Part shown: in pieces, positions 1 to 64,000 of the stretch
Layout: the number at the start of each line of letters is the position of its first letter
How positions within the stretch are numbered: position 1 is the first letter of the stretch
Source: Barthelona sp. PCE
Taxonomy: Eukaryota
Assembly: GCA_040285745.1 (NCBI GenBank)
Contig: JAUFOR010000004.1
Coordinates: forward strand, 496,001 to 560,000
DNA length: 64,000 bases
Direction of reading: 5' to 3'
Position numbers and translations under genes: made by a program
The notes under the pieces: model-generated
Database searches by the model: none
Told to the model about the DNA's origin: nothing
What the model saw: the letters and a program-made list of their open reading frames with translations, nothing else

Positions 1-3000
1 AAAAGTTACTTTCTTCGTCTTGAAGCACGAAAGCAAATCGATGGGTTATGGGCTCGCTAGTATTGCAAGCGACTCTCATCAAATTGAGCCTGTTGACCCG
101 CACATTTGGTACATAAACACGTGATGTTGCGAGAGATACCAGCAGTGGTTGACCATCATTTTTGCATTCATACTCCACAGAGATAACGTAAGTCTCAATC
201 TGTAAGAATGTGCTGTAGTGCACACGCAGGTAGTAAGGCAACATATCAACACTGAAGCGTGATGTGCTACTAACATCCAAAAACTCCACAATAGAAATTG
301 TTATACTGACTGTCCCATAGCTCCATTTTGCATCTAAACTTATAGCATAGTGCTCTTTTGGTTCGAAACTTGAGCTTGCAACGTCAAATAAAAGGGTGGA
401 GTTGTCAAACCTGCTCCATTGTAGGTTGGTGTCTGTGGAAATAAATAAAGGTTTTGAATCTCTCGATCCCCATAATCTTATCTCTGGGTGGATCGGCGGA
501 ACATCATACCTGATCTTGAAACGTAGTGGATGTGGTCTGATCTGACTCAACTCACCCATTTCCGGAGTATTAAACGTCACAGTTTTAACACGAGGCTGAA
601 GATCAACATGACTGACAGGATTGTTCTTTGTTGGAAGTGACGTTGCCACTGATAGGTTGACCGTGATATCGTTGAACTCAATCTGTGGTAGAAGAATCAT
701 CATGTAAAACGATACTTGTGATGAGTACATACCCAGTACTTGACCTAATGTGATTGGGTATTTCACTGTGTACTGAAGGTTTGAGAACGAATCCTCTTGT
801 GGAGGCTGGTTGTAGTTGATTGGGTAATGCAATGTTAAATAATAAGGGAGCTTTGCTCTCAATTGGAAAGATGTGTAACTCTTAAAGTCAATTTCTCTTG
901 CCAGATCAGGAAGAATACTCTTTGTCACTGGACCTGAGAACCCTTCGGTTGAACCATACAGTAGCAATTTCTGAGATGGTGTTCCCTCTCGCAAAAGAGG
1001 TGCAAACAATATCATTGCATCTATGAACTCCTCTTTCACAACATTAGTATCGTTCAAAATGATAAACGCCATGCTCGTTGTCGATAGTGGAATCCTGGGT
1101 ACCGTACGAGTTTCTGAAATGTCAATGTACCTTGGCTTAATCACGTTAACTGTTGCAATAATCCTAGTATCCCAATTCTCGATTGTGTTCACACTCACAT
1201 GTCCATCACCACTAATAATTTGAAGATATGATTTCTTGAGCCGCAGTAAAAACATTTTTTTGCAATTATCCTTACTGCTAAATAAACGACGAGGTATTAC
1301 AACGGTTGTCATATTAACAAAGTTTTGTAATGTACCCACAGTTGTTTCCGTTTCAAAGTTTACCTCCTGTAATATAAAGTAAACACTCTTTAACCAACTC
1401 GTTTCAGGTGAAGAAAAATGTATATCAACTGCTTCAGCATCATCATTGATTCCACATAAATCTATTTCGACACGAGATGCACAATCCAACGAAACTTTGA
1501 CAAGTTCAAAGTATTCAGTCTGATCATCATGAACAACTATGCTATCCTTCGGTCGCTCAAGCAATGAATATTCCAATTGCAGTGTTAGATTCTCAGTTAT
1601 CAACTCATCTGTTAAAGGTGCCAGTTTGACAATTAGCATACCGTAGTTTTTGAGCTGTGATCCTGACATTGAACGATATACATAAGTTTCGTCATTTGCT
1701 GGGGTTACCTGAAGAAAACTGTGTATTTCAACACTATCTGGACTAAGCAAAATAGAAGGATCAAAAGTATCATAATTAGTAAACAGTAGTGATACGGTAC
1801 ACACTGATTTAATCGTAGAAACACCATCTGTTTTCAATTTCAAACTCCATTGAATGAAATGTTCTTTAGAATCAACGATAGAATCTATCCGACGAATAAA
1901 CATACCATCATCATCACAAAAACCTTCTTTACCGCATGATAAATTAATTACTTCAGATCCTTTTCTATTTTTAAGTGATATGACAATAGCATAATCAAAA
2001 TAATCCCTAAAATCAAATATTCCATACTTGATTCCAATAGTCTGAGTATTGACTGTAAAGTAGAACGGAATCATTGTGTTTGAATTTTCCCTAATCACTG
2101 TATCCAATACCGAAGTTTGTTTAAATGTAAAATATCTACGAACATTCAAGTTAGAAGATTTTGTTTCACTTATTTCATGTACCTTAAAAATACTTCCACC
2201 ACAGCAGTCGCTCACTCGATTGCTAACACAAAAATGAGAAAACCCTGTAAAATCAAATTGTAGACTGTGTTCGATGTTCAAGAAGGATAGATAAAATAAT
2301 TTAGTTGTACGAACATCAAGATTGACACCCAGAAAACGAGTGTTAAGTGCAACATTAGGTGCGTTAAGAACTGTGAAGAACTGATATTCATTGGTTAAAG
2401 TAGGACTTCTATACACGGAAGTGAAAAGACGCAAACTAGTCATATCATAATGGTTTGAAACAATACTAAATCGAATATTCTTCGTAAACTTACACGCTGG
2501 CATTCGTATCTGTGAATTTTGTTGACTATGTGAAAATTCCATTTCTGTGATAACTTCACGATCTGTTGATAACGTAAAAATCATCTTTCCGTCACCATTG
2601 ACTGTTTCAAAATAGTCAACGGAGTCGAACATGAAAAGAACAACATGCTTATTAGCATCAAAACTTGGATTCTTTAAAACAACATTAACGTACGACGGTT
2701 GACCTGGGTAAATGGATAGAAGTTGTTTTGTTTGTGTACCCACGATCAGGTCCAGCGATGTTTCGATCGTTTCTGTGTGGTTTACGGAATAATAACAGGT
2801 AGAACTGAAAGGAAGTATGTCAAAAATTATATACTCTTCCTCTTCTACGTAAAACATTAAAGTCTCCTGGAATGTGACATTAGAAGAAGCGCAGAAAGGA
2901 CTATTGCCATATGAACAACCAAATACAATTTCATTAGAACTGTACAAAAACAGCTCTTGATTAAAATCCTCAAAATTCTGACAAAATGAATCTTTAACAC

Positions 3001-3817
3001 GATAATACCCTGATTCAGTGACCTGTATGACATACAGGTTATTTCTTTGCTGGAATGAATGCATATTGGTATTCATTGTATGCAAGCTGATTGGTAGCTC
3101 AGTGAACTTCACAGCAACTTGAATATTTTTAAAATCTTCTTCCATTAACATTGTTTCAAAACGGATTATGTAATTACCACCAACTCCAGTAACAACATTC
3201 ATCCCATATGTATATGTGGGTGAGACTTCTCCAACACGTATTTCCAAACAGTGCGATTCATGCAAAAATTCAACAATTGAAGAATTTAAAAATAGTGAAC
3301 TTTGTTCAGATGTGAACTTGAGAGAAAATTTTGTTGAATCTAAATATACATTATTAACAAATCCTACCAATAAATGGCTGCCTACCTTCGTAATATTAGT
3401 CATGCCATTTTGATCGAGAGCAAAACTATCTAAAACAGTCATAATGTCAGCCTGTAGTTTGAATGTGCAGTCAACTCTGCCAAAGAATTGAATATCGGCT
3501 TCATACATTGGGAAAACACTCTTAGGGGATTCCATGGACAATTGCAATTTATATGTTGAATCGTATGATACCTCACCATTGTACATTGGATAGAAGAATA
3601 GTTCGCTACTAGAACACCCATCAACAGAATTTAAAGTAAATTCAACGACACTGAAGTCTGATGGAGCAGAAAGATTCAAAATAACGTTTGATCGTGTTGT
3701 ATTGACTTTTACGGTGATGCATTGGCCCATAGTAAGATCGAATTTTGGGACATTGTCGAATTTATCTAAAGCCATGACAATAAAAAAATAAAAAAGAATG
3801 AGAAATAAGAATTTCAT
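1..3817 (-). CDS. Large secreted/surface protein of unknown function (>1270 aa, runs off the left edge)
   Basis: Read manually. ATG at 3817 gives MKFLFLILFYFFIVMA (signal-peptide-like), then LDKFDNVPKFDLTMGQCITV... No stop was found over 3817-~1880, and the same frame is open at the edge (...SEPITHRFAFVLQDEESNF). Its absence from the ORF track is consistent with no in-window stop. Confidence 0.8.
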   Translation of the reverse strand, partial: MKFLFLILFYFFIVMALDKFDNVPKFDLTMGQCITVKVNTTRSNVILNLSAPSDFSVVEFTLNSVDGCSSSELFFYPMYNGEVSYDSTYKLQLSMESPKSVFPMYEADIQFFGRVDCTFKLQADIMTVLDSFALDQNGMTNITKVGSHLLVGFVNNVYLDSTKFSLKFTSEQSSLFLNSSIVEFLHESHCLEIRVGEVSPTYTYGMNVVTGVGGNYIIRFETMLMEEDFKNIQVAVKFTELPISLHTMNTNMHSFQQRNNLYVIQVTESGYYRVKDSFCQNFEDFNQELFLYSSNEIVFGCSYGNSPFCASSNVTFQETLMFYVEEEEYIIFDILPFSSTCYYSVNHTETIETSLDLIVGTQTKQLLSIYPGQPSYVNVVLKNPSFDANKHVVLFMFDSVDYFETVNGDGKMIFTLSTDREVITEMEFSHSQQNSQIRMPACKFTKNIRFSIVSNHYDMTSLRLFTSVYRSPTLTNEYQFFTVLNAPNVALNTRFLGVNLDVRTTKLFYLSFLNIEHSLQFDFTGFSHFCVSNRVSDCCGGSIFKVHEISETKSSNLNVRRYFTFKQTSVLDTVIRENSNTMIPFYFTVNTQTIGIKYGIFDFRDYFDYAIVISLKNRKGSEVINLSCGKEGFCDDDGMFIRRIDSIVDSKEHFIQWSLKLKTDGVSTIKSVCTVSLLFTNYDTFDPSILLSPDSVEIHSFLQVTPANDETYVYRSMSGSQLKNYGMLIVKLAPLTDELITENLTLQLEYSLLERPKDSIVVHDDQTEYFELVKVSLDCASRVEIDLCGINDDAEAVDIHFSSPETSWLKSVYFILQEVNFETETTVGTLQNFVNMTTVVIPRRLFSSKDNCKKMFLLRLKKSYLQIISGDGHVSVNTIENWDTRIIATVNVIKPRYIDISETRTVPRIPLSTTSMAFIILNDTNVVKEEFIDAMILFAPLLREGTPSQKLLLYGSTEGFSGPVTKSILPDLAREIDFKSYTSFQLRAKLPYYLTLHYPINYNQPPQEDSFSNLQYTVKYPITLGQVLGMYSSQVSFYMMILLPQIEFNDITVNLSVATSLPTKNNPVSHVDLQPRVKTVTFNTPEMGELSQIRPHPLRFKIRYDVPPIHPEIRLWGSRDSKPLFISTDTNLQWSRFDNSTLLFDVASSSFEPKEHYAISLDAKWSYGTVSITISIVEFLDVSSTSRFSVDMLPYYLRVHYSTFLQIETYVISVEYECKNDGQPLLVSLATSRVYVPNVRVNRLNLMRVACNTSEPITHRFAFVLQDEESNF

Positions 3818-3945
3818 AGCAAATTTTCGATAAAAATGTTACATTAACCAATAAAAAGGGATTATATGAAAGAAAAGGGTCAAATTTGTTAAACAACCTG
3901 ACTTGGTTTTCATTTATCACCCTTTTCAGCCAAAACTCATTTGAA
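3818..3945. promoter_or_regulatory. Compact bidirectional promoter region
   Basis: 128-bp AT-rich gap between divergent ATGs at 3817 (-) and 3946 (+). Confidence 0.5.
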
Positions 3946-6900
3946 ATGGACGCTTTCGCCACCTTCAGTGAGTTTTTGGATCAGGCACCAAGTTTCGAAG
4001 ATCATATCCTCAATAAGCTAACTAGTATTTATGATCCTATTCGTTGTGACCTTGAACGACTGCACCTATCTCCTAACGAGCACAAAACTACTTTTCACCG
4101 AGTAATGGAATGGATTAGAGCACTGCAACCACAGAATTTGGTTGATAATCGTATTGATCCTTTGTTTGATTTTGTTGTGCACTTTCCCTTGTGTCCTGTT
4201 TTTGAGGAATTCAGCAAGGACATCATTGTTCTTGTGTTAAATATGGGATGTAGCTCACTAGTTCGACAAGAAATTACTCCTGAGCTTAAGCTTAAACTTG
4301 TTAAACTTTTGCTTATCGTTCATACCCGATACACCGTCCATCGCTTCACAGAGGCCACAGTACAAACCCTTTCAGTCAGTGAAAAGATGTTTAATAGTTC
4401 TCTGCTTGAAATTTTTTATCGCTTATTTGCTTCAACTTTGCAAGAGATCACCTATTCAGAATGTTCTCCCGATATATTTCTTTTTGTTCTGCAGGTAACT
4501 GTAACATTCAGTGAACTTGATGGTAATGTACATAAAAGTGCATTGGCGTTTTTTGTTAATACTTTTCTTACAGAAGATGTTCAAAATTTAATTGTCAAGA
4601 CATTCAATGATAGGTCTAACAATGATAATAGTGATTATCTTGAAAAACTATTTCAATTAGCTTTCCACGTATATTTGATGCTATTTAAGTTTCAAAATGA
4701 CATAGATAATCCCCTAGTTCTCAATCATTTACGGACAATTAAGATGTTTGTTCGTGAATATTTACCAATTTGGCATCTTTCTCTTAATACTGAGACTCTA
4801 ACAAAACTTTCGTTGCTGATTGATCTTAGTGGCATATCACTAGACGATTTCCTTTTGAACACACACTACCCCACTCGACAGGATTCACCTCTTGCTACAA
4901 ACAGTCAGGTCAGAAGTATGTTGGTTGAACTTACTCATACAGCTAATCAATTTACGAATCTTGAAGGTACATTTGCTAAAAGATTGGCACATATTATGTA
5001 TTTGTGTTCCCTAATAGAGTCTCCTTGTTTTGTCATTGAGGAAGTTATTGGCTTCCAATACTGGCTTTTCTCTCGAGAAGTACCAACCAAAGCAGGACCT
5101 TTTGAAGTCTTGGTTGAAATGGCAATAGCTCTTGGGAAAGAACACTATCAATCTTTATTATTTGTGATTTCCAGACTCTTTCATGTGTTTGAGAGTCGAA
5201 TTACTATGCTAAATGACCTTATGTTTCAAATGTCTTCAGAATTTGTTAATGAAAATGATCGAATATCAACAATTCCTTTAACTGATCACTTTGCAAGCTA
5301 TTTCCCATATGAGGTATTAGAACAATGTGATATCCGTCCTCCTACCAAGGAGGAATGCGCAAAGTACAAGGACTTGGCACCAAAGTATCTAATTCTGAGC
5401 AATGCAACAATGAATGTTCTCTTCAGAAAATTCTTCTATTGGATGTATTGGGTGACAATGTCGCTAAGGATGTTTGTCGACATCATTAAAAAGAACATAA
5501 TTGATGGATTAGAGGCCAAGAAGCATTCTAATATATCACCCTTTCAGAATGCAGAGTTTTCAAATCTTTATGCAAAGAGTTCATTCAGTATTGTTTATTC
5601 TCTCATGCAGATTACTCTTAAGCACTCATATCTTTTTAGTTCTACTCTGAATTCTATTCCTCGTGCAAAAGTAGCTCCTTCACGCGCTGCTCGTTATTTT
5701 ATTGAAATTGTTAGTGCTTTTGCAAGATGTGACAGTGATTCAACTCATGCGCTTATCCGTCGTCTATTTGATGAGAATCATGATAAAATATTACTGTTTC
5801 CTAACTTTTTCCGTGTAATTTTCCAATACATAATGTCAGCACAACAACAGCAACAATCAGAAAAAAGTCTTCAAATCCCTCTAGGTGGTGTTTTAGATCC
5901 CCCAGCCATCCTGTTGAACGTTCGTCGATTTGTCTTGAACTATTACGCTCAGATCTTGTTTCAACTAACGGCAATGAGCCACCATCCATATGGTTACATA
6001 CACAACAATCGCACTGTTGAAATAGATAATGATTTTGTATCAACTCATGATATAATAACTGCGACTGAACCTGACTTCTTTGTATTTGACTGTGATCCTG
6101 CATTTGAAACACTTAAAAAACATAAATCGTTAATTTATTACCTAAAAGTCTCAAATCTTAACTCTATTGGTCAATATCGTCACGGATACAATTTCCCTCT
6201 TTTTGAAACGATGTTGGATAATTTCCTTACTGGTGTTCTTTACTTATTTGTTGGATCATACACTTTAAGAGGTTTCACCAAGCAACTCTTTGAGGAAATG
6301 GAAGCTATTCTCCTTAGTTTAGTTGCAGCTCTCAAGAAAACTAAACATGTCACTACCCTCATTGGTTTCTTTCAAACTTTTGTCAATTGTGCACTTTCTC
6401 AGAGTAAGGTTAGTAAGACAAATGCTAATGCTTTGCGTCGCATTGAGCATATCATATACTTTCTTTGGCAGACCATCCTTGACCTAATGCAGGTTGACTC
6501 TTTGAAAATTAAAAACGATGCTGCACTTTTAGGATTAACGACAATTGAAGTCATCCCAACGCAAATATTAGCGTTTTGCAAATCCCTCCATCCGATCTTT
6601 GTACATTCATTGAGCACATTCTCAATACTCAAGAATAATGGTAGAGTCATCGTTACTGTAACTCATGCTTTCAGTAAGACGATTGATATACTATCACGTC
6701 TTGTACAACTGGAGAAAGAATGGGTTAACGCCGGGCAGGAGGCACGCAAACGCTTAGATGAACTGAATCATGTGCAAGATGAGCTAGTGGATGCTACTGA
6801 ATTTGAACATGAAATTTTGCTTCCACTTATGAAATGCGCTTCTTTAGCACGCTACTCCGATTCTACTTTGGATCATCTGGGAGCTTATGTTACTGTTTTT

Positions 6901-9900
6901 GACAATGTGTTTGACAAGTCATCACTCCTCAACATGGCACATAAGGCAGAAGCAATCATCACTTCAATTATACGGTGGAACAAGGTGCGCCTCATGCGCC
7001 CAGAGGTGCCGTTTGAGTCGACAGATCGACAGATCCCTCTTTGTGATCCTTTTAAATTGCACCCGCTCAAACCATACTTCACACTTCTCAAGGATCTAAT
7101 CCATAACAGTCCTGTTGAGGAAGTTGTGATGTTCAACGAGCATCCGTTTGAGTTCTTCAAGGTTGTTCGATCAGGACTTGCAGGACTCTCACAGTTTGAC
7201 TCATCGTCAAACACTTCTTACGATGATATATATAGTACAATGGTTTTCATGATTGATTTGGTGCGAACAAAAATGGAAGATGTTATATCATCAATTGTGG
7301 AGTTCAAACAACAACCGTCGCTGAACAGGAAAAAATTGACAGAAGATAACTCTGTATATCACATGATGTTGAGCATTTTCATGTGTACAGCAGCACTTTT
7401 TGAGCTCCAGGTCAGTTTCCCTCCTTCTCATGAAAAAACAATCATAATTAAGAAGATTGCCGAAGTGGAAGGTATTATTGTTGATCACATTGTTGAACAA
7501 GAACTGAACCCAATTGATTTACTCAACGCATTTATTTTAACCCAGCATATTGGATCAATACTAATTCGCCGAAAATGTTCTTATGTCTTGGATCGAATCT
7601 TCTCTGAATGGAATAATCGTTGCGAAGAGAAAGGTCTGTTTTTGGCTGATAATGACTATTTCAGCACAAACTGGCTGTATCACACGACATCACATTTGGC
7701 ATCTTTCTCCCATGCGGAACGTCAAGCTACAGAGATCTATTTAGCACTGTTGATGTCTTATCTAGTTGAAGTCAATGACAATGGATCCATTCGAGTTCTT
7801 TACGAAACCCAGCTTTGTTCAGCTTTCTTAGAAAGTAACGAGGTTATCGGTCATTTTATTGTAAGATCAATCAGACTCAATCAGTTACCCTACGTGGCGC
7901 TATCACAGAGTATGTGTCACAAGCTCTTCCTTGACTTCTCATACATCATTTTAAACAGTGGAGATGAGGATAAACATTATGCAACGATAAAATGGTTGGT
8001 AAAATTCCTGAGCGATTACAATATGGCGATTCGGGACCTGGCCTTCTTTGTGTTGCATTTCTTAACCTTGGATGTTGATGTCATGTCACCATGGGATGGT
8101 ATGCTCAACTTCAAGCACCATTATTATACCCAGTGCTGGCAACCGCTCGCCATCGATATGTTCCGCCGGGAACTAAACTCTACATTTAACGAGAAACCTT
8201 TAGGTGGCACGTTCGATTTCAAAGGAACATGGACGGAGCATGAAAACACACGATTCATGCGTGCGTTACTGGAGCGACAAAAGTACTGCTGTTCTGTTGA
8301 TGAAATTGGTATAGTATCAAATGTACGTGAGATGTTCCTACCCAACAATGTATTTTTGGATCCACGTTGTGACTTTGAGAAAAATCAGATACTTTTCATG
8401 GCTAAACCCATTGAGAAGCAGGAATTATTGACTTTAGATACTCTTTTGTCAGCAATATCCAGTTGCAATCTCAAAATTCAACCTGATCTAGATTATACTG
8501 TTATACCATTACTAAGTCGCATCTTTTCTCTACTCCGTTTTTATTTCAAGCGTCCAGATATAGAAAAAGATCCTTCAATATTGTGGGAGGCACTTGATGC
8601 TAATGACAGCATACTTAATATCATCAGTGTTATTGAGCCTTACATAGCCACCGTATTATCCCGTCGCTATTTTGATATCCAGGATAACACGCTTCGTGGT
8701 AGCATCAACCCTCTTCACTTCCGTTTCAGTCAGGCTGCAATCGAGAGTGAACGTATGTACGTCCTCAACGGTTTCTTGAGTGAGAAAACAAAGGATACTT
8801 ATGTTCTAGTCGAGATGCTTGAGCTGCTGCGTCAAATAATCAAGTTATGTGCTGATTTTAATTATCGCCTGGGTTCGAAGAAGAACATAGATCTGTCACA
8901 TTTAAAGACTGTTGAAAACAAGTTCTCCAAGCACTTTGCAACTATTGTATGTCTGTGTTATGTAAGTGGTAACGTTGTTGTCTCAACTAAGGCTCGCATG
9001 CTTGCACTTGAACTCAGTCGTGTTGGTCCTTGCAGTAACAGGTATTACTGGTCTGAAAACGAAAGCGTAATGCAAATAGTTGCTCCCCTTATTGTTTTCA
9101 ATGGCGCTGACACTTTCAAGGAGATGAGCACTGCTTATTGCAAGCTTCTCATGCAACTCTCGTTTTCGTTCCCTATCACATTCCAAAAACGATTATTAAC
9201 AACCGGTATCCAACCAAATGCAATCTTTCAGCAACTTGTTGATCCTCCAGTTATCAACACGTTGTTTATTCTACTAACAATCATCAACAGTGCTGTCTCC
9301 CCATCTGAACTCTCTCGTTCCTTATGGGATGCTATTATGGAACTATTATTCCCACATCCCAAATTCGATACACTTTTGGCGACAACACTCGTATATCCCA
9401 AAGCTCTTATGAGACTTTTCAATGAGTTAGGTCCTGCCACCGTCAGTATGGCCGGTGGACTCACAATTTTATGTGAGAAACAAATTGATTTTGCCATCAC
9501 AAAGTTCTTCCATGAACTGTTACATTCTGCAGGAGAGTGTTTCAATAACATTCTGAAGTTCCCCTCATTCATTAACTTCTGTCTTCAATTAAAAACACGT
9601 GGACGCATGGCACTGACCAAGATTCTAATGGAAAAATCAAAAAAAGGAACTTTTGAATACCCTATCAACAACCGCTCACGTGCAGTTGAAATAACTCAGA
9701 CGCTTGTTTCACAGATCCCTTATGCATTCACAGGATATTTTACGCAGGAGGACTTTAGAGAACTTCCCCTCAACCGTCCTGCTTTGTTGAATAACTTAAA
9801 ACGTTCACTTCAAATTGAGCTTGTGAATATGGAGGAGAACTACTTCGAAATGCTCCAATCCGTCAATCCTAGCATACCCCAGCAATCAGCTATGGTTTTA

Positions 9901-12900
9901 CCAATCACCAACACAATTAGCTCAACACTAATGTCTTCACTGTTGTTCTGCACACAGGTAACGGATACACTCATGAGCTTCAGTTCAAGCATATTCCAGA
10001 TTAAGAAACTCATCAGCGACGCCATGGAAGGAAGTCAGGCTTACATTGGGTTCTTTGACATGCTTTTTGATACTATTGTTATGTGTTTGGCGACAACAGA
10101 CTATCATCCTGGTACCAACCGTATCAGCTTCAAGTCGCTCACGCATTCCAAGATTATCCAAAGATTGCTGCCACAGATGCCTGGTATCGTTCTCTATAGG
10201 TTTTTCATTTGGTTACTTGAGCAATTGAAGCTCCCATACATACCCAACAACACCAATGACGATTCACCGCGTGTCAAGGTGGAGGAGCGCTTTGTCGTGA
10301 GCCAGAGCATGTGCTCTCTTCTGAGCAACTGTTCGACCAATAGTTTCCACCGATACCGTCTCCAGCTGATCCACTGTGCTTTGATTCCAGTACTGCATCA
10401 CATTGTGCGTCGTTGTATTCTTCGAATCCAGCACAACAACGACCCTGAGTCATACACACCTTTCAACAAGTATCACAAACAAACCGAGCGACACTACTGG
10501 AACTACATGCTACATGAAATGTTCCCCTTTGAATACGAGCAGATCATCAACGAGACAATGCCATTGGTAACGTCAGTTGTCGCCAACTGCATCTCTCACA
10601 ATGATTTCCCGGAGGATGTCGGTCGTGCATTGGTGTATGGAACATGGCAGTTCTTTGATCATATCCTGTACTTTATGTGCGATTTATTCGAATTAAAGCG
10701 CAAGAACGATTCTAATGTCGAATTTGAACATATTAGCTGGTTAAACGATGTTGAACAATTCATCACTGAAGCACACTCTTATGTTAGCTCCAACCATCTA
10801 CTACAAACTGGTACTTTCAACGATTACTACTTTACTTCTCTCATGTATGTGCTCAAAATGCATTGTTTGGTCAGCGAAGACGCGTTAGTTAAACACGATC
10901 GCTCTGCCCAATTTGACATGTACATTATTTCTGCACTCAAGGAGGATCCCGGTATCTACGGAGATTACGTTAATGTTGGTCTTGTTAAATTGTTGGAAAT
11001 AGGTACTCGCTGTCGTAATTCTACATATGATGAGCACGTATCGTTTATCAATCGCATCTTCACCAATCGTATAGTCTTTTTAACCCGTGTTCGTCAGGTT
11101 CTTAACAGAATATCAACTGAGTTCCGTAAAGTATATAGGCTATTTACGATACTGTTCTACCTTCGCAAAGGACTGTTGCACGATTTCATCCCTTCGATAT
11201 ATCATGACTTAAACAGCACCGAGAATTTGTCTTCCAATGAGAAAGCAAACCTAAACCAGCTTTTGTTAGAGAAGGTTGGCGATATCTATCAGCACGTGTC
11301 ATCACGTTCTGTGACTTCTCATCTCTTTAACTTACTGAATATTTCAAACAGTTGCGTTTCACGAGATGATCAGTTTTTGTTCAGATCGATTAAACTTGGT
11401 TGTTTACTGATTTATATTAGTAGATTAGGGCTGGAACTGCACAATGAGCAGGCCAACAGTGAATTCAATGAAAAAAGGTTGAAGTTCCTCTTCTCGGCAA
11501 CTTCAAGTAACTTGAATAATTTGTTGGTTAGTTTTAAACAACCTCACATGCAGCAAAACCCAAGGAGCCTTGAGATATTGAACGTCACTTGCGAAAGTAT
11601 TGTGCTTCTTTATCAAAACTGGCGTACGAATGTTCTTGAGAATGAGCAAACACGCACTCTTTTCTTCCAAATTGGTGGAGCCGAATTAGAGATCAGAGAT
11701 AGCTATAAGCATACCACAGGGCAGCTTGTTGACAAACGCATAGGCCTGTTGAAGCATATGATTCTGCAGTGTCCAGAGTTCCTCAACGTCATTGCACCCA
11801 CGTTCGCCCCACATGCAGCAAAAGCTGTAGCATGCGTGTCTTCGTGGGAGTGTAAGCCCAAGACGGATCCAGCACCTAAGGAAGTGTGTAATTTCCTGCT
11901 ATGGATCAGATCCCGAGGGTTAATGACCGAACAGGTTGCCAACAACTTCCTAAATGCTTTTATCGCAAGAGCATTGGAACTGAAACGCGCAATCAATAAC
12001 AGGTACAAGCGAAGTGAGGACATCTTACTCCTGTTCGCTGCTATGTCCATTATTAATCTCAAGTGTATTATGATTTGTCTATCGTGCATCTCTTTCCTTA
12101 GTGTCGACCAGAGCGAGCGACTTCTCGACATTGCCGTTAATGTTCTTGGGTACCGTAAGGAGTCGCTGACACCCCTTATGTCAAATATTGAGCAGGCGTT
12201 TGCTCCAGGCAACAACACAGGGTTCTTGCAGTATAAAGCCATGATTGATAACGTCAAGTCGCCCATTATTATTGAGTTCTTCCGATCCATGCATCCTCAC
12301 TTCGAGGCGTTCGTTTGGCACTCTATCAGATACGCATTCATGCTACTTTCGCGTTTGTCTATAACACTAACGATTGATAAGTTTACTCCACGTTCTAACA
12401 ACATCGTGCGTGGTAAAGGAATGAAGTCGGTCAAAAGACCCCCGCGTGCATCCGCTGCAACAGCAACGGAGTATACAATTGCGAGTATGGCGCTTCGAGT
12501 GTACTCATTCGTGATGAAGGATCTGCTCAGCCAGTTCAAAGTAGGCGTCACATCTGTCTACTACCGTCTCTACCTATCCTTCATTATCAGAGATGTCGTG
12601 TACGGTATGTTCTCACAGCACGAGTTTGCAGAGACAGTTCAACTAGCGTTCCAGGCTGCAGTCTTTGAGACTCGATCTGATCATCAGGCACATATGTCAC
12701 ATTGTCCTTTGTTCAACTCCAGCGATATCCTCGACATAGACTCTACATACTCGTTCTTTGATAACGGAAACCGTGACTATGATCCTTATGACGTCTTCTA
12801 TTCCCGCTTGAAGATTGATAGAGAGAAGCTAACCTACACTCTCTTCTCACCTCTGTGGATGCGCTTCCATCTGCTGCTTGCTCGTCTTTTGGCTGTGTAT

Positions 12901-15900
12901 GAGACTGATATCCAGTCGTTTAAAACCGTCAATAATCAAGTTACTTCGCTAGCCCCGTTGTGGTCTGTACTGGTGAGCTACTTCTGGACGTACATATTCC
13001 ACATTAATTCCAGTGACTTCTGGGAGGTTCTGATTGAGTGTGGTGCTGCTGCTATTTCTTCAGAACTGGCCCTGAGATTCGCTTACCTTCAGCTTTGCGT
13101 CAACGCTAAAGGCGCTTCGCTTGCCAACGATATTAGAAATGTGTGGTCGTACATCCTAAGCGGCATCATCACATCGAAGCGCTGCGACGCATCCATCACA
13201 CAAGCCTTCGCCTCTCATCTCCGCCTCGTAACGACGCTGCTTCTTTCATCTGAAGAGAATAATCCTGGTGAGCACATATCACAACGCCTCTTCCCGTTCA
13301 CAACATCTCTACACACGTGGGGCAAGATCCTCGAAAAACACTATAAGATGATGTACAATCCAAGTGATTCAATGGTGTCCACCTCATACGGTGATATTCA
13401 TTTGTTCTCAGCGTACTCCAACACGTTCGCGGAGTCCCTCATCGTCATGAACGACACGGACCTCATGTCCGAGTATTTCAAGATGTCCTTCAAGTCATCG
13501 TGGTCTTTCCTCTTGACCGAAGCTGATTCGCTTGTGCATGTCCCAGCGGATAACCTCCGCCCTGGGTTCTACACGCCTAAACAGGTGTTGATGCAGTTGG
13601 AAACGTGTTTCATGCACAACGACAACATTGAGCCCATTGCTTTTGTGAGTAACTTTGGTCTTCAGACTGTCCCGCAGCTTCTATTCGAGGCTGTCAGCGA
13701 GCTGTTGACAATGCGTGTAATTGAAGACGCAGATATGTTGCCGAAACTTAACCTAAAGCTTCTTGGACATATTGCGAGCACCTACCAGTATCCTCTGACG
13801 GTTGTTAAATTACTCAAGGAAAGATATGTGCTCTCCCCTGAACGCATAGAAGAGCTAACGGCCCCAACGATCGGCATTGCGCTCAACATTCTGTTTGAGA
13901 ACGGTGATTCCTTCTTGGCGAGACACTTCCTTGTTGAGTTCTTAAAGAAGGATAGCAAACCCACAACTATCACATCTCAGCTAATCAACAACCTAGAACT
14001 TTTGGGTGTGTACGAGATTCAAGGATTGACTCGCCAGTGCTGTGATATTGCATTTGATTGCGTGCTTATTGCACAAAACGAAAGCAGACCAATGGTTTTC
14101 AAGTTCTTGCTTGATGATTGTATTCGTCTCATGAAATTGTGCGGAGACTTTAAGTCAATTCGTCTGTTGAGTGAGAAACTGATGATCAGTCAGGTGACAC
14201 ACACTGATGCACATATCGTCTTCCCCTGTCCAAAGTCCATTGACCCGATCGTGACAATGGAAGCGTTTGCGTTAAGCACTGACTGGAATAACGACTCTTT
14301 CTGTCAGATCTTCAATGGCTACATTTCATCAATGTATCCAGCCGTACAGATGCAGAGGACAAACGCGCAGAAGAAGAAGCCCGTGCATGTCAAGGCCGAG
14401 GACGCCCAACTGATTGGAAGAGTATTGAGTGACCACGACAGACTTATGCGCTTCCTCAAGATTACTCTACTATCTAAGGATGGTCTGCTTGGTGAGAACA
14501 CTCTACATGCCTTGGGACTTGGTACGCTCGCCCAGGATTATGTATCTGTGTTGTATCAGCGTCACATGTCTAACAAGTTTGTTTCTCTTGATAAGATTCT
14601 GAAGGGATTGGTTCGCTTTGAATTCACTTCGGCGGTTGGCGTACAAGGGTTGGTTCCTGCACGCCTGCACATGTCTCTTTTCAGAAATGTGCCAAACGAC
14701 GAGTTAATGATGCGCTTCTACGCGGAACAACGGGTGTTCGAGTCTTTACCGCATTTAGAGGATACAATCTTCAACCAAAGGTATCTTGCACACGTGTCCA
14801 CTGTTTCACAAATTGTAAGGCAGCTGAAGAATCGTAAATGCTACGATATCTCTCTTGCATTGTTGGAGGAGCACTTTAGGAATATTCCACCTATCATGTA
14901 TGAGGTCGATGCAGGCCAGCTGTACTTAGGCACCACTCTTCGCGAGTATATACTCCTCTTGTTACATGACCAGAATCCAAACACCATGTTGCATGCGCTC
15001 AAGTACCTTGACGAACAGTGTGTTTTATGGATAGAGCGCTGTGATAATCCTCAACTAACATCCATGATGTATTCTCTCCGTGGCCGTGTGTTAAGCAACC
15101 TGTACGACCGCCTCATGCGCCTAAAGAGCAAGAGCCGATTTGACAGCAAGCTGGAGGAGACCATTTTACGTCTTAACCGATACTTTGAGTCAATTACGAA
15201 TGCACCAATTGAAACAAACATGATAGAGTATGTTCTCGAGAAGGCCAACGTCTACCTGTCAAGCAGCATACGTACGATGCCCAACAATAACAGCACACCA
15301 GCAGGGACTCCTTCGTACTGGAAGAACTATTCCATTCACTGTCGAAGGGTCCTTTACTCTTTTAAGACAATCAACGCTGAGTTCTACAAATGGATGAAGC
15401 ACTATATTATCACACAGCTCGTGGCATCCCTCTTCGACGCACAAGGAGCCACAGTCCTGAGCAGATCCAACGTGTTGACTAATGTTTTCTACCTCCTTTG
15501 CCTTCATCACGAAGAACTGTCGAAGGATGAGAGATTTATGAAGCGTGTTCAGCGCCTCTCCACCGAGAAGTTGCTGTTCTCGTGGATTATTTGGAATCTT
15601 GACTTCTTCCTACGCTTGTTCATTTTTGGTCCGAATTACGATACGGATACAGATGCTTGGGAAACACCAGACTGGTTTGTGCTCATGCTCAAGAACACAC
15701 TAGCGGTTAACAACATGCTTGTTCCCATGCAGCTGCGTCAGTCAAAGAAACACCTTCGGCACCTCGCCCCTATCGTTTTCTTTGGTTACATGGTTTTGTG
15801 TGACGCTGACGATGACGTCGTTGGTATGTCCCTTGATGACATCACAGACCACTTCACAAAGAATAGGGAAAGATCTAAGGTTGACGCAAACGCCCTTACA

Positions 15901-17298
15901 TTTGTCCAGATTCTTTCAGAGAACCATTCCGATAAGGTACGTGATATATGGTCTCTGCTCTCAAAGATAGAGGATCTCACTCTCTTCCAGGAGATCTTCC
16001 AACGCGTACAAAAGATGGCTGATCAAGTCGCAACCAGCATTCAAAACCGTGAATCCGTTGATATCAAACAGTATGTTCAAGGTCTCATTGCAGATTACAA
16101 TCACTTTATTGAAACAAAGGCGGTGGGTAGTAACTTGCTTGACTCGGTAGTGTGCCAGTCACACTGTCAGGTCAGCTCATATATCCGCATTGCATTGGTT
16201 GGTCTTGATGAACGATTGTCTGCGTGTTCGAATCTTGCAGATGTTGCAAAGATTCTGTACAGCTTAATGGATATCCTGACTGATTCATTCCGTACTGTTG
16301 TGCCCGGTATCGTTAAGAACTCAACATCAACCAGCATGTTTGTATTTGAACTCATTCTAGGTAAGCGGATCCGCTCTATGTCGCCTCGAGCATACGTCAC
16401 GCCCACCAAAACTACCCTGTGTGCTCTCACAGTCAATGGTAGATACACTGATCTTGCTGTGAGATACAGCTCGTATAAAGACTACAAGGCACGTAGATTC
16501 CTCGACGTTCGGGCACTACACGTTGTTGAAACCGATGTTTTGCCCCTGAGCAGGTCCTTCTTGCACAGATGCTCAATTGCTGAAAATAGTTTGATCTTGC
16601 ACATGCCCAACATCCATGCTGTCATTAGTGAGCAGCTATCAAAAATTCACAACTTGCCCAAATCTTCCAACAAGCGTAGGCTTCCCTTGGAAACACTCCT
16701 TAATGACCAAATTTCTCTCCATATTCCTAAACAGTCTTCGATCGAACAAACACTTCATATGAAGCGCAACTTATGTGTGGGGATGATCAAGGCTTACTTA
16801 ACAAGTCATGTGATGGGTTTACCTCTACCGCGTCTACACGAGTTCTCTGTAGACTTCGAACGAATTTCGCTACGTGTTCTCTCAGCTGCAGGACCAAATG
16901 CACTGGGCCGATCAGATTCTCTGAATGCGCTTCCATCTTCATTAATGAGATTTGTTGGAAAGCAGCTCTTCATCGGATTGGGTATCCCCGCTGCTATTCG
17001 TTTTGTTAATGATGTTCAAACATTCGACAATTTGCCTGGCCGAGAATTCCAAGTTATACTGGACGATATCCATAAGTTTGCCTTTGGTTATTACATCAAG
17101 AAGTCTCAAGCATTCAGACATCAAAGGGTATGTCTTATATCCAAACGACTGCATAAACTCATGACGGACACTGACGACGTTTTATCAAGGTCCAAATTAC
17201 GCAAACACATTCATGAGAAGGTTGTAAGTCTTATCAAGACATGCGCAGATCAAAAGATAAACAGTATGCTACCTGTTCAGCTAGGTTATTATCTTTAA
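3946..17298 (+). CDS. TRRAP: Giant intronless PIKK-family protein, Tra1/TRRAP-like (helical solenoid, degenerate kinase-like region, FATC-like end)
   Basis: 4450 aa from ATG 3946 (MDAFATF), helical throughout. LPSSLMRFVGKQLFIG resembles the PIKK 'PFRLTPNI..FIG' segment, and the terminal MLPVQLGYYL* resembles FATC. No DRH/DFG catalytic motifs were seen. Confidence 0.55.
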   Translation: MDAFATFSEFLDQAPSFEDHILNKLTSIYDPIRCDLERLHLSPNEHKTTFHRVMEWIRALQPQNLVDNRIDPLFDFVVHFPLCPVFEEFSKDIIVLVLNMGCSSLVRQEITPELKLKLVKLLLIVHTRYTVHRFTEATVQTLSVSEKMFNSSLLEIFYRLFASTLQEITYSECSPDIFLFVLQVTVTFSELDGNVHKSALAFFVNTFLTEDVQNLIVKTFNDRSNNDNSDYLEKLFQLAFHVYLMLFKFQNDIDNPLVLNHLRTIKMFVREYLPIWHLSLNTETLTKLSLLIDLSGISLDDFLLNTHYPTRQDSPLATNSQVRSMLVELTHTANQFTNLEGTFAKRLAHIMYLCSLIESPCFVIEEVIGFQYWLFSREVPTKAGPFEVLVEMAIALGKEHYQSLLFVISRLFHVFESRITMLNDLMFQMSSEFVNENDRISTIPLTDHFASYFPYEVLEQCDIRPPTKEECAKYKDLAPKYLILSNATMNVLFRKFFYWMYWVTMSLRMFVDIIKKNIIDGLEAKKHSNISPFQNAEFSNLYAKSSFSIVYSLMQITLKHSYLFSSTLNSIPRAKVAPSRAARYFIEIVSAFARCDSDSTHALIRRLFDENHDKILLFPNFFRVIFQYIMSAQQQQQSEKSLQIPLGGVLDPPAILLNVRRFVLNYYAQILFQLTAMSHHPYGYIHNNRTVEIDNDFVSTHDIITATEPDFFVFDCDPAFETLKKHKSLIYYLKVSNLNSIGQYRHGYNFPLFETMLDNFLTGVLYLFVGSYTLRGFTKQLFEEMEAILLSLVAALKKTKHVTTLIGFFQTFVNCALSQSKVSKTNANALRRIEHIIYFLWQTILDLMQVDSLKIKNDAALLGLTTIEVIPTQILAFCKSLHPIFVHSLSTFSILKNNGRVIVTVTHAFSKTIDILSRLVQLEKEWVNAGQEARKRLDELNHVQDELVDATEFEHEILLPLMKCASLARYSDSTLDHLGAYVTVFDNVFDKSSLLNMAHKAEAIITSIIRWNKVRLMRPEVPFESTDRQIPLCDPFKLHPLKPYFTLLKDLIHNSPVEEVVMFNEHPFEFFKVVRSGLAGLSQFDSSSNTSYDDIYSTMVFMIDLVRTKMEDVISSIVEFKQQPSLNRKKLTEDNSVYHMMLSIFMCTAALFELQVSFPPSHEKTIIIKKIAEVEGIIVDHIVEQELNPIDLLNAFILTQHIGSILIRRKCSYVLDRIFSEWNNRCEEKGLFLADNDYFSTNWLYHTTSHLASFSHAERQATEIYLALLMSYLVEVNDNGSIRVLYETQLCSAFLESNEVIGHFIVRSIRLNQLPYVALSQSMCHKLFLDFSYIILNSGDEDKHYATIKWLVKFLSDYNMAIRDLAFFVLHFLTLDVDVMSPWDGMLNFKHHYYTQCWQPLAIDMFRRELNSTFNEKPLGGTFDFKGTWTEHENTRFMRALLERQKYCCSVDEIGIVSNVREMFLPNNVFLDPRCDFEKNQILFMAKPIEKQELLTLDTLLSAISSCNLKIQPDLDYTVIPLLSRIFSLLRFYFKRPDIEKDPSILWEALDANDSILNIISVIEPYIATVLSRRYFDIQDNTLRGSINPLHFRFSQAAIESERMYVLNGFLSEKTKDTYVLVEMLELLRQIIKLCADFNYRLGSKKNIDLSHLKTVENKFSKHFATIVCLCYVSGNVVVSTKARMLALELSRVGPCSNRYYWSENESVMQIVAPLIVFNGADTFKEMSTAYCKLLMQLSFSFPITFQKRLLTTGIQPNAIFQQLVDPPVINTLFILLTIINSAVSPSELSRSLWDAIMELLFPHPKFDTLLATTLVYPKALMRLFNELGPATVSMAGGLTILCEKQIDFAITKFFHELLHSAGECFNNILKFPSFINFCLQLKTRGRMALTKILMEKSKKGTFEYPINNRSRAVEITQTLVSQIPYAFTGYFTQEDFRELPLNRPALLNNLKRSLQIELVNMEENYFEMLQSVNPSIPQQSAMVLPITNTISSTLMSSLLFCTQVTDTLMSFSSSIFQIKKLISDAMEGSQAYIGFFDMLFDTIVMCLATTDYHPGTNRISFKSLTHSKIIQRLLPQMPGIVLYRFFIWLLEQLKLPYIPNNTNDDSPRVKVEERFVVSQSMCSLLSNCSTNSFHRYRLQLIHCALIPVLHHIVRRCILRIQHNNDPESYTPFNKYHKQTERHYWNYMLHEMFPFEYEQIINETMPLVTSVVANCISHNDFPEDVGRALVYGTWQFFDHILYFMCDLFELKRKNDSNVEFEHISWLNDVEQFITEAHSYVSSNHLLQTGTFNDYYFTSLMYVLKMHCLVSEDALVKHDRSAQFDMYIISALKEDPGIYGDYVNVGLVKLLEIGTRCRNSTYDEHVSFINRIFTNRIVFLTRVRQVLNRISTEFRKVYRLFTILFYLRKGLLHDFIPSIYHDLNSTENLSSNEKANLNQLLLEKVGDIYQHVSSRSVTSHLFNLLNISNSCVSRDDQFLFRSIKLGCLLIYISRLGLELHNEQANSEFNEKRLKFLFSATSSNLNNLLVSFKQPHMQQNPRSLEILNVTCESIVLLYQNWRTNVLENEQTRTLFFQIGGAELEIRDSYKHTTGQLVDKRIGLLKHMILQCPEFLNVIAPTFAPHAAKAVACVSSWECKPKTDPAPKEVCNFLLWIRSRGLMTEQVANNFLNAFIARALELKRAINNRYKRSEDILLLFAAMSIINLKCIMICLSCISFLSVDQSERLLDIAVNVLGYRKESLTPLMSNIEQAFAPGNNTGFLQYKAMIDNVKSPIIIEFFRSMHPHFEAFVWHSIRYAFMLLSRLSITLTIDKFTPRSNNIVRGKGMKSVKRPPRASAATATEYTIASMALRVYSFVMKDLLSQFKVGVTSVYYRLYLSFIIRDVVYGMFSQHEFAETVQLAFQAAVFETRSDHQAHMSHCPLFNSSDILDIDSTYSFFDNGNRDYDPYDVFYSRLKIDREKLTYTLFSPLWMRFHLLLARLLAVYETDIQSFKTVNNQVTSLAPLWSVLVSYFWTYIFHINSSDFWEVLIECGAAAISSELALRFAYLQLCVNAKGASLANDIRNVWSYILSGIITSKRCDASITQAFASHLRLVTTLLLSSEENNPGEHISQRLFPFTTSLHTWGKILEKHYKMMYNPSDSMVSTSYGDIHLFSAYSNTFAESLIVMNDTDLMSEYFKMSFKSSWSFLLTEADSLVHVPADNLRPGFYTPKQVLMQLETCFMHNDNIEPIAFVSNFGLQTVPQLLFEAVSELLTMRVIEDADMLPKLNLKLLGHIASTYQYPLTVVKLLKERYVLSPERIEELTAPTIGIALNILFENGDSFLARHFLVEFLKKDSKPTTITSQLINNLELLGVYEIQGLTRQCCDIAFDCVLIAQNESRPMVFKFLLDDCIRLMKLCGDFKSIRLLSEKLMISQVTHTDAHIVFPCPKSIDPIVTMEAFALSTDWNNDSFCQIFNGYISSMYPAVQMQRTNAQKKKPVHVKAEDAQLIGRVLSDHDRLMRFLKITLLSKDGLLGENTLHALGLGTLAQDYVSVLYQRHMSNKFVSLDKILKGLVRFEFTSAVGVQGLVPARLHMSLFRNVPNDELMMRFYAEQRVFESLPHLEDTIFNQRYLAHVSTVSQIVRQLKNRKCYDISLALLEEHFRNIPPIMYEVDAGQLYLGTTLREYILLLLHDQNPNTMLHALKYLDEQCVLWIERCDNPQLTSMMYSLRGRVLSNLYDRLMRLKSKSRFDSKLEETILRLNRYFESITNAPIETNMIEYVLEKANVYLSSSIRTMPNNNSTPAGTPSYWKNYSIHCRRVLYSFKTINAEFYKWMKHYIITQLVASLFDAQGATVLSRSNVLTNVFYLLCLHHEELSKDERFMKRVQRLSTEKLLFSWIIWNLDFFLRLFIFGPNYDTDTDAWETPDWFVLMLKNTLAVNNMLVPMQLRQSKKHLRHLAPIVFFGYMVLCDADDDVVGMSLDDITDHFTKNRERSKVDANALTFVQILSENHSDKVRDIWSLLSKIEDLTLFQEIFQRVQKMADQVATSIQNRESVDIKQYVQGLIADYNHFIETKAVGSNLLDSVVCQSHCQVSSYIRIALVGLDERLSACSNLADVAKILYSLMDILTDSFRTVVPGIVKNSTSTSMFVFELILGKRIRSMSPRAYVTPTKTTLCALTVNGRYTDLAVRYSSYKDYKARRFLDVRALHVVETDVLPLSRSFLHRCSIAENSLILHMPNIHAVISEQLSKIHNLPKSSNKRRLPLETLLNDQISLHIPKQSSIEQTLHMKRNLCVGMIKAYLTSHVMGLPLPRLHEFSVDFERISLRVLSAAGPNALGRSDSLNALPSSLMRFVGKQLFIGLGIPAAIRFVNDVQTFDNLPGREFQVILDDIHKFAFGYYIKKSQAFRHQRVCLISKRLHKLMTDTDDVLSRSKLRKHIHEKVVSLIKTCADQKINSMLPVQLGYYL

Positions 17299-17450
17299 TA
17301 AACAATCAACATATTTTCTAAAGTTTAAGTTTGTTGCATTTCGTCTTTGAGACCTATTCTATCTATTGAAAATTCGCAAAGGAGAAAAAGGTTCTTTCTT
17401 CTTGTTGTATCTTTAATCCTTTTCTTTTTCTCTTATCGTGTGACTTTTCC

Positions 17451-19127
17451 ATGTTGGAAGACGAGGGTAAGCAGTTCATACACACTATTTTGGGGGATGA
17501 GACGGTTTTTGATCTCGATTTAATGGTTTATCTAAAAGACGGCCGAAAACTGTGTACATTGATCGGTAGACTGCTTGAAAAGCCGATGGAGGCCTCGGAT
17601 TCGAGTATGCCGTTTGTTCAACGCGAGAACATTTCAAAGTTTTTAGCCGGCTGTACCGAGTATGGTGTTAAACAACAAGATTTGTTCTCAGTTGATGATT
17701 TATTTGAGGAAAAATCTCGGCAACAGGTGATGATAACCTTAAATGCACTTCGTAGATTGTACAATGCTGTTCAGCTTGATAAATCACCTTTAGGACGTTC
17801 AGTTGAGTTCTATGAAACAGAATACGATACAGAAGACATCGATATGGTCTCGTCGATCATCCCAGCAAATATTAATTCAATAATGGCAGTTGATGAGGAA
17901 TCCGTCGATGAAGCTGTTGGTAATATGGTTAGTGATGCCGTCCTTGATCAGGAAGGCAACAAGATACCGATGTCTGTCAATGCTTTACTGTTTGTGAATA
18001 AGTTGAAGAAGAAAACCGTTGCTTTGAAGAATGAAAAGCTTAAGAGATTGGAGAGTGAGGCTAAATTACAGGTAATGCATCAGAAACTCGATCTACCACC
18101 ACCAATCACCGCTGCAACGGCTAAGGAGTTGGAAGTGGCTCAAAAGAAGATTACAGATTTAAACAATGAATGTGAGCTTTTTAAATCAGAAATTGAAAGA
18201 CAAAGAGAATGTCACCTAATGGAACTGGAAGAGATGCGGTATAAAATGGCTGTTTTGGTTAAGAAAGCAATTGAAAGACGTACCAAAGAGGCAGATAATA
18301 GGGTAATTGAGGCAGATAGGCGTGTAGCAGAGCTCGAGCGCGATGTTAAGATGGAGAGAAACGAACTTTCGATTCAAAAAGATGAGATGCTTGATAAATT
18401 CAGAAGTTTGGAGTTAGAAGTCAAGGAACAATTGGTTGAGGTTGAGAACGCCGCAAAGGATGCTCAGAGCGAGACTGTACGAGTTGCAGAAGATTTATTG
18501 CAGCAAACAGAAGGAAATATCAAACTTCGATCAGAGCTTTCACTGCAAGCATCACAGATGAATGAAGCAATGAACGTATTAGCGAAGAAATCAGGCGTTA
18601 TCAACAGTCTGCGTGATATACTTGATGTTAGTTCAACAGATGAATTGATAGAGAAAGTTAGTACGTTGCAATCTGAAAAGAATGCATCTGAAGTCACTAC
18701 AGCTAATTTAGTGGAAGAATTGGCACAGTATCATAAGCAAATTGAGAGAATGGAGAGGAAGATTGTAAGTTTGAAGACAGTAAGAGTACGATCACCAAAA
18801 CCAGTCAAGGAAGTTCCTGTTTCACCTACAATTGATATGCGTCCAGTCATTATGCGATTAGAGCGTGAAAACGACTTTTTAAAACTAGAAAATGAGGAGC
18901 TCAAAGAAAAATTGGAGAATTGGGAGGATGATCTTAAATTGGCTGCAGAGAACGTTAGTATGGCGCTTGCAGATCAGATTCATAAGTTAGAGAGCGATAA
19001 GGGAGATCTGGAGCAGTTATTAAAAAAGAAAGATCAACTCTTGCATCAGAAAGAGAAAGAGTGTCTGGGTCTTCAGCGTAAACTTGCGTTACGAGTCCAC
19101 AGATCTCAGAGACTTAACAATCAGTGA
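17451..19127 (+). CDS. Calponin-homology (CH) domain plus long coiled-coil protein
   Basis: LKDGRKLCTLI...QRENISKFLAGCTEYGV...LFSVDDLFE...QVMITLNAL is a calponin/transgelin-type CH signature; E/K/L heptads follow. Confidence 0.85.
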   Translation: MLEDEGKQFIHTILGDETVFDLDLMVYLKDGRKLCTLIGRLLEKPMEASDSSMPFVQRENISKFLAGCTEYGVKQQDLFSVDDLFEEKSRQQVMITLNALRRLYNAVQLDKSPLGRSVEFYETEYDTEDIDMVSSIIPANINSIMAVDEESVDEAVGNMVSDAVLDQEGNKIPMSVNALLFVNKLKKKTVALKNEKLKRLESEAKLQVMHQKLDLPPPITAATAKELEVAQKKITDLNNECELFKSEIERQRECHLMELEEMRYKMAVLVKKAIERRTKEADNRVIEADRRVAELERDVKMERNELSIQKDEMLDKFRSLELEVKEQLVEVENAAKDAQSETVRVAEDLLQQTEGNIKLRSELSLQASQMNEAMNVLAKKSGVINSLRDILDVSSTDELIEKVSTLQSEKNASEVTTANLVEELAQYHKQIERMERKIVSLKTVRVRSPKPVKEVPVSPTIDMRPVIMRLERENDFLKLENEELKEKLENWEDDLKLAAENVSMALADQIHKLESDKGDLEQLLKKKDQLLHQKEKECLGLQRKLALRVHRSQRLNNQ

Positions 19128-19561
19128 GTAAACCTTACTTTATGAGATTATATAGTGTATTATTGTGTTCTTGCTGAATCTTTTTAAAAAACTGCACAAC
19201 TTCAAATGTTTGTTAAAACATATTTTGAACTTGTGGAACGTATGAAAATACACATAGTAGGTCAGAAATAGTGGTAAAAATTAGGAACAAATAAACAAGA
19301 TTATGGATAAGTTCATATTCGTTTTATGTTTCTATTTCTGGTTCTGTTTCCATATTAAAACATGCAAGTTGGGGTGTTGCTCTTGCTAACAGTAAAGTAG
19401 TGATTCTCAAGTGAGTCTAGAGAAAGATATTCTATTAACTCTTTGTACCGTTGTTTTCCCTAAATTCTAACGTATGTAGAACGTTAAAACGTATATTTCC
19501 GCGCTTCTTACGCTCAATAAATGGCTGAAACCTTCTTTTACTTTCCTATCCTTTTTTTCTC

Positions 19562-20050
19562 ATGGTCTATTCAAGATTCAACCAAGATACTAACTGTGTG
19601 AAAGCCAGAGTTAGTGACGTTCGCAGTTCATTCAAGAAGGCTCGCGAAACCGTTAGAGTTCTCAAGAACATGACTCTCCCCCAAGCTCAGACCTTTTTGA
19701 GAGACGTTCTTGATCACAAGCGCTGTGTCCCTATGACCCGCTTCGCTACCGGTACTGGCCGTTGCGCTCAAGCCAAGGCTTGGAAGACTTCTCGTGGTCG
19801 CTGGCCTACTAAGACCTGCAACATTCTCCTTAAGCTTCTCCAGAACGCTGAGGCTTCTGCCATCAACAAGGAGGTTGACGTTAACACTCTTGTTATTGAT
19901 CACATTCAGGCTAACCAAGCCGTCAAGGGTCGTCGTCGTACTTACCGTGCTCACGGTCGTGTTTCTCCCTACCAGAGCAACCCTTGTCACCTTGAAGTCG
20001 TCCTTCGTTCCAAGGCTGACATCGTCCCTGCCGCCACCGATCTCCAGTAA
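19562..20050 (+). CDS. RPL17: 60S ribosomal protein L17 (uL22)
   Basis: GRCAQAKAWK, GRWPTK, LLQNAEASA, RRTYRAHGRVSPYQSNPCHLE; strong codon bias typical of a highly expressed gene. Confidence 0.97.
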   Translation: MVYSRFNQDTNCVKARVSDVRSSFKKARETVRVLKNMTLPQAQTFLRDVLDHKRCVPMTRFATGTGRCAQAKAWKTSRGRWPTKTCNILLKLLQNAEASAINKEVDVNTLVIDHIQANQAVKGRRRTYRAHGRVSPYQSNPCHLEVVLRSKADIVPAATDLQ

Positions 20051-20196
20051 TAGAATTGGGTGTTTGAGTAAACCGTCTGGGTAATTTGTTTCTTTACAAA
20101 GTTGTAGAACAATAAAGAACAGTTAAAGACTTATGCAAAAAAAAGTTTGCTTTGTTTTTCTTTGTTTAACATAATTCACCGCAAAACGCATCATTT

Positions 20197-23100
20197 ATGA
20201 ATGATGTTTTTGCGTCCACGCTTAGTGGATTCTCATTAACTTCACCTGAATCGCTCACAGGGGGATTTTCATTGAATGATGAAAAACGCGAATTCTACAT
20301 CGGTCTGGTGTCTGTCAACCACTCTAGCACGTTCACTCCGTCGTGCGACAGTCTCAAATGCAACCTAAATCTATTTTCTGTCGGTAGTTCTGAAGGTAGT
20401 GTTATGCTGTTTACATATTTAAATGATGAACTGAAAAAGTTCATGGTATATACTCCTCTTTATCAGGATTCCCCAAGTTGTTGTATCAATATTGAGATGT
20501 GTAACCTTCAAAGCGATGTTTTTATCATAACAACTCATTTAAATGGCCTAATATGTATTTTTTCGATCAATAACTGTACTATATCTCGCCTTTTCAAGTT
20601 AGATAATATGATTAAACAATGTGTTGTCGTTCATAATAGTCTTTTCTTAATCGATGAGTTTTCTCATATACATAAACTAAATTTCAGTGATTTGAGTTTG
20701 TATTCATTGAAATGTGACATTCCAGAAGCTGTTGATCATTGTTTCACCGTTTTTCACAAAGATTGTTATTATTTAGTAATATATTCCCTTCTTGGAGATC
20801 TCCGTTTTTATAATTTACTTGAGGAGCAGTATTACGACAGCCCACCAAACATTGAAGCAACGTTTGAGAAGCTACAGATAAACAGTGGGTTGGTCAACAG
20901 CCTCAATTATTTTACCATATTTCACATCACAGATACTTGCTTTCAATTGTTTGATCTCATTGGTAGCGTGCTTGGAGAGCATATTTTGGAGGATGGAGAA
21001 GAGTATTGTAGTTATTTCATTGCAAAAAAAGAGTATATATGTATATTAACATCAAAAAAACGTGTTTTGTGTTTTTTGAATGGAATTTATGTAAGTGAAT
21101 GTGTGTTTCCATCTGAAAACTACGCATATTCTGTCTTTTATAACGAAGATAATTATTTCTTTCCTATTATTAGTGAATCGCATACTATATCATTCAAATA
21201 TTCACCACGTTTAAAACCAAAGATGAATGTTGACTTTGCAATCAAGAACGATTGTGGTGTCGATTGCCTCAGTGTTCTATTTCTAAAGGATGATACTATA
21301 TATCTGTCCTTCGACACCGACGTGTCTCACACATTCACAGGACGCAATTTCACACACGTTATACACTGGGGGGATAAGGGTGTCATTGCAACGGAAGAAA
21401 AGGCTGTTCTGTTCTTTCCAAATTTCAAAAACGGTATCCCTTTTCATTTCCATTGTTCTGCGCATATTACCAGCATTAAAATCATCAATAAGCACATCAT
21501 TGTGTTCAAACACCGCATTGGTGTCACAGTTTGCTTCGTGCATGGTGCTGAACGCGACCACCGCATTATCTCGAGATTTATTTCACTTCACGGTGTTTTT
21601 GATTGTTGGTTAGAGGCAGCACATCTAGTTTTGAGAGCATCTCACGACCGGGTGCTGCGATATGACCTAAGTACGGATGTCTTATTCACCAGCATACCAA
21701 AATCAGAAGTGTGGGAAGATCGCATGTCAGAATCATTGGACGATGAGTGTAGACCTGCCGTTATGGTTGATAAGCGGTACTTCTTAAGGCCCCTGATGAT
21801 TGACCTGATAGCATTGGATTCACGGGTATCAAAACGGTTAGTATACCAGATTTTGCGTGTTCTGTTTACATGTCGGGAATTGCTGAGGACCAACAATAGG
21901 TTTGGCATCGATGCGTTTTTAGATTTTGACGTGGCAGTAACAACAACAACAACAAAAGGAATATTGATACCATTAACGAATCATATCAATGAGATACCAG
22001 TTTTAAGCGATATCATGTGCTGTGTTGTGTGTGCTCTCATCAATTTGTATGCGAGATTCAACTCAAGAGTGCAAAAGGACATGATGCTTTTGTGTAGCAC
22101 ACTTCCATCACAGTTATTAGTGGACTGCTCTTTTGAGATTGCGTCACACAGCTTCTCCTTGATATCATCGATGATCCTTACACGTGTATCCGCTGTTGTC
22201 CTCGCGGCACGAGATGTATTAGAGATTGCCCTCTGCTATGTGACTGGGAATCAGAGTGACAACTCACAAGTTAGGCATTTGGCCAATCAACTTCGACTTG
22301 ACGCTGGAGAAGTGCCTACGCTGCGGCATTTGGTAAGACATTTCTTAAAGGCAGACAAAGATGATGATACATTCCTCAGCCTGGACGCTATGAGTAAGGT
22401 TGTAAGTAGCAGTCTTTTATTAACCACTTTCTTCACATTTGACCACGCATTAACCCCGCTTTTGTATGACCAACTGGATATACTTCATGTAATGCTGTTA
22501 AATTTCTTAAAACAATCGAATTTCCATTCTTTCGCATATATGATGATGAATATCGATAATTTCATCAAGAATCCTTTTATTCTGAATAATTTGGAATTGT
22601 TTTACTCCATTTTATTACAAATTTCAGTTAATGAAAAAGATAATTTTGATGTATTCAGTGCTTTTCATTCAATGCTAATATTATTAAAGACTTTTCCTGA
22701 AAAGAGTGTTAAAATGTACCTGAAGCTGATTAGAAAGAAGGATTACAACTATCAATTCAAAATTTTATTGTTAAAGGTTCTTCAATATGTTTTACTAAAT
22801 CACATTTTTGATGATAATACGATGCGGCATTACTTTAGCACGTTCTGGGACATTTGTTTCTATATCTTAAGTCCGGATTATATATTGTTCAGTAACGAAC
22901 ACCTGAGAAAGTCCTGTCAGAATTTTTTATCGAAATTGGTTGAATATACACCGTTTTTAGAGTTCTTGTTAAGTGAGGGAACCAATGCTCCTGAGTTTTT
23001 GCTCGTTGGTATTGATAAGAAGAGAGTGAACAAGTTCAACATTGTAACTTTTCGTAAAGCTCGAAAATATAAGCTTTCTAGTTCTGCAACACCATCCCTC

Positions 23101-23319
23101 ATCAAGGCTTTCAACGGTGGCGAAGAGATCTGCGTGCTTCAGATGAATCCCTTAAGAATGGAGTTCTTTTACTTTGAAAGATCTCTTGGTGTTTTTAATC
23201 TCGGTAATGTACGCACTCGCATTAAGAATATTGTACGGTCTGAAACCATGAAGGGTTTGTACACCCTTGTTGACATTAGTAATGAGAGACATGATGTTTT
23301 TATCGAATTACCGTATTAG
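20197..23319 (+). CDS. Beta-propeller plus helical-repeat protein, possibly a divergent WDR7/WDR72-like protein
   Basis: 1040-aa ORF; N-terminal WD-like strands (FSVGSSEGSVMLF, ITTHLNGLICIFSI), helical C-terminal half. The family call is tentative. Confidence 0.5.
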   Translation: MNDVFASTLSGFSLTSPESLTGGFSLNDEKREFYIGLVSVNHSSTFTPSCDSLKCNLNLFSVGSSEGSVMLFTYLNDELKKFMVYTPLYQDSPSCCINIEMCNLQSDVFIITTHLNGLICIFSINNCTISRLFKLDNMIKQCVVVHNSLFLIDEFSHIHKLNFSDLSLYSLKCDIPEAVDHCFTVFHKDCYYLVIYSLLGDLRFYNLLEEQYYDSPPNIEATFEKLQINSGLVNSLNYFTIFHITDTCFQLFDLIGSVLGEHILEDGEEYCSYFIAKKEYICILTSKKRVLCFLNGIYVSECVFPSENYAYSVFYNEDNYFFPIISESHTISFKYSPRLKPKMNVDFAIKNDCGVDCLSVLFLKDDTIYLSFDTDVSHTFTGRNFTHVIHWGDKGVIATEEKAVLFFPNFKNGIPFHFHCSAHITSIKIINKHIIVFKHRIGVTVCFVHGAERDHRIISRFISLHGVFDCWLEAAHLVLRASHDRVLRYDLSTDVLFTSIPKSEVWEDRMSESLDDECRPAVMVDKRYFLRPLMIDLIALDSRVSKRLVYQILRVLFTCRELLRTNNRFGIDAFLDFDVAVTTTTTKGILIPLTNHINEIPVLSDIMCCVVCALINLYARFNSRVQKDMMLLCSTLPSQLLVDCSFEIASHSFSLISSMILTRVSAVVLAARDVLEIALCYVTGNQSDNSQVRHLANQLRLDAGEVPTLRHLVRHFLKADKDDDTFLSLDAMSKVVSSSLLLTTFFTFDHALTPLLYDQLDILHVMLLNFLKQSNFHSFAYMMMNIDNFIKNPFILNNLELFYSILLQISVNEKDNFDVFSAFHSMLILLKTFPEKSVKMYLKLIRKKDYNYQFKILLLKVLQYVLLNHIFDDNTMRHYFSTFWDICFYILSPDYILFSNEHLRKSCQNFLSKLVEYTPFLEFLLSEGTNAPEFLLVGIDKKRVNKFNIVTFRKARKYKLSSSATPSLIKAFNGGEEICVLQMNPLRMEFFYFERSLGVFNLGNVRTRIKNIVRSETMKGLYTLVDISNERHDVFIELPY

Positions 23320-23671
23320 CTCAAGTTTTGAAACATAGTTAGTAAATATTTCGGATGTACAACTGATGTATGAAGTAAGTTAAACTTAAATGGCGTATGA
23401 AGTGTTGAATGCTTTTCTCATCTCTGCATTTATTATGAATCATTCTGTCTCTGCTGTAGCTTTATTTCACTATGGGTATGCTATGAACGCAAAGGATCGT
23501 GAAGAAATCTTGGATTTGGATGTATAATTGCAGCCTCTGAAAAAAGCTTTCTTGAGCACAAATATGCACGATAGTCACATCACTCCAAATTGCAAAAAAA
23601 GTCTGAAACTATTAAATTAATGGACTTAAAATTCTGAAAGCTTTATTCTATCCCATTTCACAATATCTGAG

Positions 23672-25285
23672 ATGATAAACCCTGCAAGATATCGTGAGAA
23701 GACACCTGCTATTGCAGAGAAGCGTTCTAAAACAAAAAGAATGTGCCCCAAAGTTTCATCTTTAACTGACATTGAAAATGAGGATTTTCTTCGTCACAAT
23801 ATCGAACGCGCCGCTGCGACAAAGGTATATTTACCAACCTTTGCTCAACTTAAGGATCCTTCATTAATCCCTGATTCTGTCAAAGATCAGCTTAAAGGCG
23901 TAGATAAAGAAGAAGTGAACCCTCTGAACCTGTTCCGCTTCGGTTGGTACAATGGAGAAGAAGGATTTAATGACGTTCCGGAAAGTTTCGAGCTTCCATC
24001 AGTTTTAACTGGTGTACCATGCAAGATCGTAATTCTCCCTGGTGCTAAGATGCCATCCAACACACACAAATCTGGCCCAGCATACTCCAACTTCGTGTCC
24101 AAAATCGTAACCGGAAAGGTTGATATCACACAGCACCGTGTCATGTTCCCCTCGACAGGAAACTACTGCAGAGGTGGTGTACTCATCTCAAAAATGCTCG
24201 GTGCCAACCCTCTGGCTGTCCTTCCCGCGAAAATGTCAAGGGAACGTTTTGAATACATGGAAAAACTCGAGGCTGAGATTATCAAAACTACAGGTCAAGA
24301 ATCAAATATCTTTAACGTCGTCGACAACATGGGCGCGCAGGACGATGTCGTTGTATGCAACCAATTTACTGATATGGCAAATCCGATATTCCACTATGCA
24401 TGCACTGGCGATGCCATGCGTCGTGTATGGGAGAACATGGTGCACATTGATGAGCTCGAGAGCGACGTGGAGGAAGCCGACTTCGAGACAGAGCTCAACC
24501 TCACCGGATGTTTCTTTGCGTCTGGGTCAAGCGGTACTCTTGCGAGTTATCAGTACTTAAAGCAGTTCTATCCAAACATCCTGTTGGGTGTCGGTGAGTC
24601 TGTGGAGGGCCCCATTCTCTTTGAGAACGGTGTCGGTGCTACCAAGCGCTCACGCATTGAAGGTACTACCGATAAGATCGTACCTCTCGTCTTTAACGTA
24701 CGCGAGATGGATTTCCTCGCCTCAATGTTCTCTGACGATGTCCTCCGTCTGTTCAGACTCTTTAACGAGCCCATGGGACATGAGTACTTAAAGTCAATTG
24801 GTGTACCTCAGGAGACCATCGACATTCTCCACTACTTCGGCCTTTCTTCTTGCGCTAACATCATCGGCTGTATCAAGATGGCAAAGTACTACGAGTTAAA
24901 TGAGAATGATGTTCTGTTCACCGTTGCAACCGACTCTAACATCATGTACTTTTCTGTGCTGGAAGAACTGCGCGCCAAGAGCGAGTATACCCCCACACAG
25001 GCAGCAGTTGACTTCCATTCCACCCTGATATACCAGCGTACGGACTACTCAACAGAGTTGCGTTACCACGATCTCCGCAGAATCCACAATCTCAAACATT
25101 TCACGTGGGTTGAGCAGCACCATATTCCTGTTGACACCCTCACACAACAGTGGTATCGCCCTAACTGGTTCAAGTGTCGCCTTGAGCTTTGGCACAAGTA
25201 CGATCGACTCATTGCTGAATTCAACAAAGAGAGTGGTCTTATGGATCTTTATGATGATGATTATCAGAGATCTCTCTTGCAATAA
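23672..25285 (+). CDS. PLP-dependent fold-type II enzyme (cysteine synthase/TrpB-like), bacterial-type subfamily
   Basis: MPSNTHKSGPAY (PLP lysine), FPSTGNYCRGG, MSRERF, NQF, SGSSGTL, RIEG, RIHNLKHFTWVEQ. Confidence 0.85.
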   Translation: MINPARYREKTPAIAEKRSKTKRMCPKVSSLTDIENEDFLRHNIERAAATKVYLPTFAQLKDPSLIPDSVKDQLKGVDKEEVNPLNLFRFGWYNGEEGFNDVPESFELPSVLTGVPCKIVILPGAKMPSNTHKSGPAYSNFVSKIVTGKVDITQHRVMFPSTGNYCRGGVLISKMLGANPLAVLPAKMSRERFEYMEKLEAEIIKTTGQESNIFNVVDNMGAQDDVVVCNQFTDMANPIFHYACTGDAMRRVWENMVHIDELESDVEEADFETELNLTGCFFASGSSGTLASYQYLKQFYPNILLGVGESVEGPILFENGVGATKRSRIEGTTDKIVPLVFNVREMDFLASMFSDDVLRLFRLFNEPMGHEYLKSIGVPQETIDILHYFGLSSCANIIGCIKMAKYYELNENDVLFTVATDSNIMYFSVLEELRAKSEYTPTQAAVDFHSTLIYQRTDYSTELRYHDLRRIHNLKHFTWVEQHHIPVDTLTQQWYRPNWFKCRLELWHKYDRLIAEFNKESGLMDLYDDDYQRSLLQ

Positions 25286-25313
25286 ATAGACATGCGCTAT
25301 TAAAAACAATTTA

Positions 25314-26822
25314 TTAGTATTGATACGAGTATCTATCAACGATATGGATGTCACGTGACTTTGGGTAAATAACCCTATAGTTGTTCTCGATTACTGCCGA
25401 CTTGCCCGGTGACAATGACACCTTGCGCGTGACGACTTGGTCCTCAACACGATGATAATCATGTTTAACAGTCATCTCTGTAGATTCAACTGTAGGAATG
25501 ACTGTCTTGCACTCAAACTCAATCATTTGATCATAATTATTAACAATACGCCACTTCTTATTAAAGTCTCGGACGGCTGATTGTTGGAAGAACTGCTTCT
25601 TGTGCTTGACAGAATTGTCTGGCATAAGCTGGACATGTACTCCATCTAGTCTCATGAGATCGATACCACTGTTACTGTCTCTGTATGTTGTTTTCGAGAC
25701 CAGATGACCATCGACAAACACGCTTACACGATCCCCGTCCTTGAAGAAGCGTGTAGTATCATTGAGTGAGAAGTGCGCATACACACATTTTGACTCTCTC
25801 GGATGCAAAATAGCCTTGAGCTCTCCCTCTATCTCAACGACCTCCGTGCGTACGGTAACTGCTTGGCCTCTTACAAGATCTGCAGTGAAAGAAATGTGGC
25901 GAGTCCCAAGTTCCGAGTCTCGCTCTGTTTCTGCGTTCCCTGACTCGTTTCCTCCTCCTCCGTAGAACATAGTGCTAGCGTCCATCGCCATCTCAGCCAT
26001 AGGAGCGTGTTTTCCTCGCATAACTCTGGCTGCTGAGGGTACAGGATAACCAGCGTAATACTCAATCCTTTGATGCAAGAGCTGCGGAAGCTCGATAAAT
26101 GAAGGTGTCATCTCGGTAATTGTGACAAGGACATTCTTCATGGTCACCGGTGAAGTGAGTGTTATACGATTGGTAACTGTTAATGATGTATTAGTATTGA
26201 GAGAACTCAATAATCCAGCTTTGTCAACCGTTATATCCTTACGGACCTCAAAATTCTTCTGCTCATACATGATCTCCAATGGTTTATCCTTTGAGATAGT
26301 CTTTGAAAATCCAAACACTTCAAAATACCAAGTTTTCTTATTGTACTGACGAATATCGTTCTCTAGATCCTTGAGTTTCATATTCATATCATTGCTCTTT
26401 CTTTTAGCAGCAACAACACGCTCTACAAAGTTCATTACTCGTTCATTGCACGTCTCGAAATCCTGCATGTCAGAAAGACAAACATTTAGTTGCTTAGAAG
26501 CTGCCCCATTCAGGATATTAACCATCTGCTTGTTAACTGCGATCTTGCCCTTCAGATCCTCAATCTCATTATGCTTTTCCAACCACTGTTGAGATTCTTT
26601 AACAAGACTGCGAATATTGCCCATGTTGCTAATAAAAGAGTGGCGATCAGCGCTAGGATGGAGTTCAACCCATAAAGAGTCCAGACCCTCAACATCCTGA
26701 AGCTGATATACGCTGCTCACAACAGCATTGCCCAAACGAGAAACTTTTATATGTCTTGAGGATGGTTCCACGTGACATCTCGTTAAAACAAATAAAACAA
26801 GTATTACCAACGGTAGTTTCAT
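25314..26822 (-). CDS. Secreted DUF4140/DUF4139 (TIGR02231-like) protein
   Basis: Signal peptide from ATG 26822 (MKLPLVILVLFVLTRC), coiled-coil insert, APMAEMAM linker, VSVFVDGHLVSKT, C-terminal VSLSPGKSAVIENNYRVIYPK. Confidence 0.7.
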   Translation of the reverse strand: MKLPLVILVLFVLTRCHVEPSSRHIKVSRLGNAVVSSVYQLQDVEGLDSLWVELHPSADRHSFISNMGNIRSLVKESQQWLEKHNEIEDLKGKIAVNKQMVNILNGAASKQLNVCLSDMQDFETCNERVMNFVERVVAAKRKSNDMNMKLKDLENDIRQYNKKTWYFEVFGFSKTISKDKPLEIMYEQKNFEVRKDITVDKAGLLSSLNTNTSLTVTNRITLTSPVTMKNVLVTITEMTPSFIELPQLLHQRIEYYAGYPVPSAARVMRGKHAPMAEMAMDASTMFYGGGGNESGNAETERDSELGTRHISFTADLVRGQAVTVRTEVVEIEGELKAILHPRESKCVYAHFSLNDTTRFFKDGDRVSVFVDGHLVSKTTYRDSNSGIDLMRLDGVHVQLMPDNSVKHKKQFFQQSAVRDFNKKWRIVNNYDQMIEFECKTVIPTVESTEMTVKHDYHRVEDQVVTRKVSLSPGKSAVIENNYRVIYPKSRDIHIVDRYSYQY

Positions 26823-27011
26823 TCTAAACAAATGAAAGGCTTCAAAAAAACTAAAACGATAGTTTCTCCGCTTAGAGCTGCTACATACACTGACAATGGC
26901 CGACAAGCGGTGAATTCACTGCACTAAACAGAAGGGTTTACGAATGAGACATTTTCAAATTGCAAAACTATTTTCAACTGTTAAGCAAAACAAACATTTA
27001 CTTAAAGTATG

Positions 27012-27086
27012 TTTACAGTGATGAAACTTATCCTGTGGTTCTGAAGTGTGACAGCGATGAAGAATTAAGATAAGGCTGAATGTAAC
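27012..27086 (+). ncRNA. Box C/D snoRNA candidate
   Basis: Box C GTGATGA 27018-24, D' CTGA 27041-44, C' GCGATGA 27054-60, D CTGA 27076-79; terminal stem TTACA/TGTAA. The D' guide TTATCCTGTGGT is antisense, with one gap, to conserved LSU rRNA ACCACAGGGATAA. Confidence 0.75.
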
Positions 27087-27150
27087 AATTGTACTTATTT
27101 TTAGATAAAAATTATTATTATCTCGTTGCCTATGACACATTTTCGAATTT

Positions 27151-27177
27151 AATTTAACCATAATTTAACCATAATTT
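27151..27177. repeat. Short tandem duplication (AATTTAACCAT)x2.5
   Basis: aatttaaccat aatttaaccat aattt, intergenic. Confidence 0.6.
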
Positions 27178-27330
27178 TTGTCACATCTTTTTTTCTTTTT
27201 TTTTAAAGCATTTGATCATCGCTTGAGGTGTATATATTAATAAACAATCTGTACATGAAAATTTAACTGTATTATTACTTATTTAAACTTGTTTCAATTT
27301 TATCTCCCTTTCCAAACACAATATACTAAA

Positions 27331-27732
27331 ATGAAGAACGTTTTTTCGATCACGGTTCTACTTAGCATCCTTTTATGTTTGTCATTTGTCTTGGGAAGAG
27401 AAAGCCCAGATCAGAAGGGTTACCCCGTGATGGGTGGTATTTCATCCCAACAACCTTTAACAGACGAAGCAAGAGCTCTTCTGTCACGCATAGAGGAGGA
27501 AATTTTTGCCGAAATCACACAATTCTACCCTAAAAATCCCAATGACGGTACAAACCCCATGACTTTTAATCTGGAGTATCTGGAAATGGCTACCCAGGTC
27601 GTTGCCGGCAAACGTTACACTGTCCATGCCCGTGTTAACAACGATATTGTCGTTCATATTGATTTTATTCACCAAGCTTGGCAAGATTCTGTTACCTTTA
27701 TGAGTTGCTTCATTGATTATACATACGAATAG
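27331..27732 (+). CDS. Secreted cystatin (cysteine protease inhibitor)
   Basis: Signal peptide from ATG 27331, N-terminal GG, QVVAG motif, QAW in place of the PW motif. Confidence 0.88.
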   Translation: MKNVFSITVLLSILLCLSFVLGRESPDQKGYPVMGGISSQQPLTDEARALLSRIEEEIFAEITQFYPKNPNDGTNPMTFNLEYLEMATQVVAGKRYTVHARVNNDIVVHIDFIHQAWQDSVTFMSCFIDYTYE

Positions 27733-27925
27733 GTTATATGTATGTTATATTGCAATATAATGAGGTTTTGTTAATGCCACAAAATTGTAAATAAAGTCTT
27801 AGTTGTTATTTTAGAACTGATTTGTGATGATCAACATTTCAATAAACCACAAATATCCTGATAAAACTTGAAATAAATGTTTTCTAAAATGTTTTCATTT
27901 ATTTCTCCCAATTCTTGCATTGGCA

Positions 27926-30900
27926 ATGCGTAACTTCAGTTTCATAAGCTGGCTGAAGCAGCCGTACAGGACCCCAAACCTGACGATTACATCAGTTGCT
28001 TCTATGGAAATTGATGCTGATATGCATCAAAACATGTTCGTTGGATCACTTGAAGGTCAGTTAATGCGTTTTGTTGACAAGAGACGCGATGACATGCACA
28101 ATTTTAAAGCAGAAATCCATAAATTAAGGATATTTGCTGACCGTTTTCTCTATGTTCATAGTGGGGGATCATTTTATGTTGGGACCATAGCGATCGAGAG
28201 CTCACAGATGCCCTTTGCAAACGTTCCAGTTGAAGGTCAGGTCAAGTGTTTCGACATGCATACTTTTATGTTCAACGATAAAGAGAGGTGTATAATTCAT
28301 TTGGCAACCAACAGAGGCGTCTATGTTCTCGATGATGCAGCCCAAATTATTGCTTACTATTCATTCAACGGTTGCTCTGTTTTCATTGATAGCTGTTTGG
28401 ACATACTCTCCATCTCACCAACCAGGTGCGTGCTAGCATTTCAAGGAGAGAAGTTCTATCTCTTTGAACACGAATTTTGCCTTGATAACGAGGCAGACCT
28501 GCACCAAATCATTGCTGATATTCATGTCTCTCGATATCCCATATCTTACACCCCTTCACCCCCACATGTCCGCTACCTGTTCGACCATGGTAGTCCATCA
28601 GGTAATAATAATAGATGTTTACTTACAAAGCATAAGGAAGGGTTCATGTTTGTTAGAAACGGAATAATTTTCTCATATGATGGTAATGGAGAGCCCCTTT
28701 CCTCACTGGATGATCTCCCCATTGCAGTTGATCCACACGCAACCAAGATCTTCTCTAATGACTTTTTACTTTTCATCACTTCTTCCAACGCACCGCACTT
28801 TTCTTTATATTTCCCAAAGATCTACAATAATACAGAGATTGATAAGCGAATGTTCCAGATGGTGAGCAGCTTCTCTTCCTTCGATATTAAATCACTTGAT
28901 GCATGTCAGTCCTTTCCTAAGGGTGTTTCAAGGCTGTGTCTTGGTGTGGGTGAAACTGTTGTGTTGGGCACCGTCGCCAACGTTAAAGACATATTCACAG
29001 ACATGCAGGCAAGGCTGTCGGAGATAGATAACGCCTTTGTTATGTTACGGGAGTTCCACCATGAGCTGGTTGACATTTTTTCCACTAATAAGGTTAATGT
29101 TGCGGTGTGTGAGCTACTCTCAAAACTCCACCTGAAGAAAGCTGAACTTCTGTACGGCATAAAGAAAAATCCAGAGGCCATCGACTGCTTGCTACAGGCA
29201 AAGATAGGATGGACTGACATTAAATCGTTCAGGCTCATCAGAGATACGCTCGAGATGGTGGACAACAAGGTATCGATCAAGAGCAAGACCAAGCATAGAC
29301 TAACTTTCACTGATATGGAGAGAGATAGCTTGAAAGAATTGAGACGTACTTTGGAAGGTTGCGAACAATATCTGCTTGAATTTAAGGATATTGCGACCCG
29401 TATGGCGAAGCAGTCAAGCGACGCGCAATCATTTAAGGAGCTCATTGATTGCTTTTCAGTCGTCTTTGATCTTTACAACGTTGATATTGAAAATTTCTTT
29501 GTGCAGTTTATGATTGCAAATAATCACATTTTAGCATCCAGTTTTGCCAACATTGAAGAATTGCAGGAGTTCTTTACATTGGAAACAGCAAAGAGTTACC
29601 CTGCAACAATGCTTGGTAATATACTCTACAGTATCAATGAGCAGTTATCTACGATTGATGAGGTCAGGTTAAACGTTGAGTACATATCAAGTTATAAGAA
29701 CTTGTTTGCCTCACTGAGCTCACTGAAGCATTTGAGCGAAGAGGCTATTCTAACTTTTTTGGACAAACATAATATTAACACAATTTTCATCTCATATGCT
29801 CTGCACAGGGCTTCGACAACGAACGGGTTCGCAAACAGAGCGATCCAGAAGTCATTGAAGGCTATCTCCGATTACAAAACCATGAACAAACCGCCACATG
29901 ACAAAGACACTTTCAAGAGAGACGTTACTCTTCTGTTCCAGCCCATTGACGCGACAGACGACACAGTCCAGGCGCTCGTAGACTTCTGCAAGGTCGAGCT
30001 CCAGGACAGAATTCAAGTGCTCTTCTACGTGTGTGGATTCTTCGCTCCTATATATCACGACTCCTCCAACCATCTTATGGACAGCGGGGACATTATCGAA
30101 TACCTGCTCACGAGCACCAACAACGCCACGTTTGAGGAGCTCATATCTAATAGACGATTGAGCAGCGATCTGGGCTTCATTGCGGGATTCTTCCACGTGA
30201 TCAACGAGTTCATTGAGTCGAAGACCGTCACAGAGCTCGACAGGAAGCGAGGTGTCCATCGTAAGGATCGACGTGATGAAGCATTCGATTTGGTATCATC
30301 CTTGATGAAAAAGTTCAGGATTTATCTCGGAAAGGTCATGGATGATCTGAGGGACTATAATAATGCTAAAACGAACGTAGATGTGATGGAAAACCTGCAG
30401 CACGTCATCAAGGCGTTGCCCTATAACCTCATGCCCTTTTCTCAATTCGTTGAACATGTTCAGGTCCTGCGTGATCATGTGCAAGTCTATCTCTCATGCT
30501 TCTACAGCCCACGCATCGTGACGTCTCTCTCGAGCAAGATCGAAATGAACGATTTATTGATGCAGTTTAACAGAGAAGAGTTCCCGGCCAAACATCGGGA
30601 GGAAATTAGAATGATCTTTTTGGAGAGCCTGGCATACTCGGTTGACATCGACATCGTCGTCAAGCCAGTGTTTAACGCGTTGCTGGAGGCGTACCTGAAC
30701 AAATTGGATAAGAACGGGTATGAGCCGATGATTAACCCTGAGTTCTCAGAAGAATGCAACATCACGGACGAAGATCTCGTCGACAGGTTGCTGCCGCCAG
30801 GCGTTGAACCCAGGTTCGGAAGGCTTCGCTGGAAGATATACACACTTCTGAACAGAATACCACATGATTACCTGCGAGCCATTAAACCCACGTTCAGCTC

Positions 30901-31453
30901 ACATCCCATCAGGGAGAAGCTGCCCCTGGAGCACGCGTTCCTTTTGACAAGGTTAGGAGATTTTTCTGGTGCTTTCAGACTGCTTATTCAACATAATTGC
31001 GTCAAGATGGCTTTCGATCTACTCAAGCTCTATCCCGACTCTGATGCCATCATGACACTGGTTATACAGTTCTTAAAGAGTGATTCCACTGCTTTCCATG
31101 AGCTCGGTTGTTCCCTAATATGGAAGTGGAGGGATAGTATCGATGTGAGGCGCCTTTTAGATGAACTGCCGACAGACATTAAGCTCGGCTCGATGTATGC
31201 GTATTTGAAATGGATTTTGGAGAGCACAAATTCCACTCGGAATGATTACATTACGAAAAAATCATTTTTGGAACGAAAAAGGGCAATGCTGTTAGCTAAG
31301 CGTAATGATTTAATCAGTAGACCTATTGTTGTCGAATACAGTACTATGTGTCATCATTGTGGTAATTCCATTGGTACCAGTGCGTTTGTCTATGATAAGG
31401 GACAAATTTTACACAGTTATTGTGCATCAAAGCAGATGAAGAATAGAAAATAA
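27926..31453 (+). CDS. VPS39: Vps39/Vam6/Vps3-family HOPS/CORVET subunit
   Basis: N-terminal propeller, helical solenoid, LDELPTDIKL, C-terminal CHHCGNSIGTSAFVY...HSYC zinc finger. Confidence 0.75.
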   Translation: MRNFSFISWLKQPYRTPNLTITSVASMEIDADMHQNMFVGSLEGQLMRFVDKRRDDMHNFKAEIHKLRIFADRFLYVHSGGSFYVGTIAIESSQMPFANVPVEGQVKCFDMHTFMFNDKERCIIHLATNRGVYVLDDAAQIIAYYSFNGCSVFIDSCLDILSISPTRCVLAFQGEKFYLFEHEFCLDNEADLHQIIADIHVSRYPISYTPSPPHVRYLFDHGSPSGNNNRCLLTKHKEGFMFVRNGIIFSYDGNGEPLSSLDDLPIAVDPHATKIFSNDFLLFITSSNAPHFSLYFPKIYNNTEIDKRMFQMVSSFSSFDIKSLDACQSFPKGVSRLCLGVGETVVLGTVANVKDIFTDMQARLSEIDNAFVMLREFHHELVDIFSTNKVNVAVCELLSKLHLKKAELLYGIKKNPEAIDCLLQAKIGWTDIKSFRLIRDTLEMVDNKVSIKSKTKHRLTFTDMERDSLKELRRTLEGCEQYLLEFKDIATRMAKQSSDAQSFKELIDCFSVVFDLYNVDIENFFVQFMIANNHILASSFANIEELQEFFTLETAKSYPATMLGNILYSINEQLSTIDEVRLNVEYISSYKNLFASLSSLKHLSEEAILTFLDKHNINTIFISYALHRASTTNGFANRAIQKSLKAISDYKTMNKPPHDKDTFKRDVTLLFQPIDATDDTVQALVDFCKVELQDRIQVLFYVCGFFAPIYHDSSNHLMDSGDIIEYLLTSTNNATFEELISNRRLSSDLGFIAGFFHVINEFIESKTVTELDRKRGVHRKDRRDEAFDLVSSLMKKFRIYLGKVMDDLRDYNNAKTNVDVMENLQHVIKALPYNLMPFSQFVEHVQVLRDHVQVYLSCFYSPRIVTSLSSKIEMNDLLMQFNREEFPAKHREEIRMIFLESLAYSVDIDIVVKPVFNALLEAYLNKLDKNGYEPMINPEFSEECNITDEDLVDRLLPPGVEPRFGRLRWKIYTLLNRIPHDYLRAIKPTFSSHPIREKLPLEHAFLLTRLGDFSGAFRLLIQHNCVKMAFDLLKLYPDSDAIMTLVIQFLKSDSTAFHELGCSLIWKWRDSIDVRRLLDELPTDIKLGSMYAYLKWILESTNSTRNDYITKKSFLERKRAMLLAKRNDLISRPIVVEYSTMCHHCGNSIGTSAFVYDKGQILHSYCASKQMKNRK

Positions 31454-31472
31454 ACAGTTAGTTAGTTTGCTT

Positions 31473-33308
31473 TTATTTATAACAGCCAAACGAGGATACT
31501 ACTGATGATATGCTGCACTGTGAGATGAAATCATATGATTCAACAACAATTTTTTCAACACTATATGAAACAACACCATCTCTACTATTTTCTGTTGTTA
31601 ATACCTTCATTTCAAACTGAAGGAAGTCTTGCAGTATTCTATAAGAGATTGCAACATTCGGAGCAGGCGAATACATTCTTCTCATTTCATGGTTTAGCAA
31701 AAATGAACTAACATCTGAATCAAAATCAAAAATTTTGCCACCACAAACAAAAACTCCCTCTCTAATGAAGCATGGGTCACAGTTCCTTGCAAATTGAACC
31801 TCTTCCACCAAGAAAGACCTTCTCCCATCATGCCTCACAAAAAAGCTACCTTCTCTACTCATGACAATACATTCATCATGACAGTAATGGTTTTGTATGA
31901 GTTTGGATATGGTAACGTCAAAGGATTGTTTGACAGTCTTCGAAATTCTCCCAGATTCGTTCAATATTAGCATTGTTAACTTGTTCTCATTAATTGGGGC
32001 CCAAATATTATTTCCAGCAAGGAGCGGCTTACCCGAAAACTCCTTATTGTACTTAGCTCCGTTAATAACAATATTATAATCGAAATTTCCGTAATATACC
32101 AAGTGATGACATTCATTAAACACTATACTATAATCATCAGGAACTTCCTGAGGTAGATCAAAGGATTTAGACTCCACACCATCAATGTAAAGACGTATCG
32201 TGCACTCCTCCTCTGTTGCATGACCTATCCTCCACTGTGTGTCAAAAAACCCACACACGCTGATCAAACACTGTGTGAAATAGTCTGTTGAAGGATTAAA
32301 CAACGTGACTGATCTGTTAAGATAATCAAAAATCATTGGCATCTCCTTAAATTCGTCACTATATGAAGGTTGAAAAGATAACTTTGCTGTTCCCAAAACA
32401 AACTGATATACTCCCTCTTTTCTCATCATTTGATAGAAATGCGACTGTCCGTCTTCAGAGCTGTACTCTGTGCAGTGAACTACACCGTCTAGTAGAACGT
32501 AGTTCCAACTATCAGAAAAAACATCATGAAATTCATTGCGAAGTAAACATGGATGGGGAACAATCGCGTTAGCAATGTGCGCATACTCCAGTGAATCGTG
32601 AAAGTTGTAAGGAAGCTCATACAGTAATCGATTATTTGTTAAAAATTCGCTATCAACTGTGCATGAAAAATAACCATCATCTTGTGCGATCACAAATCTA
32701 TTATTACTCGGTGTGCAGTCCACAGCGTGCACTTTGATGTCCTTCAGAGGATGGTTTTCGATGAGACTTGGCATATTTCCATCACTGAATGATACCATCT
32801 TTATGACACTGACATCATAGTGCTTCTCTAAAATATATACAACATCATCCTGAACAACATAATGTATCGAATCCTGGCTGTCCGTGTAGTAATCAACAAA
32901 CCTTTGATCTGATAAATTTAAAAAAGTTATGTTTCTTCTTCCGTCAACCATTCTGTTACATACTATAAATTCTCTATTTAAGAGGAATAACTCTGTTAAT
33001 GGGCATTGAAAGGGGATTTCATAGCTTTTGATACTTCCAAAAGCTCCTTCACAGAACTGAAACAACTCAATTTTGATAAAATCGCCAGCATGTAAAGAAC
33101 GGTAAAAAACTGAACATTCTAACAGGGTTGGTTTCAACATACTCCACTTGCCCGTGGAATCGTCAACAATAGAAGGACCTGCAATGTGAAATCTTTCGTC
33201 TTTGATCACTTCACAAAAATGTTTCAAATTTAAAGCCCCTTCAGAACTGCTTACAAGCACCTTATCCCCAAATTCCCTTATAAAAAAGTCTTTGCTTGCA
33301 GTTGACAT
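31473..33308 (-). CDS. Hypothetical beta-strand-rich (propeller-like) protein
   Basis: 611-aa ORF with ATG start; no recognised motif. Confidence 0.75.
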   Translation of the reverse strand: MSTASKDFFIREFGDKVLVSSSEGALNLKHFCEVIKDERFHIAGPSIVDDSTGKWSMLKPTLLECSVFYRSLHAGDFIKIELFQFCEGAFGSIKSYEIPFQCPLTELFLLNREFIVCNRMVDGRRNITFLNLSDQRFVDYYTDSQDSIHYVVQDDVVYILEKHYDVSVIKMVSFSDGNMPSLIENHPLKDIKVHAVDCTPSNNRFVIAQDDGYFSCTVDSEFLTNNRLLYELPYNFHDSLEYAHIANAIVPHPCLLRNEFHDVFSDSWNYVLLDGVVHCTEYSSEDGQSHFYQMMRKEGVYQFVLGTAKLSFQPSYSDEFKEMPMIFDYLNRSVTLFNPSTDYFTQCLISVCGFFDTQWRIGHATEEECTIRLYIDGVESKSFDLPQEVPDDYSIVFNECHHLVYYGNFDYNIVINGAKYNKEFSGKPLLAGNNIWAPINENKLTMLILNESGRISKTVKQSFDVTISKLIQNHYCHDECIVMSREGSFFVRHDGRRSFLVEEVQFARNCDPCFIREGVFVCGGKIFDFDSDVSSFLLNHEMRRMYSPAPNVAISYRILQDFLQFEMKVLTTENSRDGVVSYSVEKIVVESYDFISQCSISSVVSSFGCYK

Positions 33309-33437
33309 CTTCTGATAGAAAAAAGACCTGGCTGAAAAAAATGATGAATATCAAATCAATGAAGGACAAAAAATTTATTCAAAATAGCGCATTGTTCATC
33401 CAAATATGAGAATCGGCACTAAATTATATGTGTTAGA

Positions 33438-34676
33438 CTAGTGCACGTGTGTTGTGTGTTCGTCAACACCAACAAAAAACTGTATAACACCAAACCTTCC
33501 ATTCACTCTCCAATTCACATCCTTCTGCTCTGCTCTATGTGCAACATCCTTTTCGACGCCCACCAGAACATCACTTTTCAAAGTACGAAGAGCAAGAGAA
33601 GGAAGATGCTTGGGGAAAGCAGAAACAGACATGTCTATTGGGTAATCGCGATCGTACACCAATCGCCTATAGTTGAGGTCTCCCTTGAATATTGCTGTAT
33701 CCCCTGATACGATCCTGTTGAGTAAATGCTCTTTTCGAATGTAATCAGTGGGATTGTTAAAAAAATAGTCTCCTTTGTACGTTATCACTCCTGATTTTGC
33801 ATGTTTATCATACATATCGTACACATTGGGAAACTCACGCTGTAGCATATGCAAGAAGATGGGTACATCATCAACGGTTACATCCGAAACAAACGTCGGA
33901 AATGCTTTAACGCAAAACTCTACGGAATCAACGAATCCAAGCTCAATAACACATAGAGCGAGGAGCACATCAGCGTAGAACTCGACACCGCAGTTGTCAC
34001 AAACGATACTTAGCACTGAACATCCATGGAGTAAATGCTCTATAAAAGGTATTGCATCGTTACACAACAATAATTCTTCATCAAATACGGATGCCGACAG
34101 ATTGCTGTGCAGAAAATTTGTTTGGCTTAAGTCGATACAGTTACCACTTAGAGAGAAAAAAAGAAATGACTGTACCAATATCTTTTTCTCTATTATGCTG
34201 AGGTTTGATGATCCTATCTCAAGTGCGTGAAACAGTGAGAGGTTTGCCTCCTTGTTCGAAACCACTGCGTCCCATGCTACCATCTTTTTATCAATAAATG
34301 GATCAACCCCAGTAAAAAAAAAATTGCTGTACTTCATCATAGCAATGTAGAGATAAAATTCGGCAATAAGGTAGTTGCACTTCTCGATGAAATCACGGTT
34401 CGTCTCAATGCCAGATTCAAACTTCAAAATACGCTCATCTTCCAAACTGTCGTAGCAAGCATCAGCATATGGTACTCCCCACTTCGAGAACTCACTACGC
34501 GTTGGGAATTTCTCGGCTGCAAATGTGTTGTAGCTGCAGCTACAATGTTCATCAAAGATCTTACAGACTCGGTTAGTCAAGCAGTCATAAGCCCAATCTG
34601 TGGTGCTACGAAGAGCAAACAGCTCGTCATATACGTCCTGCTCACAGGATATTCCAGTCCCCAACTCGTTATCCAT
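33438..34676 (-). CDS. ARMT1: DUF89/ARMT1-family damage-control phosphatase
   Basis: DPF..KK, SGNCIDLS, DNCGVE, VKAFPTFVSDVT, FKGDLNYRRL, LRTLKSD, GRFGVIQF. Confidence 0.9.
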   Translation of the reverse strand: MDNELGTGISCEQDVYDELFALRSTTDWAYDCLTNRVCKIFDEHCSCSYNTFAAEKFPTRSEFSKWGVPYADACYDSLEDERILKFESGIETNRDFIEKCNYLIAEFYLYIAMMKYSNFFFTGVDPFIDKKMVAWDAVVSNKEANLSLFHALEIGSSNLSIIEKKILVQSFLFFSLSGNCIDLSQTNFLHSNLSASVFDEELLLCNDAIPFIEHLLHGCSVLSIVCDNCGVEFYADVLLALCVIELGFVDSVEFCVKAFPTFVSDVTVDDVPIFLHMLQREFPNVYDMYDKHAKSGVITYKGDYFFNNPTDYIRKEHLLNRIVSGDTAIFKGDLNYRRLVYDRDYPIDMSVSAFPKHLPSLALRTLKSDVLVGVEKDVAHRAEQKDVNWRVNGRFGVIQFFVGVDEHTTHVH

Positions 34677-34989
34677 TATATTGGAAAAAACAGCTTCATA
34701 TCCTATTTACAGCCTCATCTCTCCAATAAATTACCATATTTCAACACAAATCGTCACATTAACGAGTCAAAAATGCATAAATAATAAAAGAGCATAAAAA
34801 AGGCTAAACCATTTATCAACTCCAAGAATATGATTTTTAAACAACGGAATCTGTACATATCTGTACAAACTAGCCTAGGAACGCGTTACAAAAGTTCTTA
34901 TTGGTGAGCAATTTTTACTCTCATTTACTTATCCGTTTTAACAAATCTTACTGTTATCCTAAACATCACCCAGTTACCCAACACCAAAC

Positions 34990-35424
34990 ATGTCCCCACT
35001 CGAAACACTCATCGGCCCCAGCCTGCAAGACGCAAACCATGTCAATCATCCAACATCATCTATCCTTAAAAATGCCAAAGCAATTGCTTTATACTTCAGT
35101 AGTTCCAGCTGTCCCCCATGTCGCCAATTTTCACACCAGATTCTTGCTCCTTATCTACCCAACAAGGATTCTGAATTTGAAGTTGTCCTTGTTCCCTTTG
35201 ATTGGAGCGCTAAAGACAGTCAAGCGTACATGAAAGAAGTCGGTATGGAACTTGCTATCCCCTATCACAGCGAATTGAAACAAACTCTGATGGAAAAATA
35301 TCATGTTAGAGGTATTCCTACTGTTGTTGTGCTTGATTCTCAGGGTACTACATTATCTCAAAACGCCCGTATGGAAATGATGAACGATATATCAGGATCG
35401 GTTGCCAGATATGTTGGCAAATAA
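34990..35424 (+). CDS. Nucleoredoxin/tryparedoxin-like thioredoxin
   Basis: ALYFSSSSCPPCRQFS, FEVVLV, LAIPY, YHVRGIPTVVVLD. Confidence 0.9.
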   Translation: MSPLETLIGPSLQDANHVNHPTSSILKNAKAIALYFSSSSCPPCRQFSHQILAPYLPNKDSEFEVVLVPFDWSAKDSQAYMKEVGMELAIPYHSELKQTLMEKYHVRGIPTVVVLDSQGTTLSQNARMEMMNDISGSVARYVGK

Positions 35425-35729
35425 TTGTAATACACAAAATTGCCCAATGTATTTAAAACAGCCTTTTTGCAATAGATCATGAATTTCTCGGCACCACTGG
35501 TGCATATGACACAAGACGAAAAGTCGTTGTAAAATAAAATAAGAGTTTAAAAAATTGTAACAGTTTATTCATCTGTATTCCAACATAATCATGTACTGCT
35601 TCCAGTGTAAAATAACACTTGTCACAATGTTCAAATGCTGAAAAAGCTGTAAAGCAGCGGAACGAGGAACCCTGTCCTCATATTTCGATATCGCATTTTC
35701 AACTCTTTTCCAACATAGAGAACGTTAAA

Positions 35730-36072
35730 ATGGAAGTTGAACCTGAAATAGAACATCAAATCGATGAAATTCCCGATGAATCTGAGAAAAACGATCTTGA
35801 GTCGCTTTTAGACTTCTCAGAGATCGAAAGCCTTGGTGTCGATACAACAATGATCATGCAGGCGATGAATAATGAGCTCCAGTATGCTATTTACAATACA
35901 AAGAATGCTAACTCCTAGAGAACCAATGACTGATCTTAACGATGATCTACAACAGTTCTTCGGGGCTGTAGGCCACATAGAACAGTACTACGCACAGCTG
36001 CTGAGCATGGATAAGCACTACAAAAACATTTTTAAACAAATGTTTGAGAATATCCCTAACAATTACAAATAA
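35730..36072 (+). CDS. Spliced small protein (exons 35730-35881 and 35919-36072), possibly KXD1/KxDL-like
   Basis: Removing intron 35882-35918 joins two track ORFs in frame: ...QAMNNELQ|EPMTDLNDDLQQFFGAVGHIEQYYAQLLSMDKHYKNIFKQMFEN. LLSMDKHYKNIFKQM resembles KXD1 LVEMKRDLDSIFRRI. The gene model is solid; the family call is weak. Confidence 0.7.
35882..35918 (+). other. 37-nt spliceosomal intron
   Basis: GTATG...GCTAACTCCTAG; removal restores the reading frame. Confidence 0.85.
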
Positions 36073-36081
36073 ACATCAACT

Positions 36082-38988
36082 TCAATAAGAATATCCTGTA
36101 TTGTACATAAATGGCGTTGGAAGCTTTGATGCACTTCCTCCATCCGGTAAGTATATCCTCTCCATGTGTACAGGTGTGAATGGGGATCTGTTCTCTCCGT
36201 AACTCTCATCAAGAAGTTTCCTAACTGCGTCATTAACCTCGTTCCTGTGCACGTGGCGCCTGGGAGATGTCCCTGGTGTCTTTAAAGGGGTGTGCTCGAA
36301 ACTCTTCCGACCTGGTGTGATTGTTTCCATCAAGACTTCTTCTAACTCTGCGTCACGTAGCTTCCTCGCTTCTTCCTGCTCGATTAGGGCATCAAGCTCT
36401 TCAAGTTCATTGTCTACTACAGCTTCCAACTCTGCCAAAATCTTCTGCTCCTCTTCTCTCTCAATAGGGTTAGTCAACATCTCTCTCGTTAATATTGCTG
36501 CTTCAGGAGACAATTCGAGGTCCCTAGTGTAAGGGTCGGCGGCTGGTGACTGCATAGACACATGTGGAGAACGAGCCTTTTCCAGATCGTCCTTGATTGC
36601 AGAAAGCGTCTTTTCAATCATATCAATTCTGTAATCTCTATGGCCCAGCTCGGTCACAATGACATCTTCGAGCTCGTTAATGCGTTCACGTTCTGGTGAT
36701 ATTAGCATCTTCTTTGCTGTTGAAATTTCTTTCTTTGGAGTGCTATGCACCTCGACCTGAACTGCTTCCTCCTTAACATGCTGGCTGTTGTCAGGCGGTG
36801 TCACCTGCACGCCCTCCGATACCTTCGGCTCCTCCTCTTTCACATCGACTTCGTTCAACAAGTCATTAACCTGCACTTCTTCATCAACTTTTTCTATTTC
36901 CTTCGGTGACTCCGCCTCTGCCTCTGAGAGATCGCTGAGGTCCGAAAGTGGCGAATCAATCTCTTCTTTAACAGGTTCTTCAACCTCCTCCTGTTGAACA
37001 ACTTCCTTATTTTGCACCTCTGGATTAACATAATCAAAGGTTATGGATTTTTCCACTATCGTCGGTCTAAATTCGTTCTCCTCTGCAACTAGAGCTTCTA
37101 CAGTCGTCGGGTCACCCACAAGATCCGTCTCTGAGTCGATGTCAAACTCGGGTTCAAAACTTTCAATCGCAAAGATAACCTTCTCAGTCAGACTCAGTGA
37201 GCGTTCAAAGCGGTTGATGTTCGGGCCCTCGTCTGCGCTGAGTGCAGGGGAGTCAGGAACCTGTACAGTTTCGTTCAGGTCATACATTACCTCGCTCGGG
37301 GACACCATACACTCCATTGGTTGCAAATTGGGACTAGAAAGCTTGAAAAAGGCCTTCTCATTATCTTCTTCTTCAACTGCAGCAACTGTATCAATGGAAG
37401 AGACTGATTCACTCTTCTTCTCAACAACTGCCTTCTTCTCGAAGATCTTATCAACATCGACATCATCAACCGGAGTCTGTATAGCTGAAATAGGATCACA
37501 GCCCTTGTCAATTCTAGTTTTAGGCTGTTCTCCAACGTTTATAATCGTCTTGAGTGAATGCCTGCGAATCTTCGCGATCTCCCTGGTGATAGCAAGATCG
37601 GTGTCGTCCCAGTCTGACTCAGAGTCACTACCGCCACCGCCTGTAGCTGGTGGATCAAGTATACTCTTGACTTTTGCCAGCGTTGAAGATGGGCGGCCGC
37701 GGACAGGTTCGTCCCGCTCCCCTTCGGGAGATACGGACCAGAAACGAGGCTCTGGGTTGGCAGGTCTGTTCAGGTCTTGTATCGCCGTCACGCTGTTTCT
37801 CCTCTTTGGACACATCAAATCCTTATGGGGGTCTATGTCCAGTTCGTCTTCGAGTAATTGGGCGACGTCCGGCTCGACAATAGGCTCAATAGGCTCAATG
37901 GGCGATTCCAACTCGACGATATGCAAATCATCATCGACTTCCAAAATAGTTGATGTTACAATACCTGCGCTGTTATCCTCGTCAACAGGATCATCAATGA
38001 CGACCTCATCGAAGGACATCTCGTCCTCCTCTCTCTGAGACATGGCCTTGAGCGACTTCAAAAGATTTCTTTTCTTCTGCTTTTGCTTCTTATACGCCTC
38101 AACCATAGCATCTCTTTCAGCATCAATCGCATCAAGGCGGGCAAGCATAGCGTTATACTTTTCCCTGTTGCGTGACCTCGTTTCGTTGAATGTACTTCTA
38201 ATATCATCAATAACATCAGTTTGCTCCTCTGTGACAGATACATGTCTTGCCAATGATGTTGGGGAGAGATGTTGAGTTGGTTCCTCGATCTTGACAACGT
38301 TCAGGGGCACCCTGTCGATCAAATCCCGACTTGTTTTCATGAATGTATCTTGAAGAATACACATAACAAATTCATCTATTTCAATTCCACCTTCAAACAA
38401 ATCTTCAATACTCTTCACGAGGCTGTAGTTGCGTAGGGTGTTCGTTGGGAGGCGCACCATGCGTTGCAGCAACTCGAAATCAAGGGGATGTAAGAATGAA
38501 TGAGGCTCGCAGTGATTTTTCAATAAAGTCATTCTATAGAGAATAGCTTCCTCAATAGGTGTGATCTCCTCAGCATCCTTATGCAGGAGATGCTGGTACT
38601 TTTGCACGATTCTCTCAAAGAGCGATAAGGGAGCTTCAACAATAACCTCATCGAATGAATCGTCGAATTTTTGTAGTTGAACATCATCAAGCACTATTAT
38701 AGGAGATACATGCTCTTCTGAGATGTCTGACACATCATCAATGTCCGAAATAGGCTCTTCGGGCAAGTCGAAAGTTACTTTTGGTGATTCAACAACAATT
38801 TCCTCTTCCTCTGGTTGTTGTTCAGCTGGCTTCGGCTCCTCTTTGGCTACTGGTGAGGCAGAACGCGATGAAATCTCTTCCTTCTGCAAGCGTTCAAACT
38901 CGCTCAGTTTTCTTAAAACAAGATGCGTCAGCTGCGCCAGAACGTACGTCACTACCGCAAATACGATAAGTTTAACTAAGCGCCACAT
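36082..38988 (-). CDS. Acidic, largely low-complexity protein with an N-terminal hydrophobic anchor/signal
   Basis: 968-aa ORF; MWRLVKLIVFAVVTYVLAQL, then an E/D/S/P-rich body with many SP/TP sites and short coiled coils. Confidence 0.8.
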   Translation of the reverse strand: MWRLVKLIVFAVVTYVLAQLTHLVLRKLSEFERLQKEEISSRSASPVAKEEPKPAEQQPEEEEIVVESPKVTFDLPEEPISDIDDVSDISEEHVSPIIVLDDVQLQKFDDSFDEVIVEAPLSLFERIVQKYQHLLHKDAEEITPIEEAILYRMTLLKNHCEPHSFLHPLDFELLQRMVRLPTNTLRNYSLVKSIEDLFEGGIEIDEFVMCILQDTFMKTSRDLIDRVPLNVVKIEEPTQHLSPTSLARHVSVTEEQTDVIDDIRSTFNETRSRNREKYNAMLARLDAIDAERDAMVEAYKKQKQKKRNLLKSLKAMSQREEDEMSFDEVVIDDPVDEDNSAGIVTSTILEVDDDLHIVELESPIEPIEPIVEPDVAQLLEDELDIDPHKDLMCPKRRNSVTAIQDLNRPANPEPRFWSVSPEGERDEPVRGRPSSTLAKVKSILDPPATGGGGSDSESDWDDTDLAITREIAKIRRHSLKTIINVGEQPKTRIDKGCDPISAIQTPVDDVDVDKIFEKKAVVEKKSESVSSIDTVAAVEEEDNEKAFFKLSSPNLQPMECMVSPSEVMYDLNETVQVPDSPALSADEGPNINRFERSLSLTEKVIFAIESFEPEFDIDSETDLVGDPTTVEALVAEENEFRPTIVEKSITFDYVNPEVQNKEVVQQEEVEEPVKEEIDSPLSDLSDLSEAEAESPKEIEKVDEEVQVNDLLNEVDVKEEEPKVSEGVQVTPPDNSQHVKEEAVQVEVHSTPKKEISTAKKMLISPERERINELEDVIVTELGHRDYRIDMIEKTLSAIKDDLEKARSPHVSMQSPAADPYTRDLELSPEAAILTREMLTNPIEREEEQKILAELEAVVDNELEELDALIEQEEARKLRDAELEEVLMETITPGRKSFEHTPLKTPGTSPRRHVHRNEVNDAVRKLLDESYGENRSPFTPVHMERIYLPDGGSASKLPTPFMYNTGYSY

Positions 38989-39047
38989 GAAAAAGAATGA
39001 ATAAGATAAAACATTTTCTTGGAAAAAAAATGTATCATTTTTACACG

Positions 39048-41468
39048 CTATAGACCGATTTTCCTTGCATATTTGATTGCTCGGGACTCGTAAGACGATG
39101 CCCTGCGACCTCTTCTTTGTGTTCTTGGCTCTGCCCGGGTTGAATTTGGCTGCGAATTGGCATAATCCATCGTGTCTAGCATAGATATCGATGGACTGAG
39201 CATGGGGGTGCCCAGGTTTGGTGAATCAAAGCCACCAGGAATACCAGGTTCTTCCTCAGCTAGATCTTCAAGAGATCTTTTTAAATGAGAATTCTTTGCT
39301 GCAACACGCCCCTTTGCTCTTGACGACAACGTCTTGAGTTTCCGCTGCAGCTGGGCGTTGACCCTCTGCAGATGGTGCACCTGTGCTTCTGTCCCGTCGG
39401 TTGGGGTGTCCGGCTTACTCCTTTGTGTCATTGCGTCAACCGCCTGCTGCATCAACATCTCCTTCCGCCTCCTGTTCGTGATCATGCTCACCTCCTCCTC
39501 GTATGATATGGGATCGGGGAGCTGCGACATTCTTCGTTGGCCTGGTGACGATCCAACTGAGGAAAACCTCCTATTCTCTCTTACTTTATCCAATGAAGAG
39601 GCAGAGTTCGGGGCGTTCCGGTCACGGTACTGTCTGTGATGGCGTTCTGGTTGATCAAATACAAGTGAAGAATGTGTACCGTGATTCTTTCTTGGTTTAT
39701 GGCGTTGTACTGAATTTGAACCGTATGCAGCTGATTCGTACTCCTCATACTCCTCATCGTCAAAGAAATCATCTTCTTGGTCGTCCAAATGGAACTTCCG
39801 AGACGATCGCACTGTTGGCCTCCGTTTACCGTTACTACTTCCGCTCTTACTGACGCTTCCACTTCCATTTCCGCTTCTTGAGCTATTTCCACTTCTTACA
39901 ATCGACCCACTATTCTTTTTGTGTGAATTAGGCGTTCGTGAGTTTGGAGTTCGTGTTTTCGGTGTCCTCCCCTTTTGTGGAGAAAATACATCTGTTTCCT
40001 GCGTTGAGTGCGACGGCGTCCGCCTCTCGCGTGCTGTGTGGTTGCTCTTCAAGTGATTCAGCTCAGTCTTGAAGGATTTGAGCTGCTTCTTAAGACGAGC
40101 AATGATTTTATCCTTGGGGTCCAGGAAATTCTTCTGTAGTTCGGTGGTGATCTTCTGCGCCTTGGCTGCATATCGCAGCGTCGATAGCGATTCCTCCACA
40201 AACGAAGATGCTGGCGAAAGACATGCCAGCATTAATACCAATGAATCACGCCCGATTAGAGAGTCGGACAGTAACTTGGTCAGCACAGAGTCGCGCACAG
40301 GAGGCAAATCCTTCGACTTGCTGGATAAAAACGATATGACACGACCTAATATATGCAGTGACTTGTTGATGTTTAGTGTTTCCGTCTGCGTAACTCCCTT
40401 GGACTTTGTCGTTTTCAGACGCTCTGAGCCTGCCAGATCACACAAGACAAGCTTAGATGTCATCTTCGGCTGGTCATCATGCTGCAACGTTAGGTTGATC
40501 GTGAAAATCATGTGAGATCGTGAACTGTCTGTGTTCAGCTCGTGGCACGCCGTCCGCCTATTTGAAATTGCAATATCAATTGCTTCCATGAGCTCTCGAG
40601 CGTGGTTGCACTGGAATGTAATTGCGTTTTCTGCAATAAATGTGTGCTGGTCAGTTTGCCGTATCCGTAAGCGGACGTCTGGGTCGACGTTCAACAGATC
40701 CATACATTGCTCATTATACACTTCCAAAGCTTGGACAGAAATCGCAACCTTTTTTAGTTGGCCAGATGGATCTCTTAACATACGGTTAAGCTCCACAAAG
40801 AGGTCTCTTGATAGGCGGGGGATCAGGCCCTCCATCTCGTTCTCCTCCAGCATGTTCCGAGATGCGTCATACAATCCCTCTTGCCCAGCCATCGTGTGCG
40901 TCTTTCCGGAACCGGTCATACCATATGCGAAAACACAACCGTTATAACCCCGCAGAAGCTGCGTGAGTACGCGACGAACACCAGAATCATAGTAAATGTC
41001 TTGCTGGGTTGCCTCTGGACCAAAGCAACTGTGAAATGTATACGAACGAGTCGAACCATCATGACATTCAACTGCAATGGAAGTAGGCTTCACGGATATA
41101 CAGGACCGCTCCCGCTTCTTTGTCTCATGGCTCAGAAGTGGTCGTATACGAGCTACAACTCGATAACTTTTCCAATTGTCTGCATTATACGGTTCTTCTT
41201 GTTCCTCTGGGATCCCTGGCTGCCTGGGAGTCTCTTCCTCCTCAAGTTTCGGCTGATAACCGGGTAAGGATAGATCATTTTCTGAAAGTCGTTCTGTGTG
41301 TCCACGGTTCGTGTTTGAGCGGTGTGAGTATGATGATTTGGCAGCGTGTGACGCTCTACGCTTTGGTTTTCTGGATTTTGGTGATAGCTTTTGTTGTACA
41401 GGGATATTTATCGCGTGAGACGGTGCTGTGTTGTGTCTCTGTCGTCTCCTGCCCCGAATTCTGTTCAT
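39048..41468 (-). CDS. KIF12: Kinesin motor, KIF12 (kinesin-16)-like
   Basis: RVVARIRP, FAYGMTGSGKTHT, NTDSSRSH, DLAGSER, RDSVLTKLLSDSL, MLACLSP, ESLSTLRYA; first ATG at 41468. The subfamily call is less certain than the kinesin call. Confidence 0.85.
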   Translation of the reverse strand: MNRIRGRRRQRHNTAPSHAINIPVQQKLSPKSRKPKRRASHAAKSSYSHRSNTNRGHTERLSENDLSLPGYQPKLEEEETPRQPGIPEEQEEPYNADNWKSYRVVARIRPLLSHETKKRERSCISVKPTSIAVECHDGSTRSYTFHSCFGPEATQQDIYYDSGVRRVLTQLLRGYNGCVFAYGMTGSGKTHTMAGQEGLYDASRNMLEENEMEGLIPRLSRDLFVELNRMLRDPSGQLKKVAISVQALEVYNEQCMDLLNVDPDVRLRIRQTDQHTFIAENAITFQCNHARELMEAIDIAISNRRTACHELNTDSSRSHMIFTINLTLQHDDQPKMTSKLVLCDLAGSERLKTTKSKGVTQTETLNINKSLHILGRVISFLSSKSKDLPPVRDSVLTKLLSDSLIGRDSLVLMLACLSPASSFVEESLSTLRYAAKAQKITTELQKNFLDPKDKIIARLKKQLKSFKTELNHLKSNHTARERRTPSHSTQETDVFSPQKGRTPKTRTPNSRTPNSHKKNSGSIVRSGNSSRSGNGSGSVSKSGSSNGKRRPTVRSSRKFHLDDQEDDFFDDEEYEEYESAAYGSNSVQRHKPRKNHGTHSSLVFDQPERHHRQYRDRNAPNSASSLDKVRENRRFSSVGSSPGQRRMSQLPDPISYEEEVSMITNRRRKEMLMQQAVDAMTQRSKPDTPTDGTEAQVHHLQRVNAQLQRKLKTLSSRAKGRVAAKNSHLKRSLEDLAEEEPGIPGGFDSPNLGTPMLSPSISMLDTMDYANSQPNSTRAEPRTQRRGRRASSYESRAIKYARKIGL

Positions 41469-42041
41469 ATGCTTCAATTACACAATTAAATTTTCATTAA
41501 TGCGAGCAGAAAGAGGTGGATTTAATATAGCAATTCAATCTAATGTTTCAACGATATTCCGTTGGTGGACGGTGCTGAAGATCCATAAAACGGATTTCAA
41601 TACCTCATAGATTTCTTGAAACTCTCACCATGCAAATAAAAGCTGAATTCTTCAATAATGATCCACTCTAAACTTAAGCAGTATTTAGCATATAAAAAGC
41701 ACATTTAACACCTGGTTATTTCAATTACTGAAGCATAAAGTAGATGTACGACAAAAAAGGAACAAACTTCACATTGGATAGTACTGTTCATGTTATTTAC
41801 TAAATTTGTGGATGTTTCATCTGATTTGCCTAAGTTCCTGTATTCTAAATATTGTTGAATGATATCTATTAAACAACAGCTTTCAATATGAATATATGGA
41901 GAAAACACCCATCATACACTGCGTGTTGAAGTGCATTAGCGGTAAAAAATCGCTTGGGACTCACAATATATTGAATTCTTGCCATTTTCAAATACTGCCT
42001 CCTTTTCAAAGCATTTTTCGCTTTACAAACATTACAACGGC

Positions 42042-43328
42042 ATGTCAACTCTAGAAATCATGCTGCACTCCGCAGCAAATCTACCTTCAGCAGATATTAC
42101 GGGTTTTTCAGATCCATTCATTTTTTTCAAAATTAATGAAAACACATCAGACAAACAACGTTCTTCCATTGTTTACCAAACACTTGACCCAGTGTGGGAT
42201 GATGAAATCTTTAGGTTTGCACTTCCTGAGGGTTATGCAAAATTGAAAATGTCTGTTTTTGATTTTGACCGCCTTTCCTCTGATGATTTCTTAGGAGATG
42301 CTGGCTTCCAGATCTCTGAACTCTTCCCTCTTGATGGAACACCCGTAAAAATGACTCTTCCGCTCGATAATTGCACTACACCAGGAACTGTTACATTGAC
42401 ACTTACATACACCTCTCGTCTTCGCCACCGCGCCATTGACGACGAGCGCGATGTTGAATTCCTTGTTGACGCGTTCGCTAACGCTACTGAGGACGAAATG
42501 CTCGAATTTGTTCAGGACTTACCAGTGTTGCCCAGTGCAATTTGTCGTCCTGCTGGAAAGGGTTTGTTGGATACTCTTGTCGCTGCGTGCCTCAAATGTG
42601 AAAGCTTTGATCCTCTTGAGCGCTTCGTTAAGGCTGTCGCTGACCACGAGGCAGAACGATGTGCAATGGAAACTGAATTTTTACGTGCAAACACCCTCGG
42701 AATTTTCACATTATCACTGCTACCCATCTACCTTGCACCCAAGTTCTTCCGCATGCTTAAGTGGATGGTTTTCTCTATCCATAAAGCCATTGAAGTTGAT
42801 TTTCTGAGATCTAAGAAGACAGACATTGGAAGAAGATCTATGGATGAAGGCCTGGCTGTTTTCATGGGCATGGTTTGTTCTTCCTCCCACTTATTAGACC
42901 CTAAGTTGCGTAGACTCTTATTCAGACTCCGATTGAGTTTTGCTGCCAAATTCCCTGATGCTAACTTAGATATCCCTTCAATCTCAACACTGTTCCTCCG
43001 TTGCATCTCCCCCGCTTTATTGAGTCCTTTGAGTTATCGTCTTTGCGATTACGTTCCGAAGAAAGAAGTACAGATGGTTGTTATTGAACTAACACGTGAG
43101 CTACAGTCATTCATCAACGGTACAGACAACATATCACCAATGGTTGATAGTTTCAGACCTCAGATTAATAGTCTTTTTGAGTTTGTCAATCGTCCTGTAG
43201 CCGATGAGTTGCTTTTGTTGAACGATCTTCCCGTCCCCAACGCCACTTCCATGAGACATATGTTCCATGTTATCAAACATCACGTGGAAGAGCCTAAAAG
43301 TGGTATAGCTCTCTTATTTCTGAATTAA
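42042..43328 (+). CDS. C2 domain plus RasGAP domain protein
   Basis: C2: AANLPSADITGFSDPF, TLDPVWD, DFDRLSSDDFLG. RasGAP: FLRANT arginine finger, FLRCISPALLSP. Confidence 0.85.
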   Translation: MSTLEIMLHSAANLPSADITGFSDPFIFFKINENTSDKQRSSIVYQTLDPVWDDEIFRFALPEGYAKLKMSVFDFDRLSSDDFLGDAGFQISELFPLDGTPVKMTLPLDNCTTPGTVTLTLTYTSRLRHRAIDDERDVEFLVDAFANATEDEMLEFVQDLPVLPSAICRPAGKGLLDTLVAACLKCESFDPLERFVKAVADHEAERCAMETEFLRANTLGIFTLSLLPIYLAPKFFRMLKWMVFSIHKAIEVDFLRSKKTDIGRRSMDEGLAVFMGMVCSSSHLLDPKLRRLLFRLRLSFAAKFPDANLDIPSISTLFLRCISPALLSPLSYRLCDYVPKKEVQMVVIELTRELQSFINGTDNISPMVDSFRPQINSLFEFVNRPVADELLLLNDLPVPNATSMRHMFHVIKHHVEEPKSGIALLFLN

Positions 43329-43497
43329 TTAATCCTAACATGCTCCGTATAAATAAATAGTCATTTAGCAAGTGCACTTAATTTACATTATCAATTTCAG
43401 TGCACAAATACAAAAAAAAATTCTTGCATTCAATTTTCTGCTTCTTTTCCAACTGAGGGATCTTTTTTGTCGTTTTATTCTTGATCGCAGTATTATA

Positions 43498-44190
43498 ATG
43501 AGAAAGTTCGTTGAATTTAGAGTTTTTGCTATTTTAGTTCTTTTAATTGTTGCTTTAGGATCTTCAAACACGTTTGTTGCCACAGATGGTTCATTTTATG
43601 ATCTTTCAGGCCTCACAAAACACGATATTGTGGGAGAAAAGCAATTACCTTCGGGAGTTGCTACTTACTGGCTTCGTCTTGGTGCAGCCACAAAGCAATG
43701 TCAGACTCAGAATATCCCCAGAGCATCCGTCTGTAAGAGAGATGTATACGGTGTTTTCCACAACGCAGGCAGTTCCAACTCCATCAGTTACAGGAATTAC
43801 ACTCCAATGAATGCTGGTGTCAAGGCAGTAATTATCAACGGAGACAGATGCGCGTCGGGAGCCTCCCGTTCATCAATTGTTTTTTGCAGTTGTAGTGATC
43901 GAACGACGATTTCTGAGGTTACAGAAATGGATTGCTCCTTTGAATTTAGAATGAGCAGTCCTTCTTGTTGTCCAGTTACTTCAGGCCCTGGCGGAATTGG
44001 GTTCTTCGGTGCTCTCTTCTGGTTCTTATTCATTGCTTCTATTATATATTTTGTTGGTGGTTCAATCTACAAATACTTCTCTTTGGGTGCTCGTGGTATT
44101 GAAATCATCCCTAATATCGATTTTTGGAGGAGTATTCCCGAGAGGTTACCTAAAAAGAAAGCTGTAACAGAGAGCTATGATACGTTGTAG
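43498..44190 (+). CDS. Mannose-6-phosphate receptor homology (CD-MPR/ATG27-like) type I membrane protein
   Basis: Signal peptide, YDLSGL, Cys-rich MRH domain, TM helix, GARGIEIIPNIDFW, terminal YDTL sorting motif. Confidence 0.85.
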   Translation: MRKFVEFRVFAILVLLIVALGSSNTFVATDGSFYDLSGLTKHDIVGEKQLPSGVATYWLRLGAATKQCQTQNIPRASVCKRDVYGVFHNAGSSNSISYRNYTPMNAGVKAVIINGDRCASGASRSSIVFCSCSDRTTISEVTEMDCSFEFRMSSPSCCPVTSGPGGIGFFGALFWFLFIASIIYFVGGSIYKYFSLGARGIEIIPNIDFWRSIPERLPKKKAVTESYDTL

Positions 44191-44228
44191 TAAAGATAAT
44201 TAGTGTTTTCATTTTATCACTCTTTACA

Positions 44229-44477
44229 ATGGATTTCGTTGGGCAGAAACTTTGCAAACAGTTATTTACGTGGATTTTGATAATCTTCTCCATCATTGGT
44301 TGGTTCGTTGGGTACTTCTTCCAAAATATGTTTTTCTTTGTCGTTGGTGTCTTGGTTGGTCTTACTGTTGCATGTATTGTATGTGTACCGGACTGGCCAT
44401 ACTTTAACAGACACCCAATTGAGTATGCAAAGGAAGAAAAAGTGAAAACTAACAAGAAAAAGAAAAAGGCCGCATAG
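44229..44477 (+). CDS. SPCS1: Signal peptidase complex subunit 1 (SPC12)
   Basis: MDFVGQKL, two TM helices, VPDWPYFNRHPI. Confidence 0.93.
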   Translation: MDFVGQKLCKQLFTWILIIFSIIGWFVGYFFQNMFFFVVGVLVGLTVACIVCVPDWPYFNRHPIEYAKEEKVKTNKKKKKAA

Positions 44478-44552
44478 TTTATTGTGTTATCTTTTGATCC
44501 CATCACCGACTTGACCCCACGTAGTCGGGTGATTTTAGTTTGTAAACAGTTG

Positions 44553-45026
44553 TTATTGTGTTTCTGAGTATTTCATAATAACATGATCAATACCTGCCTC
44601 GATAAAAACATCACCCTCAGCGACAAATCCCAGCTTTGCATAAAACGGAATGGAGTGTACCTGTGCATGAAGAACAATTTCGGGTCCCAGCTCAACACCT
44701 TCACTGATCAACTTCCCCATCACCCTTAAGCCAAGACCCTCACCTCTTCGAGATTTCTTCACACATATTCGGCCCATGTGCACCACATCGTCGTGCCTAT
44801 ACACTCTTCCTGCGGCAATAGGGGATTGATCATCTAAAATAATTATATGTGTGCTGCAGCTATCGAATTCGTCGTGTTCCATCTCGATGGGCACCTTCTG
44901 CTCGTCAACAAAGACCTCTGTTCGAATACTCATTGCATGCTGAAAGTGAATTGAATCAACACCGGTAAACACTCTGATGTCCAATCCAGACGCTTCTTTC
45001 TCCCCAAAATGTGCTGTGTTGGTCAT
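44553..45026 (-). CDS. GNAT N-acetyltransferase, ElaA/YjcF-like
   Basis: IRTEVFVDEQKVP..EHDEFD, MGRICVKKSRRGEGLG, LHAQ...FYAKLGF...F.EAGIDHVIM. Confidence 0.9.
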   Translation of the reverse strand: MTNTAHFGEKEASGLDIRVFTGVDSIHFQHAMSIRTEVFVDEQKVPIEMEHDEFDSCSTHIIILDDQSPIAAGRVYRHDDVVHMGRICVKKSRRGEGLGLRVMGKLISEGVELGPEIVLHAQVHSIPFYAKLGFVAEGDVFIEAGIDHVIMKYSETQ

Positions 45027-45089
45027 GTCTGTTCACGCCAACTCTTAAGATCCAAGGAAAAGAGGTGCAAAAGTGTATACATCATGTTT

Positions 45090-47537
45090 TTACTCGACTA
45101 TATCCAGACTCGTACTGGTGCTGTACAACTTTGAGTGCCTTTCTAGGACACCCCTAGCTGCTTCCATCGTTCGCCTGTGATAACTCTCATCAGATACTGG
45201 CGTGCTCAACTCAGAAGCAATGCTAGTTGGAGTAGAAAACGCTGTTGATGATGGAGTCTGTGTGGATGGCGTCGATAGCCCATCGTTGACAACTGGCTGG
45301 CCCACTCCCATCATATGTGCCTTCACGAGCTCAGAAGTCTCGAAATTATCAACCTGCTTTTGTACATCATGTAGTAATTCATTTCTTTGGTGTTGTGTAA
45401 ACTCTCTGTCATTTTGCTGCTCCAAAACAGCCTCAATTGTGCGACGCGTTGCGTCCATTGCAGTTTTTTCTCTAATCCCTTGATACCGATCTCTAACAGC
45501 CTCAACGTTGTTATCCAAGCGATCCATGAGTTCTGACTGGAACTCTCGCCTATCCGCGACGTCACGCGCCCGTGCCTTGAATGTCTCCAAAACAGCAAAA
45601 TCCTTGGCCTTCCCACGATCAAGCTGCATAACCTCATTGTAGACCTGTTCACTTGTCTGCTCGAGTTCCGCTTGTGCGTTTCTAATCTCCCCAGCAACGT
45701 CCTGCTTCCAGGAATCTCGTGCCAGTGACTGATTCAGCTCTCCGATCTCGGCTTCGACCTGTTCTCTGTGTAGGTCAGCCTTGCGTCGCTCTGCCTCCAA
45801 AAACTCGTTCAATCGAGACCTACGTGCTGCTAGATCGTCCTCAACTCCGTTCTGAAGCTGATTGAGATCCACACGCATCCTCTTTTGTAACTTTCTCGTA
45901 TTTTCGCGAACACGTTGTGCTTCCTCGACAGCACGCCTGTTGGCCTCAGCCCTGATCTCGTTCGATAACTCTGAGAGCTCGACAGCTCGCGCGTCAAAAG
46001 CATTTTTCGCTTCAATCTTTGCTTCCTGTAGCATAGCCTCTGTTTTCAGCTCCTGTTCGTCGGCAGTTGCATTCAGTGCATCAAGATGTGTGCGCATAGC
46101 TGTCCTGTGTGCCTCATCAAGTTGTCGCCTGCCTTCCTGCTCGGCACGACGTTTCTCATTGGCAACAACATGCCTTTCCCTGTTAGTCTGTGCGATGTTA
46201 CCAGCAATTGTATCTAAACGATCCTTCTGCATGTCTACAAACACCTCGTAATCCTGAAGGTTAGCAGCAATCTCTGCCTTACGCAACGCAGCGTCGCTAA
46301 CTCTATTTTCAAGTGCACGCTCTGTAATCAGTGCGTTCGTCTCGGCATCGGTGCGCATTCTCTCGACGATCTGCTTCTTCTTCTTCAGAAGCTCAGACTG
46401 CATTGCTGCACGCTGCTGATCCTTCAGATGCAGGTTCATGAGAGCCTGCTGCCTGTTTAAGTCCTCTATCTCATCAATTTCTTTCAGACGAGCTTGTTCC
46501 TGAACAAATCTGAGCAAACGTAACTCCTCTTCCTGTTGACCTAAATTATCCAACTCTCTGCGATGCACCTCTGCGTTCACTTTAGCACTGGAAACCATGT
46601 CTTCCAACTCAGCCAACAGTGTCTCTTGCTTTGCCTTTTGCTTCTCATGGCTTACAATTTTCTGCCGTTGATGTACATCATAATCAATGACGTGTGGTGC
46701 AATGCGGATGTCCAAGGAGTACATGTTGTCTGTTTCCAGTGGAGTAAATGTCTGCTCTCGAGGTTGTAAATGTGTGGGGCAATCCTTTAAAATCTGATAC
46801 GCTCTCTTCAAGACCAAGATGGAAGAGACTTTCACATTTCTAGAGAACATTTCATCCATTTCCGCTGTGTTTTGACACTGAACCATCTCTGATTGGAGTT
46901 CCAAACAAACCGCAGCAGCTAAAAAGAAAAGAAAACTGGGACGATTGATGATGATGTGGTCAAACAACTGTAAGAACTCTTTTGAGGGGAACTGTTCGCT
47001 GAAAAGCGTCGATAGCATATTCCATGTGTAGGAAACAGCAGAAATACCACGTGATGTTAGTATTTTCAACAGATTGGGAGAAAAATACCCAATAATTTTA
47101 TCGATTGAGCTCAAAACTCCAACAGGGGGGTGTGGGTATGTTGAGTAGAAGTCAAAACACCAATTCTTAAGGAAAGTGACAAACCCTTCAAAAGTTGCAC
47201 ATCGATTACTCTTGAATAGTTTGACAAAAGGAAATATTAACTTCGCAGTAAGGAGAGTCTGTCCAAGGTCTGCGTTGAAGGCAGTCATTGTTGAGAGTGC
47301 TCGATAAAATCGACGACTTAAGCGATTGGATTGCATCGGGAAACGATGTTCCCATGGTATTTCTTTCGATAACTGGTCTGCCCGCTCCTCAAAAACACTG
47401 AATTCGGTCTCATTTAACGGTAATTCCAATAAATATATGTAAAATGCTGCTCTGTGTTCACTTGGGAAAGTGCCCTGGAAACGCAATAGCTGGCGTGCCG
47501 CTTTGTATTGTGAAAGACTGCTGCGCGCCGGATCCAT
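45090..47537 (-). CDS. TBC1D31: TBC1D31-like Rab-GAP TBC domain plus long coiled coil
   Basis: LLRFQGTFPSEHR...LLELPLN, LIFPFVKLF, NWCFDFYSTYPHPP, WNMLSTLFSE, LFDHII; first plausible ATG at 47537. Confidence 0.75.
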   Translation of the reverse strand: MDPARSSLSQYKAARQLLRFQGTFPSEHRAAFYIYLLELPLNETEFSVFEERADQLSKEIPWEHRFPMQSNRLSRRFYRALSTMTAFNADLGQTLLTAKLIFPFVKLFKSNRCATFEGFVTFLKNWCFDFYSTYPHPPVGVLSSIDKIIGYFSPNLLKILTSRGISAVSYTWNMLSTLFSEQFPSKEFLQLFDHIIINRPSFLFFLAAAVCLELQSEMVQCQNTAEMDEMFSRNVKVSSILVLKRAYQILKDCPTHLQPREQTFTPLETDNMYSLDIRIAPHVIDYDVHQRQKIVSHEKQKAKQETLLAELEDMVSSAKVNAEVHRRELDNLGQQEEELRLLRFVQEQARLKEIDEIEDLNRQQALMNLHLKDQQRAAMQSELLKKKKQIVERMRTDAETNALITERALENRVSDAALRKAEIAANLQDYEVFVDMQKDRLDTIAGNIAQTNRERHVVANEKRRAEQEGRRQLDEAHRTAMRTHLDALNATADEQELKTEAMLQEAKIEAKNAFDARAVELSELSNEIRAEANRRAVEEAQRVRENTRKLQKRMRVDLNQLQNGVEDDLAARRSRLNEFLEAERRKADLHREQVEAEIGELNQSLARDSWKQDVAGEIRNAQAELEQTSEQVYNEVMQLDRGKAKDFAVLETFKARARDVADRREFQSELMDRLDNNVEAVRDRYQGIREKTAMDATRRTIEAVLEQQNDREFTQHQRNELLHDVQKQVDNFETSELVKAHMMGVGQPVVNDGLSTPSTQTPSSTAFSTPTSIASELSTPVSDESYHRRTMEAARGVLERHSKLYSTSTSLDIVE

Positions 47538-47824
47538 TGTGAATAAAAAGTGATGAAATGGTCTGAAAAACGCAAAACACAAAACAATCATTAATGGATG
47601 TTTAAGTATCGTTCATGAGTACACTAATACAAAGACATTGGTTGCGCTCCACAAAAAAGTGCCTTACCTTTGAAAAAATCCACAACCAATTAAAGTCCAC
47701 AAGAAATCAATTCATCCATTATTAGTTGTTCTTAAGTGGTGACATATGGTAAGATATGCCGATACCGATGTGCAAATGATGTAAAACATTTTGCACCTCT
47801 TTTCACATTGCTCAAGGAAATTTT

Positions 47825-48205
47825 ATGAGTGTCAAGTCAAAGAATCTTGTTGCAGCACATGCGTCGATCAACCGCGCGGCAGAGTCAGCAATCAAAACTG
47901 TAATGGGCTTTAGTTCATACTTTCACAACGTTCTTCCTCAAAGTTCTAAAACCAGTCTGATGAAACATTGTAGGATGTCAGGGAGCTTCGATCGATCTCT
48001 TAAGAACATCTCAGATACCACAGAACATATACATAAGCATGCAAAAGCATGTCAGTTGAAAAACGATACATTACCTTTTCAAACAACGTTGAGGTATTTG
48101 CAATCGGTCCATCAATCAATTAAATTTCTGACAAACACACAATCTACTTCTGAAGTCTCGTCTGAAGAGAACTCACCCGAGGAAAAGGTCGAGTTAGAAA
48201 GTTAG
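47825..48205 (+). CDS. Small helical protein, possibly BORCS7-like
   Basis: 126-aa ORF; VLPQSSKTSLMKHCRMSGSFDRSLKNISDT loosely parallels BORCS7 VLKGSRSSELLGQAARNMVLQEDAILHSEDS. Confidence 0.5.
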   Translation: MSVKSKNLVAAHASINRAAESAIKTVMGFSSYFHNVLPQSSKTSLMKHCRMSGSFDRSLKNISDTTEHIHKHAKACQLKNDTLPFQTTLRYLQSVHQSIKFLTNTQSTSEVSSEENSPEEKVELES

Positions 48206-48316
48206 ACGATTTTGATATTGTTTTTCATAAGCAAAATTTCAGATGTGACGTACCCACCGTGTACGGAGATGCTGAATCAAGTAAAAAAGTTTTTTTATTC
48301 TATTATGTATGCAAAA

Positions 48317-49252
48317 TCATTCTGTATCTGTATCTGTGTCCGAGTCAAAGCCCTGGAATGCGTTTGTTAACTGCATTTTCTTCTCAAATCCTTCAAAATC
48401 GCCCAATTTGTGTTTCCGATCATTTAACGCAGACTCGTTCTCTGTAACAGTCGTGCACATATACTCATCAAACGTGTTAAAGAAGAGTGCGTCCTCTATA
48501 TCATCGTACAGCGTTCTGAACCGCTCTGCCGTCCGTACTACAGTAACATTATCTCCGAGTAATGCGTCCAAACCTGGCTCAAACACTTCCTTCAGCCGCA
48601 CGCTCACGCCCTTTAGTCTCTCCACAACAATTTTCCGCTCTGAGTCGGCCATCTCCTCTGCATACAAGGACAAGATGTTAAGATCGTCTCGAATCCGTCG
48701 CTCAATACCGTCTGGTATACGATGCGCTGCTGCGTTGTACTTGCGCAGAAGCGCCTTCCTCCGAAGAGGAATTGACTGTATGTTCATGTCTTCAGTCGGG
48801 AATTGAACATTGGTCTGCAGCAACGCAAAATATGCATTACGGATGGACACATCACGAAACGCACTCCTGAGTTGCTGGATCATACGGAGGCAATCTGTAT
48901 ATACGTCTCTGGAAGGCATATGTCTCTGCAAATCCAAAAGCTTTCTTACAAACGGGTTCAGATCACGAAAAAACGTGTTCCTGAAGTGTTCCCAATGTGT
49001 GACGAAATCATTGAGTATGATGACACACATACGTCGCCGTTTGACACTATTTTTTGTAACCTTTCTTGCAAAAATTGTAGAAATCATCAATTCATGAAGT
49101 AAATCTATATACATGTCCGTTGCTGTTGTGGCATAGCTGTCTATCTCTTGATAAAAGAGTGCCCTCTGCTCAATAAACTCCTTGTTTGACTTACTGCGAA
49201 GAGTTGCCCTAAAAGCAGACACTATGGTCTTGGGAATCATTGTGCTGGTCAT
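48317..49252 (-). CDS. VHS/ENTH-like helical protein resembling the UVSSA N-terminus
   Basis: RRMCVIILNDFVTHWEHFRNTFFRDLNPFVRKLL parallels UVSSA [34 protein letters not shown]; also AYFALLQTNVQFP. Confidence 0.55.
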   Translation of the reverse strand: MTSTMIPKTIVSAFRATLRSKSNKEFIEQRALFYQEIDSYATTATDMYIDLLHELMISTIFARKVTKNSVKRRRMCVIILNDFVTHWEHFRNTFFRDLNPFVRKLLDLQRHMPSRDVYTDCLRMIQQLRSAFRDVSIRNAYFALLQTNVQFPTEDMNIQSIPLRRKALLRKYNAAAHRIPDGIERRIRDDLNILSLYAEEMADSERKIVVERLKGVSVRLKEVFEPGLDALLGDNVTVVRTAERFRTLYDDIEDALFFNTFDEYMCTTVTENESALNDRKHKLGDFEGFEKKMQLTNAFQGFDSDTDTDTE

Positions 49253-49445
49253 ATTAACTCCATAGACCGCTTGTCATTACTGGAAAGAGATAGAAACAGA
49301 AATACATTTTGCCAGAAAGCGAACTATCCGTTGCAACTGCTTTTGGTTTATTCTAATCTAACTAGAACCTTATTTATGCACGGTTGATGATCGCACTCAT
49401 ATCAAGAGCTCTTCAAATTTGCTTTACGTTATACTATCCATTTCA

Positions 49446-49783
49446 ATGAACTACACTACCCCTGAGGCGAAGAAGGAAGAGTTTAGACGCTATCTTGAAA
49501 GTGGCGGCGTTGTCGATTTGGTCACAAAGGGTATTCAAACATTTTTGGAGCATTTTTGAATCCAAAACCTTCAATTTAAGAGCTCTAACATTTAGCACTC
49601 GTTGCACTTTATGAGGAGCCCGATAAGCCCCTTAACCCCATCGACTTTGTGCGAGAATACTTCACAGGAACAAGCTCCACTGATGTTTCTGATTTGCAAG
49701 AGGAGAACGACAGATTAAAGTCCAGAGTCAAAGACCTTTTGGATGAGAACGAGCAGCTGAAGTCTCAGTTAACCACTATGTAA
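49446..49783 (+). CDS. MYCBP: c-Myc binding protein (MYCBP/AMY-1) homologue, spliced (exons 49446-49530 and 49596-49783), 90 aa
   Basis: Spliced product MNYTTPEAKKEEFRRYLESGGVVDLVTK|ALVALYEEPDKPLNPIDFVREYF...; absent from the ORF track. Confidence 0.93.
49531..49595 (+). other. 65-nt phase-1 spliceosomal intron
   Basis: GTATTC...TCTAACATTTAG; removal restores the conserved TK-ALVALYEEP. Confidence 0.92.
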
Positions 49784-50055
49784 TATTTTAGCAGAAAGCG
49801 TCACATGCACAATAAATTGATCAGTTTCTAATTTTTTATGCAACTTCAAAGTGCTGAAGTACAATTTTAAAGGAACATAACGACAACAAAACTGCGCAAC
49901 AACTTTTTTCATCACATACTCAAAAAAAGTATTATAGTTTGATTAATCAGGAATTTTTATGGCCATATAGCATTTATATACTAATGTAAACCAGCACACA
50001 CTAATAAAAGAGCTACACATCCTGTTTTACTTTATATTCTTCCTTTATCCTTTAA

Positions 50056-52587
50056 ATGAAGGAAGACATCATTCAACTGGACAAATCTTTATCATCCGTC
50101 GATGACGCGTTTTTTGATGAAGCATACAGTGAGGAACAACTTGTTTCCTCTTTATTAGATAGCATTGATGGTGAATTCGTTGATAATCCTGTATTTGTAT
50201 CAAAGGTAGCAGCTTTAAGGCAGCAACATGACGTATTGCATAGTGTTTTGAGCACAACAGTTATCAAGAACAGCGAGAAATTTGTTAATGGGGTCAATCT
50301 CATTCGTAAAGTAGAGAATTCTCTTTCTTTTGGAGAGGTATTCTGTGTCAATGCCCAGAAAACCATCGAAACCAGTCTAAAAAAGGAGCTTCAAATCCTT
50401 GAACATATCATCATTGAATCTCGATATCAACACGTTGTTGAGCTTGAACAAGAGCTTAAACTCGTCCACGACTACCTATCGGGCGTCGACGAGTGCATCA
50501 AGGAAATTGAAGAGAGCCAATTATCCGTTGATTTGAATAATAAGTATCAAACTTTATTGGGCAATTTGAACCATTTCGAAAAGTATAACTTTTATATCAC
50601 CCTCCGTGACCGTATCCTCGGAATCAAGTTTACCCTTTTGAATAGTACAAAAGATACACTCAAAAACTTTTTAATGCAAAATTATGTTAAAAGTGAACAT
50701 TTAGGAAACGTTCTTAGCACTTTGGAGATCTTGAATGTCCCTTCATCGGAAGTGTCACAGACAATTGTGACACAGATGCATGCGATCTGGCGTAGAGAAA
50801 TTTTAAGAGGGTTGCTTCTTGAAAAATACCATATGCACAAAAACAAGAAGTTTGAGGATGTTCTCAAGCAAGTACTCCCACTCCGATCCATATACACTCT
50901 CGAGTCATACTGCTCCACTCTCCAGGAGCTATGCATGAGGTTTAAAGTTTTCATTGACGCACTTGACCACAATACCAACGCAGAAATAATATCAAGATTA
51001 TTGAGTGAGCGCCGCATTCTGCTGGAAATCGTGCACTCATCATTCAATTTCCTACTGCATGGTCTGGGTGAGGCGCAAATGACAATTCAAGGATTTAAAG
51101 TTGTGGCCAACACAATCGATCGTCTGGTGTGGACTTCCCTCCGCTTCCTCGGACACAGTGGCTTGGTTGAATACCCTGAAGCGACGGAAATAGACGATAG
51201 CAGTCTCTTTTCTGTTTACCAACACCTTTTAGTTGATATGTTCGAAGGAATCATTGCTCAGTCAACAGCTTCTTGCATTGCTCAGTTGAATGAGACTGTG
51301 AAACGTGAGACGTGGATGCTGGTTGATTTCGATGCTGACACACCTCGCCGTTTGGTGGAGCACACAATGCATCTCGGTATGCTAGCGTTCTTCCCATTCA
51401 CTGAGGATGACGTCTCTGACGAGGTGTGCCTAATTGACGAGTACACGGTTGAGCGGGAGATGCATACGATTCCTAAACTCCCCTCTTTCGACGGACAGAC
51501 GACCAACACTTTTGTTTTGATGTACCAGTTGGTACAGGAGCTCACACAGCTGTCTGTAACGTTCCCTCCGTGCAGTTCCATGAGTTATGCGTGTGTTTAT
51601 TACATCGCCGAGTTCTATTTGTACGCAGTATATTGCCTTTTCGCAGTGACAACCGTACCACCATTTGGCATTGACGTATCGTCATTGACGAGTTCACTGG
51701 GTCAGTGGTACTACCACCGCCTAACCTGGATGTTTGATCCGCTGAGAGCTGACCGCCGCATGCCTTGCTTTTTTACGTCGTTGCAGAAACCCGCAAACCC
51801 TGAGATGATCAGCGACAACCTGCGCATCCGAGGCATTACGATGCACCAGAGATTCAATGTGGTCCAAGACCTGCTCAGTATGCCTCGATTTTTGAAGCGG
51901 CTGACTAAGGGTCGTCATGATCCTATCTCGCAGTTCTTTGCCCAGTTTGGAGTTGCTGGTTTTGAGGAACTTGGACTGTTTTGTATGAGGACAACGTGCG
52001 TTTTGGTACTTTCAAAGATGAAATTCCCAACAACCAGTTTTAACCAGACAAATATGGCAGCTCCCCAGAAGTGGGTGCAAGCTGTAATCAAGTTTTTGAA
52101 GAAGGAGAAGAAAAGAATAGATAGCTTCAATCTTACAGATGCTTTTATCACACAGTATCATACGACACTGCTGGAGCTCGCAGTCAAGTGGGTGTCTTCC
52201 TTCATTGCCAGTATGACCTCGTGCTCAGAGCTCGGTCGCACTCAGATGTTGATGGAGATACAGACTTTGGTGGGAGAACTAAGCACTGTATTTGTTTCCG
52301 AGTCTGCAACTCTCGTTCCCCTTACACTGTTTGCTAAATGTCTTGTCTTTGATGGTGATACTCTCCTTGAGTTTATGATGGAAAGCGCAGCACAACTGAA
52401 CGAGGCGCAAGTTTCGAGTCTGGCCAGATTCTCAAATGCTTCTACTTCTGAGCCACCGGAGATGCTTCACGCGAAACTGTCTGCAATGCATAGGAACGCT
52501 CAGATGCGTGCAAACTTCGGAGTGCTTGTTCCGCCCGAAGAATATGAATTACCTGTTTTCGTTTTTCCTCCCTTTAAATCGAAGTAA
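50056..52587 (+). CDS. VPS50: Vps50/syndetin (EARP subunit)-like
   Basis: N-terminal Vps54_N-like coil (LSTTVIKNSEKFVNGV), ETWMLV, IAEFYLYAVYCLF, CSELGRTQMLMEIQ. Confidence 0.75.
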   Translation: MKEDIIQLDKSLSSVDDAFFDEAYSEEQLVSSLLDSIDGEFVDNPVFVSKVAALRQQHDVLHSVLSTTVIKNSEKFVNGVNLIRKVENSLSFGEVFCVNAQKTIETSLKKELQILEHIIIESRYQHVVELEQELKLVHDYLSGVDECIKEIEESQLSVDLNNKYQTLLGNLNHFEKYNFYITLRDRILGIKFTLLNSTKDTLKNFLMQNYVKSEHLGNVLSTLEILNVPSSEVSQTIVTQMHAIWRREILRGLLLEKYHMHKNKKFEDVLKQVLPLRSIYTLESYCSTLQELCMRFKVFIDALDHNTNAEIISRLLSERRILLEIVHSSFNFLLHGLGEAQMTIQGFKVVANTIDRLVWTSLRFLGHSGLVEYPEATEIDDSSLFSVYQHLLVDMFEGIIAQSTASCIAQLNETVKRETWMLVDFDADTPRRLVEHTMHLGMLAFFPFTEDDVSDEVCLIDEYTVEREMHTIPKLPSFDGQTTNTFVLMYQLVQELTQLSVTFPPCSSMSYACVYYIAEFYLYAVYCLFAVTTVPPFGIDVSSLTSSLGQWYYHRLTWMFDPLRADRRMPCFFTSLQKPANPEMISDNLRIRGITMHQRFNVVQDLLSMPRFLKRLTKGRHDPISQFFAQFGVAGFEELGLFCMRTTCVLVLSKMKFPTTSFNQTNMAAPQKWVQAVIKFLKKEKKRIDSFNLTDAFITQYHTTLLELAVKWVSSFIASMTSCSELGRTQMLMEIQTLVGELSTVFVSESATLVPLTLFAKCLVFDGDTLLEFMMESAAQLNEAQVSSLARFSNASTSEPPEMLHAKLSAMHRNAQMRANFGVLVPPEEYELPVFVFPPFKSK

Positions 52588-53033
52588 TGGTGCGTAAGAC
52601 GATTCGCCCGGCTGGTTTAGGGCGCGCAAACCATCAAATTCTTCTTCCTAAACGCAGGAAGAAAAAAGCCCATCATTCAATTAACAGTGGAAATACAATC
52701 ACTTTAAGCAATCATCAGAAGCTTTATGTGAAGCGTATCACGAAAAGACACGTTGGATACCATAGAGTAAGAGAAATTCTTCAAAATAATGGATTTCACA
52801 GTATTTCTGAATCAGTAACGTTATATATTGCTTATTCTCATCAGAACACAGAGGTTGGCATCGTTGCTATGGTGGGAAATGTGGTGGAAGCGATGTACAC
52901 GAAGAAATTGTTCCAACGTAAGAAGCTCATGACTAATTTACTTCGATACATCAGCATTGATGTTGGTGCCAAGTTGGAATTCACATCTCTAACGGAGGAG
53001 GGAAGCCTATTTCTGAATAAGTTCAACAAATAA
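52587..53033 (+). CDS. Eco1/ESCO-like acetyltransferase domain protein
   Basis: VEAMYTKKLFQRKKLMTNLL...LEFTSLTEEGSLFL parallels the ESCO C-terminal pattern RIWV...RRK.IA..LL...AFS.PT..G..F. Confidence 0.55.
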   Translation: MVRKTIRPAGLGRANHQILLPKRRKKKAHHSINSGNTITLSNHQKLYVKRITKRHVGYHRVREILQNNGFHSISESVTLYIAYSHQNTEVGIVAMVGNVVEAMYTKKLFQRKKLMTNLLRYISIDVGAKLEFTSLTEEGSLFLNKFNK

Positions 53034-53283
53034 ATGAACCGAAAATTATTTTCTTTCCTTCAACACACTGGACTTCTGGATCTGGAAACTGTTTGATATG
53101 TGATATAAGACCTGAACAACCATCACAGAACGCTAGACATTAGTTCTAAATTTCAAAATAAAGATGAACATCGCTGACATTATTCAACCTTTTGACCATC
53201 TGCCAAGGGTCTTATTTTGTGTTACAAACCCATACATGCATTGAAAACTTGCTTTTTGTTTTCTATCCTCTTTTAGACTAAAC

Positions 53284-54162
53284 ATGGGATCTGGATCTTC
53301 TCAACCCGCTCAACCTTCTGCTGGAATTGTATGCCCTGAAGGTGCATACTGTCCTGGTATGCCCAAGACACAACACACCTTTGCTACACATCTTTGTGAT
53401 ATCGATGGTCGTGTCAGCGTTATCAATCGCTACATCGAAAACCAGATTGGTGTTGACTGTTGTGACTGTATCTCTCACACAGCTCTGGTCAAGGCTCTCG
53501 CTGATGGTCGTGATGAAGATTTGATGGAATCTCTCAAATTCAAGGTTGGTATTTCTGTCAAGAAGCACGGCAGCCGTTACATTGTTATCTCTGCTCACGA
53601 GGATACACTTACATATCCTGCTCCCAAGGAAGTTCAACTTCGCGATCTTGCCGCTGCCGCTCAGCGTGTTCACAGCTGGGGTTTCGACGCTAGAATCAGA
53701 GGTATGTACCTTGACAACAACCTCCACGTTCACGAGGTTGACGTTGTTTACCCTGTCCGTGCCATGTACAGTACTTGTATTAACTGTATGGATGGACGTA
53801 CACAGGGCAACTGTGAAATGTTTATCCGTCACAGAGATAACGTAGACTTTGTTGATATCGTCACCGAGGCTGGTCCAGTTAAGATCATGGCTGAACAGAA
53901 GCCTGAAAACCTTGTTGAGAGAATTAAGGAGCGCGTTAACTTATCAATTGATAAACATGGTTCCCGTAACATATACATCATTGCTCACCACGGCTGTGCT
54001 GGTAACCCTGTTGCTGAGGATATTCAGAAACGCGAACTGAGAACTGCTGTGAATAATGCCCATCGTATGTTTAGTGACGTCAAAATCACTGGTCTTTGGG
54101 TCTGCAGCAACTGGTGGGTCGAGGAGTTCTGTTCAGCTGGTTCCATCCCCACCGAACTTTAA
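53284..54162 (+). CDS. Tandem-domain prokaryote-type putative (beta-class-like) carbonic anhydrase with an N-myristoylation-like start
   Basis: Repeat 2: CINCMDGR...VDIVTEAGP...SIDKHGS..IYIIAHHGCAGNP. Repeat 1 is homologous but degenerate. N-terminus MGSGSS. Confidence 0.75.
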   Translation: MGSGSSQPAQPSAGIVCPEGAYCPGMPKTQHTFATHLCDIDGRVSVINRYIENQIGVDCCDCISHTALVKALADGRDEDLMESLKFKVGISVKKHGSRYIVISAHEDTLTYPAPKEVQLRDLAAAAQRVHSWGFDARIRGMYLDNNLHVHEVDVVYPVRAMYSTCINCMDGRTQGNCEMFIRHRDNVDFVDIVTEAGPVKIMAEQKPENLVERIKERVNLSIDKHGSRNIYIIAHHGCAGNPVAEDIQKRELRTAVNNAHRMFSDVKITGLWVCSNWWVEEFCSAGSIPTEL

Positions 54163-54238
54163 TCCTCCTGTACCAATTCCAATAATAAATATATCACACA
54201 ACATCTTTTAACAAAATATTTTACACATTAATGATCTA

Positions 54239-55885
54239 TCATAGGTTATTCAAGACGTTGTCCAATGCAGAACCATGCTTTGAGATATTCACCAGCTCTA
54301 AGTTCTTACGCTGTAGAAGTTCTACGTTCCCGGTTAACTGTGTAACCAGTCGCCTTAACTGTTCGTTTTCTCCCATAAGCTGCTCGTTTTCATCAGCATA
54401 GTGTCCATAATCACGGAACTGACGCTTTTTCTGCCTACTTAACTTGGTCTTTTCCCTTTTCAGCTCTGAAATCCTCGCCTTCAACTCCTTATTCTTCTGC
54501 TCAAGCGCAGTATTCTCCTTTTCGAAGCGCAACACGCCTGTGATTCTGTCCTGGAGCCTGTTAACCTCTTTCTGTAAATGATGTGTTCTCATTTTGTGAT
54601 CTTTAAGACTCAAACCTAACTGTTTCTTCTCCCCACGAACGAGATCAAGCTCCTTATTCAGAGCAACTACGTTTGTGGAGCTCACAACAAGCTGGCTTTC
54701 GAGTGCGCTCATCCTCTTCTCCATGACTCGAACCTTTGCAACCAAAGCTTCCTTCTTACGGCGGGGCATCTTTTGTGTGGCTGCATCAATCTCTATACGC
54801 GTAGGAAGCGGTGTTTTGAATGCCTGAAGATCCTCTTGAGGAATTGTTTTCTCCTTCAAAGGTGACACGTCAACGAAATCATAAGGTTCGTGACCGCAAG
54901 GTGACTGTGGCTTCGGGGTGGGTGGAAAAGATGAGTCCATCGAGTGTATAGACTGCAAAGAAACTCTCAACTCACGACTCTCATTAACCTCTTCTTCACT
55001 CAGAGGACTTAGCTCCCCCTCACTGTCTTCATCTGTCAATTCCGGTTCACCGTTGAATTCTCCGAAGTTAGGTGGTGATGCTGGGATCACTGCCTCGATC
55101 TGCATGTTTCTTTGTTGCTTGATGGGGGACGGGGGTGGGTTCAAAACATGGTCATCATACAATGCAGATACGGCTGTCATAAAACGCCGTATAGGTTCGG
55201 TAGAAACGTCAGATACAAGCATGTTGAAACCATCATCGTTCTTAACAAAATCACGCAACAAACTAAGCAATTTAGAACGGGGCAGCAGCAAAAACGCACC
55301 AACTGACTGGTCCGGGTTGTCCAAGACGCGAGACGCAACGCTTTCGAGGGAAGGGTGAGACACATCGAGCGAGAACAGGCGAAAGACACCACTTGTTCCA
55401 TGTCCGTGAGTCTCCTCGTTTAAAAACTTTGGGTTAACCTGCAGCTCGACCCTAATAAACCTTTGCCGAGGGAGTGTCAGCTTCTCTATGTCCTTGAGCT
55501 CATTGATGACTGTGTTCATGCATGGAGTCCACTTTGACTCCGACATGAGATAAAAAACGCGTAATTTGAATAGATAAACGCTCTTACGTAATGCTATGCG
55601 CTTGCGTTTGAAGCGATCTACCTTGGGGTAATGATCGTTGATAAGATCCCGGCGATATGCAAAAGTTGAATGCGAAAACAAATCACACAAGTTGTTTACG
55701 ATAGCTTCCATATTTCTACGACGACGCTGCCCCACCACAATGAGATCTACGTTGTTGCCTACAAAGAGACCACTTAAAACTTCAAAAAAGTAGGCTGAAA
55801 TCAAATTCGAAATGCTACATGATGCATCAAACTCATCAGCTCCTTCGGTCGAGGACCCAAGTAGTACTGTCTTCATCTTTTTCAT
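54239..55885 (-). CDS. Degenerate kinesin-like domain plus C-terminal coiled coil
   Basis: EVLSGLFVGNNVDLIVVGQRRRR occupies the P-loop position; SGVFRLFSLD and PRSKLLSLLRDFV also present; E/K/L heptad tail. Confidence 0.6.
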   Translation of the reverse strand: MKKMKTVLLGSSTEGADEFDASCSISNLISAYFFEVLSGLFVGNNVDLIVVGQRRRRNMEAIVNNLCDLFSHSTFAYRRDLINDHYPKVDRFKRKRIALRKSVYLFKLRVFYLMSESKWTPCMNTVINELKDIEKLTLPRQRFIRVELQVNPKFLNEETHGHGTSGVFRLFSLDVSHPSLESVASRVLDNPDQSVGAFLLLPRSKLLSLLRDFVKNDDGFNMLVSDVSTEPIRRFMTAVSALYDDHVLNPPPSPIKQQRNMQIEAVIPASPPNFGEFNGEPELTDEDSEGELSPLSEEEVNESRELRVSLQSIHSMDSSFPPTPKPQSPCGHEPYDFVDVSPLKEKTIPQEDLQAFKTPLPTRIEIDAATQKMPRRKKEALVAKVRVMEKRMSALESQLVVSSTNVVALNKELDLVRGEKKQLGLSLKDHKMRTHHLQKEVNRLQDRITGVLRFEKENTALEQKNKELKARISELKREKTKLSRQKKRQFRDYGHYADENEQLMGENEQLRRLVTQLTGNVELLQRKNLELVNISKHGSALDNVLNNL

Positions 55886-55959
55886 GTTCCCTTTGAACAG
55901 AGAGCTGAAGAAAAGGTGTTAAAACGAATAACACTCTTATCATTAAGCTTTCCAACTTT

Positions 55960-57024
55960 ATGGAGCAGGAAAGCAGGGAAATTGATGGAATGGTTGAGGC
56001 CATCATTCATGAACACAAAGAAGAGCAAATAGAGGAGGCAAATAGTCAAACCGTGTTATTCTTTCCGAAAACACAGTTAACTCCAGTGCTACGCCGCAAG
56101 CTAGCGTGTGCTGAGTTCTCTATCACGGATAAAATTCTTATCTTACTTCAATCTACAGATATTGATACATTTAAGGTGGGTATTCAACATCTTATGGCCT
56201 GCCAACAAGTGTCGGACTTTAACTTTAGTCCTTTCACACATTTAATAGCAAACAAGCTCATGGAGTATGAATCGGATGAGAAAATTTTCCAAGCATGTCT
56301 TTTCCTTTTAAGCTCTGCTTGTTCTCGGATGGACGTAAGTATTATAAATGGTAAAATGTTCTCTTACGACTTTCAGAGATTTATATGCACATATTACCAA
56401 AAAAACATATTTTCTCTTCAAATTCTCAACATTATTGCATTTATTTCCACTGTTGGTGTGGTTTATGGCCAAATTTCCAGGTTGGTCTTCAATTTTTTGG
56501 ATAGATACATTGATACAGATCGAGTAACAGCACTTGTTGTTCTTCGAATAATGCAGAATTTCTTTAGGTTTGAAAGAGTCAAGATTACAACATGTTTGGA
56601 AGATAAAAGATACAAAAATACATTTTTACAGGTAATGTACAGTTTTTTTAATATGTTTTTCCCTTTGTTGAGTAAGCCTCATATTCCTACAGTTTCCTGT
56701 ATTCTATTTTTCATATTAGAAACTTTTGATTTACAGAGTTATCAATTTTTAAAAGGTAAAAATTTTGTTAACGATATACTTTTTTGCATACAAGATCTTT
56801 TGAACAGAGTAGATATGGTTGTTGTAAGAACTATCAAGTTTCTTGTATACATCCTTATTGAATATCGAGCGTGTGATTTAATCGACTTTAATCAGTATAA
56901 GCCCACTTTGTTGCGTATTTTGAGCCTTTTTGTGGATCCCAACAAAACTAATTTACCCATTGAGAATCACAAGGCCTATGAGGAATTACAGATTATATAC
57001 GCTTCTCTATTGAAAGAACGATAG
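55960..57024 (+). CDS. Hypothetical ARM/HEAT-like helical protein
   Basis: 354-aa ORF with amphipathic helices; no specific motif. Confidence 0.7.
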   Translation: MEQESREIDGMVEAIIHEHKEEQIEEANSQTVLFFPKTQLTPVLRRKLACAEFSITDKILILLQSTDIDTFKVGIQHLMACQQVSDFNFSPFTHLIANKLMEYESDEKIFQACLFLLSSACSRMDVSIINGKMFSYDFQRFICTYYQKNIFSLQILNIIAFISTVGVVYGQISRLVFNFLDRYIDTDRVTALVVLRIMQNFFRFERVKITTCLEDKRYKNTFLQVMYSFFNMFFPLLSKPHIPTVSCILFFILETFDLQSYQFLKGKNFVNDILFCIQDLLNRVDMVVVRTIKFLVYILIEYRACDLIDFNQYKPTLLRILSLFVDPNKTNLPIENHKAYEELQIIYASLLKER

Positions 57025-57088
57025 TAAACTTGATTTTCCATTTTTTGTCCCTTCTTGTCCTTTTTTTTGACAATTTTTGCATTCACAA

Positions 57089-57886
57089 ATGGCTAACTCG
57101 TGTTATCAATACGTCAGAAAGTTCGAAGATGATCCAGTGCTTCTTCCTGGAACTTATATCGTTGTTCGCATAGATGGAAAAGGTTTTCACAAATTTACAA
57201 CCGAACAAAGGTATGGAAGGCCAAACGATTGGAACGGGCTCAATTTAATGAACATAGCTGCATCAAAAGTTATGCGTGATCTTCCTGACGTTATGATTGC
57301 GTACGGTCAATCTGATGAGTATTCGTTTGTTCTTAAGCCAAGCACAACGCTGTTCAAGCGCCGTGGATATAAAATTTCATCTACAATCTGTTCAATTTTC
57401 ACAGCACAATTTGTATATGAGTTTGAGAATGTTTTTGAGGATAATCTAAAGAGTCTCCCTTCATTTGACGCCAGGATAGTGTGCTACCCTACCCTACAGC
57501 ACGTCCGTGACTACCTCGCATGGCGTCAAGTGGATTGTCATATTAATAATTTATTCAACACAACTTTTTACGCTCTTATAAAACACGATAACATGACTGC
57601 ACAGGAGGCGCAGACGTTCCTCAAAACAACAAACTCAGGGGATAAAAACGAGCTTCTGTTCCAAAGAGGTATCAACTATAACAATGAAAACCCACAGTTT
57701 AGAAAGGGGACTATTTTAGTATGGCGAGAAATGGAAGACGAGAATGGGCGCATGCGCCGATACCCAACACAAGAATACTGTGATCTTATTAAGGATGACT
57801 TCTGGGAAGAACCTGAAAACTCATATTTGGTTGAAGATTTTACACCTTGTGTTGGTTTACGACGTCAAAATCAATCAAAAAAGTAG
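57089..57886 (+). CDS. THG1: tRNA(His) guanylyltransferase
   Basis: MANSCYQYVRKFE, VVRIDGKGFHKF, AYGQSDEYSF, SFDAR, DYLAWRQVDCHINNL, KNELLF.RGINYN. Confidence 0.97.
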   Translation: MANSCYQYVRKFEDDPVLLPGTYIVVRIDGKGFHKFTTEQRYGRPNDWNGLNLMNIAASKVMRDLPDVMIAYGQSDEYSFVLKPSTTLFKRRGYKISSTICSIFTAQFVYEFENVFEDNLKSLPSFDARIVCYPTLQHVRDYLAWRQVDCHINNLFNTTFYALIKHDNMTAQEAQTFLKTTNSGDKNELLFQRGINYNNENPQFRKGTILVWREMEDENGRMRRYPTQEYCDLIKDDFWEEPENSYLVEDFTPCVGLRRQNQSKK

Positions 57887-59427
57887 AGTAAAAAGAGAAA
57901 AACAAAGCTCCATAAGAAGATAAACAGTAAACTAACGATAAAATTCGATAATATCAAATTAGCCACTTTTGTTTTGACTCTTTCAACGTTCTTTATCCGT
58001 AAACATTGATAAATGATAATAAGGTCGTTGGATGTTGGCATAGCACTTTCGAAAAGTATAACCATCTTTACGATCGGGGGTAATTCGGTAAGAAACCATC
58101 TCCAACCAATTGCTTTGAAAAACAAAAAAAGTAAAACTGTTATTGTTGGTGATATGAGTTGACGTATAAAAACAACCTTAACGACGTGTCTAATCTTCAA
58201 ACGTTGATTCATTGATATTGAAACGGAAGCTCCAGTTATCATACTTCCAAGAGGTAGTGTGATGTTCCCAACCGACTTGATCGTGGAGTACAGTGTAGAG
58301 TACCACCTACCCGCCAACAACGCCTTCTTAAGGGGTGTTATAACTGAAATAACAAAGCCAAAAACGATAGCAACCATTGGCGGTGATCTGAATCTCTTGA
58401 AAACTGTGCTTTCCGGTGCTAGATACTCTGCATGAACACTTTCTGTGCTTGCTGAGCTCGACAGCCCTGAGTGGACGTCAGAAGACAATGGTCCTTGAAG
58501 AAAGGTATTGTTTTGCAAAACAGGCATTGCTGGTTCAGCAATTGAAGGAGGAGCAACAGGCGGAAGATCATCCACAATAAAAACACCTTGAAAATCGGAT
58601 TCCGACTCGGAGTCTGTCGTAAACTCGTGGTTAAACTCGGTTGAGAAAGTAATATGTCGAGATGGAGTTACAGTCTTACCAGGTTCCGTATGAATAATGC
58701 ACGATGCGGATTCACATCTGCCGTATGTATTACCGATCACAAAAACGTCGCTAACCACCGAATCAACATCAGATTCAGTGTCAATACTGTCATCCATGTC
58801 ACAATCTGAACAATTCTCAAACATGGGGAGTGAACTAGCTCGGTGAGGGTTCCAACTGATACGACGAAAGTGTTGAAACGGATGCTTCTTGTTCTCAAGG
58901 TACTCTGTCTCTGGGCATCGGCTTTGAGAGTGTGAAGCGCAATCTGAAATAAACTTGATACCTCCCAGGTACAGTGAGGCGTTCATTGTAAAGTTGTAGA
59001 CGCCTACAGCTGATAGCCCGTCGCTTAAATCATCAGATTTAAAGTGAGCTGAACTTGCCAATGCGGTGAGAACGGAAGAAGGAAGAAAGAAAGAATTTGT
59101 GAATATTGAGGATGAAACCAGTACACTGCGCAAGTTCATAAAGTGTTTCATACGGCGGGTGAACAATAATCCGAGGAACAATCCGCAACCGATGTGAAAA
59201 AGAGCAAATGCAGTAATAAAAACGACGTTTGTAAACTTTAGCGTATTTGACAGGACTTCTTGCGTGAATATCTGGCACGGAAGCGTTAGCATAAACAACA
59301 TGTTTGACAGGTCAATCGTAGATTTGATAATGCCACGACGCTTACCTACATAGCCTAACGCTGTGGTGAAGACAATGTTAAATATCACATAGACACAGGC
59401 ATCGAATATATCAATATAGCTCAACAT
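57871..59427 (-). CDS. Auxin-efflux-carrier (AEC/PILS, Mem_trans) family transporter
   Basis: Two TM bundles around an S/D-rich loop; LTLPCQIF, NSFFLP, SPPMVAIVFG, VGNITLPL, ESAMPTS; ATG at 59427. Confidence 0.85.
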   Translation of the reverse strand: MLSYIDIFDACVYVIFNIVFTTALGYVGKRRGIIKSTIDLSNMLFMLTLPCQIFTQEVLSNTLKFTNVVFITAFALFHIGCGLFLGLLFTRRMKHFMNLRSVLVSSSIFTNSFFLPSSVLTALASSAHFKSDDLSDGLSAVGVYNFTMNASLYLGGIKFISDCASHSQSRCPETEYLENKKHPFQHFRRISWNPHRASSLPMFENCSDCDMDDSIDTESDVDSVVSDVFVIGNTYGRCESASCIIHTEPGKTVTPSRHITFSTEFNHEFTTDSESESDFQGVFIVDDLPPVAPPSIAEPAMPVLQNNTFLQGPLSSDVHSGLSSSASTESVHAEYLAPESTVFKRFRSPPMVAIVFGFVISVITPLKKALLAGRWYSTLYSTIKSVGNITLPLGSMITGASVSISMNQRLKIRHVVKVVFIRQLISPTITVLLFLFFKAIGWRWFLTELPPIVKMVILFESAMPTSNDLIIIYQCLRIKNVERVKTKVANLILSNFIVSLLFIFLWSFVFLFLLYFFD

Positions 59428-60195
59428 AACAGAAATTGAGATAAAACAAGATAAAAGCAATCAAAACCCAAAAAACTGTTTAAATATGATTTTCTGGGAT
59501 ATAAAGTCAGTTGTGTACAATTATGATAGAAAAAAAGACCTGGAAACCTTAAAAGGGTACAATTCAAATCTGTATATGAAAGGAACTCTAGTTTTAGGTA
59601 AATTCACTCAACTTAAGCGTATTAATGGAGAATAACTACAATTTCCCAAAAAATTTCATTCCGCTGAATTTAGTAAGGAGAAATCTCAAAAACAGGATTT
59701 GAGCTTGTTAAATTCAATAACTGTCTACCATACGCCCATTCGCTGTATGAGGATGCTTGGAGGTGCATTTTCTAATGAAAAAAATTGATGAATTCTCAGT
59801 AAACTATAGAATCCCTTCATATGATTTGTTATATATCTTTATAAAGGTTCAATGTACATTATTTGCTAAAAATACTGCATTTTTAATTTATCGTTGACTC
59901 ATATACCCACAAAAAAAAAAGTTCCCATCTCAACATTATTTCCAACAGTACTACATTTTGAGAGATGCACCAAGATACATTAATGAAATTACAGGTGACC
60001 TGAAAATTATTCTCCTAAATATGAAGGCAAAAGCTGTGAAAGAATAAATGTCACCAATCAATCATAATTGTAGTTCTTTTTGTCTTTTAGCTAAACTTCT
60101 AGAGATTACATGTCGCGTTAGAGGATACAAATACAAAATGTGCATAATGTGAATGTGTTAGAAGAATTTCATCCCTCTCCACATAAGACACCCAA

Positions 60196-60402
60196 ATGTA
60201 TAAATTATTGGACGTAGAACCAAGTGCGGGCATTGTGCTGGGCACAAGTGAGTTAAAAACCGAATTGAACGAACCTTTTTTTCGTTTACGATTAAAACTG
60301 CAAGAGCAGGACACAGATAAGATTCAATACCGAACCATTGAGGTGTCTCCAGACAAGATGGCCGAGTTCCGTTCTATTTTTGCACGCTTAAGTGATGAAT
60401 AG
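60196..60402 (+). CDS. COMM-domain-only protein, COMMD6-like
   Basis: KLLDVEPSAGIVLGTSE...EPFFRLRLKL....RTIEVSPDKMAEFRSIF parallels COMMD6 LVDFQWKLGMAVSS...PYVAVMLKV...FEMTIPQFQNF. Confidence 0.65.
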   Translation: MYKLLDVEPSAGIVLGTSELKTELNEPFFRLRLKLQEQDTDKIQYRTIEVSPDKMAEFRSIFARLSDE

Positions 60403-60731
60403 TACAGTTTAACATTTTGTCAAATTAATAAGATTGTGATGTGTTTCCATTAAGGATAACTGTTAGATCTTGCTTCAATGTAGATAGTCATGATATCAGA
60501 ACCGTCTCAATCATAGTAAAATACATATTATTAAAGCCGGATTTCAAAGATATTCATTTGGGTGACATACAGGCGCTAGCCTTCAGACTTTATACTTGAG
60601 GTAGTAAACAGCGGAGGGGGACGAAGCGAACCGTCATGTGTAGTAGGTGTCCGTAGGACCCGATACGGTTTTTCTTACCTTTTTCAAAAAAAAATCTTAC
60701 TTTAGTATTGCTGCGCAAGAAATTAATTGCA

Positions 60732-62228
60732 ATGACATACTTTAGAGCGGAAAGGCAAACGAAAGAACAAGTTGCGCGCGCTATCCAGCATAGATGCGAG
60801 ACGTATATTGCGCGCCTGAGTGTCGTGGTTATGGAGACCTTGTGCAAGGTCCACGAGGCGGATCCCGCCGGTAAAGCCCACCTGATTGAGGCTCTCCCGA
60901 GTTACGGGCGCGGCGAGTACGCCGACGTAATGCTCTCACCGTGCGTGTTGAGCGAGGACTTCCGGGGGTGGTTACAAGCATTGGGCGAAGATGAATGTCA
61001 ACAAGGTGTTGACAAGGTCCTCCCAGCAATTTCCTTTAGCCTAGAGAGGTTTAGGGAACTTGCAAATCTTTTCGGCATGCGCCCATCCAAGTCATTAGCC
61101 AAGAATATTGAGGAGTCGGACATTAGAGGAGTCCGAGAGATGATTAGAGCTGCCGAAAATCACTGGAAGGCAGCTCCGGCTCTCATAACGCAGGAACTGG
61201 ATGCGTTCACGGCAGCAAAGAGGGAGGCTGACAAGATCGAGGGAATATCGGACGTCGACAAGAAACAGCTCATCAAGACGATTACGCAACAGGTAACGCA
61301 TGCGAAGGAGCAGGCGCTGAACGAGACGCGGAAGCAGACAATGGCCGCGTGGGAAGAAGAACCATCCGATGACGAGACCGACACCCAGCACACGTCTTCG
61401 AATGCAGGAATGAACACCGCCATGCAGATCGCAAGGGACGCTACCGCTTTGGTGAGCGAGACGATGAAAGAGGCCAGGCAGAGTAGGATGAGAGCCACAA
61501 CCTATAACGAACCTTTCGATGCGGGCATCCAACAAGACAAACTACTCAGGAAGGTCAAACACCAATGGCAAAGAGGTCTGACATACGATAAGTTTATTGC
61601 CGCCATGGACAAGTTCCTCGAGGCGGAGATAAAGCGCAACCCCACGATCTTCGCTGGCGACATTGATCTCGGGCTCTGGAAAGTGGACGACGTCCTTCCG
61701 GACGCGTTTGTCGAGGAGGTGACGGACGACCACAAGGATAATTGGTTCCGCGAGTGGCAAATTCGTCTGAGGGACTTCAAGACGATCTACGAGGACAAGG
61801 TCGGATCCCAGTATGAACACGAGTGGCAAACCAAGCGTTTGTACTTGCTGATGGAAGCCGCAGCGGAAATGGCGTTGGGAGACACTCTCCTACTAATCGG
61901 CAAGCTGTATGAGGAACGGCCACACCTCATCCCGACCTTCATCGCTGCCGTCTCTCCATATGGTCCCAGCCGGGCCAACAGGGCGTCAGGTATCTACAAC
62001 GACGAACTCAACGTCGACCACGTGCCTGACAACTGGGTTGACGAGAATCGCGTGAAGCAATTCCTCACTAAGACGCTGGGAGTCGGTAGCTCCGGCATCA
62101 TGGTCGAGTTTGACCCCACCGCCACCAAGAAGGCGTTCAACCATTCCACGAGAGCCCCCAAGCGCACGCACCGTCCTAAGACGCAAAAGAAGAAACAAGC
62201 GTTTAGCGCCAAAGAGGAGGAGAAGTGA
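60732..62228 (+). CDS. Retroelement ORF1 (gag-like), 498 aa
   Basis: Lies upstream of the RT with the same composition; helical with a basic C-tail (RAPKRTHRPKTQKKK); no recognised motif. Confidence 0.7.
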   Translation: MTYFRAERQTKEQVARAIQHRCETYIARLSVVVMETLCKVHEADPAGKAHLIEALPSYGRGEYADVMLSPCVLSEDFRGWLQALGEDECQQGVDKVLPAISFSLERFRELANLFGMRPSKSLAKNIEESDIRGVREMIRAAENHWKAAPALITQELDAFTAAKREADKIEGISDVDKKQLIKTITQQVTHAKEQALNETRKQTMAAWEEEPSDDETDTQHTSSNAGMNTAMQIARDATALVSETMKEARQSRMRATTYNEPFDAGIQQDKLLRKVKHQWQRGLTYDKFIAAMDKFLEAEIKRNPTIFAGDIDLGLWKVDDVLPDAFVEEVTDDHKDNWFREWQIRLRDFKTIYEDKVGSQYEHEWQTKRLYLLMEAAAEMALGDTLLLIGKLYEERPHLIPTFIAAVSPYGPSRANRASGIYNDELNVDHVPDNWVDENRVKQFLTKTLGVGSSGIMVEFDPTATKKAFNHSTRAPKRTHRPKTQKKKQAFSAKEEEK

Positions 62229-62297
62229 AATCGTTCGTCTCCCCCCGCGCGTGATAGTAAATATCTATCCGACAAGGGTGTGGGAGACGCAAATGAT
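62226..62297 (+). promoter_or_regulatory. Candidate UGA readthrough signal (stop codon plus downstream stem-loop)
   Basis: TGA, 7-nt spacer, then CGTCTCCC (62236-43)/GGGAGACG (62282-89); inner CCC/GGG and GATAG/CTATC; outer ATCGTT/AATGAT. Confidence 0.6.
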
Positions 62298-64000
62298 CCC
62301 AATGCGGTCACAGCGCTCGCGGACAGGGTCGGCGAGCTCTCCATCGAGAACGTCAAATTGAAGAAGGAGATCAAGAGCCTCAAGAAGGAAATCCCTAAGA
62401 AGCAGCTCAAAGCCGCGAAGATGGAACTTCGCGCAGCTACCAAACTCGTGGAGCTCGAAGACAAAAGACTAGAAGCCATCAAAGCTCGGGAAAGGAGCAC
62501 ACAGAAAACAAAAGCACCTGAGGACGTTAAACGGGAGAAGCCCCGTAAGGAGAAAGCACCAACAGCTACTAGCGTGCAGAAGATGATCTCCAAAGAGATC
62601 AACAAACTCAAACACGAGGTTGTAGATGAGCGGAATAACGTCCAAATCTCAAGAAATCCGAAGGAGGTAGTCGGCACAGACACCATGCAGTGGCCGGCCG
62701 CGGCGCCACCAGTAGCTCTGCTGAAGCACCTCCCACCCGACATCTTCCAGAAGGGCGGCCCAAGTCAACGAGTACTCAAAGAGGTGGTCCTAGGGGTTAC
62801 CGGAACATGGGATATCCTCGGAACAGACCAGATGAAGATCAATTCAGCCGACACGCCCACGGAACAGTTCGTGAGGGACGCCGCGCGCGTCGCTGGCCTC
62901 AGCTGCGAAGAAATTGAGAAGACAGTCCGACTGCTCGTGACTGAGGGCGTAACGCGCGACATGGTCGTTATCGAAGGAAAGAAGCCTCGCAGGCAGGAGC
63001 CAGTACGTCACTGGTACAAAGACGACGCCGTCGAATTGAACCTGGCCGTAACCGCGCTCAAAAGTAAGGACCTGATCAAAGAGGTCCCCATCGAAGAGAT
63101 CGAGGACGAACGAAGGGCATTCATTTCCATCGGCGCGGTCCCGAAGAATGCAGAACCGGACTCAAACAACATGTTCGCTCCGACGCAGAAGTTCGAATTT
63201 GACGTCACATCGCCGGACAACGAGCACAGGGTTATCGTCGACTGTACTAACACGAACTCTATGTTCGCCAACATTCCAATGGAACTCATCAAAACCCACT
63301 CTCTCGAGATTGTCATGGGTGGCAATCTCATGTATTCCGTCGACGCAAAGGATGGTTTCACGCTCATTCCACTGGACGAAGAGCTACAAAAACTGTTCTC
63401 ATTTACACACGAAGGTAAGCTTTATCAATGCACTAGAATGCCGTTCGGAGTTTCATTCGGCCCGGCCATCTTCGCCCGCATGATGAACCTGGCAACGACC
63501 GCAATGCGTGCGTTGGGATTCAACATCTGGAGCTACGTCGACGACGCTTTCGGATGGGAACGATCCCTCAGCAAAGCGAGGAACTCGATGATGCTGTTCA
63601 TAATCATCGCGTCGAAACTTGGCATCAAGCTAAACTACAAAAGTCCGTCAGTCCTTCGTACAAATTGGACATCATCGGCTACACGCTGAGCACCGACGAC
63701 CAGTCTGACGGCGGCCGGCTAGTCTCAACAATTAGACCGTCGGACAAGAACATCAGAAAGATCAGAGAGATGGCTCGCGTAATGCGAAATAGAATCGACA
63801 CAGCAGAACAAATCCCTGTCAGGGACATCATGAAGCTCGATGGCAAACTTGTATCATTTGCCAACGCCTCGACGATTCTTCAGCGGGTTCACCTACAGCT
63901 ACAAGCAGTACTGAAGGATCTCGACGCCCAATACGATAACGCGATATTTGACTCGAGCAGGAACAAGGGCCTACGCCTTCTCCTACCTCTTCCACTAGCC
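62229..64000 (+). CDS. Reverse transcriptase ORF (DIRS-type) with a 1-nt frameshift near 63640
   Basis: AVPK...RVIVDC, SVDAKDGFTLIPL, FSFTHEGKLYQCTRMPFGVSFGPAIF, SYVDD, LGIKLN. It continues in the -1 frame as KSVSPSYKLDIIGY...VRDIMKLDGKLVSFA to the window edge. Confidence 0.9.

Follow-up and report, generated by a model that had tools for sequence, protein, structure and literature searches.

A candidate structure-stimulated UGA readthrough signal between the Gag-like and Pol regions of a probable tyrosine-recombinase retrotransposon in Barthelona sp. PCE

Results

Coding regions and class of the element

The window analysed here is a stretch of 64,000 nt from Barthelona sp. PCE, a free-living protist, and its last 3.6 kb hold the first part of a retroelement whose features are listed in Table 1. 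DIRS1-like elements are marked by inverted terminal repeats plus an internal complementary region, and Ngaro and PAT elements by split direct repeats; no terminal repeats of the element were found in these 3.6 kb, and blastn and tblastx detected no further copies at positions 1-60400 of the window. The first open reading frame, ORF1, is called Gag-like by its position only: it matched no Pfam family at E<=0.01, and it shares about 26% identity overall with the N-terminal portion of gene model P0156 (Barthelona sp. PCE). The frame behind it encodes a reverse transcriptase (RT) of the LTR-element and retrovirus type (RVT_1, E 1.3e-12 and 2e-14), the E 1.3e-12 match to PF00078 covering residues 356-469 of the post-stop frame. 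Its nearest solved chains are the RTs of caulimovirus, foamy virus, Ty3 and HIV. The RT core is interrupted by a frame break, which reflects a true loss of 1 nt or an assembly error in the homopolymer, and the window ends inside the RT.

Table 1. Features of the element in the window
Feature	Position	Strand	Basis
Leader upstream of ORF1, G+C-richer	60590..60731	+	Composition step from 0.39 to 0.48-0.53 G+C
ORF1 of 498 aa, Gag-like only by its position	60732..62225	+	Open frame from ATG 60732
33-nt GT..AG span removed by gene models together with the TGA	62225..62257	+	Junction in 5 models; span and length checked
In-frame TGA between ORF1 and Pol frame	62226..62228	+	Sequence; 11 codons around the TGA bridged in 5/5 family gene models
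7-nt spacer AAUCGUU, stop to G+C core stem	62229..62235	+	Sequence and fold
64 post-stop codons without in-frame ATG, coding signature in ORF1 frame	62229..62420	+	Codon score
68-nt hairpin	62230..62297	+	MFE fold, shuffles, window ranking, recodings, pair probabilities
First in-frame ATG after the stop, candidate start for independent initiation	62421..62423	+	ATG scan of the frame
RT core with YVDD box, as far as the frame break	63294..63638	+	RVT_1 PF00078
Frame break private to the window copy, run of 4 A	63639..63642	+	KK in the models of four other copies (...LNYKKSVSPSYKLDIIGYTL...)
Remainder of RT, in shifted frame and cut by the window end	63641..64000	+	Open-ended ORF 63554-64000; matches the P0151-P0154 continuation

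Other copies of the family show a frame of about 1887 codons with the order Gag-RT-RNaseH-tyrosine recombinase, the model P0151 comprising 1876 aa. A sequence-only reading of the window had put the fusion protein at over ~1090 aa; with the window ending inside the RT this figure was too low, and the full read-through product (Gag-RT-RH-YR) would have about 1887 residues. Judged from its predicted domains, the element is probably a tyrosine recombinase (YR) retroelement of the DIRS order, with the YR-like C-terminus lying beyond the window. The matches of this region to PF00589 are weak, with E 3e-4 (21.1 bits) and 6e-3, both under the 27.1-bit cut-off. The residues LGCR, K, H-x-x-RAGR, G-x-W and N-x-x-YL are kept in both species compared and may correspond to the tyrosine recombinase motifs (R-K-H-x-x-R-[H/W]-Y). 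Among the atlas neighbours of the region, PF00589 occurs in 20-36% of the members and ALOG in 81%. An AlphaFold2 model from the 2-sequence alignment was unusable (pLDDT 41), and a PDB profile search with the YR alignment returned only a chance match (E 0.37). In agreement with the earlier proposal that no protease would cleave the fusion, the 1876-aa P0151 contains no aspartic protease or DDE integrase family of Pfam at E<=0.01, and NCBIfam gave nothing meaningful for this protein. For a methyltransferase, the domain that follows RNase H in DIRS1-like elements and that Pfam may model poorly, neither P0151 nor P0156 gave a Pfam match at E<=0.01. The label DIRS-like, also taken from the earlier reading, thus appears right at the order level, given the YR-like C-terminus; it may not extend to membership of the DIRS1 superfamily, for which the methyltransferase match is missing.

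The stop codon and the frame behind it

ORF1 and the RT frame share one phase, and the single TGA at 62226-62228 is their sole separator, so that two coding regions lie in one frame with one stop between them, the layout of a readthrough signal. The frame stays open past the TGA (NRSSPPARDSKYLSDKGVGDAND...), and ATG 62421, 64 codons past the stop, is the only in-frame ATG in 62100-62500; two out-of-frame ATGs precede it, at 62293 and 62302. This layout is as the sequence-only reading had described it. The stop context UGA-AAU-CGU is none of the leaky 3' contexts considered (UGA-C, UGA-CUA/CGG, CAR-YYA), although UGA-A occurs in Drosophila kelch, as the available part of PMC3159437 has it. We also considered reassignment of TGA as a sense codon. 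It was rejected, as it had been before, since TGA is a normal stop of the host: of 26 partly nested ORFs that reach 150 aa in 1-60400, 8 end in it.

The 64 codons between the stop and ATG 62421 have a codon score of 21.7 in the ORF1 frame, compared to 21.1 +/- 7.3 for true coding chunks, and of -24.0 and -40.3 in the other two frames; their G+C content at the three codon positions (0.55/0.38/0.69) is close to that of true coding sequence (0.56/0.38/0.66). The 40 codons just 5' of the ATG (62301-62420) alone score 27.3 in the ORF1 frame versus -26.1 and -12.6 in the others, which speaks against plain initiation at ATG 62421. The 24 codons of the hairpin alone are atypical, with a score of -5.6, as is expected if structure dictates the codons.

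A stable hairpin 7 nt downstream of the stop

The predicted minimum free energy (MFE) fold confirmed the ~68-nt hairpin noticed earlier, with its 8-bp G+C-rich stem 7 nt past the stop and its extensions. In the core stem, which consists of G+C, CGTCTCCC (62236-62243) pairs with GGGAGACG (62282-62289). After a bulge, 3 bp of CCC/GGG follow (62244-46 / 62276-78), the apical extension of the MFE fold is GATAG/CTATC, and an A/U-rich stem of 6 bp, ATCGTT/AATGAT (62230-35 / 62292-97), lies below the core. The distance of 7 nt falls within the norm of about 6-9 nt for the stable stem of a readthrough signal. When 371 nt were folded, the pair probabilities were 0.91-0.99 in the core stem and 0.55-0.81 in the lower stem.

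A chance origin of the hairpin is unlikely. Its MFE is -29.1 kcal/mol, compared to -16.2 +/- 2.8 in 200 dinucleotide shuffles, none of which was as good (z -4.55), and an equal stability was reached by only 5 of 3000 synonymous recodings of its 24 codons. Among the overlapping 72-nt windows of 60600-64000 it ranks first of 1110, although by a modest margin, the next independent windows reaching -27.2 and -27.1. A search of the 100 nt downstream for pseudoknot partners of the hairpin interior found no perfect complement of at least 6 nt, and Rfam had no match at E<=1 in 60400-64000.

Other copies and the only relative

Five gene models of the family (P0001, P0151, P0152, P0153 and P0154) were found on three contigs of the genome. 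All five skip the identical 11 codons, K-stop-NRSSPPARDS, by a 33-nt "intron" with the junction ...AKEEE|NKYLSDKG; a sense codon in place of the stop, an outcome for which the earlier reading had allowed, is read in none. Judged from the gene models of the other copies, the stop is therefore probably not private to the window copy. P0151 has no interruption other than the bypass of the junction, and the remaining four models carry further lesions that are bridged by model introns. The five models form three sublineages, between which 2-12 aa differ in the 1766 columns that they share (<1% in protein). Given that the copies are so close, the intact frame downstream says little; they are also too alike for covariation, and common ancestry alone could explain the shared stop. 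Contigs from three DNA sequencing runs (5 X1, 5 X2, 0 X3) gave scattered pieces of 95-100% identity, none spanning 62196-62423.

Among 1.84 billion representatives the only relative was P0156 of Barthelona sp. PCE, modelled as one continuous protein from Gag to YR. This suggests that the family produces Pol as a fusion with Gag. P0002 and P0156 (Barthelona sp. PCE) differ by 13 residues (39 nt) exactly at the equivalent Gag/Pol border, ...SPKGVSK[YKQPRRPRRSRR]KLSTRVE. Protein word-index searches with the read-through product and with ORF1 alone gave no match at E<=0.001 among ~8000 scored candidates each, in length windows that left out long models and with candidates probably crowded by low-complexity words. 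The same search with P0151 returned only its own cluster and three generic RT proteins, and a metagenome scan with the family alignment yielded 80 pattern matches, none of which was confirmed.

Discussion

Retroelements need far more Gag than Pol, and frameshifting and readthrough are the classic solutions to this demand in retroviruses and LTR elements. How the ratio is set in tyrosine-recombinase retroelements is, to our knowledge, poorly known. The element described here appears to be a young tyrosine-recombinase retrotransposon with its whole coding capacity in one frame of about 1887 codons, arranged as a Gag-like protein of 498 aa, UGA, a coiled-coil linker, RT, RNase H and YR. We consider structure-stimulated readthrough of the UGA the best reading of its Gag/Pol junction and hold it with a confidence slightly above even. 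For most ribosomes translation would end at UGA 62226-28, with the Gag-like protein as product. While the UGA occupies the A site, the 8-bp G+C stem 7 nt downstream would be placed at the mRNA entry channel and may there hinder termination, so that in a minority of cases an amino acid is inserted and elongation goes on. A Gag-Pol fusion would result, and a high Gag:Pol ratio could be kept without a frameshift or a protease. While the stop, the common frame, the hairpin with its statistics and the bypass in all known copies are observed, we infer from them the readthrough by ribosomes, the stimulating role of the hairpin and the efficiency of the process.

The geometry of the junction, an in-frame TGA followed by a 7-nt spacer and a stable hairpin, was counted in favour of readthrough because experimentally supported stems for UGA or UAG readthrough lie 7-9 nt from the stop, according to the available part of PMC3159437. 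In the same portion of that paper (Firth et al. 2011), the extended stem-loop stimulators of alphavirus nsP3/nsP4, of furo-, tobra- and pecluviruses and of Drosophila kelch and headcase likewise combine an in-frame UGA and a 7-9 nt spacer with a stem of about 10-14 bp. In contrast, the predicted perfect core in our element is limited to 8 bp, with 3 bp more beyond a bulge, and the hairpin is compact with 68 nt, whereas the loop spans 100-270 nt in many of the viral stimulators (PMC3159437). In these stimulators, as in our element, the structure lies within the coding sequence of the extension, and in kelch, too, an A follows the UGA (PMC3159437).

The gammaretrovirus MuLV likewise has gag and pol in one frame with a single stop, a structure about 8 nt downstream and the purpose of setting the Gag:Gag-Pol ratio, as described in the available parts of PMC3159437 and PMC4178896. 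It uses UAG and a pseudoknot instead of UGA and a simple hairpin, however, and has a DDE integrase, while our element has a predicted tyrosine recombinase and no protease, so that its fusion would stay uncleaved. Tca2 of Candida albicans, a yeast LTR element of the Ty1/copia type, is likewise a retrotransposon with gag-UGA-pol and a predicted downstream structure. Its junction, a UGA with a predicted pseudoknot, gave no readthrough in reporters in S. cerevisiae, which is a warning for the present case (PMC2194720, available portion). The DIRS order (DIRS1-like, PAT, Ngaro and VIPER/TATE elements) likewise shows a Gag-like ORF, RT, an RNase H-like domain, a YR-like C-terminus and neither protease nor DDE integrase; its elements are described with separate or overlapping ORFs, and a readthrough stop is not mentioned in the available parts of these descriptions (PMC3266345, PMC3783388, PMC6681497, PMC8547959). 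Our element carries all its domains in a single frame, in the Ngaro-like order Gag-RT-RH-YR and with no methyltransferase match.

Counted against readthrough are the UGA-A context, the absent pseudoknot, the modest margin in the window ranking, the reporter result for Tca2 and the frame break in the RT. Three other explanations of the junction were weighed. The family may be translationally dead at the stop, a nonsense codon having arisen in a recent master copy whose few nearly identical descendants were spread in trans by another element or by duplication, with a hairpin that is coincidental or serves another purpose. In favour of this, the copies differ so little (2-12 aa over 1766 columns) that decay can hardly have had time to act, other lesions are present in four of the five models, the window copy has its frameshift, the model of the relative P0156 runs through the junction uninterrupted, and the RT of DIRS-1 acts in trans, as stated in the available portion of PMC7192593. 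We nevertheless regard a dead family as unlikely, given that no stop-free copy exists among the five models, that the stop is older than the three sublineages, each of which has later private substitutions, and that it would leave unexplained that the element has its strongest local structure 7 nt past exactly this TGA. The hairpin would also be left without a role if Pol were made without crossing the stop, be it from AUG 62421, from a non-AUG codon farther upstream, for example GUG 62280, by termination-reinitiation, or from an internal promoter as at the Tca2 junction, where a minor one has been described (PMC2194720, available part). The in-frame ATG 64 codons downstream, the listing of GTG 62280 as an ORF start and the usually separate Gag and Pol ORFs of YR retroelements, as far as the accessible text of PMC3266345 and PMC8547959 covers them, are in line with such a route. 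But the score of 27.3 in the ORF1 frame of 62301-62420 speaks against the simple start at ATG 62421 that had been put forward as a competitor, as do the two out-of-frame ATGs ahead of it and the single fused frame of the relative's model, and the chance of separate Pol initiation by any of these routes appears to us slightly lower.

The 33-nt span, finally, could be a real, very short intron, in which case unspliced RNA would give Gag and spliced RNA, with the TGA gone and the frame kept, Gag-Pol. Its exact junction is used by all five models, it has GT and AG ends, and its length is a multiple of 3. The same models, however, place artificial introns at private lesions, namely one of 38 nt at a 1-nt deletion in P0152 and one of about 80 nt at the frameshift of the window copy in P0001, and the 5' site GTGAAA comes without a clear branch motif. 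When the window was screened for spans of 20-200 nt that begin with GT, end with AG, join two ORFs and combine a strong 5' site with a branch-like motif, 8 weak candidates emerged, none of them convincing as a host intron; ORFs of at least 150 aa cover 80% of the host part. The span is thus probably an annotation device, and true splicing is the least probable of the explanations considered here.

No description of a readthrough stop in a YR element was found in the titles and abstract beginnings of the literature on DIRS, Ngaro and YR retrotransposons, a provisional result, as the founding DIRS and Ngaro papers in subscription journals lay outside this scope. Returning to structure-stimulated readthrough, we propose only tentatively, and with clearly less than even confidence, that hairpin-driven readthrough of the UGA doses an uncleaved Gag-RT-RH-YR protein of about 1887 aa against free Gag and would be without precedent as a recoding signal in YR retrotransposons and in metamonad-like protists. 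As the relative is modelled as an uninterrupted frame from Gag to YR, the two may document how a readthrough signal arose recently in an element that once had a single ORF. The candidate signal is compact, with 72 nt. If it is real, structure-stimulated readthrough would extend to a new class of elements and to a deep-branching protist lineage, and a large Gag-Pol fusion would work without proteolytic processing.

Results

The element region at the 3' end of the window (approximately 60590-64000) has 48-53% G+C in comparison to 34-47% in the host DNA, and is crossed by one long forward-strand frame containing the TGA. ORF1, Gag-like by position, had no match in Pfam; the post-stop frame matched RVT_1 (E 1.3e-12, residues 356-469), with a YVDD box present. 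The sole frame break of the window's copy is private to it and may reflect a mistake in assembling the homopolymer instead of a mutation; the RT resumes in the next frame up to the window end. The stretch 62310-62410 (residues 27-59 after the stop), heptad-like, rich in lysine and weakly matched by bZIP_1 (E 5.5e-4, 20.4 bits, below the cut-off of 27.6), probably forms a coiled coil located between Gag and RT.

In window positions 1-60400, 80% of the sequence lies within ORFs of at least 150 aa, which end with TAA (11), TGA (8) or TAG (7). Because eight of them end with it, TGA is a normal host stop, as the sequence-only reading had held. The host region is very compact, and an uninterrupted single ORF of 4450 aa lies at 3946-17298 (+). 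No convincing case emerged when the window was scanned for introns joining ORFs; the most intron-like candidate was a 94-nt GTAAGA...TTAACAG span (52594-52687, +) just 3' of the ORF 50056-52587.

Features and codon statistics around the TGA junction of the element
Feature	Position	Strand	Observation
ORF1	60732 (ATG)-62225	+	open frame of 498 aa
TGA stop, in frame	62226-62228	+	directly after ORF1
Spacer	62229-62235	+	7 nt between stop and stem
Core stem	62236-62243 / 62282-62289	+	CGUCUCCC paired with GGGAGACG
Post-stop frame	to 63638	+	open, same phase as ORF1
Frame break	63639-63642	+	4 A; models of the other four copies read LNYKKSVSPSYKLDIIGYTL, implying 5
Codon score, post-stop stretch in ORF1 frame			21.7 (true coding chunks 21.1 +/- 7.3; other frames -24.0, -40.3)
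GC1/2/3, post-stop stretch			0.55/0.38/0.69 (rest of element 0.56/0.38/0.66)
Codon score, this part alone	62301-62420		27.3 (other frames -26.1, -12.6)
Codon score, hairpin codons alone	62229-62300		-5.6, as expected where codons are set by structure instead of codon preference

Re-reading of frame, stop and stem bore out every coordinate and sequence statement of the sequence-only reading, including the absence of an in-frame ATG between the stop and 62421, and folding agreed with the stable stem-loop it had proposed 3' of the stop (-29.1 kcal/mol, z -4.55, none of 200 shuffles equal). In the minimum free energy fold (62226-62300), the core stem is accompanied by CCC/GGG, an apical GAUAG/CUAUC stem and a lower AUCGUU/AAUGAU stem; pair probabilities in a 371-nt fold were 0.91-0.99 for the core and 0.55-0.81 for the lower stem. 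Among 1110 overlapping 72-nt windows in 60600-64000 (mean -15.7, sd 4.7) the hairpin ranks first in stability, yet it is no extreme outlier, since values of -27.2 and -27.1 occur in the next-best independent windows. When its 24 codons were redrawn from their synonyms at the frequencies used by the element, the mean energy was -17.9 kcal/mol and 5 of 3000 sequences equalled the hairpin in stability (3 of 3000 when synonymous codons were permuted within the region). Neither an Rfam match nor a pseudoknot partner was found for the hairpin.

The window holds no second copy of the element. With the post-stop frame as query, a full HMMER search across 1.84 billion representatives retrieved 2602 proteins at E<=0.001, just two of them better than 1e-30. 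The model P0001 (1923 aa, 99% identical) represents the window locus itself and spans its RT frameshift by an "intron". Its 90% cluster includes four further models, P0151-P0154, which lie on contigs measuring 1.33 and 2.13 Mb. Over 1766 shared columns, 17 isolated positions vary among the five (2-12 per pair), which fall into three groups: P0152/3/4 together, P0151 alone and the window's copy alone. P0001 also merges the element with the small host ORF upstream of it (MYKLLDVEPSAG) via a GT..AG "intron" of about 311 nt (window 60196-60405, 60391-60701), and P0154 extends into an ABC-transporter-like host gene; the genome annotation therefore holds chimeric host-transposon models. Low-depth contigs from two DNA runs differ from the window's copy by single bases at 61403, 61597, 61661, 61684, 61712 and 62537; they probably represent further copies or strains of this element, because 62537 G>T (E to D) is also present in P0151-P0154.

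P0151 (1876 aa), which has no other interruption, carries in one frame a Gag-like part, a coiled-coil linker, RT, an RNase H-like region and a C-terminal domain; protease, DDE integrase and methyltransferase families had no match in it. Matches of the C-terminal domain to Phage_integrase were weak both in this element and in its relative from another species (E 3e-4 and 6e-3, below cut-off), and LGCR...K...H-x-x-RAGR...G-x-W...N-x-x-YL, motifs which we take to be the recombinase catalytic residues, are kept between the two. The domain's Atlas neighbours (score 0.97) are eukaryotic clusters with PF00589 (20-36% of members) and ALOG (81%); its structure model (pLDDT 41) was too low to use, and a PDB profile search with this domain returned nothing. 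Given the domain content and the recombinase-like C-terminal features, the element appears to be a tyrosine-recombinase retroelement of Ngaro-like domain order. The earlier label "DIRS-like" is thus supported in this broad sense but not in the narrower DIRS1-type sense, as no methyltransferase family was matched.

The sole relative found among the 1.84 billion representatives (31% identity over RT) is from Barthelona sp. PCE. P0156, the long model of this relative, extends unbroken across the junction, from Gag to the tyrosine recombinase; P0002 lacks 13 of its residues (39 nt) at SPKGVSK / KLSTRVE, exactly at the basic patch ending the Gag-like part, a position equivalent to the window's TGA. 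One related copy may be interrupted at the end of Gag as well.

Discussion

Structure-stimulated UGA readthrough, as proposed from the sequence, is the best reading of the junction, and we give it a little better than an even chance. The 7-nt spacer and the stem resemble tested cases, in which, according to an excerpt of PMC3159437, stems of 10-14 bp begin after a spacer of 7-9 nt. By our estimate, the chance of the strongest hairpin falling near the right distance from the only internal stop is small, roughly a few in 3400 positions. Against the proposal stand the missing pseudoknot partner and the UGA-A context, which is not the leakiest, although kelch, a tested case, has UGA-A (PMC3159437, same excerpt), as well as Tca2, whose UGA with a predicted pseudoknot failed in reporters according to an excerpt of PMC2194720.

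Separate initiation of Pol is an unlikely source of the RT. When the 64 codons between the stop and the ATG at 62421 were scored with a codon table derived from all other parts of the element, the coding signal arose from 62301-62420; this score (27.3), together with two out-of-frame ATGs at 62293 and 62302, argues against a plain start at 62421. The same signature would also be expected if it was inherited from a recently interrupted ORF. A dead young family moved in trans is slightly less unlikely than separate initiation. A real 33-nt intron at 62225-62257 is the most doubtful explanation: the span has GT..AG ends, includes the TGA and is excised by all five models, which share the junction QAFSAKEEE/NKYLSDKGVGD, but elsewhere, at private lesions, these models contain introns that are evidently artificial (in P0152, for instance, one of 38 nt where 1 nt is deleted), and we therefore read it as an annotation device. 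None of the five shows a sense codon at the stop site, and since a predictor has no reason to excise a span over a sense codon, we infer from the models that all five copies carry the stop. As the three groups share this bypass, the stop would be older than their splits, in a family that is very young.

Stop-codon readthrough is in itself a familiar phenomenon. For tyrosine-recombinase retroelements, no description of it was found in literature that included excerpts of PMC3266345, PMC3783388, PMC6681497 and PMC8547959, with the founding DIRS/Ngaro papers outside this scope. Backed by several independent computations, the junction of the window's element is a clean, compact and testable candidate for readthrough.
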